From an uncultured Thermoplasmata archaeon (GTDB taxonomy: Archaea; Thermoplasmatota; Thermoplasmata; JAGHBH01), in assembly GCA_964601625.1 (NCBI GenBank), contig CAZROC010000007.1:46122-78121 (forward strand): a DNA stretch of 32,000 nt, written 5' to 3'. The position numbers and the translations under genes are program-made. Within the stretch, counting starts at the first letter, position 1. Every line of letters begins with the position of its first letter. The notes beneath the pieces were generated by a model. That model was given only the letters and a program-made list of their open reading frames with translations. It was not told where the DNA came from and ran no database searches. Shown piece after piece: positions 1 through 32,000 of this stretch.

Positions 1-949
1 GTTTCCATGAAACTTCTGCGAAAAATAAGAGACGAAAGAGCCCTGGCGATCTTCCTCTGCTCCTTTTCCGCTCTGCTGGCAGCCTTTCTCACCAACGACG
101 TGGCCCTTTTCATAGTTGTCCCGTTGACTCTCAGCGCCCAGGGATTTCTAAGAAACGACCTCTCAAAGCTCGTGGTCTTTGAGGCGATATCTGTGAACGT
201 CGGCTCCGCTCTCACGCCCATTGGGAACCCGCAGAACATCTACCTGTGGCACAGGTGGGGCATATCGTTCGCCGCCTTTTCGTGGAACATGCTCCCGTTG
301 TTTCTGGCCATGTTCGTAACCCTTCTAATCTATATTTATGTCGTTTTTCCGGCCAGAGATCTCCGCCCCGGACAACGGGAAAAACCAGAGGAGGTCGCGG
401 CGGGGTACAATCAGGCCCTGTTCTTTTCTTCCGCTGCCCTGTTTGTTTCTTTTGTCGTGTCTGTGGAAGCTGGTCTGTCCCACTTTTTTCTTCCCTGTGA
501 TTCTCGTATTTTACGCTGTTTTTTACAGAAAAACGCTCGTTGACGTTGACTGGCCTCTCCTGGTGTTTTTCCTGTTGGCGTTTGTAGATTTTCGCTCACT
601 ATCAACAGTGCCTGCAGTGTCGGAGTTATTCCTCAGAAACGTTGACACCGGGTCACAGCTCCACATATTCCTGCTCTCTGTCCTGCTATCCCAGGCGGTC
701 AGCAACGTTCCGGCTGTTTTCTTCACCTCAGGGCTGAGCAACAGGTGGCTTCCGATAGCATACGGAGTGAACGTGGGGGGCAACGGCCTGGTCACTGGTT
801 CTTTGGCTAATTTCATAGCCATCAGGTTGATGGCGGGAGAGACCCTCAGAGACGGCGAGAACGTCTGGGTGCTGTTTCACAGATACTCTCTGGTTTTCTT
901 CGCCGTGACCGTGGCAGAGGCGGCGTTTGTCCTGTGGGCGGTGTTTTGA
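1..949 (+). pseudogene. ArsB/NhaD-superfamily anion permease (ArsB/CitMHS-like). The 5' end is cut by the window edge and the reading frame is broken by a 1-nt shift in a T6 run.
   Basis: Frame 1 is open from nt 1 (ORF 7..543) and is multi-TM with the family-typical loop 'GSALTPIGNPQNIYL'. Frame 2 (ORF 338..949) carries the second-half motifs 'LSQAVSNVPA' and 'GVNVGGNGLVTGSLANFIA'. The frames join at cac-tttttt-cttccc (T run 484..489): '...EAGLSHFF' continues as 'FPVILVFYAVFYRK...'. Confidence 0.6.
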
Positions 950-988
950 TGTCTCAGAGAAGAATTTAAATATCATGAACCTGTATTC

Positions 989-2224
989 ATGAATATGAGT
1001 TCAAGAATCGTGGTTCACAGAAGTGAGGCGGATGAGATTGAAAAGATAGGTGGCTGGGTTCTCATATTCGGGCGAAGAAAAGTGGGTAAAACATATTTGG
1101 TGCGAAATTTTCTCCACTATGACACATATTTTTTTGTGCATGCCGATAGGAGTATAAGGATAGAGCGAGGGGGGAAGGAGAAGCGGCTGGACGATTTCAG
1201 AGAAATGGTTGACATGGCCAGAAAAGACCTGAAAAATTCAAAGACAGTCGTTATAGACGAGTTCCAGAGATTGCCGATGGACGTGTGGGAAGAAATAGCG
1301 TCGGTTCATCCGTCCGGAAGGCTTATACTGTCTGGCTCAAGTATGCGCGTTGTGTCCAGGATTGTTTCCAGGGAATCACCATTACTGGGTCTTCTCTATC
1401 CCTATCGGCTGGGGCTGATCCGTCCCCGCGACATTATGAAATCATTGTTCCGACACGTAGATCCGGATGAGGCGGTTGAACTCGCACCGTACCTGCGGGA
1501 CCCATGGACCATCCCTCTGTTTAGGTCCAGTAAGGATTTCTTTCAGTCTCTCGTAAACATCGTTCAGTATGCGGTTCCTGCTCTAATAGGCGAGATTTTT
1601 ACGGAAGAAGAAAGAGAAATGACAAAGACATACCGCTCAATAGTATCTCTGATTGGAGCGGGATATACCAGATATGAAGAGGTGGCATCTATCCTGTACA
1701 ATAGGGGCATAGTGAAAACACCAACCAGTGCTTCAGTATTACCCTATATCAAAAACCTGAGGGATATGGGCGTTCTGAAAGAGATAAAGGTGTATGGTAA
1801 AAAAAAGTATAGATACCTCATAGAATCCGAGCCAGCAAACCTTTACTATTATCTTTCCTCAAGATATGACCTCTCCCGTGAAGTGCAATATGGGGAAATC
1901 GAGCCCACCGTGAAAAGGTTAAAATCTTTCGCTGTTGAGCGTTTTATAGCTGACCTGTTTGCCGAGATATACGATGCAAGGGTTGAAGAGCTGAAAGAAA
2001 CAGATAGAGAAATAGATATTTTTTTAACGAAGCGCAACAAACCGTATCTGGTGGGAGAGGTGAAATGGGGCAGGATTAAAAAAGAGGACATCAGGAACTT
2101 TATCCAAAAGGTTGACAGGTTCGGATGTGAAAAAGTCATATTCTCAAAATTCAAACCAAGAGGCAATATACCCGGAGACATCAGAATACTGACACCCGAA
2201 GACCTGAAAGCACTTGTTGATTGA
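989..2224 (+). CDS. Archaeal ATPase (AAA+ P-loop) with a DUF234-type C-terminal domain
   Basis: Walker A is 'GRRKVGKTYL' and Walker B is 'VVIDEFQ'. The C-terminal 'EIDIFL...KPYLVGEVKWG' is a D...ExK pattern, PD-(D/E)xK-like. The 411-aa size and architecture are typical of Arch_ATPase+DUF234 proteins. Codon usage is AT-richer than in neighbouring genes. Confidence 0.8.
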   Translation: MNMSSRIVVHRSEADEIEKIGGWVLIFGRRKVGKTYLVRNFLHYDTYFFVHADRSIRIERGGKEKRLDDFREMVDMARKDLKNSKTVVIDEFQRLPMDVWEEIASVHPSGRLILSGSSMRVVSRIVSRESPLLGLLYPYRLGLIRPRDIMKSLFRHVDPDEAVELAPYLRDPWTIPLFRSSKDFFQSLVNIVQYAVPALIGEIFTEEEREMTKTYRSIVSLIGAGYTRYEEVASILYNRGIVKTPTSASVLPYIKNLRDMGVLKEIKVYGKKKYRYLIESEPANLYYYLSSRYDLSREVQYGEIEPTVKRLKSFAVERFIADLFAEIYDARVEELKETDREIDIFLTKRNKPYLVGEVKWGRIKKEDIRNFIQKVDRFGCEKVIFSKFKPRGNIPGDIRILTPEDLKALVD

Positions 2225-2458
2225 ACCTTCGCACAGTCATCCCAACATATGCACCAAAACTTTTTTATACAACTGACTCTAAAATATCTGTGGACATGGA
2301 TTTGGCTTAGTGGCTTTGGGAAACAGTTTGGTGGGCCGGGACGTTGATGGAAAACACCTTGAATGGGTGTTTTTCATCTCCTGAATATGTGTGATGCATA
2401 ATATCACGCTAATGTTTAGCACGTTAGTGGTCAAAAAAAGGTGTGGGAGGTGATAACA

Positions 2459-3619
2459 ATGGCAGGATATCCGCGCTTCATAAACAGGATAGAGGACGTT
2501 GAGAGACTGCGACCCGAGGAAAAGGAGACGCTGAAAAAGGTAACCGAAAAGTTCGCCTTCAGAACTAACGAGTACTATCTCTCGCTTATAAACTGGGACG
2601 ACCCCAACGATCCTATAAGGCGGCTGGTGATACCATCGCCCGAGGAACTCCACGAGTGGGGCGCCCTTGACCCGTCCAACGAGGCCCGGTACACCGTCAT
2701 GCGGGGTGTGGAGCATAAATACCGGAGCACGGTGTTGTTCCTCGTTAACAACGTGTGCGGTAGCATCTGCAGGTACTGTTTCAGAAAGCGTCTGTTCATG
2801 AAAAACGCCCACGACACACTACGCCCACAGGACCTGGACAGAGCGGTGGAATACGTGCGTAGCCACCCGGAGGTGAACAACGTTCTTCTCACAGGCGGGG
2901 ACCCGCTCATGTTCCCCACCCGCCGCCTTGAGGAGATTATCAGCAAACTCCGCCAGATAGACCACGTTGATACCATCCGCATAGGGACGAAAATCCCCGC
3001 CTTCAACCCCTACAGGATTACAGAGGACCCGTCGCTGCTTGAGATGATAGAAAAATACAGCACCCCCGAGAAAAGGATATACATCATATCCCACTTCAGC
3101 CACCCCCGGGAAATAACTCCCCAGGCGATAAAGGCGGTGGACATGCTCCTCAAAAGCGGGGCCATACTCGCCAACCAGAACCCCCTGATAAGGGGAGTAA
3201 ACGACGACCCACGGGTGCTCGCAGAGCTTTTCAACAAACTACAGGCGATCGGAGACCCACCCTATTACGTCTTCCAGTGCAGACCCGCCTCCGGGAACAG
3301 GGCATACTCTGTGCCTGTGGAAGAGGCCTACGACATAGTTGAAGAGGCGAAAAAACCAGTCTCTGGCCTGGCTAAAAGAGCGAGGTATATCCTGTCCCAC
3401 GCCACGGGCAAAGTGGAAGTCATAGCGAAAACAGACAGCCACATCCTGTTCAGATACCACCAGGCCGCCGACCCCGGGGACATAGGCAGGGTCATGATAT
3501 TCAGACGAAACCCCGAGGCATACTGGCTGGACGACTACCTGGTGCAGGGGGAAATTTCTGTGGAAGGCATTGGGATGGAAAAGGGCGGCCTTGACGAAGA
3601 AGAGCACGTGGAGACGTGA
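2459..3619 (+). CDS. KamA-family radical SAM / PLP aminomutase-like enzyme; the substrate is probably not lysine
   Basis: The radical SAM cluster motif is 'CGSICRYCFRK' (CxxxCxxC). Also present are 'VLLTGGDPLM', 'IRIGTK', 'ISHFSHPREIT', 'NQNPLIRGVND', 'PPYYVFQC' and a late 'ATGK' (candidate PLP lysine). ATG 2459 is preceded by GGGAGGTGA (2445..2453). The GTG at 2441 in the ORF track is less likely to be the start. Confidence 0.85.
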   Translation: MAGYPRFINRIEDVERLRPEEKETLKKVTEKFAFRTNEYYLSLINWDDPNDPIRRLVIPSPEELHEWGALDPSNEARYTVMRGVEHKYRSTVLFLVNNVCGSICRYCFRKRLFMKNAHDTLRPQDLDRAVEYVRSHPEVNNVLLTGGDPLMFPTRRLEEIISKLRQIDHVDTIRIGTKIPAFNPYRITEDPSLLEMIEKYSTPEKRIYIISHFSHPREITPQAIKAVDMLLKSGAILANQNPLIRGVNDDPRVLAELFNKLQAIGDPPYYVFQCRPASGNRAYSVPVEEAYDIVEEAKKPVSGLAKRARYILSHATGKVEVIAKTDSHILFRYHQAADPGDIGRVMIFRRNPEAYWLDDYLVQGEISVEGIGMEKGGLDEEEHVET

Positions 3620-3757
3620 AATTAACTCCGAAACTCAGCATCTGTACCGGAATATCAACATTTTTATAAAGAAGGCGCCATATACCCCTGTCAGGTCATA
3701 TCCAGCGGAAGAAACAATCCGCACATCATTAACCCACCCTATTATGGTAAAAAGGAG

Positions 3758-4504
3758 ATGGTGGTTGTCGTGAACCCTGCACCTGCGATTTACACAACGG
3801 ACAGAATAAAGACGTACATAGAGGGATTTGACGAAAAAATGGAGGGAGGCATACCAGAGGGCCACATCGTCCTCATAGTAGGCGAGTCCGGGACAATGAA
3901 ATCCTCCATAGCATTCAACATACTCTACTACAACGCCCTTGAAGAGGGGACCAGGGGGGTGTATATCACCCTTGAACAGGGCAGGGAAAAACTCCTCAAA
4001 CACATGGCCGGACTGGGGATGCGAATAGAAAACGTGGAAGACCTCCTTGCGGTGGTGGACCTGGCAATAATACGCAAAAACCTTGAAAAACTCGGCCAGC
4101 AGACCTGGATGCAGATATTCAAAATGTACGCCAGAAACCTCAAAGAAAACCTGGGATACGACCTCCTCGTCCTGGACAGCCTCCCCGTGCTTGAGACCCT
4201 GGCCAACATGAAAAACCCCCGCGAAGAGCTCTTCCTCTTCTTTGAGTGGCTCAGGGACCTTGACATAACGGCTTTCCTCATACAGGAGACCCCCCACGGC
4301 GAAGAGATATACGGGAGGTATGGCGAGGACTTCCTCAGCGATGGCATAATACACCTGAAAATGGAACAGGTGGACGACACCAACGTCCAGAGGAGAATAA
4401 GATGTGTCAAAATGCGTGAGACGGACCACAGCCCCAACTACTACACCCTCCTCTTTGAAAACGGGAGGTTCCAGGCCACCAGGGTGATAACGGACAACAG
4501 ATAA
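3758..4504 (+). CDS. Single-domain KaiC/RecA-superfamily ATPase, paralog 1, with an atypical P-loop
   Basis: The N-terminus 'IKTYIEGFDEKMEGGIPEGHIVLIVGESGTMKSS' is the KaiC-type lead-in plus P-loop. Other motifs are 'VYITLEQ', Walker B 'LLVLDSL' and C-terminal 'CVKMRETDHS...F...GRF'. An AAGGAG ribosome binding site lies just upstream of ATG 3758. It is paralogous to the next gene. Confidence 0.8.
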   Translation: MVVVVNPAPAIYTTDRIKTYIEGFDEKMEGGIPEGHIVLIVGESGTMKSSIAFNILYYNALEEGTRGVYITLEQGREKLLKHMAGLGMRIENVEDLLAVVDLAIIRKNLEKLGQQTWMQIFKMYARNLKENLGYDLLVLDSLPVLETLANMKNPREELFLFFEWLRDLDITAFLIQETPHGEEIYGRYGEDFLSDGIIHLKMEQVDDTNVQRRIRCVKMRETDHSPNYYTLLFENGRFQATRVITDNR

Positions 4505-4538
4505 AATCCAGATAAAGGTCATGGGGAGATGTGAGACC

Positions 4539-5231
4539 ATGGAAAGAATAAAAACATACGTGAAAGGACTTGACGAGATGCTCCAGGGTGGTGTCCCAAA
4601 AAACTACATAGTCCTTATGGTTGGACAGCCGGGCACTATGAAATCCTCCCTTGGCTACTACATATTGTATAAAAACGCAAAACACGAGGGGCGGAGAGGG
4701 GTGCACATCTCTCTTGAGCAGAGCAGGACAAGCCTCGCCATGTCAATGAAAGCCATGGGCATGGATATAACGCCTGAGATAGGGGACAAAATAAGCATCC
4801 TGGACCTGGCATTCATAAGAAAAAAGATGACGCAGCTAGGAACCACCACGTGGGTTGAGGTTTTCAAAATGTACGCCAGAAACCTCAAAGACACTATGGA
4901 CTACGAGATGATGGTCATAGACAGCCTCCCCGTGCTTGAAACCCTGGCCAGATTTGACAACCCCCGCGAAGAACTCTTCCACCTGTTTGAGTGGCTCAGA
5001 GACCTTGAGGTCACCACCTTCGTCATACACGAGATGCCCCAGGACACCAACCGCTTCGCCCAGTACGGAGAGGACTTCCTCAGCGACGGCATAATACACC
5101 TTGACCTAAAAAGAGAAAAAGAGAGCGTCAACCTCTTTCTGGGAATAGCGAAGATGAGGGCCACCGCCCACAAAAGAGGATACTTCCCCCTGATATACGA
5201 CAAAAGGGGCTTTGAGGTGGTTGTGAGGTAG
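4539..5231 (+). CDS. Single-domain KaiC/RecA-superfamily ATPase, paralog 2, with an atypical P-loop
   Basis: Motifs are 'MERIKTYVKGLDEMLQGGVPKNYIVLMVGQPGTMKSS', 'VHISLEQ', Walker B 'MMVIDSL' and 'IAKMRATAHK...GFEVV'. It is collinear with paralog 1 at a constant 745-nt offset. I prefer ATG 4539 over ATG 4521 because of the alignment with paralog 1. Confidence 0.8.
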   Translation: MERIKTYVKGLDEMLQGGVPKNYIVLMVGQPGTMKSSLGYYILYKNAKHEGRRGVHISLEQSRTSLAMSMKAMGMDITPEIGDKISILDLAFIRKKMTQLGTTTWVEVFKMYARNLKDTMDYEMMVIDSLPVLETLARFDNPREELFHLFEWLRDLEVTTFVIHEMPQDTNRFAQYGEDFLSDGIIHLDLKREKESVNLFLGIAKMRATAHKRGYFPLIYDKRGFEVVVR

Positions 5232-5316
5232 CGCCACTCCCGCCCCCACAGCATATTTAATATGTATGTAGTATATTCAACAGTTAAGAAACGCTAAATT
5301 TCAAACCGCTTTTGTT

Positions 5317-6324
5317 TTATATTTTCTCTTTGATTAAATGATTAATTACACATTCGGATATGTCGCTAGCATATTCTCCGGTTCTCCTGATACTCTCTGA
5401 AATATAACCAATTGAGACTGCCATTGCACCTTTCTGTTGCAATGCCAGGGTATTTATTTTTTCGCATAGAGATACAAGATTTGTTAGTGAATCAATGTTC
5501 CTATTGGCTAATTTTATATCTCTTTTAGTGAACGAATCTATACTTTTATCAAAGATCTCCAGTGCAAGATTGTTGGCAGATTCAATTGTATCAATAACTT
5601 CTTTGTCCACATCTTCATCTATGAAACTCAGGATATTTTTTGCTATTTTAACTGCATGATCTCCAATGCGCTCTATAATCCTGCTTATTAGAAAATAGTT
5701 TACAACTTTCTCTGTTGTAATGCCCATCTTTCTAGCAAGGTTTACATCTCTTGATACTATGTTGTGTTGACGTGCTATCAGCCAGTGTAGTCTATCTACG
5801 TCGTTGTCTCTGGATAAAATGTCCTCAATCAATGTTTTATCCTTATTTTTTAACATTCTAACAGCATCTTTGTGCATGTTTTTCACGATTAGATACATCC
5901 TCCGAAGAGAATTATCAAATGGCATTTCTACGGGGTTTAGCAAATCTTTTATTGTAATGCTATTATCTGTTTCCTCCACAACTTCTTGACCTATTGTTGC
6001 CTGTGTAAACTTTCTGCTCACTGTTCTTACAAATGGAGGTATTGCGCTTCTAGATTTAATCTTGATGGTTGTGTACCCGGCAATATACGCTCCGATCAAA
6101 CATCGAAATAAGTAAGTCGGTGTATCAATAGTGTCTGCGTTGATCTCTATCATTCTTTCTTCTTGTCTTTCGTCAACTTTTTTTGTAATCAACAAGGTAC
6201 CATCTGGCTGGATGATTAATCCCAGCGGGTCGTTTTTCTTTATGTTTAATTTTTTGATCCAGGTCTTGGGTAGTGTGATGATATAAGACGCACCTCCCGT
6301 AACCTGGACTTTTCTGATTTCCAT
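5317..6324 (-). CDS. AbrB/SpoVT-domain + PhoU-domain fusion protein (archaeal-type phosphate uptake regulator)
   Basis: The N-terminus 'MEIRKVQVTGGASYIITLPKTWIKKLNIKKNDPLGLIIQPDGTLLI' is a swapped-hairpin AbrB/SpoVT-like DNA-binding domain. The rest contains PhoU-like helical repeats, for example 'ISRIIERIGDHAVKIAKN' and 'SESIRRTGEYASDISE'. It is divergent from pstS. Confidence 0.8.
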   Translation of the reverse strand: MEIRKVQVTGGASYIITLPKTWIKKLNIKKNDPLGLIIQPDGTLLITKKVDERQEERMIEINADTIDTPTYLFRCLIGAYIAGYTTIKIKSRSAIPPFVRTVSRKFTQATIGQEVVEETDNSITIKDLLNPVEMPFDNSLRRMYLIVKNMHKDAVRMLKNKDKTLIEDILSRDNDVDRLHWLIARQHNIVSRDVNLARKMGITTEKVVNYFLISRIIERIGDHAVKIAKNILSFIDEDVDKEVIDTIESANNLALEIFDKSIDSFTKRDIKLANRNIDSLTNLVSLCEKINTLALQQKGAMAVSIGYISESIRRTGEYASDISECVINHLIKEKI

Positions 6325-6348
6325 GCTATCACCTACGTGAATGTATTG

Positions 6349-6423
6349 CTATAAGTTTTTAAACGTTTCTATACCAGACTATAGCGGTATATAGATATAT
6401 TGTAGTTATATAGTGAAATATAG
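6349..6423. promoter_or_regulatory. Array of about 10-bp-phased CTATA / T(A/G)TAG repeats in the divergent abrB-phoU / pstS intergenic region; candidate operator array
   Basis: CTATA occurs at 6349, 6369 and 6379. TATAG occurs at 6380, 6390, 6409 and 6419, and TGTAG at 6401. Spacings are 8 to 11 bp, or 20 bp where one position is skipped. Confidence 0.35.
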
Positions 6424-6438
6424 TTTATGCCGATAAAG

Positions 6439-6448
6439 TATATATTTA
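6439..6448 (+). promoter_or_regulatory. Candidate archaeal TATA box for pstS
   Basis: 'tatatattta' lies about 31-40 nt upstream of ATG 6479, and a GGAGG ribosome binding site at 6462..6466 sits between them. Confidence 0.35.
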
Positions 6449-6478
6449 CGCACGGTTTAACGGAGGCTGGTGATAAAA

Positions 6479-7327
6479 ATGGAAGCGAAAAAGAAGAAAA
6501 TGGTGTTTGGAGCGACAGTGGGCATTGTAGGAGTAATTGTTATTGCAGCAATGCTTGGGGGATGGTTTAAAACTGTCAAAACTGAAACCATAACCATAAG
6601 AGGTTCTACAACGGTTCTACCCATAGCGCAGAGGGCGGCAGAGGCGTATATGGAGGAGCATCCCGATGTAGACATCCGTGTAAGTGGTGGGGGTTCTAGT
6701 GTAGGTATCCAATCGGTGGGAGAAGGAATCGTTGACATTGGAATGGCGTCAAGAGACCTAAAAGATGAGGAAAAAATCAGGTATCCGAATTTAAAACCTA
6801 TAGTTATAGCGAAGGACGGCATTGCAATTATTGTTCATCCAGATAATCCTGTAACGAGCCTCACGCTGGAACAGATAAGGGGGATATATAACGGGACCTA
6901 CACGAATTGGAAGGAAGTCGGCGGTGCTGATGAGGACATCGTCGTAATCAACAGGGACAGCGCTAGTGGAACAAGAGAATTTTTTTGGGAGCATGTACTG
7001 GAGAAGGATGACTTTGTAGCAACGGCCCTTGAAAAAAATTCAAACGGCGCTGTAAAACAGACAGTAAGCCAGACACCTAACGCAATAGGATATGTTGGTC
7101 TTGGATATTTAGACAACTCAGTGAAAGCGGTAAAGATAAAAAAGGATGGAAAGGGAATAGAACCAACAGTAGAAAACGTATTGAATGATGAGTATCCAAT
7201 CTCACGATCTTTGTATATGATCACGAACGGCGAGCCAAAAGGATTAGCGAAGGACTTTATTGATTTCGTGCTGAGTGAAGAAGGGCAGAGAATTGTGGAG
7301 AAAGAAGGATTTGTTCCCATCGGGTAG
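6479..7327 (+). CDS. pstS: Phosphate ABC transporter substrate-binding protein PstS
   Basis: An N-terminal membrane anchor 'VFGATVGIVGVIVIAAMLGGWF' is followed by 'GSTTVLPIAQRAAEAYMEEHPDVDIRVSGGGSSVGI', 'INRDSASGTREFF' and 'IGYVGLGYL', all PstS-family signatures. GGAGG lies upstream of ATG 6479. The GTG at 6470 in the ORF track is too close to the ribosome binding site. Confidence 0.9.
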   Translation: MEAKKKKMVFGATVGIVGVIVIAAMLGGWFKTVKTETITIRGSTTVLPIAQRAAEAYMEEHPDVDIRVSGGGSSVGIQSVGEGIVDIGMASRDLKDEEKIRYPNLKPIVIAKDGIAIIVHPDNPVTSLTLEQIRGIYNGTYTNWKEVGGADEDIVVINRDSASGTREFFWEHVLEKDDFVATALEKNSNGAVKQTVSQTPNAIGYVGLGYLDNSVKAVKIKKDGKGIEPTVENVLNDEYPISRSLYMITNGEPKGLAKDFIDFVLSEEGQRIVEKEGFVPIG

Positions 7328-7406
7328 AGTGTTAGAAAGTTGCAACGAGCGGAAAAGAAGGATAGGAAAAGAAATTGATGAAGAAATTGAGACTCAAAAG
7401 TGTTAG

Positions 7407-9383
7407 GTGAGCACATTGACCAGAAATATACACTTTCTCATAAAAACTTTTTATTTAATTAATAAAAAGATAATTAATAAAAAAACTTTCAGGGAAATTA
7501 TCATAAAGGGAACATTATTCGTAAGTGCGATCTTTGCTATAGTGGTGATTTTTTTCATCGTATTTTTCTTATTTAAAGAGGGACACCCAATATTTGAAAA
7601 TATTGGATTATGGAGTTTTTTATCTGGTAAAGAATGGAACCCATCTGGAGTTCCTCCACGTTATGGGGCTTTTCCGCTCATTTTGGGATCTTTGCTGGTG
7701 ACGTCTGGTGCCATGACAATTTCAGTTCCCTTGGGAGTCGGGACCGCCATATTTATTTCGGAGATCGCACCGCCAAAGATAAAGACCATCATTAAATCTG
7801 GAGTTGAAATACTTTCAGGCATCCCATCAGTCGTTTATGGATTCTTCGGGTTAACCGTGTTAACTGATTGGTTGAGGGTGACATTTAATCGGCCATCTGG
7901 TGAATGCTGGTTAGCAGGTTCTATTCTCCTTGGAATAATGGCATTACCAACTATTATCAGCGTATCCGAGGATGCACTAAGCTCTGTTCCCATGGAATAT
8001 AAGGAGGCTTCTCTATCTTTGGGTGCAACTAAGTGGCAGACCATAAGCAGGGTGAGTGTGCCCTCAGCTATTTCTGGTATTGCTGCAGCCATAATCCTAG
8101 GTACTGGTAGAGCGATTGGAGAGACCATGGCAGTAATGATGGTAACTGGAAACGCTGCCATTATTCCCAAACCAATTACAAATGTCTTTTCTCCTATCAG
8201 AACAATTACTGGTACACTGGGCATTGAGATGGGAGAAGTAGCATATGGGAGTACCCATTATCATGCATTATTTGGTTTAGCCCTGGTACTGTTTGTTATA
8301 ATCTTCATTGTGAATACGACTGCAAACGTTATTATAGGAAAGATAAAAGAAAAGCACATGCCAACATCAAAGAAGAAAAAAAGAAAGAGGTTATCGCAAA
8401 AAATAGTGCAGGGAGTCAGGTACAGCATATATGCCCTACTTGGTTTAACCTTGATATGGCTATTGGTTGTGTGGTTTAGTATAGAAATATCCATCTTAAT
8501 AATTTTGATTATACTTTGTTACTATATTATTACCAAAAAAATCTCTGCTAAAAGTTCTCAGCGAGTAGCCTTTGGATTAGTCACATTATCCACAATAATT
8601 GTACTGTTTACCCTAGGGACAATCCTGTACTACATTATAGCAAACGGGATAGGAGCAATGAGCTGGGAATTTTTATCACAACCCCCCAGAGATTCCGGCA
8701 GAGCCGGCGGAATATACCCTGCGATAATAGGCACTTTTTATTTAGTAAGCGGCGCAATTCTTATTGCTTTGCCTATCGGTGTAGGTGCTGCTGTCTATCT
8801 GACTGAGTACACAAGAGAAGGATTGCCGACAAAGATAATTCGAACCGGTGTAGAAAATTTAAACGGCACGCCTTCTATTGTATTTGGCTTGTTTGGATTT
8901 GCATTCTTGGTACTCTACCTGGAGATGGGTATATCATTGCTGGCAGGACAGATAACGTTAGCACTCATGATACTCCCTACGATAATAATAACCACAGAGG
9001 AATCTTTAAAAAGTGTTCCACAGCCGATGAGAGAAGCAAGTTTAGCGTTAGGTGCCACAAAATGGCAAACCGTGAGAAAAGTGGTTTTACCTCCCGCAAT
9101 GCCCGGGATAATTACCGGAACGATACTCAGTATTGGCAGAGCTGCCGGCGAAACAGCACCGATTATGTTTACTGCTGTTGTCTTCAGTCAAAGATTTTTG
9201 CCAGCCTCACCATTAGAACCAGTAATGGCACTACCATACCATCTATTTGTACTCACAACAAGTGTCCCCGGTGCAGAGCAAAATGCGTATGGCACCGCAT
9301 TAGTTCTTTTGATATTAGTTACATGTCTATATATAATCGCAATAATGATTCGTTATCACCATAAAAAGATGGTAAAGTGGTGA
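7407..9383 (+). CDS. pstCA: Fused phosphate ABC transporter permease PstC-PstA in a single 658-aa polypeptide
   Basis: The N-terminal half has the PstC-type EAA loop 'EDALSSVPMEYKEASLSLGATKWQTISRVSVP'. The C-terminal half has the PstA-type loop 'EESLKSVPQPMREASLALGATKWQTVRKVVLP' and 'GGIYPAIIGT'. There is no stop codon between the halves. They are joined by a basic segment 'KEKHMPTSKKKKRKRLSQK' plus two extra hydrophobic helices. The start is uncertain: GTG 7407 or TTG 7416. Confidence 0.85.
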   Translation: MSTLTRNIHFLIKTFYLINKKIINKKTFREIIIKGTLFVSAIFAIVVIFFIVFFLFKEGHPIFENIGLWSFLSGKEWNPSGVPPRYGAFPLILGSLLVTSGAMTISVPLGVGTAIFISEIAPPKIKTIIKSGVEILSGIPSVVYGFFGLTVLTDWLRVTFNRPSGECWLAGSILLGIMALPTIISVSEDALSSVPMEYKEASLSLGATKWQTISRVSVPSAISGIAAAIILGTGRAIGETMAVMMVTGNAAIIPKPITNVFSPIRTITGTLGIEMGEVAYGSTHYHALFGLALVLFVIIFIVNTTANVIIGKIKEKHMPTSKKKKRKRLSQKIVQGVRYSIYALLGLTLIWLLVVWFSIEISILIILIILCYYIITKKISAKSSQRVAFGLVTLSTIIVLFTLGTILYYIIANGIGAMSWEFLSQPPRDSGRAGGIYPAIIGTFYLVSGAILIALPIGVGAAVYLTEYTREGLPTKIIRTGVENLNGTPSIVFGLFGFAFLVLYLEMGISLLAGQITLALMILPTIIITTEESLKSVPQPMREASLALGATKWQTVRKVVLPPAMPGIITGTILSIGRAAGETAPIMFTAVVFSQRFLPASPLEPVMALPYHLFVLTTSVPGAEQNAYGTALVLLILVTCLYIIAIMIRYHHKKMVKW

Positions 9384-9387
9384 TTGA

Positions 9388-10152
9388 ATGCCTGAAAACA
9401 ACTACGTCATTGAAACTGAGGAACTAAATCTGTGGTATGGAGAAAACCATGTGCTTAGAGATATATGCATGAAAGTTATGAAAAATAGAGTGACTGCGTT
9501 GATAGGTCCATCTGGTTGTGGAAAATCTACACTTATTAGATGTTTCAACCGTATGAACGACATTATTGGTAATTGCAGAATAAAGGGAAAAGTGTTTTTC
9601 AATGGAAAGGATATTTACAACCCGAATACAGATGTAGTTACTATAAGAAAAAAAATAGGCATGGTATTTCAAAAACCCAATCCATTCCCTAAATCAATAT
9701 ATGAAAACGTGGCTTATGGACCAAGAGTCCATGGCATAAATGATAGGGAAACACTGGACAGAATAGTTGAGAAAAGTCTAAAAGCTGCCGCTCTTTGGGA
9801 TGAGGTTAAAGATAGACTCGATATTTCTGCAATGAGCCTATCTGGTGGGCAGCAGCAAAGGTTGTGTATTGCAAGGGCGTTAGCTATAGAACCGGAGGTC
9901 CTATTGATGGATGAGCCATGCTCATCTCTGGATCCCATAGCAACTACAAAAATTGAGGACCTGATAAATGATCTGAAAAAGAAATATACTGTTGTTATCG
10001 TAACTCATAGCATGCAACAGGCAGCGAGAGTAAGCGATTACACAGGATTCCTTTACCTTGGACAAATGATTGAGTTTGGACCTACAAAACAGATATTTGA
10101 GAACCCACAAGAGGAACTCACTGAGAAATATATCACGGGAAGGTTTGGATGA
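9388..10152 (+). CDS. pstB: Phosphate ABC transporter ATP-binding protein PstB
   Basis: Walker A is 'GPSGCGKST', the ABC signature is 'LSGGQQQRL', Walker B is 'LLMDEP' and the H-loop is 'VTHSMQQA'. The PstB-typical '[18 protein letters not shown]' is present. Confidence 0.95.
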
Positions 10153-10164
10153 TAGGGTGGTAAA

Positions 10165-10815
10165 ATGGTTGAAAAATTTCACGCAGAACTAAACGCGCTA
10201 AAAAAGGAAGTACTGGAAATGGGAGATCTTGCTAGGGACATGCTCCAAAAGTCGGTAGAATCTCTGAAGAAGCGAGATATTGAGATGGCTGGCCAGGTTA
10301 TATCAAAAAAGAGCGCAATTATAGATATGGATGATGATATAGAACAGCGTGCCCTCACACTCCTCACTCTTTATCAACCCATGGCTAAAGACATGAGAAC
10401 AATAGCATGCATTTTAAAAATGATTACATATCTAACAAGAATTGGGCGATATGGGAAAGATATAGCGAACTTGGCAAGGGAGTTATCTACACAGCCTCAT
10501 ATAGCTAAATTGGTAAGTATACCTTATATGTGCGATATTGTATGTGAGATGATTGAAGATGCGCTGAAGGCATTTGAAACAGAGGATTTGTCCTTAGTCC
10601 AGGATTTTTCAGAGAGGGATGACACTCTGGACACACTAAGATACTCCATATTTAGGGAATGTTTAACTTATATGATGGAGGACCCTAAAAATATCACACG
10701 CTGCGCGCATTATATGATGATTGCTCGTTATCTGGAAAGATGCGGAGATCACGCATGTAAGATTGCTGAAAAAGTTCATTATATGGTGACAGGTGAACGG
10801 ATTGAGATAAAATAA
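10165..10815 (+). CDS. phoU: Phosphate signalling / transport accessory protein PhoU
   Basis: It contains two PhoU repeats, 'ITYLTRIGRYGKDIAN' and 'ARYLERCGDHACKIAEK'. The 216-aa gene lies immediately downstream of pstB. Confidence 0.9.
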   Translation: MVEKFHAELNALKKEVLEMGDLARDMLQKSVESLKKRDIEMAGQVISKKSAIIDMDDDIEQRALTLLTLYQPMAKDMRTIACILKMITYLTRIGRYGKDIANLARELSTQPHIAKLVSIPYMCDIVCEMIEDALKAFETEDLSLVQDFSERDDTLDTLRYSIFRECLTYMMEDPKNITRCAHYMMIARYLERCGDHACKIAEKVHYMVTGERIEIK

Positions 10816-10933
10816 TGGCAGGTGACTCTGGCTCTCAGTGATGCTTTATCGCCCAAATGCCTTTGCCACTTTTATAACGATGTAATCAGTTAGATGTGCG
10901 ACGAGCGAATGATCTTCAGATATTCCCACATGG

Positions 10934-12601
10934 TCACAGCCGCGGCCCCACAATCTGCCACACTATCAACAACAGCACGGCCACGCTCGCAGCCATTGTG
11001 ACCTTTCCGGAAAACGCCTCCACCTTTTTCGCATCTGCGAGTTTTTTTCTCCACAGGCAGAATCGTGTGTAAACAGCGGCTATGAAATCTTTGAATATAT
11101 ACCCTCCGTCAAGGGGGACAGCGGGCAGAGAGTTCGTGAGACCGACCATTATGTTCAGCCAGAAGAGGAAATAAAAGGCGTTCACCAGACCCCAGAAAAA
11201 CCACTCCGGCAGAACGGACAGGGGGCCTGTTACAGTGTAAAAATCGGTAAACGGGTGGACCATCGGGGCCATGCGCAGCCCGGGGCCTATGTTGTTGAAA
11301 GGCAGAGATATGTAGAGTATGGTGGAGGCGAAAAAACCCTTAACGCCATCGGCGTCTCTGTAGGGGTTGACCAGGAACCCCGCCAGCCGGCCGGGGTGGG
11401 TCGCCAGCGATATGACCCCCAGAAACCCCTTGCCTATGCCAACAGTAACATTAACCACCGTCTGCTCTCCGTCCCGGAACAGGGTCAGAGTGGTGTTTTC
11501 CCCCGGCGTGAGGCCATCCAGAGCGGAGTGGTATGAGCCAATGTCCGGTGTGGGAGTGCCGTTCAGGGACACTATGACATCTCCCACGGCCACCCCCGCT
11601 TTTTCCCCGGGCCCGTTTTTATACACTTCCACGACCAACACGCCACCCACGTCCCCTGCCCCCCCTGTGTCACCGCTATCGTCCACTTCAAGGCCCAGCG
11701 AGGGCTTTTCCGACCTGTACCATGGCTGGTTTTTAAAATAGGCGTCAGGGGCATAGCCCATCCTGGCTGTGGTGTTCCATGCCCCCCTGTCCCGGTGGAA
11801 AAGGGTGATGTTCACCACATCGCCGGTGTGTGTCCTGTTTATGGCATCGTGGAGGTCGTCCCAGCCGTGTATCGGCGTGCCGTTGAAAGAGGTTATGAAA
11901 GACCCGTTTACAATTCCAGCCTCTTCCGCGGGCGAGTTGGGGATTACAAAAAGCACGGCGTCACCATCGGAAGCGGCACGGACAGAGCCCATGAGCACCC
12001 ACGAAAAAATCAGAGCAAAAACCAGACCCCACATTATGTTGGCGGAGGGGCCGGCGGAGTAAACCCGCATCCTCACACGCCTTGGAGCCTTCTTCAGCTC
12101 GTCCTCGTCCGGCTCAACAAAGGCCCCTATGGGAACGATCAGGAACAGTATTCCCATGGACTTAACAGAAAGACGCCCGAGCCGGGTTAGGATGCCGTGG
12201 GAAAACTCGTGGACCACTATGGCAACAGCCAGGCCCAGGATGCCCTCCCAGAGGGGTATGACAGGGTTTACCCCGGGAATCCCCACGTACATTGAAATCG
12301 GAGGCGCCTCTTTGCGGGGCATCGTGTAGACAAAGCTCGCAGTCCACAGCAGGAAAAAAAACATCAAAGCCATGGAGACCATGACCAGCGCCACGGAAAA
12401 ATCGCCGTAGAACCCCCAGAACCTCCGCTTTGACGCCAGCCGGTCAAGTAAACGCCGCCCCCTCCTGGTGCGGATCATAAGCGCCGGTCCCCAGAGCGAG
12501 ATACCCCTCTCCTCCATAGCATCTTTTTTGAAGCTGAACAGCAAAAAAACGGCGAGGAAATACACTGCGAGAACGACCAGGAAAATGAAGAGGCCGGACA
12601 C
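10934..12601 (-). CDS. Site-2 protease (peptidase M50) with inserted PDZ domains
   Basis: The zinc motif 'VVHEFSHGI' (HExxH) lies in a TM helix, and the C-terminal 'LTNSLPAVPLDGGYIF' is the NxxPxxxLDG motif. Two PDZ-like segments are present: 'NSPAEEAGIVNGSFITSFNGTPI' and 'NGPGEKAGVAVGDVIVSLNGTP'. Confidence 0.85.
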   Translation of the reverse strand: MSGLFIFLVVLAVYFLAVFLLFSFKKDAMEERGISLWGPALMIRTRRGRRLLDRLASKRRFWGFYGDFSVALVMVSMALMFFFLLWTASFVYTMPRKEAPPISMYVGIPGVNPVIPLWEGILGLAVAIVVHEFSHGILTRLGRLSVKSMGILFLIVPIGAFVEPDEDELKKAPRRVRMRVYSAGPSANIMWGLVFALIFSWVLMGSVRAASDGDAVLFVIPNSPAEEAGIVNGSFITSFNGTPIHGWDDLHDAINRTHTGDVVNITLFHRDRGAWNTTARMGYAPDAYFKNQPWYRSEKPSLGLEVDDSGDTGGAGDVGGVLVVEVYKNGPGEKAGVAVGDVIVSLNGTPTPDIGSYHSALDGLTPGENTTLTLFRDGEQTVVNVTVGIGKGFLGVISLATHPGRLAGFLVNPYRDADGVKGFFASTILYISLPFNNIGPGLRMAPMVHPFTDFYTVTGPLSVLPEWFFWGLVNAFYFLFWLNIMVGLTNSLPAVPLDGGYIFKDFIAAVYTRFCLWRKKLADAKKVEAFSGKVTMAASVAVLLLIVWQIVGPRL

Positions 12602-12604
12602 CCT

Positions 12605-13006
12605 TCACACCCCGCCGCCGTTTTCCCCGCCACCACCCTCTCCCCAGAAATCAAGGTTTTCGTAAACGTCAGCCCCACCGTTTTTTTCTTCTTCCAGCTT
12701 TTTTTCCTCCTCAGCGGCCTCTTTTATCTTATCCTTGTTCAAAACCCAGTAGTGGAGACGCCACTTCTTACCGTGGGCGACATAGACCTCGTCCTCAAAC
12801 GTGGAAACCAGGCCCACCTCCTCCAGCAGATAGAACACGTCCCTCTCCTTTGAAGACAGCTTGTTGTCAGGTATTGAGTCGTCATAGCCAAAAAACTCCA
12901 TCGCCTTCCGGGCGACCTCTCTGGCCCTCTCTGCCCCCAACCTCTCACCCAGCAGGCGAACAGCGGCACGCTCAAGATCCTCAACAGACACGGTCGTCAG
13001 AGGCAT
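12605..13006 (-). CDS. Conserved-looking hypothetical soluble protein with an acidic, Gly-rich C-terminal tail; operonic with the M50 protease
   Basis: The 133-aa ORF has GC-rich host-like codon usage. Its stop at 12605 lies 3 nt upstream of the M50 start at 12601. I recognise no family. The tail reads 'EEEKKLEEEKNGGADVYENLDFWGEGGGGENGGGV'. Confidence 0.5.
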   Translation of the reverse strand: MPLTTVSVEDLERAAVRLLGERLGAERAREVARKAMEFFGYDDSIPDNKLSSKERDVFYLLEEVGLVSTFEDEVYVAHGKKWRLHYWVLNKDKIKEAAEEEKKLEEEKNGGADVYENLDFWGEGGGGENGGGV

Positions 13007-13054
13007 TACCTCCGCCCACCGAAAAAGAGGGGGGAGATAAAAGAGTTCCGATAA

Positions 13055-13536
13055 CTATTCTGTATCCATGGGATGCTGGTGTCCGCCCGGTTCAATCTCC
13101 AGTGATATTATCAACTCCGCTGTTGTCCAGATCCTTATTCTATCTTTTATTTTGTCCTGTATCTGGAAGTAATGGTTGTCGTTTGTCCAGACCCCATCGT
13201 TGTTTGTGCAGAGGGCGAGGGCGATGAAAACGGTGTCATCTGGATCTATGGGGTCCATGATTTTTCTTGCCTCATCAAAACAGGGAAGGATTTTACTTAT
13301 TGGAACAATTTCAATGCGAGAGAATATTTCGCCAAGAACAAAATTGAGTTCGTAATCCTCTAGACCGCTTTTTTGAAGAATCAATGAACCATGTTTTCTG
13401 ATTTCATATAAGATATAATCAGGTGCTATGAATTCAAGATGTGGGTTTAGAAGTATTTTCCTTGAGGCGGGTTTTTTATAAGGGCAGAGAAGATGGGATT
13501 TGAGTCCACAACGAGGGTTTTTGGGATTTTTGTCAT
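13055..13536 (-). pseudogene. PIN-domain (VapC-like) toxin gene disrupted by a frameshift in a homopolymer run
   Basis: ATG 13536 (minus strand) gives 'MTKIPKTLVVDSNPIFSALIKNP...' and then stops; this holds the first acidic PIN residue in 'VVDSN'. Another frame continues '...KILLNPHLEFIAPDYILYEIRKHGSLILQKSG...' into ORF 13055..13384, which carries 'DPDDTVFIALAL' and 'VWTNDNH'. The frames meet at the A6 run (T6 on the plus strand, 13472..13477). Confidence 0.6.
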
Positions 13537-13596
13537 TTAAATCACTACTTCTTTCCCGTGTTTACAAGTATTTATAGTTTTTTAAACGCATAAATA

Positions 13597-13854
13597 TTAT
13601 CCCGCCGTCCCCTCCGCCCCATCGCCATCTTTGCCTCTCTCATAATGCTTTCTTAGCTCCTTTTTGATGATCTTATCTATCTCTTCAACGTCTTTTTCTG
13701 TGAGTTCGCTTTTTGAGAGTATATGGTCTAAGAGTTCAAGTTTGGTGGCGTACTCCCACATGGCTCTTCTGGCGATCTCACTCCATCTGATCTCTCTGTG
13801 GGATTTTATAATGCGGTAAAGGTCCTCGGGAATGGAAAGGGTCATGGTTGGCAT
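13597..13854 (-). CDS. Small antitoxin-like protein (VapB-type, RHH-like N-terminus) upstream of the PIN gene
   Basis: The 85-aa protein begins 'MTLSIPEDLYRIIKSHREIRWSEIARRAMWEY', which resembles archaeal antitoxins that pair with PIN toxins. It lies 60 bp upstream of the PIN start on the same strand. Confidence 0.5.
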   Translation of the reverse strand: MPTMTLSIPEDLYRIIKSHREIRWSEIARRAMWEYATKLELLDHILSKSELTEKDVEEIDKIIKKELRKHYERGKDGDGAEGTAG

Positions 13855-13913
13855 ATCTCCACCACAACAATCTTATGTTAATGCACATATTTATGTGTTT
13901 CTATGTATCTCTT

Positions 13914-14987
13914 TCACCGCCTGAAAACAGTCCCGTGATATGTGTACATAGCCGTTCTCACAGCGGTTGTAGTCCAGAGAGACAGGAGCAGAAAGTATAT
14001 GGAAAGGCCGAAAAGGTCTACGACATCGCTTTTCAGCACGCCAGCCACAAGGTGTGTGGCACCCACATATGCTCCCAGGGGGAATGTGAACGCCCACCAG
14101 GCCAGAGAATATGGGAGGGAGAGATTCTTTATGTAGTGAATGGTGAGGGCTATGGCCATAACAAGCCACCAGATGCCAAAGGACCAGAAGAAAACAGCAA
14201 ACAACGTGATGCTCCCGTACACGGGCCCGGATACAGTGCCTCCAGAAGCGCCCAGAGTGTTTAGAAGAGCGAGGAGGGACATGGTCCCCGCCCCTATCGG
14301 TCCGAGGTTTATCCACACAGTGGGGGCGAGAACGTTTGGGAGGGGATGGTGGAGGATGAAGCGGTACATAACCACCGCAAGAAGGGCCAGGTATATGAAA
14401 AAGCCAGCGCCCCACCCGAAGATGTTGAGGAGGAGGACGCTTTCTTTTAGAACCCCCGCCGGCAGTGCTGTGTAGACCTTTGCACCTGCTATGGGAATCA
14501 CTATGAGGCCAACCGGGGGTATGAACCAGCCGGGGTTTATGTGGTCAATTTTGACATGCTCTCCCGAGAAGACGATGTATGGAATATAGAGGGAGAAAAA
14601 CACCGTGGCCAGCGCCCCTATGAACCACAGAAGTTCCGCCAGCAGTTTCCCATCAGAGCCCCAGAACATGAAAATGTTGCCCGAAAGAACCAGCATCGCC
14701 ACGCTTATGGTGGGATAGAAGTTGGATATGACGGGGTGGACGAGGTCTTTTTTTGCGTCCTCCCTGTAAAAGATCCATCTCAACGTCCAGGGAACAAGCA
14801 GGGTGGTGAACAGGACTATGTTGAAATAAAATAGCCCCAGGGCCAGATAGTGGAGCGCCGGTATGCGGTTTGAATAGAACTCGCTTGTGACAGCGGTTAT
14901 CCCGGTTCCCATCACAGATGCAAACCACGAGGGGGCGAAGTTTTTCACGATTTCACATTTGCATTCTACATCGCGGAGCATTTCCAT
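13914..14987 (-). CDS. TDT-family (TehA/Mae1/SLAC1-like) anion transporter
   Basis: It has about 10 predicted TM helices and the N-terminal family signature 'FAPSWFASVMGTGI'. The ORF extends to ATG 15029, but ATG 14987 or 14981 follow a GGTGG ribosome-binding-like element. The start is uncertain. Confidence 0.8.
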   Translation of the reverse strand: MEMLRDVECKCEIVKNFAPSWFASVMGTGITAVTSEFYSNRIPALHYLALGLFYFNIVLFTTLLVPWTLRWIFYREDAKKDLVHPVISNFYPTISVAMLVLSGNIFMFWGSDGKLLAELLWFIGALATVFFSLYIPYIVFSGEHVKIDHINPGWFIPPVGLIVIPIAGAKVYTALPAGVLKESVLLLNIFGWGAGFFIYLALLAVVMYRFILHHPLPNVLAPTVWINLGPIGAGTMSLLALLNTLGASGGTVSGPVYGSITLFAVFFWSFGIWWLVMAIALTIHYIKNLSLPYSLAWWAFTFPLGAYVGATHLVAGVLKSDVVDLFGLSIYFLLLSLWTTTAVRTAMYTYHGTVFRR

Positions 14988-15057
14988 CGCCACCGTTCTA
15001 TGCTGTCTTCGCAGGCCCCATAACCTCATGGTATTTCAAATTATCTTGTACTACCAA

Positions 15058-15079
15058 CGTGTGTAATGCGTGTGTAATG
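15058..15079. promoter_or_regulatory. Perfect tandem 11-bp repeat (CGTGTGTAATG x2) abutting the TATA box of the arsR-family gene; candidate operator
   Basis: Unit 1 spans 15058..15068 and unit 2 spans 15069..15079, and they are identical. They are followed directly by 'tatataaac' (15080..15088), about 36-44 nt upstream of ATG 15124. Confidence 0.4.
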
Positions 15080-15123
15080 TATATAAACATCCGGGCTGTT
15101 ACTCATCCTGAAGGTGTGTCCAG

Positions 15124-15465
15124 ATGAAACTGCCCGAGACGGTGGAAAAAGGGATTGAAAAAACAGGGGGAGTTGAAAGGATTAAAAAAATTCTGGCGGA
15201 GAGGGAAGAGATGATAAAACAGGTAGCAAAAATACACCACGCTCTTTCTGACCCGATACGCATGGAAATCCTCCACGCCCTGTCAATGACCCCTCTCTGT
15301 GTGTGTATGCTCAAAGAGATAACAGGGGCACAGGATTCAAAGCTCTCCTATCACCTGTCCGTGCTCAAAGAGGCGGGCCTGGTGGCGGACAACAGAGAAT
15401 CAAACTGGAGGATATACGCCATAACCGCTCTGGGCAAAAAATATATAACCGCTGGCGTGGTGTGA
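15124..15465 (+). CDS. ArsR/SmtB-family metalloregulator with a CVC motif
   Basis: 'ALSDPIRMEILHALSMTPLCVCMLKEITGAQDSKLSYHLSVLKEAGLV' is a winged helix-turn-helix with the 'LCVC' motif in the position of the As(III)-binding ELCVCD of ArsR. An AAGGTG ribosome binding site lies upstream. Confidence 0.85.
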   Translation: MKLPETVEKGIEKTGGVERIKKILAEREEMIKQVAKIHHALSDPIRMEILHALSMTPLCVCMLKEITGAQDSKLSYHLSVLKEAGLVADNRESNWRIYAITALGKKYITAGVV

Positions 15466-15472
15466 TTGGGCA

Positions 15473-16096
15473 ATGTTTGAGATAATACGAGCAGCGCTGG
15501 CAGTGATACTGGTGTTCTTTCTCCCAGGGTACATGATAACCAAGGCCATATTTCCCAAGAAAAACGCCTTCCACCCCGACTACAGCTTCGTCTACACGTT
15601 CACTTTCAGCGTGGTGCTCAGCATAATAACGGTCATCCTCTTAGGTATACTTTTCCAGAGCATAGGCCCGAACCCGGAGACAGGGGAGGGATATTTCAAA
15701 ACACCATACATAGTGGCGTCCCTCCTGTTTATCTCAGCGGTATTTTTTCTCATAGGATGGTGGCGGGGGGCGCACCCGTGGATGGGAATATTCCATCCCT
15801 CACTCTACCGTGTACCTGTTTCTCCGGCTGTGAAGCGCCTCCTGGGAGACCGTGACAAGGCCACCAGATTATACCACCTCGTCAGGGAGAGAGAGCAGAT
15901 TCTCAGGGAAATAGAAGCGGAGGAGAAACGGATAAAGATGTCGGGGAAAGAGGGAGAGAGCGAAAACCTGGAAAAGATAAACTACCTCCGCGAGCGGCTG
16001 GAAATAGTCAACCGCCAGATAGACGAACTGGAAGGGAGCGTGTACCTCCGCTACATAGATATCCACGTCCCCCCCGGGGAGAAAAAGGAGGAATAA
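15473..16096 (+). CDS. Hypothetical membrane protein with 3-4 N-terminal TM helices and a C-terminal charged coiled coil
   Basis: The TM segments include 'IIRAALAVILVFFLPGYMI', 'FVYTFTFSVVLSIITVILLGILF' and 'IVASLLFISAVFFLIGWW'. They are followed by 'REREQILREIEAEEKRIKMSGKEGESENLEKINYLRERLEIVNRQIDELE'. The gene starts 8 nt after the arsR stop. Confidence 0.55.
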   Translation: MFEIIRAALAVILVFFLPGYMITKAIFPKKNAFHPDYSFVYTFTFSVVLSIITVILLGILFQSIGPNPETGEGYFKTPYIVASLLFISAVFFLIGWWRGAHPWMGIFHPSLYRVPVSPAVKRLLGDRDKATRLYHLVREREQILREIEAEEKRIKMSGKEGESENLEKINYLRERLEIVNRQIDELEGSVYLRYIDIHVPPGEKKEE

Positions 16097-16099
16097 CCT

Positions 16100-16468
16100 G
16101 TGGCAGGGGCTGAAATGGAGTACAAACTGGTCATAGTGGTCAGAAAAGACCTGGGCCTGTCCCCCGGGAAAATGGCCGTACAGGTAGCCCACGCCGCCGT
16201 TATGTGCGCATTTGAGACCAAAAAAAGGAACCCGCGGTGGCTCAAAGCGTGGATGGACGAGGGCCAGAGAAAGGTGGTGGTCAAGGTACAGAGCGAAGAC
16301 GAACTTCACACACTCCGGGAAAAGGCCAGAAAAGAGGGACTGGTGGCCATGCTGGTGGTGGACGCTGGACTCACAGAGGTGCCCCCGGGAACGGTAACTT
16401 GCCTCGGCATAGGGCCAGGGCCCGAAAAAATAGTGGACAGGGTCACAGGCCACCTCCCGCTCCTTTGA
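16100..16468 (+). CDS. pth2: Archaeal-type peptidyl-tRNA hydrolase (Pth2)
   Basis: Family motifs are 'YKLVIVVRKDLGLSPGKMAVQVAHAAV', 'KVVVKV' and 'DAGLTEVPPGTVTCLGIGP'. The start is either GTG 16100 (AGGAGG lies 8 nt upstream) or ATG 16115. Confidence 0.9.
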   Translation: MAGAEMEYKLVIVVRKDLGLSPGKMAVQVAHAAVMCAFETKKRNPRWLKAWMDEGQRKVVVKVQSEDELHTLREKARKEGLVAMLVVDAGLTEVPPGTVTCLGIGPGPEKIVDRVTGHLPLL

Positions 16469-16549
16469 CCCCTATCCTCTGCCCCCCAGAGCGATGGCAT
16501 AACGAAACATGCATATAAAGAACGAAATAAGCAAAAAGGGGCGCTGGCT

Positions 16550-17146
16550 ATGAAAAAACATCTCCGCGTTCTCGGATTTGACGACGGCCCTTTCACTTTT
16601 GAACAGAAAAAGGTGCCGGTCACAGGAGTCCTCATCCGCCTGCCCAATTACATAGAGGCCATGACGTACACGCTGGTAGAGGTAGACGGCACCGATGCCA
16701 CAGACCGCCTTATAGAGGTCCTGTCCAGGCCCCCCTTTGCGGGCGGAGAGATGGTGGTCATGACCGATGGCGTGGCCTTTGGCGGGTTCAACGTCATTGA
16801 CGGAGAAAAAATCTGGCGGGAGACAGGCCACCCCGTGATAACCGTCGCAACAGAGAAGCCCGACATGGCGGCGATAAAAAAAGCCCTGAAAAAGAGGTTC
16901 AGGGACTGGGAAGACCGCTACAGGGTCATAGAAAAAAGCCATCCGATGCCGGTCATAGTAGAAGAAGGTCCAGGGCGAAAATACACCGTTTACATAGCCA
17001 CATGGGGCATGGACACAGACGAGGCCAGGGGGCTGGTGCGAAAAGCTACGCTGCTGGGGAAAACGCCCGAGCCGATAAGAATCGCCCACATGGTCTCAAA
17101 GACAATAGCGGCCGCAACAGCGACCGCCACGGACTGCCACATCTAG
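16550..17146 (+). CDS. DUF99 / UPF0215 family protein (endonuclease V-like fold family)
   Basis: 'LRVLGFDDGPF', 'VTGVLIR' and 'VVMTDGVAFGGFNVID' are typical of archaeal DUF99 proteins. A TATA-like 'catataaag' lies about 30 nt upstream of the ATG. Confidence 0.75.
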   Translation: MKKHLRVLGFDDGPFTFEQKKVPVTGVLIRLPNYIEAMTYTLVEVDGTDATDRLIEVLSRPPFAGGEMVVMTDGVAFGGFNVIDGEKIWRETGHPVITVATEKPDMAAIKKALKKRFRDWEDRYRVIEKSHPMPVIVEEGPGRKYTVYIATWGMDTDEARGLVRKATLLGKTPEPIRIAHMVSKTIAAATATATDCHI

Positions 17147-17637
17147 CCGGCCTTTTTCAGATGGCCCAATGGTACCTCAACCCGGCGGGGTATGAGTTCA
17201 TCCTGGAGTACAACCACCGCCACCCCGTTTTTTATGCTCTCCACCATGCCTCTTGAGCCCTCCTCAGGCCCGTGTGTTATCACCACGGTGTCATATTCGT
17301 GTATCTTTCCGCCGGGCTTTTTGAACTCCGGCTCGGCGTTGAAAAGCGCCTCAAACTCGGACCACCCCATCTCTCCCACAATCTGCCTGGCCCCCGGGAC
17401 CCTCTTAACAACCTCGGAGAGGTCATCCATGTTCCTGCACACCACATAGACGTAGCCCCTTGTGGAGGGGTGATATCTCACCTCGGATATCTCAATGCCA
17501 AGCCTCCTGGCTGCTTTCATCAAATCCTCTGCCGTCCGCCGCTCCCTCTTGCCCGCTGTGCGAACGACATACACGCGCAGGTTGTACAGACCGCTGTTTT
17601 CTCCGCTTCTATCGCCTTTTTCCACCATGTCAGACAC
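17143..17637 (-). CDS. NGN + KOW domain protein (Spt5/NusG-like transcription elongation factor or a paralog)
   Basis: 'VYVVRTAGKRERRTAEDL...GYVYVVCRNMDDLSEVVKRVPGARQIVG' is NGN-like. 'HEYDTVVITHGPEEGSRGMVESI' is KOW-like. It has a 20-aa N-terminal extension and sits outside a secE/L11 context. Confidence 0.6.
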   Translation of the reverse strand: MSDMVEKGDRSGENSGLYNLRVYVVRTAGKRERRTAEDLMKAARRLGIEISEVRYHPSTRGYVYVVCRNMDDLSEVVKRVPGARQIVGEMGWSEFEALFNAEPEFKKPGGKIHEYDTVVITHGPEEGSRGMVESIKNGVAVVVLQDELIPRRVEVPLGHLKKAG

Positions 17638-17851
17638 CTTTTACCCCCGCCGCCACACCAGAATACGGGGGAAGATAAAAATCTATTGGGACAGAGCACG
17701 TTATCACAGCGAAGAAAGCTGGCGAAACCATAAAATACCACGAAGTAGGGGATATATCGCTGTGAAAAAATGAGAACATGGCAACCGTCATATACGAAAT
17801 GCCTTATACGTATGTCCGTTCAGGTCGTTGCCGGCACAAGAGGTGGTGTGA

Positions 17852-20077
<2,226 letters not shown>

Positions 20078-20155
20078 CATGGAAAAGTATATGGACATGA
20101 AAGTAGTTAAAGGTAAGAGTTGAAATGAGAATAGGCCTGAAACGAGGTGTGGTGT

Positions 20156-20395
20156 ATGAAAAAGTTTGCCACAGAACTTAGGGGAAAAACCGTGATGACG
20201 AACGACGGCCAGATACTCGGCGTGATTGAGAACTTCGTCATAGAAACAAAGACCGGCGAGGTAAAACACGTGCTCGTGGTGCCGGCGGAGGACATAGAAC
20301 CCCGCCTGTTTGAGACAGACGCACAGGGGCGCCTCATACTACCCTTTAACTCAATGAAAGCGGTTCGGGACGTCGTGGTCATGGACATCTCGTAA
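20156..20395 (+). CDS. PRC-barrel domain protein
   Basis: 'LRGKTVMTNDGQILGVIENFVIETKTGEVKHVLV' is a typical PRC-barrel core. ATG 20156 is preceded by GAGGTG. Confidence 0.7.
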   Translation: MKKFATELRGKTVMTNDGQILGVIENFVIETKTGEVKHVLVVPAEDIEPRLFETDAQGRLILPFNSMKAVRDVVVMDIS

Positions 20396-20577
20396 CCCAC
20401 GCAGTTAATGGAGGATAGGATCCGCTGTTCTGGACACGGTCGCTCTCTCGCTGTGCGTTCTCGCCGGCTACCAGAGAAAAAAATGGTCATCGGATGACAC
20501 AGTGTGCGCCGCCCATCGTGTCCGCCAGCATAGACGGGTGTCCAGAGACACGGGCGCCCGGAGATAGGGGAGGAGAT

Positions 20578-21423
20578 ATGACGCCGGGTGAAAAGGGCAA
20601 AAAAAAAGAAAAAACGGGGGACAGAGCAAAAGAGAAACACCTCAAAGAGGAGATTTCCAAGGCGATATCCTCAACCGCTTACAAAGCCTATGAAAAACGC
20701 CTTTTGAACGAGGTCCTCCAGCACCCTGTGCCAAAGCACATAGCGGTCATAATGGATGGGAACAGGCGTTTTGCAGAGATGTTCGGACTGCACCCGACGA
20801 AGGGCCATGAGATGGGAAAAGACAAGCTGGAAGAGGTCATGGACTGGTGCATTGAAATTGGGGTCAAGATTCTCACCGTGTACGCCTTTTCCACGGAAAA
20901 CCTTTACAGGCCAAAAGAAGAGGTTGACACCCTCATGGCCATGTTTGCGGAGAACTTCAGGAAGGTAGCAGACGACAAGAGAATCCACAAAAACAGGATA
21001 CGGATAAGGGTGATAGGACAGCGGGAGCTGTTGCCAAAAGAGGTCCAGGAGGCCATCGCCTACGCAGAGGAGAGGACCAGAAACTATGACTCGTATTTCT
21101 ACAACATAGCGGTGGCGTATGGGGGGAGGGAGGAGATAGTCCAGGCCATAAGGAAGATCGCCAGGGACGTCAAAGAGGGGAAACTGGACATAGACGACAT
21201 AACCCAGGAGACCTTCTCAAAGTATCTTTACACAAGCGAGTTCCCGGACCCGGACCTCGTGTTGCGCACCTCCGGCGAGGAGAGGATATCCAACTTTTTG
21301 TTGTGGCAGCTGGCATACAGCGAACTTTATTTCACAGACGTCTACTGGCCCGGTTTCCGTAAAATAGACTTTTTAAGAGCGATAAGGTCTTATCAGATGA
21401 GACAGAGAAGATTCGGCAGGTAA
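20578..21423 (+). CDS. uppS: cis-prenyltransferase (undecaprenyl diphosphate synthase family, archaeal type)
   Basis: Family motifs are 'HIAVIMDGNRRFA', 'LTVYAFSTENLYRP', 'YGGREEIV', 'DLVLRTSGEERISNFLLWQLAYSELYF' and 'WPGF'. ATG 20578 is preceded by GGGGAGGAG. The longer ORF from 20494 is unlikely to be translated. Confidence 0.9.
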   Translation: MTPGEKGKKKEKTGDRAKEKHLKEEISKAISSTAYKAYEKRLLNEVLQHPVPKHIAVIMDGNRRFAEMFGLHPTKGHEMGKDKLEEVMDWCIEIGVKILTVYAFSTENLYRPKEEVDTLMAMFAENFRKVADDKRIHKNRIRIRVIGQRELLPKEVQEAIAYAEERTRNYDSYFYNIAVAYGGREEIVQAIRKIARDVKEGKLDIDDITQETFSKYLYTSEFPDPDLVLRTSGEERISNFLLWQLAYSELYFTDVYWPGFRKIDFLRAIRSYQMRQRRFGR

Positions 21424-21467
21424 CGGGAGATAGGAGACAAAAGATGGAGAATGCAGGAGGTGAGGAG

Positions 21468-22160
21468 ATGAAAATAACATGGCTCGGACACGCGTGTTTC
21501 CTCCTGGAAGACGACGGGAAAAAGGTGTTGATAGACCCATTCATAAGCGGAAACCCGAGCGCCCCGGTACGGGCTGAGGACATCAGAGCGGACCTTATAC
21601 TCGTCACCCATGGACACGGCGACCACCTTGGAGACACAGTTCTGATAGCGAAGAAAAACAGCGCCCATGTAATAGCGATACACGAGATAAAAGAGCACCT
21701 GCTGGCCGAGGGTGTGGACGCAGAGGGGATGAATATAGGCGGGGCCGTTGAATGGAACGGGATAAAGGTTTACATGACCAACGCCCTCCACTCCGCGAGC
21801 ATCGGGGGAGGCAGGGACATCAAATACCTCGGCCACCCCGCTGGCTTTGTGGTCTACATGCCATCGGGCAGGGTCTATCACATGGGAGACACCGGCATCT
21901 TCGGAGACATGGAACTAATAGGCCGCCTGCACAGACCAGACATAGCACTGGTGCCCATCGGAGACCGCTTCACAATGGGACCCGAAGAGGCCGCTCTGGC
22001 AGTGGAAATGGTCTCTCCCAGGGTGGTCATACCCATGCACTACAACACCTTCCCGCTGATAAGAGCAGACCCAATGCTGTTCAAACGTCTGGTGGAAAAA
22101 AAGGGAGAGACAGAGGTTGTGGTGCTGGAACCAGGGGAGAGCTACGAGTGGACCCCATAA
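21468..22160 (+). CDS. UPF0173-type metal-dependent hydrolase (MBL fold)
   Basis: Motifs are 'MKITWLGHACFLLEDDGKKVLIDPF', 'LILVTHGHGDHLGD' and 'VVIPMHYNTF'. ATG 21468 is preceded by GGAGGTGAGGAG. Confidence 0.8.
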   Translation: MKITWLGHACFLLEDDGKKVLIDPFISGNPSAPVRAEDIRADLILVTHGHGDHLGDTVLIAKKNSAHVIAIHEIKEHLLAEGVDAEGMNIGGAVEWNGIKVYMTNALHSASIGGGRDIKYLGHPAGFVVYMPSGRVYHMGDTGIFGDMELIGRLHRPDIALVPIGDRFTMGPEEAALAVEMVSPRVVIPMHYNTFPLIRADPMLFKRLVEKKGETEVVVLEPGESYEWTP

Positions 22161-22203
22161 AACAACCAGCCCACCTCTCCAACCCTCATCTCTCTTCTCT
22201 TTT

Positions 22204-22725
22204 TCAACCCTTTTTCTCCGCCCCCCTCTTTCTTATCACTTCGGAACCGCACACAGGACACACGTCCACGGGAGAAGAATACCTGCGGCCGCACCCGGAA
22301 CACCTGTACACCCACACCCACTCGCCTTTTATACCCCTCTCGGAGATGGAGACGAATTTTATGCCGGCATGGGAGCAGACGTTCTGTATCCTGTAATCGT
22401 CGCTCACCACAACCCCATCGGTGTCAAAGGCCACCGCTATGACCTCCAGGTCTGTGTCCGTCAGACCCCCCTCCCCAAGGTCGCCGGTCTCCAGAGCCAT
22501 CTTTTTCGCCAGCCCGAGCCCGCCATCAGTCGGGTGGACGACCCGTCCACCGGCGCCCAGGACAACCTCAAGGCTCATCCTGGCCATGTGCGAGCGCAGT
22601 TCGCCCACAACCCCGTGGGGCACGAGTATCTCAGCGTCTCTCCCAAAAACCTTTTCCACGAACGAGATGGGGTCTTTTCCGGAGAGAAACGCAGATGTGT
22701 CCAGCACAACACACCTTTTTTTCAT
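22204..22725 (-). CDS. nob1: Nob1-like endoribonuclease (PIN domain + C-terminal zinc ribbon)
   Basis: 'CVVLDTSAFLSG' holds the first PIN acidic residue, followed by 'LTDTDLEVIAVAF...VVVSDDYRIQNV'. The zinc ribbon is 'YRCSGCGRRYSSPVDVCPVCGSEV'. I take the start at 'MKKRCVVLD' (22725). Confidence 0.75.
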   Translation of the reverse strand: MKKRCVVLDTSAFLSGKDPISFVEKVFGRDAEILVPHGVVGELRSHMARMSLEVVLGAGGRVVHPTDGGLGLAKKMALETGDLGEGGLTDTDLEVIAVAFDTDGVVVSDDYRIQNVCSHAGIKFVSISERGIKGEWVWVYRCSGCGRRYSSPVDVCPVCGSEVIRKRGAEKKG

Positions 22726-22808
22726 CAGATAGGAAACAATATCTGGTGGGGAAATACTTTTCTGCCACGACACAATCCCATGCCTGCAAACGTTTGGAGG
22801 CGAAAGAC

Positions 22809-23196
22809 CATGCGCACATCAACACGTTCACCAACACGTACGTCAACACGGGCCACTTTCACGGTGAAAGAGATAAGGGGGCGATGTCCATACCACAGGG
22901 TGGGGGACAGGATAACCGTTGAGGACGGCAGAATAGTCCTTGAGGAGACGGATGCCATCTGCATACACGCCCTGCCAACCCTGCTACACTTCTACATGGG
23001 CCTGCGAGGCTGTCTGGGCCCGGCTGATCTCGGTCTGGCACATCCGCCAGAGGCCACAGACACGAGCGGGGGACACGTTGAAAAGGGATACGTCCAGTGC
23101 CCGGACCCTGGACCACCCCTCACACCAGGGGGAACTGTGATTTTTGAGATACAATTTGAGGAGATGGCGAAGGAGAAGACCCGGAGCGAGAAATGA
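22809..23196 (+). CDS. Small conserved Cys-containing protein; resembles the TIGR04076-type family from memory, unverified
   Basis: 'FTVKEIRGRCPYHRVGDRITV...ICIHALPTLLHF...VQCPDPGPPLTPGGTVIFEI'. GGAGG lies 8 nt upstream of ATG 22809. The rest of the 359-aa track ORF (22117..) is antisense to nob1 and is rejected. Confidence 0.5.
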
Positions 23197-23206
23197 GGTG
23201 GAAGAG

Positions 23207-24139
23207 ATGACAGACGGCGGGGATGCGGCGGAGAAACCCCTTCTCATCGTTGCCTCGGAGGTTGACACGGCCAGCATGAACATAAAAAAACACTTTCTGG
23301 ACATCGTTGACGCCCATCGCACAGAGATCAAACTGTGGGACAACACGGTTTTAAAGGGGCGGATTGCGGCGGGGGAGTTCTTCCTGGCCACAATGAGAGA
23401 CGAGCACGTAAGACACGAAAACTTTGACCACGAAGCCAGCCAGGCCATTGGCACAGATTTTTCGGCGGTTGTGGTTTTTTCCAGACACAGGAGTGCATCT
23501 GGTAAAAAAAGTCTCACCGTCCACCCCCCGGGAAACTATGGGGTGGCCGAATACGGTGGACAGGAGGGGACTCTCGTACCATCAGCGCCCAGATACATGA
23601 CAGGTGCATTCCTCTCCCTCCACGAGACAGGAAAAGAGATGGTAGGAGACGAATACGACATAACCTTTGAGGTCACCCACCACGGACCATATGTTGAGAC
23701 CCCCACATTTTTCATAGAGATAGGAAGCGACGAGAAAGCATGGCGGGACAAAAGAGCGGCCAGGGTGATAGCGGAGACTGTTGCGAGTTTCGCGCCAACA
23801 AAAGACAACAAGGTGGCGGTGGGGATAGGAGGCGGACACTATGCCCCCCGTTTCTCCGAACTGGCTCTGAGAAAAGAGATATCGTTTGGACACATGATAC
23901 CCTCCTACGCCCTGGAAGACAGTACGCCAGAGGAAATAGCAGGCATGGTTGAGACGGCCCTCTCAAAAACCCCCGGAGCAAACGGTGTCTATGTGCACAA
24001 AAAAGGGCTCAGAGGCGAAGCCAGGAGAAAAGTTAGAGAAGCGCTCCAGATCCTCGGCATCAACCCTCTGAGGTCGTCGGAAATACCTGATAGGTCAATA
24101 CCTGACGATTCTGATATATCTGCGGCCGGGAAATATTAA
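23207..24139 (+). CDS. dtdA: Archaeal D-aminoacyl-tRNA deacylase (DtdA / DTD2 family)
   Basis: Motifs are 'LLIVASEVDTASMNI', 'SRHRSASGKKSLTVHPPGN', 'EVTHHGP' and 'VGIGGGHYAPRF'. ATG 23207 follows GAGGTGG and lies 10 nt after the preceding stop. Confidence 0.8.
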   Translation: MTDGGDAAEKPLLIVASEVDTASMNIKKHFLDIVDAHRTEIKLWDNTVLKGRIAAGEFFLATMRDEHVRHENFDHEASQAIGTDFSAVVVFSRHRSASGKKSLTVHPPGNYGVAEYGGQEGTLVPSAPRYMTGAFLSLHETGKEMVGDEYDITFEVTHHGPYVETPTFFIEIGSDEKAWRDKRAARVIAETVASFAPTKDNKVAVGIGGGHYAPRFSELALRKEISFGHMIPSYALEDSTPEEIAGMVETALSKTPGANGVYVHKKGLRGEARRKVREALQILGINPLRSSEIPDRSIPDDSDISAAGKY

Positions 24140-24171
24140 AAAACCCCCACAGGTATGGGTAGAGTGAGGTG

Positions 24172-25311
24172 ATGGACGTGGATATGGAAAACAACGTGTT
24201 CATGCTCGCGGGCCCGGTGAAGATGCACCCCCGTGTTCTGAAAGCGATGCAGATGCCAGCCATAGCCCACAGGTCGGCGGAGTTCAAAGAGGTAAACAGG
24301 GAGATAAAAGAACTGCTCCACTACCTGTTCCAGACGAAAGCCCGTGTCACGGTGCTCAACGGCTCGGGGACAGCGGGACTGGACGCCGCCATATCAAACC
24401 TGCTCAAAAAAGGCGACAGGGTGCTCAACATAGCCAACGGGAAGTTCAGCGAGAGGTTCTACGAAATAAGCAAGGTCTACGCAAACCCGACACTGTACTC
24501 CGTTGAGTGGGGAAAAGCACCGGACATAGACAGGGTGGCGGAGCTGCTGGAAGAAAATGAGTTCAAAGCGGTCACACTCTGCCACAACGAGACATCCACG
24601 GCGCTCACAAACCCCGCAAAAGAAATAGCCCGCCTGGCAAAAAAACACGGCGCCTTCTTCATCCTTGACGTGATAACCAGCCTCGGTGGAATACCCGTGG
24701 ACTTTGATGGGTGGGGCGTGGACATAGCCGTCGTGGGCAGCCAGAAATGCATAGCGGCCCCCGCCGGGCTCGCTGCCGTGGCAGTATCAGACGAGGCATA
24801 TGAGGCCCTTCACAGCGACGGCTCATACTATCTCAACCTCAAAGCGCACCTTGACAAAATGGAGGACAAAAACGACACCCCATATACGCCGGCGACACAC
24901 CTGTACCTGGCCTTCAGAGAAGCCCTCAGATTGCTCAAAGAAGAAGGGCTGGAGAACAGGATCGCCAGAACACACCGGCTGGCAGAGGCAACCCGCGCAG
25001 CGGTCAAAGCCATGGGACTGGAACTCTTCCCCGACCCCAACTACGCATCCGACACGGTCACAGGCGTGTGGTACCCGGAGGGCATAGATGATTCGTTGCG
25101 CAAAAACCTCAGAGAAAAACACGGTGTAGTAATAGCCGGCGGACAGGCACACGTGAAGGGAAAGATATTCCGCATAGGACACATGGGAATATGCGACTTC
25201 ACAGACCTCCTGCCCACCATAGGGGCGCTTGAGATTGAACTCCAGAACATGGGCTACACAGGTTTCAACCTCGGCGACGGGGTTGAAGAGGTCCTCAAAA
25301 GGATGAAATGA
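24172..25311 (+). CDS. Class V pyridoxal-phosphate aminotransferase (serine-pyruvate / alanine-glyoxylate aminotransferase-like)
   Basis: Motifs are 'MLAGPVKMHPRVLKAM', 'NGSGTAGLDAA', 'FILDVITSLGG', 'VVGSQKCIAAPAGLA' (candidate PLP lysine in SQK) and 'FRIGHMG'. Confidence 0.85.
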   Translation: MDVDMENNVFMLAGPVKMHPRVLKAMQMPAIAHRSAEFKEVNREIKELLHYLFQTKARVTVLNGSGTAGLDAAISNLLKKGDRVLNIANGKFSERFYEISKVYANPTLYSVEWGKAPDIDRVAELLEENEFKAVTLCHNETSTALTNPAKEIARLAKKHGAFFILDVITSLGGIPVDFDGWGVDIAVVGSQKCIAAPAGLAAVAVSDEAYEALHSDGSYYLNLKAHLDKMEDKNDTPYTPATHLYLAFREALRLLKEEGLENRIARTHRLAEATRAAVKAMGLELFPDPNYASDTVTGVWYPEGIDDSLRKNLREKHGVVIAGGQAHVKGKIFRIGHMGICDFTDLLPTIGALEIELQNMGYTGFNLGDGVEEVLKRMK

Positions 25312-25354
25312 GGACGATACAACCCGAAAATAGCATAAAAACGATGTGACAGGA

Positions 25355-26170
25355 ATGCCGCCGAAAACCCTCACCGGCGACGAAAAAAAGGCCATAGCCC
25401 TGGCGATATTCCTCTCAGTGGTGTTTCTCTCAATAGGCTACGCCCAGGGCAACATAACATTTGCACAGAAAAAAGAGATGGGCGGACACGGCAGCGGAGA
25501 AAAAGAAAAACCGCAGCAGGAGATAACCCTCGGCGTTCAGCTCGGGATGCTGGACGACACATACCAGGGAAACAATACATGGACAACGCTCATATCCAGC
25601 GTGGACGACTACGCCGTCGTCTGGGTCAACAACACAGGGAACGTGACGGACACATACACCATCTCAATATCAGAGGTGCCCGACGGGTGGAGCGTCTCGC
25701 AGGACAAGATGGCAGTAACAGTGAACCCGGAGGACGAAATGGGATGGGTGATCCTCCGCTTCTCCGTCCCACCGGGCGCAAAGAACGGGGCGGTGGTTGT
25801 CACAGCAGAGAGCCAGACAGACCCCTCGGTAAGAGACAACATAACCATAAACTGCAACGTTGAAGGAACAGACGCACAGGTCTCATACGTGGGAGACACC
25901 ATCATGGTCTCGTACACCGTGACAGACGAAAACGGCACACAGCTGGACAGCGGCACACTCCCTGTCACAGCGGGAGAGCCAGAGGTGGGCTACGGCAACC
26001 AGCTCGCCTACATAGACGGGTTCTACCTTGGTGTCCTGGGAATGAGAAAACCCGACGTATCCCACAGCGGAGAAACCAAAAACATAGTCGTCCCACCCGA
26101 ACTCGCATACGGAGAAGACATGGGCACCCTATACTTCACCCTCACCGTGGAGAGCGACCTCCCAGGATAA
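25355..26170 (+). CDS. Membrane-anchored extracytoplasmic protein with a CARDB/NEW3-like beta-sandwich segment and an FKBP-like C-terminal domain
   Basis: The N-terminal anchor is 'AIALAIFLSVVFLSIGYA'. The middle segment 'VNNTGNVTDTYTISISEVPDGWSVSQDKMAVTVNPEDEMGWVILRFSVPPGAKNGAVVVTAES' is CARDB/NEW3-like. The C-terminus 'DTIMVSYTVTDENGTQLDSG...IDGFYLGVLGMRKPDVSHSGETKNIVVPPELAYG' follows the FKBP PPIase pattern. Domain calls are by eye. Confidence 0.55.
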   Translation: MPPKTLTGDEKKAIALAIFLSVVFLSIGYAQGNITFAQKKEMGGHGSGEKEKPQQEITLGVQLGMLDDTYQGNNTWTTLISSVDDYAVVWVNNTGNVTDTYTISISEVPDGWSVSQDKMAVTVNPEDEMGWVILRFSVPPGAKNGAVVVTAESQTDPSVRDNITINCNVEGTDAQVSYVGDTIMVSYTVTDENGTQLDSGTLPVTAGEPEVGYGNQLAYIDGFYLGVLGMRKPDVSHSGETKNIVVPPELAYGEDMGTLYFTLTVESDLPG

Positions 26171-26196
26171 AACCAGAAAACCCGGGCCACCCAGCA

Positions 26197-26565
26197 CTAT
26201 CTGTAGCGGGTGAACCGGCCCAAAAGCCTCATGATAGGCTCTTTCGCACCCTCCGGACAAACGCCGGTGGCAACCATCTCCTCAACGTACTCTTTTGCGC
26301 TGTCAACAGACACCCTGGACGCCCTGGTTATCACCGTGGCCACAAAAGACGGCACACGCTCCTCGTCCATGCCCGCCGACGCCAGTATGCGCCTCAGCTC
26401 GTACCTGAAAATATCCTTTCGGCCCACATCCAGCATGGCCGTCTTCTTGTACCCCTCAGGGTTCTTCCTCTTCTTCCTGCGCCTCCCACCCCCCTTCCCC
26501 CTGTTTCCTCTTCCACTTCTACTGCTCGCCAAACTAACGTCTCCTGCAAACTGCGACACACACAA
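26197..26565 (-). CDS. Hypothetical small protein with a possible highly basic RG/K-rich N-terminal tail
   Basis: The ORF has host-like codon usage. The track start is a TTG at 26565, and the first ATG is at 26436 ('MLDVGRKDIF...'), so the basic tail 'GRGNRGKGGGRRRKKRKNPEGYKK' may or may not be translated. I recognise no family. Confidence 0.4.
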   Translation of the reverse strand: MCVSQFAGDVSLASSRSGRGNRGKGGGRRRKKRKNPEGYKKTAMLDVGRKDIFRYELRRILASAGMDEERVPSFVATVITRASRVSVDSAKEYVEEMVATGVCPEGAKEPIMRLLGRFTRYR

Positions 26566-26649
26566 CGAACCTCATACTACTTATCCTTTGTGGCATTTTA
26601 TGTGCCAAAATTATTTAAGCCGATGTTTGATACAGATGTGGGGTCGTAA

Positions 26650-27708
26650 ATGAGCCTAGGAAGCTATAAAAGGGAGATGAGAGACACGCTGTTCTCAATG
26701 GCCGGGGAGATGGGAGAGGAATACGTAAAGATGCTGAGAGAGGACTTTGAAAGAAACGCTCCTGGTGTATTTAGGAAGTACGTCCTCATGGAAACCACGG
26801 TCTTTTCCCTCCGGGCCAGAAATATATTTGACAGCGCACTCTCCGCCGCCAGAAATATAGAGGATGTGGGGTGGAAAGCGGAGGTTCTCACGGGCATAGC
26901 GGAAGACCTCCTCGAAGTGGACAGAGAGAAGGCGGTGGCCGTGCTTGATGAGGCACTCTCTATGGCCAGGGGCATCAGGGACAAAAAACACCGCGACCCT
27001 GCCCTCGGAGAAATAGCCACCGCCCTCGCAAAAATAGACCCGGACAGAGCCGTTTCCCTGGCCAGAGAGATAAAGGACCATGAAGAACGGGCGGACGTGC
27101 TTGAGAGCGTGGCCCTGGAGATCGCAAAATATGACCCGAAAAAAGCCGTTGCTGTGTTTGATGAAGCACTCTCCGCCGCCAGGAAGATCAGGGACCTAGA
27201 ATGGAAGATACCAGCACTTGAGGAGATAGCTGTGGACATGGCTGGCGTGGATAAAGAAAGGGCGATGGCTGTGTTTGATGAGGCGGTTTCCGCCGCCAGA
27301 AAGATCAGGGACGCGGAGGAGAGAGTGGAGACCCTCATGCAGATAGCTGTGGACATGGCAGTGGTGGACAGGGAGCGGGCGCTGGCCGCGTTTGACGAGG
27401 CGTTTTCTGCCGCCAGAAAGATAAGAGACGTGGAGGACAGGGTGTTTGCCCTCAAGGAGATAGCCGTCGCCCTTGCGGGGGTGGACACAGACAGCGCTCT
27501 ATCCGTTGCCATGGAGATTGAAAGCACAGGATGGAGGGCGATGGCTCTCAGGGAAATAGCAAAAGAGACCGCAAAAACGGACACAAAAAAAGCCCTCCAG
27601 GAGGTCCCCAACGATGTCCTGCTCAAAACGCTTGAGGCCGGGTGGGATGTGGAGAGGATAAAAGCCCTGCTGGAAAGCAGAGGCGGGGAAATAAGCGGCA
27701 TGAGGTAA
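26650..27708 (+). CDS. Alpha-helical tandem-repeat protein (HEAT/TPR-like) with seven repeats of 39 or 32 aa
   Basis: See the repeat feature 26815..27591. The consensus is 'A.AVFDEA.SAARKIRD.E.R...L.EIAV.MAGVD.ER'. The fully open antisense ORF 26664..27701 is a low-complexity shadow. Confidence 0.7.
   Translation: MSLGSYKREMRDTLFSMAGEMGEEYVKMLREDFERNAPGVFRKYVLMETTVFSLRARNIFDSALSAARNIEDVGWKAEVLTGIAEDLLEVDREKAVAVLDEALSMARGIRDKKHRDPALGEIATALAKIDPDRAVSLAREIKDHEERADVLESVALEIAKYDPKKAVAVFDEALSAARKIRDLEWKIPALEEIAVDMAGVDKERAMAVFDEAVSAARKIRDAEERVETLMQIAVDMAVVDRERALAAFDEAFSAARKIRDVEDRVFALKEIAVALAGVDTDSALSVAMEIESTGWRAMALREIAKETAKTDTKKALQEVPNDVLLKTLEAGWDVERIKALLESRGGEISGMR
26815..27591 (+). repeat. In-frame tandem coding repeats with unit lengths 39-39-32-39-39-39-32 aa
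   Basis: Units start at ARNIFDSALS, AVAVLDEALS, AVSLAREIKD, AVAVFDEALS, AMAVFDEAVS, ALAAFDEAFS and ALSVAMEIES. They total 259 aa (residues 56..314). Units 4-6 are also very similar at the nucleotide level, for example 'gtgtttgatga(a/g)gc...tccgccgcca(g/a)(g/a)aagatcagggac'. Confidence 0.8.
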
Positions 27709-27713
27709 ACGTA

Positions 27714-27863
27714 ATGGCGATGACTAACATAGACGGCATTTTGACTTCTGAAGAAGAATCTCTGTTAAACATCGCAAAAAAAGAATACAGCGATGGGAGA
27801 ACTGTCCGGCTTGAGGATGCGGAGGGGGTCTGTTTCTCTAAAAAAGCCAGCCCGTACAGATAA
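27714..27863 (+). CDS. Possible 49-aa small protein at the start of the AT-richer MNT/HEPN cassette
   Basis: ATG 27714 lies 6 nt after the repeat-protein stop. The sequence is 'MAMTNIDGILTSEEESLLNIAKKEYSDGRTVRLEDAEGVCFSKKASPYR'. I see no recognisable motif, so the support is weak. Confidence 0.25.
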   Translation: MAMTNIDGILTSEEESLLNIAKKEYSDGRTVRLEDAEGVCFSKKASPYR

Positions 27864-27904
27864 GGTTTAATAGTGATTGGTGGATAGAGTAAGTCGGTGG
27901 ATGG

Positions 27905-28210
27905 ATGGCGAACAGGTCCTTAGATGAGATAGTGTCTGTCCTTAAAAAGCATGAGAAAGAGCTGAAAGAGAGATACGGAATTAAAGAGATCGGTATTTTT
28001 GGGTCGTATGTGAGAGGGGAAGAGCGTGAAAGTAGCGATGTTGATATTCTTGTGGAATTTTACCCGGATGCGCATATAAGTCTGCTGGATTTTGTTGAAA
28101 TAGAAAACTATCTCACAGAATTGCTCGGAATAAAAGTGGACCTCGTAGAAAAATCCGCGCTGAAGCCGAGGATAGGAAGAAGAATACTGGGAGAGGTTGT
28201 AAGTATATGA
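27905..28210 (+). CDS. mntA: Minimal nucleotidyltransferase (MNT; antitoxin partner of HEPN toxins)
   Basis: The 101-aa protein carries 'IGIFGSYVRGEERESSDVDILVEF', the GS(x)n D.D polymerase-beta-type NTase motif. Confidence 0.85.
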   Translation: MANRSLDEIVSVLKKHEKELKERYGIKEIGIFGSYVRGEERESSDVDILVEFYPDAHISLLDFVEIENYLTELLGIKVDLVEKSALKPRIGRRILGEVVSI

Positions 28211-28566
28211 AAAGAGAGATAGTAGACTACATAGAAGACATAATAGGCGCCATGGACAAAGCATCTTCATTTGTAGAGAGCATGAACTACGACGAATTTG
28301 TTAGAGACGTGAAAACTGTTTATGCAGTGATACGAGCAATAGAGATCATAGGCGAAGCGGTCAAAAACATACCGGAAGATGTCAGAAAAAATTACCCGGA
28401 AATACCCTGGAAAAACATAGCAGGAATGAGGGACAAAGTGATCCATGCATATTTCGGAGTAAACCTGGAAAGAATCTGGCAGGTAATTCAAAAGGACATA
28501 CCGGTTCTCAAACCAGAGTTTGAAAAAGTGCTTATGGATATGCAGACACAATCGGATATGGGATAA
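28207..28566 (+). CDS. hepT: HEPN-domain protein, DUF86 / HepT-type toxin
   Basis: 'MRDKVIHAYFGVNLERIW' contains the Rx4H HEPN motif. The 119-aa gene has a 4-nt ATGA start/stop overlap with the MNT gene. Confidence 0.85.
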   Translation: MKREIVDYIEDIIGAMDKASSFVESMNYDEFVRDVKTVYAVIRAIEIIGEAVKNIPEDVRKNYPEIPWKNIAGMRDKVIHAYFGVNLERIWQVIQKDIPVLKPEFEKVLMDMQTQSDMG

Positions 28567-28590
28567 AATGGGTTGAGGCGGTGTATTAAG

Positions 28591-28944
28591 ATGCACGACC
28601 GGGTACAAAAAGATCTGAGCGATGTGGAAGGTGCATGGAAAACGCTTTTGGAACGAATTGGCGAGGGAAATGATTTCTCTGTATTTTCTATACAAAAAAG
28701 AAAACCTATAAGATATTTCCATGCAGAGGTCTCTGGAGATTATATAATTATTGACAGAGCCAAGAAGCACTTGGAAACCGTAAATATAACCAAAAAACGC
28801 AGAGTGGATTTCAACCAGTTTAGATGTGTTGCACGTCTTTACAACAGATACATAAAAGGAGAGGTGGGAATTCGCCCATTGATGAGAGATAAATGTGGCT
28901 ATAACACCTCCTACGTTATTTCCTTGATCTACCACCTCTTATAA
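28591..28944 (+). CDS. Hypothetical protein and third gene of the MNT/HEPN cassette
   Basis: The 117-aa protein starts at ATG 28591, after GAGGCGGTG. It lies 24 nt after the hepT stop and has the same AT-rich codon bias as mntA and hepT. I recognise no family. Confidence 0.45.
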   Translation: MHDRVQKDLSDVEGAWKTLLERIGEGNDFSVFSIQKRKPIRYFHAEVSGDYIIIDRAKKHLETVNITKKRRVDFNQFRCVARLYNRYIKGEVGIRPLMRDKCGYNTSYVISLIYHLL

Positions 28945-29025
28945 CGTGCTAGAATCCCCTAACGTTTTCCCCACAAAAACGTTTAAATCCTGTGTTTTCT
29001 TTGTGGGGGTAGGGGAGGAGATAGT

Positions 29026-29667
29026 ATGCGTATAAGATGGCATGGGCATTCGTGCTTTGAGATACAGGACTCAATCACCGTGGTGACCGACCCGCACGAT
29101 GGTAAATCGCTCGGGATCCCACGGCCTGTTGTGAGGGGCGACGTGGTTCTTGTGAGCCACGACCATTTTGACCACAACAGCGTCCGCGTGGTCCGGGGCA
29201 TAGACACCGAGGTATTGTCTTTCAAACCCGGTGTTTCCACGGTCAGGGGTGTGACTTTCAGGGGTTTCACAACCTACCACGACAAGAGCCACGGAGAGCA
29301 GAGGGGAAAGAATGTTGTTTACTGCTTTGAGATGGACGGTATAAACCTATGCCATCTCGGAGATCTTGGCGATATACCGCCGGTGGATGTTATTGAGGAG
29401 ATGAAACCGGTTGATATTGTCTTCACGCCTGTTGGTAACGTGTTCACGATCGGCGCCGCAGAGGCAAAGAAGATGGCTGAACTCCTGGGTGCCAGGGTTG
29501 TTGTGCCCATGCACTACCGTGTCGGCGGGCTGTCCCTGTCAATAAGGCCAGTTGATGATTTCCTTCGTCTCTACCCCGAGGACAGAATAGTCAAGGTGGG
29601 AAACGAGATAGAGTTCACAAAAGAAGATCTGCCCCCGGAACAGGAGGTCTGGGTCTTCACCCTCTAA
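29026..29667 (+). CDS. MBL-fold metallo-hydrolase; second such paralog in the window
   Basis: Motifs are 'MRIRWHGHSCFEIQ', 'VVTDPHDG', 'VLVSHDHFDHNS', 'CHLGDLG' and 'VVVPMHY'. GGGGAGGAG lies upstream of the ATG. Confidence 0.8.
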   Translation: MRIRWHGHSCFEIQDSITVVTDPHDGKSLGIPRPVVRGDVVLVSHDHFDHNSVRVVRGIDTEVLSFKPGVSTVRGVTFRGFTTYHDKSHGEQRGKNVVYCFEMDGINLCHLGDLGDIPPVDVIEEMKPVDIVFTPVGNVFTIGAAEAKKMAELLGARVVVPMHYRVGGLSLSIRPVDDFLRLYPEDRIVKVGNEIEFTKEDLPPEQEVWVFTL

Positions 29668-29699
29668 ACCCCTTTTCCCTTCTTGTTCTGTGACCGTTC

Positions 29700-30362
29700 T
29701 TATTCTATGAGGTCCAGGGCCTCTTCTATTCTGTGCATCTCAAAACCGGTTGTCAGCGAGCCCACCAGCCCCCCATGCGAGTTCGCCACCACGCCCGCTC
29801 CCACCAGTGGAGAGCCATAGTTTGTTGTGCCTGGCTTTGATGGCACCCCCAGTGTTTCTTCTATGAGCCGCCGCTCTTCTGCTGTTGTGCGGGGATGACA
29901 CAGGACGCCCCTGTTGGTGGCCACCGCTGCCGTTCCCACGGTGATAACACCGCCTATCCGTCCCCGCCTGACTTTTACTCCCAGAACACTCTCAACAACC
30001 TCAACGGCCTCCTCGCCCATCTCCGGGTGCACGATGGCTCCGTGGTCGTTGGCCAGTATGTTGTTCCCGGCAGCGTTGAGTGTGTCAGGTATCCTTTCCA
30101 CACGCACAAAGGAGGCGAGTATCTCCAGGTCTTCATCTGTGGCGAAGTCGGCCACCACAGCCCCCCGTGTGTTGGCAGCTATCAACGAGCCGAGTATGGG
30201 AGAACCGTCTATGGTAAGGGCGACGGCTTCTACTTCAAGTGTTTCCTCAACTTTTCTCACAAGCGGTTTTGGAGTGTCCAAGGGGACGAGGACGAAACTG
30301 TCTGTTGCGACGCAGAAAACGCCCGGAAAAGGGTTGCCGTGGAAATCTGCTTTCTGCAACAC
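29700..30362 (-). CDS. eif6: Translation initiation factor 6 (aIF6)
   Basis: 'FHGNPFPGVFCVATDSFVLVP' is present, along with the repeated 'GSLIAANTRGAVV' / 'AGNNILANDHGAIVHP' / 'VGTAAVATNRGVLCHP' / 'VGAGVVANSHGGLV' pentein pseudo-repeats. Confidence 0.9.
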   Translation of the reverse strand: MLQKADFHGNPFPGVFCVATDSFVLVPLDTPKPLVRKVEETLEVEAVALTIDGSPILGSLIAANTRGAVVADFATDEDLEILASFVRVERIPDTLNAAGNNILANDHGAIVHPEMGEEAVEVVESVLGVKVRRGRIGGVITVGTAAVATNRGVLCHPRTTAEERRLIEETLGVPSKPGTTNYGSPLVGAGVVANSHGGLVGSLTTGFEMHRIEEALDLIE

Positions 30363-30373
30363 GCCGACCCCTT

Positions 30374-30655
30374 TTATTCTTCTTCCCCTTCTTCTTTTCC
30401 AGCCAGCGAGACCTCCACGAGATTGTCCTCGTCAAACATTATTACACGTACACGCACCCTCGGCGGGATCCGTTTTTTTCCCCGCTCCCAGAGATATTTG
30501 TTGAGATCTGGGTCTATCCAGATGCGGCTGTGTTCTTTGAAGTGGCGGGAGACAAACTTTTTCACCTGGTTTATTGCCCAGGGCGCTCTCTTGGTACGGG
30601 GGACGAGACGGCCCCCTTTGAGGGGGATGGTGTAGATGCGCTCTATGTCGGCCAT
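30374..30655 (-). CDS. rpl31e: Ribosomal protein eL31 (L31e)
   Basis: 'ERIYTIPLKGGRLVPRTKRAPWAINQVKKFVSRHFK...IWIDPDLNKYLWERG'. Confidence 0.9.
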   Translation of the reverse strand: MADIERIYTIPLKGGRLVPRTKRAPWAINQVKKFVSRHFKEHSRIWIDPDLNKYLWERGKKRIPPRVRVRVIMFDEDNLVEVSLAGKEEGEEE

Positions 30656-30672
30656 TCTTTCACCTCACAAGG

Positions 30673-30828
30673 TCATTTTTTGAGCCGGCTCCTTCTCCAG
30701 TTTCTCCTCTTGGGGTGTCTGAGAAACTGTCTGTTCGTCCTCATCATCACCCACGCCGGGACTCTCCGGTTCTGTTTTACCGCTTTGAGCAGGCGAAGTT
30801 TTTTTCCGAGGGGTTTGCGGTGTGCCAT
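30673..30828 (-). CDS. rpl39e: Ribosomal protein eL39 (L39e), 51 aa; absent from the supplied ORF track
   Basis: My own translation of the minus strand gives '[51 protein letters not shown]'. The ATG is the complement of 30826..30828 and the stop is the complement of 30673..30675. It sits in the canonical position between the PDCD5-like gene and rpl31e. Confidence 0.85.
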
Positions 30829-30842
30829 ATCTCATCTCTCCG

Positions 30843-31172
30843 TTAAACTCTTTTTATCCTTATCTCTCTCCTCTGTTCAGTCAGCCGTGCCAGTATCGTT
30901 TTCAGGGTCTCGTCGTCTATCATTCTTCTTATCTGGCCAGACTGGGCAAGGAGTATCAGCTGGTCTTCAACAGCTGAGGCAAACTCCGGCCGTGCGAGTT
31001 TGAGCCGCGTGAGTCGCTCCCTGGCCTCGGGTGTGAGTATCTGGCGGAGTATGGCTGCCTTCTGTTCTTCGTATGCCCTTTTCTGCGCTTCGGCGTTTTC
31101 CTGCTCTGCCTGTGCCCGGAGGAGCGCTTCAAGTTTTCTCCGCTTTATCTCTTCCAGCTCCTCGTCGTTCAT
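30843..31172 (-). CDS. PDCD5/TFAR19-like DNA-binding protein
   Basis: 'MNDEELEEIKRRKLEAL...ILRQILTPEARERLTRLKLARPEFASAVEDQLILLAQSGQI...IDDETLKTIL'. An alternative GTG start at 31208 lies directly after the rps19e stop. Confidence 0.8.
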   Translation of the reverse strand: MNDEELEEIKRRKLEALLRAQAEQENAEAQKRAYEEQKAAILRQILTPEARERLTRLKLARPEFASAVEDQLILLAQSGQIRRMIDDETLKTILARLTEQRREIRIKRV

Positions 31173-31210
31173 GGCCACAGCCCCATCTCTTTTTCTCCTG
31201 GCAGGCACCT

Positions 31211-31684
31211 TTATCTGGTTATCTTCTTTGAAGCGTATTTTTTCATCTCAGGGATCTCTTTGATCAGGTCTTTCATAACCTCAAACGCAGTGTAATCAAC
31301 GAGTTTGCGCCCGTGAGCGGAGACCACACGCCCCCTGTTTTTGCACTTCTCAATCAGACCGGCGGCCTCAAGCTGTTGCACGCACTTCCTTGCTATGGAC
31401 CTGCTCCCCTTCACGGCGTGGTACCTCTTGGACCCCCTGTCTCTCTTCCCGCCGTATTCGGCTGCCAGACGCTCTATGCCTATGGGCCCCATGACGTATA
31501 TCTTCCTCAGCACAGCCGCCGCCCGGGTGTACCACCAGTCAGGGTCCTCTGGAGCCATCTCTTTGTGCGGGCCTGTTTTCACGAAAGGAGCCCACTCAGG
31601 GGGCTTCACAGCCGGGTTTTTCTTCAGCTTTTCCGCCAGCGCTTTTATCAGCCGGTCCGGTGGAACATCATACGCTGTTGTCAT
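31211..31684 (-). CDS. rps19e: Ribosomal protein eS19 (S19e)
   Basis: 'YDVPPDRLIKALAEKLKKNPAVKPPEWAPFVKTGPHKEMAPEDPDWWYTRAAAVLRKIY...GGKRDRGSKRYHAVKGSRSIARKCVQQLEAAGLI'. Confidence 0.9.
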   Translation of the reverse strand: MTTAYDVPPDRLIKALAEKLKKNPAVKPPEWAPFVKTGPHKEMAPEDPDWWYTRAAAVLRKIYVMGPIGIERLAAEYGGKRDRGSKRYHAVKGSRSIARKCVQQLEAAGLIEKCKNRGRVVSAHGRKLVDYTAFEVMKDLIKEIPEMKKYASKKITR

Positions 31685-31895
31685 ACACTATCTCCTCTGA
31701 GCGTTTTTTGTTTTCTGTGGCGATACACACCCATTCCCACAATGGGACTATTTAAACTTTTTCAAACGAGTGGAAATCCCCTAAACAGGGGGGCATATTT
31801 ATTGGTTTCGGGGGAGCGGTTTTGAACAATCATAAGAGTGTTAACATTTTGTTAACATTAATATGGGTTTTTGTGTGTTTTTTGCCCAACTACCG

Positions 31896-31906
31896 TTATA
31901 TATATA
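31896..31906 (+). promoter_or_regulatory. Candidate archaeal TATA box for the partial gene at the right edge
   Basis: 'ttatatatata' lies about 35-45 nt upstream of GTG 31940, with a GAGGTGA ribosome binding site at 31929..31935. Confidence 0.35.
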
Positions 31907-31939
31907 GGACATAGCGTATATGGTTTTTGAGGTGATAAA

Positions 31940-32000
31940 GTGTTTGGGAAAAGGTTGTTTGGTTTGTTGCTGGTTTTTGTTTTGTTGGTGACTGGTTTTA
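31940..32000 (+). CDS. 5' end of a secreted or membrane protein (signal-peptide-like N-terminus), truncated by the window edge
   Basis: The GTG start after GAGGTGA translates as 'MFGKRLFGLLLVFVLLVTGF...', with a positive n-region followed by a hydrophobic core. Confidence 0.35.
   Translation, partial: MFGKRLFGLLLVFVLLVTGF

What the first reader, a model, noticed from the sequence alone, without database searches (positions are those of the whole stretch)
3758..5231. Tandem single-domain KaiC/RecA-like ATPases share a non-canonical P-loop (GxxGTMKS) and near-identical nucleotide blocks
Both paralogs replace the second invariant glycine of the Walker A motif GxxxxGK[ST] with methionine: GESGTMKS in gene 1 and GQPGTMKS in gene 2.

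Both also read 'LEQ' where KaiC-type ATPases usually have the catalytic 'EE' pair. Walker B (LLVLDS / MMVIDS) and the C-terminal KMR..H motif are retained. Because both copies carry the same deviations, this looks like a family trait rather than decay.

The two genes align without indels at a constant 745-nt offset. A 29-nt run is identical (4118..4146 = 4863..4891). The segment 4325..4356 differs from 5070..5101 by a single base, and the block between them is also highly similar. The N-terminal thirds are much more diverged. That mosaic suggests gene conversion or strong constraint on an interaction surface.

A heteromeric ring that mimics double-domain KaiC is a plausible inference. Single-domain KaiC-like ATPases have been proposed as signalling hubs in archaea, but I know of no described function for a GTMKS-type pair next to a KamA-like enzyme.
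Basis: partly seen in the sequence, partly recalled or inferred. Interest (0 to 1): 0.7.

Follow-up and report, generated by a model that had tools for sequence, protein, structure and literature searches.

The report
KaiC-like ATPase pair, methionine P-loop
Two adjacent archaeal genes belong to a large, undescribed Thermoplasmatota family of KaiC-like ring ATPases in which a normally invariant glycine of the ATP-binding loop is replaced by methionine, and the two copies have recently exchanged DNA in their conserved core.

Summary
Both genes (kA 3758-4504; kB 4539-5231, probably not 4521) are single-domain KaiC/RecA-fold proteins. Both read GxxGT-M-KS and L-E-Q where KaiC has GxxGT-G-K[ST] and E-E.

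This is a family trait, not decay. All 240 closest homologues carry M/L/F/Y/W at that position. So do 147 of the best 150 cluster representatives at 50% identity (one has R; two fragments lack the motif). Lys, Ser/Thr, the first Glu, the Walker-B Asp and the KMR arginine finger stay about 94-100% conserved.

kA and kB are not recent duplicates. They belong to two old orthogroups (A, B; a third, C, exists) found across Thermoplasmatota MAGs. A and B are usually unlinked. The tandem layout is confined to a small clade, and the KamA-like neighbour is unique to this organism.

The near-identical blocks are real (194 nt at 79%, 39 nt at 92%, one 29-nt exact run). Synonymous divergence falls to about 0.2-0.26 only there and only within this genome, which supports gene conversion. 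The "constant 745-nt offset, no indels" claim is wrong: there are two one-codon indels.

A heteromeric ring is possible but untested, and synteny does not support an obligate pair. My reading is a new variant of a known kind, of moderate interest.

The parts
3758..4504 (+). kA: single-domain KaiC-like protein of orthogroup A. Walker A GESGTMKS begins at nt 3881; LEQ at residues 72-74; Walker B LLVLDS; KMRETDH.
   Evidence: PF06745 E 2e-43. AF2 model has mean pLDDT 87; best PDB fold matches are PH0186 (2zts) and KaiC CI. Orthogroup A signature QRRIRCVKMR..HSPNYYTL.
4539..5231 (+). kB: single-domain KaiC-like protein of orthogroup B. Walker A GQPGTMKS begins at nt 4623; LEQ; MMVIDS; KMRATAH. The ORF opens at 4521, but ATG 4539 is the likely start.
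   Evidence: PF06745 E 3e-42. Orthologues are 229-233 aa and 58-80% identical. B signature VNLFLG.AKMR.TAHKRGYFPL. GGGAG lies upstream of 4539.
4103..4296 (+). Copy 1 (in kA) of the main homogenised block, containing the 29-nt exact run 4118-4146.
   Evidence: 79% identical to 4848-5041. pS 0.21-0.26 here against 0.65-0.75 in the flanks. 32 of 36 same codons against 15.4 expected.
4848..5041 (+). Copy 2 (in kB) of the main homogenised block, containing 4863-4891.
4318..4356 (+). Copy 1 of the second near-identical block (YGEDFLSDGIIHL).
   Evidence: 92% identical to 5063-5101; 31 of 32 identical for 4325-4356.
5063..5101 (+). Copy 2 of the second near-identical block.
3663..3670 (+). TATA-like TTTATAAA upstream of kA. 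With the 16-34 nt kA-kB gap, this suggests one transcript. Inference only.
   Evidence: Sequence read directly; no archaeal promoter model was run.
2441..3619 (+). Upstream KamA-family radical SAM gene. It is a neighbour only, not a conserved part of the system.
   Evidence: Passes the generic TIGR00238 cut-off (231 vs 199) but no equivalog cut-off. Absent from the other loci.
10934..12601 (-). M50/PDZ site-2-type protease, the usual neighbour of orthogroup B. Here it is separated from kB by a low-GC pst/PhoU block.
   Evidence: Pfam M50 + PDZ. 42% identical to the B-neighbour in L068. Found opposite-strand downstream of B in 8 of 22 loci.

Best explanation
kA and kB belong to two anciently diverged orthogroups (A and B) of a large Thermoplasmatota family of single-domain KaiC/RecA-fold P-loop proteins. 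The family is defined by a deviant Walker A, G-x-x-G-[TS]-[M/L/F/Y]-K-[ST], and usually by L-E-Q in place of the KaiC E-E pair.

**Shown.** The trait is family-wide. Every other nucleotide-site residue is under strong purifying selection: Walker-A Lys and Ser/Thr, the first catalytic Glu, Walker-B Asp, E177, and K218/R220 of the KMR arginine finger.

**Inferred.** The proteins still bind nucleotide at subunit interfaces of a KaiC-like hexameric ring. The bulky hydrophobic residue and the Glu-to-Gln change tune the site towards very slow or altered hydrolysis. The proteins would then act as nucleotide-dependent switches or scaffolds in signalling, like other archaeal KaiC-like proteins, rather than as fast motors.

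**Shown.** In a small clade that includes this organism, A and B have become adjacent. Adjacency has allowed gene conversion. There is a recent tract or patchwork in this genome at about nt 4100-4360 / 4845-5105. There is also older A-to-B homogenisation of residues 14-200 across the tandem clade. The C-terminal ~45 residues, which carry the strand before the arginine finger and define A versus B identity, stay fully distinct.

**Inferred.** Selection keeps the two C-terminal faces different, so the paralogues are functionally non-redundant. Mixed A/B rings are possible but are not required by the data.
For: - **Fold and family.** PF06745 at E about 1e-43. The profile hits KaiC, PH0186, PH0284 and SSO2452 in the PDB. 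The AF2 model has pLDDT 87 and TM about 0.76-0.87 to PH0186 and KaiC CI.
- **Family-wide motif.** 240 of 240 close homologues carry it. Among the 150 best representatives of 50%-identity clusters (E <= 1e-48; 324 at E <= 1e-30), 147 have M/L/Y/F, one has R, and two fragments lack the motif.
- **Conserved active-site residues.** Among 140 diverse representatives (selected by a motif regex that fixes the Walker-A Gly, Lys and Ser/Thr): D140 100%, E73 94%, E177 94%, K218 98%, R220 98%. Position 47 is M 81%, L 14%, Y/F 5%.
- **Two orthogroups.** Each window protein is 58-80% identical to its orthologues but only 51% to its neighbour.
- **Usually unlinked.** Shown. Tandem only in the window/L001, L006, L035, L044, L082, L083 and L084.
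- **Conversion.** pS is 0.21-0.26 in alignment columns 118-175, against 0.65-0.75 in the flanks and 0.7-0.8 for all cross-genome A-vs-B pairs in the same columns. Same-codon use is 43 of 53 against 22.9 expected. The run-of-polymorphic-sites test gives p about 0.001. Different Leu codons (CTC, CTT, CTG) are matched position by position. Tandem-clade B proteins are shifted 3-9 SD towards A in residues 14-200 but not in 201-240.
Against: - There is no biochemical evidence. Replacing the Gly before the P-loop Lys is expected, from general P-loop knowledge, to weaken nucleotide binding, so a non-binding pseudo-ATPase is not excluded.
- Oligomeric state was not modelled.
- The permutation test ignores rate heterogeneity. 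A long run in the same stretch also appears in one cross-genome pair, L083_A / L082_B.
- The 'older homogenisation' could partly reflect a deep, distinct B lineage rather than conversion.
- Only five tandem pairs had DNA available for analysis.
Confidence: 0.6

Rival explanations
1. Pseudo-ATPases. The Gly-to-Met and Glu-to-Gln changes abolish nucleotide binding or hydrolysis, and the proteins act purely as structural or adaptor subunits, for example regulating other KaiC-like or TPR proteins.
For: The second Walker-A Gly is normally invariant and the second KaiC catalytic Glu is lost. Family members are fused to TPR/Zn-ribbon protein-interaction modules.
Against: Walker-A Lys and Ser/Thr, E73, Walker-B D140, E177 and K218/R220 are 94-100% conserved across representatives that are less than 50% identical to each other. 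This is hard to explain without a ligand in the site. About 20 of the 150 representatives keep E-E together with Met. From memory: MoxR/RavA-type AAA+ proteins tolerate a non-Gly (Ala) at the equivalent position and still bind nucleotide.
Confidence: 0.2
2. Obligate A/B hetero-hexamer that mimics double-domain KaiC. The two genes encode the two halves of one machine.
For: The genes are adjacent and probably co-transcribed here, with a 16-34 nt gap. A and B co-occur in many MAGs. The shared core is homogenised while the C-terminal faces stay distinct.
Against: A and B are at separate loci with different conserved neighbours in most genomes. A sits with an S8 subtilase surface protein, B with an M50 protease. 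At least three paralogue groups plus TPR fusions exist. Solved single-domain KaiC-like entries carry multiple chains of a single sequence (PH0284 6 chains, PH0186 3); that these assemble as homo-hexamers is from memory.
Confidence: 0.15
3. The near-identical nucleotide blocks are only the by-product of purifying selection on a conserved protein core plus shared codon bias. There was no recombination.
For: The blocks coincide with the most conserved KaiC core motifs (DSLPVLE, PREELF, FEWLRDL, GEDFLSDGIIH), which are shared by A and B in all genomes. A long matching run in the same stretch is also seen for one cross-genome pair.
Against: Synonymous divergence in the same columns is saturated (pS 0.7-0.8) for every cross-genome A-vs-B comparison but is 0.21-0.26 within this genome. 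The observed same-codon count far exceeds the expectation from local codon usage (43 vs 22.9; 32 vs 15.4 in the sub-block). Leu codon choice is matched site by site.
Confidence: 0.05

Closest known systems
Archaeal single-domain KaiC-like proteins with solved structures (PH0186, PDB 2zts; PH0284, 2dr3; SSO2452, 2w0m)
   Same: They have the same ~230-aa single RecA/KaiC domain. PH0186 is the best fold match (TM 0.76-0.87, 30% identity). Walker B, the first catalytic Glu and the K-x-R..H arginine-finger motif are shared. Function is likewise poorly defined.
   Different: From memory, those proteins have the canonical GxxGxGK[ST]. The window family has Met/Leu/Phe/Tyr there and Gln for the second Glu. 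The window proteins fall far below the curated cut-offs of the NCBIfam archaeal KaiC families (TIGR03880 109 vs 249; TIGR03881 88 vs 248; TIGR03877 79 vs 307).
Cyanobacterial circadian KaiC (CI domain)
   Same: It matches in sequence profile and fold (E 1e-32 to 1e-42). The core segment after Walker B (PREELF..FEWLRDL..T.F.I.E) corresponds to the KaiC segment aligned to it (rRELFrLvarLKrmGvTTimtaE in 8zn5). KaiC is a very slow ATPase, which serves as the model for a 'switch'.
   Different: KaiC has two domains and an E-E pair, and works with KaiA/KaiB. Here there is a single domain, E-Q and a Met P-loop. Scores are far below the KaiC equivalog cut-offs (113 vs 408; 52 vs 546). No KaiB was seen among the annotated neighbours.
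ArlH/FlaH (archaellum KaiC-like protein)
   Same: It is a single-domain KaiC-like regulator with a deviant nucleotide site that binds ATP and modulates a partner ATPase (from memory). This shows that non-canonical KaiC-like sites can still be functional.
   Different: The ArlH deviation is in Walker B, not Walker A (from memory). The window proteins score 48 and 34 bits against a cut-off of 215. No archaellum genes are nearby.
MoxR/RavA-type AAA+ Walker A (GxxGxAK[ST])
   Same: This is a precedent, recalled from memory and not tested here, for a non-glycine residue immediately before the P-loop lysine in an active, nucleotide-binding ATPase.
   Different: It belongs to a different P-loop class (AAA+, not RecA/KaiC) and has a small Ala rather than a bulky Met/Leu/Phe/Tyr.
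KaiC-like ATPases as archaeal signal-transduction hubs (Makarova, Galperin & Koonin, mBio 2017)
   Same: It is the general framework: multiple KaiC-like paralogues per archaeal genome, variable fusions and neighbourhoods, and a proposed regulatory role.
   Different: The paper could not be read here. I do not recall it describing a GxxGTMKS clade. Searches of the held literature for the motif or for KaiC in Thermoplasmatota found nothing relevant.

Membership tests
KaiC/RecA-like ATPase domain (Pfam PF06745) | Profile match above the curated gathering score | tested here: met
   148.6 and 145 bits against a cut-off of 26.6.
KaiC/RecA-like ATPase domain (Pfam PF06745) | RecA/KaiC fold | tested here: met
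   AF2 pLDDT 87.3, pTM 0.86. Foldseek top hits are PH0186 and KaiC CI, E 1e-18 to 1e-20.
KaiC/RecA-like ATPase domain (Pfam PF06745) | Canonical Walker A GxxxxGK[ST] | tested here: not met
   GESGTMKS / GQPGTMKS: Met replaces the second Gly; Lys and Ser are kept.
KaiC/RecA-like ATPase domain (Pfam PF06745) | Walker B (hhhhD) and the arginine finger in the K-x-R..H motif | tested here: met
   LLVLDS / MMVIDS and KMRETDH / KMRATAH. D140 is 100% and R220 98% conserved in the family.
KaiC/RecA-like ATPase domain (Pfam PF06745) | Catalytic Glu pair (E-E) after strand 2 | tested here: not met
   It reads E-Q. The first Glu is kept (94% in the family). The second is Gln in about 80% and Glu in about 17% of representatives.
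KaiC/RecA-like ATPase domain (Pfam PF06745) | ATP binding / hydrolysis and hexameric ring | not testable with these tools
   No biochemistry or multimer prediction was available.
Circadian clock KaiC proper (NF006799 / TIGR02655) | Two tandem KaiC domains in one chain; score above the equivalog cut-off | tested here: not met
   Single domain of 230-248 aa. 113-114 bits vs 408; 52-60 vs 546.
ArlH/FlaH (NF052589, NF004723) | Score above the curated cut-off; archaellum operon context | tested here: not met
   48 and 34 bits vs 215; 56 and 42 vs 194. No archaellum genes among the neighbours.
NCBIfam archaeal KaiC-domain families (TIGR03877, TIGR03880, TIGR03881) | Score above the curated cut-off | tested here: not met
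   79-109 bits against cut-offs of 248-307.
RadA/RadB recombinases | Score above the curated cut-off | tested here: not met
   17-29 bits against cut-offs of 172-403.
Known anti-phage defence systems (PADLOC) | Significant match to a defence-system protein model | tested here: not met
   Only marginal hits: mad8 at 18.7 bits for kA, none for kB.
Proposed 'GTMKS' KaiC-like family of Thermoplasmatota (defined here) | G-x-x-G-[TSA]-[MLFY]-K-[ST] P-loop; usually L-E-Q; KMR..H; single ~230-aa domain or C-terminal domain of TPR fusions | tested here: met
   Both window proteins meet it, as do 240 of 240 close homologues and 147 of the 150 best diverse representatives.

The most novel reading that the evidence does not exclude
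The Met/Leu/Phe/Tyr P-loop defines a mechanistically distinct class of KaiC-like proteins. In this class the hydrophobic side chain re-shapes the nucleotide site, giving for example extremely slow turnover, altered nucleotide preference, or locking of a bound nucleotide. The A, B and C paralogues would assemble into mixed rings whose composition is set by their distinct arginine-finger faces. That would be a split, combinatorial analogue of KaiC CI/CII acting as a Thermoplasmatota-specific regulatory hub, linked to TPR proteins, small Ras-like GTPases and membrane or surface proteases.
Probability: 0.15. Interest if true: 0.75.

Novelty: new variant of a known kind. Interest (0 to 1): 0.45.

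Why it matters
The glycine before the P-loop lysine is one of the most conserved residues in biology. Here a whole family spans at least about 150 clusters at 50% identity and hundreds of Thermoplasmatota genomes. It has replaced that glycine with a bulky hydrophobic residue while keeping every other catalytic residue.

That makes it a natural experiment on how far the Walker A motif can be re-engineered. It is also a candidate lineage-specific regulatory module in a phylum with almost no genetics. Motif-based annotation (GxxxxGK[ST]) would call these proteins 'inactive', which is probably wrong.

The tandem pair adds a clean small example of segmental gene conversion. The shared core is homogenised while the specificity-determining C-terminus is protected. 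This points to the part of the protein that distinguishes the paralogues functionally.

Tried and rejected
- **Recent tandem duplication.** Rejected: each gene has orthologues that are 58-80% identical, against 51% to its neighbour.
- **Conserved KamA-KaiC module.** Rejected: KamA-like hits occur only in L001, which is the same organism. L082 and L083 have other neighbours.
- **Defence system.** No meaningful PADLOC match.
- **Structured RNA explaining the nucleotide identity.** No Rfam family in the window. The only inverted repeat is a weak 14-nt pair.
- **DUF7125 (PF23442) membership** suggested by precomputed annotations. The scores are sub-threshold, 17 bits vs 29.
- **Makarova et al. 2017.** Tried twice to read it; it is not held.
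- **Literature searches** for the motif and for KaiC in Thermoplasmata or Thermoplasmatota returned nothing relevant.
- **Naming the source organism** from cluster records: no names are attached.
- **First neighbour analysis** with greedy ORF calling missed about a quarter of the KaiC-like genes. It was redone from tblastn hits.
Full report
**1. What is at the coordinates**

The window carries two adjacent + strand ORFs, 3758-4504 (248 aa, 'kA') and 4521-5231 (236 aa, 'kB'). Both match the Pfam KaiC domain PF06745 over their whole length, with E 2e-43 and 3e-42. They are 51% identical as proteins.

An AlphaFold2 model of kA, built on a 33-sequence alignment, is confident (mean pLDDT 87, pTM 0.86). 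Its best structural matches in the PDB are the single-domain archaeal KaiC-like protein PH0186 (2zts) and the CI domain of KaiC.

kB orthologues are 229-233 aa long, and a GGGAG lies upstream of ATG 4539. The true start of kB is therefore probably 4539. A TTTATAAA box lies at 3663-3670, and the kA-kB gap is only 16-34 nt. This suggests a single transcript, but that is inference from the sequence.

**2. The motif observation**

In a profile-to-PDB alignment, the Met column aligns with the Gly of KaiC 'GTGK'. The Gln aligns with the second Glu of 'fEEs'.

**3. A family trait, not decay**

- Two searches of the 5.8-billion-protein collection gave 120 best hits for each gene. All 240 have M (or L/F/Y/W) in place of the second Walker-A Gly. 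All that could be scored read E-Q.
- A profile search of 1.84 billion cluster representatives at 50% identity found 324 proteins at E <= 1e-30. Of the best 150 (E <= 1e-48), 147 have M, L, Y or F at that position, one has R, and two are fragments that lack the region. About 110 read E-Q and about 20 keep E-E.
- Across 140 of these diverse representatives, the other nucleotide-site residues are almost invariant. These 140 were picked with a regex that already requires the Walker-A Gly, Lys and Ser/Thr; 148 of the 150 matched it. Walker-B D140 is 100% conserved, E73 94%, E177 94%, K218 98% and R220 98%. Position 47 is always a large hydrophobic residue: M 81%, L 14%, Y/F 5%.
- All members that carry an organism name are Thermoplasmata or Thermoplasmatota MAGs, or unclassified euryarchaeal MAGs.
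- Some members are 320-711 aa long, with N-terminal zinc-ribbon and TPR modules.
- No curated sub-family covers these proteins. They fall far below the cut-offs of the KaiC, ArlH/FlaH, RadA/B and archaeal KaiC-domain NCBIfam models. They do not match defence-system models.
- I found no literature on this P-loop variant. The key comparative paper (Makarova et al. 2017) is not held.

**4. Two old orthogroups, usually unlinked**

kA is 58-79% identical to its best homologues and kB is 58-80% identical to its own, against 51% to each other. The alignment separates two groups with diagnostic C-termini:

| Group | Diagnostic C-terminal signature |
|---|---|
| A | ..VDD.N[IV]QRRIRCVKMRGT.HSPNYYTL.. 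|
| B | ..VNL[FY]L[SG]V.KMRKTAHKRGYFPL.. |

Clustering of 95 sequences (93 from the fetched loci plus kA and kB) adds a third group, C, and several singletons.

A scan of GTDB species representatives found at least 498 loci. Among the 80 kept, A and B are at different loci in nearly every MAG that has both. Tandem copies occur only in L006, L035 (three copies) and L044, plus the window's own organism (L001). Three further contigs from close relatives also carry the tandem pair: L082, L083 and L084.

The KamA-family radical-SAM gene upstream (2441-3619) passes only the generic family cut-off. It is absent from all other loci.

Typical neighbours differ by group:

| Group | Typical neighbour | Frequency |
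|---|---|---|
| A | ~1700-aa S8-subtilase surface protein, downstream | 25 of 43 loci |
| B | M50/PDZ protease, opposite strand | 8 of 22 loci |
| C | Ras/Roc-like small GTPase, downstream | 9 of 11 loci |

The window keeps the B-M50 relationship (M50 at 10934-12601, 42% identical to the L068 neighbour). Here, however, a low-GC pst/PhoU block lies in between.

**5. The nucleotide blocks and gene conversion**

The exact 29-nt run and the 31/32 block are real. The repeat finder reports 4103-4296 / 4848-5041 at 79%, 4318-4356 / 5063-5101 at 92% and 4056-4080 / 4801-4825 at 84%.

The 'constant 745 offset without indels' claim is wrong. Two single-codon indels make the offset 742 in the N-terminal and C-terminal parts.

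Identity by region:

| Region | Protein identity | Nucleotide identity |
|---|---|---|
| N-terminal | 50% | 61% |
| Central | 64% | 75% |
| C-terminal | 25% | 47% |

The central region is the canonical KaiC core after Walker B. It is conserved in both groups in all genomes, so the amino-acid similarity is ordinary constraint. The synonymous sites are not explained by constraint.

- The Nei-Gojobori proportion of synonymous differences (pS) between kA and kB is 0.21-0.26 in alignment columns about 118-175. It is 0.65-0.75 in the flanks.
- Every cross-genome A-versus-B comparison in the same columns gives 0.7-0.8, with a minimum of 0.53.
- At identical amino acids, 43 of 53 central codons are the same, against 22.9 expected from local codon usage. 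In the sub-block it is 32 of 36 against 15.4. None of 200,000 simulations reached the observed count in either region.
- For comparison, the N-terminal part gives 28 of 46 (18.7 expected) and the C-terminal part 3 of 9 (3.9 expected).
- Different Leu codons (CTC, CTT, CTG) are matched site by site.
- A GENECONV-style run test on polymorphic sites gives p about 0.001. It ignores rate heterogeneity, and the same stretch gives a long run in one cross-genome pair.

The identical patches are interrupted by clusters of non-synonymous differences: ENLGYDLLVL vs DTMDYEMMVI, NMK vs RFD, and DITAFLIQETPHGEEIYGRY vs EVTTFVIHEMPQDTNRFAQY. This fits either several short conversion tracts or one tract followed by selection at specificity sites.

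At the protein level, the B copies of the tandem clade (P0121-P0136) are shifted 3-9 SD towards the A profile over residues 14-200. The shift is strongest in residues 113-136. In residues 201-240 they are as B-like as distant B proteins. The A copies are much less shifted. This mosaic supports older, mainly A-to-B, concerted evolution in the tandem clade, with the C-terminus protected. A deep, distinct B lineage is an alternative I cannot fully exclude.

**6. How it most likely works**

*Shown:* a KaiC fold; a family-wide deviant P-loop; a near-invariant remainder of the active site including the trans-acting K/R; multiple non-redundant paralogues per genome; and fusion to or adjacency with interaction modules (TPR) and other regulators.

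*Inferred:* the site still binds nucleotide between subunits of a ring, as in PH0186, PH0284 and KaiC. The hydrophobic residue and the E-to-Q change slow or alter hydrolysis. The proteins would then work as nucleotide-state switches or scaffolds. MoxR/RavA-type AAA+ proteins (GxxGxAK[ST], from memory) show that a non-Gly at this position can be compatible with binding.

A pseudo-ATPase reading has a probability of about 0.2. An obligate A/B hetero-hexamer has about 0.15. Because conversion homogenises residues 14-200 while the arginine-finger-bearing C-terminus stays distinct, the A/B difference probably lies on the trans face of the interface. This allows mixed rings but does not demonstrate them.

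**7. Verdict**

The KamA link and the obligate pair are not supported.

The object is a new variant of a known kind: a KaiC-like sub-family with a methionine P-loop, widespread in Thermoplasmatota and apparently undescribed. Interest is moderate. It is a clear and testable deviation in a near-universal motif, but there is no functional evidence and the conversion phenomenon itself is ordinary.

Noticed in passing
window 5240-10900: A low-GC block (34-44% against 47-58% in the flanks) carries an AbrB-PhoU regulator (5317-6324, -), PstS, a fused PstC/PstA ORF of 658 aa (7407-9383), PstB and PhoU. It sits between kB and the M50/PDZ protease, which is the direct neighbour of orthogroup B in other genomes. 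It looks like an inserted, possibly horizontally acquired phosphate-uptake island.
   Followed up: partly
L025 5524-8702: A different Thermoplasmata MAG (SKW197) has PstS and an AbrB-PhoU regulator directly upstream of an A-type GTMKS gene. This is a second juxtaposition of phosphate-regulation genes with this family. It may be coincidence: 2 of about 85 loci.
   Followed up: no
L056 8001-9258 and 8 other C-group loci: The third paralogue group (C) of the GTMKS family is followed on the same strand by a ~180-aa Ras/Roc/Arf-like small GTPase in 9 of 11 loci.
   Followed up: partly
L031 1767-7646 and 24 other A-group loci: Orthogroup A is followed on the same strand by a ~1700-aa protein in 25 of 43 loci. 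That protein has an S8 subtilase domain, fn3-like repeats, a C-terminal membrane anchor and a zinc-ribbon-like tail. A ~219-aa protein with no Pfam match lies divergently upstream in 20 of 43 loci.
   Followed up: partly
proteins P0253, P0264, P0293, P0310, P0312, P0346, P0390: Family members of 490-711 aa carry N-terminal zinc-ribbon and multiple TPR repeats fused to the Met-P-loop KaiC domain; of these seven, the four scored TPR fusions that keep E-E are P0310, P0312, P0346 and P0390. In L082 an 849-aa AAA_16-TPR protein sits just upstream of the tandem pair.
   Followed up: partly
window 2441-3619: The KamA-family radical SAM protein scores about equally against the lysine, glutamate and arginine 2,3-aminomutase models. 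It is below every equivalog cut-off and passes only the generic TIGR00238 family model. Its substrate is undetermined.
   Followed up: no
window 3635-4540 (-) and other antisense ORFs: A 301-aa antisense ORF spans almost all of kA, and similar long antisense ORFs overlie other genes of the higher-GC parts. They were not analysed; I presume they are compositional artefacts rather than genes.
   Followed up: no
L082 9468-10650; L083 1904-3081: In two relatives the tandem pair is followed by a DUF2116 treble-clef mini-protein. Then come a CTP_transf_like nucleotidyltransferase and an NTPase_I-T domain, as separate genes in L082 and fused in L083. This small conserved downstream block is absent from the window.
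   Followed up: no
window 13001-14000 and 28001-29000: Two further low-GC pockets (about 41-42% and 40.5%) occur in an otherwise 50-58% GC stretch. The first lies just upstream of the SLAC1-type anion-channel gene (13914-15029, -).
   Followed up: no
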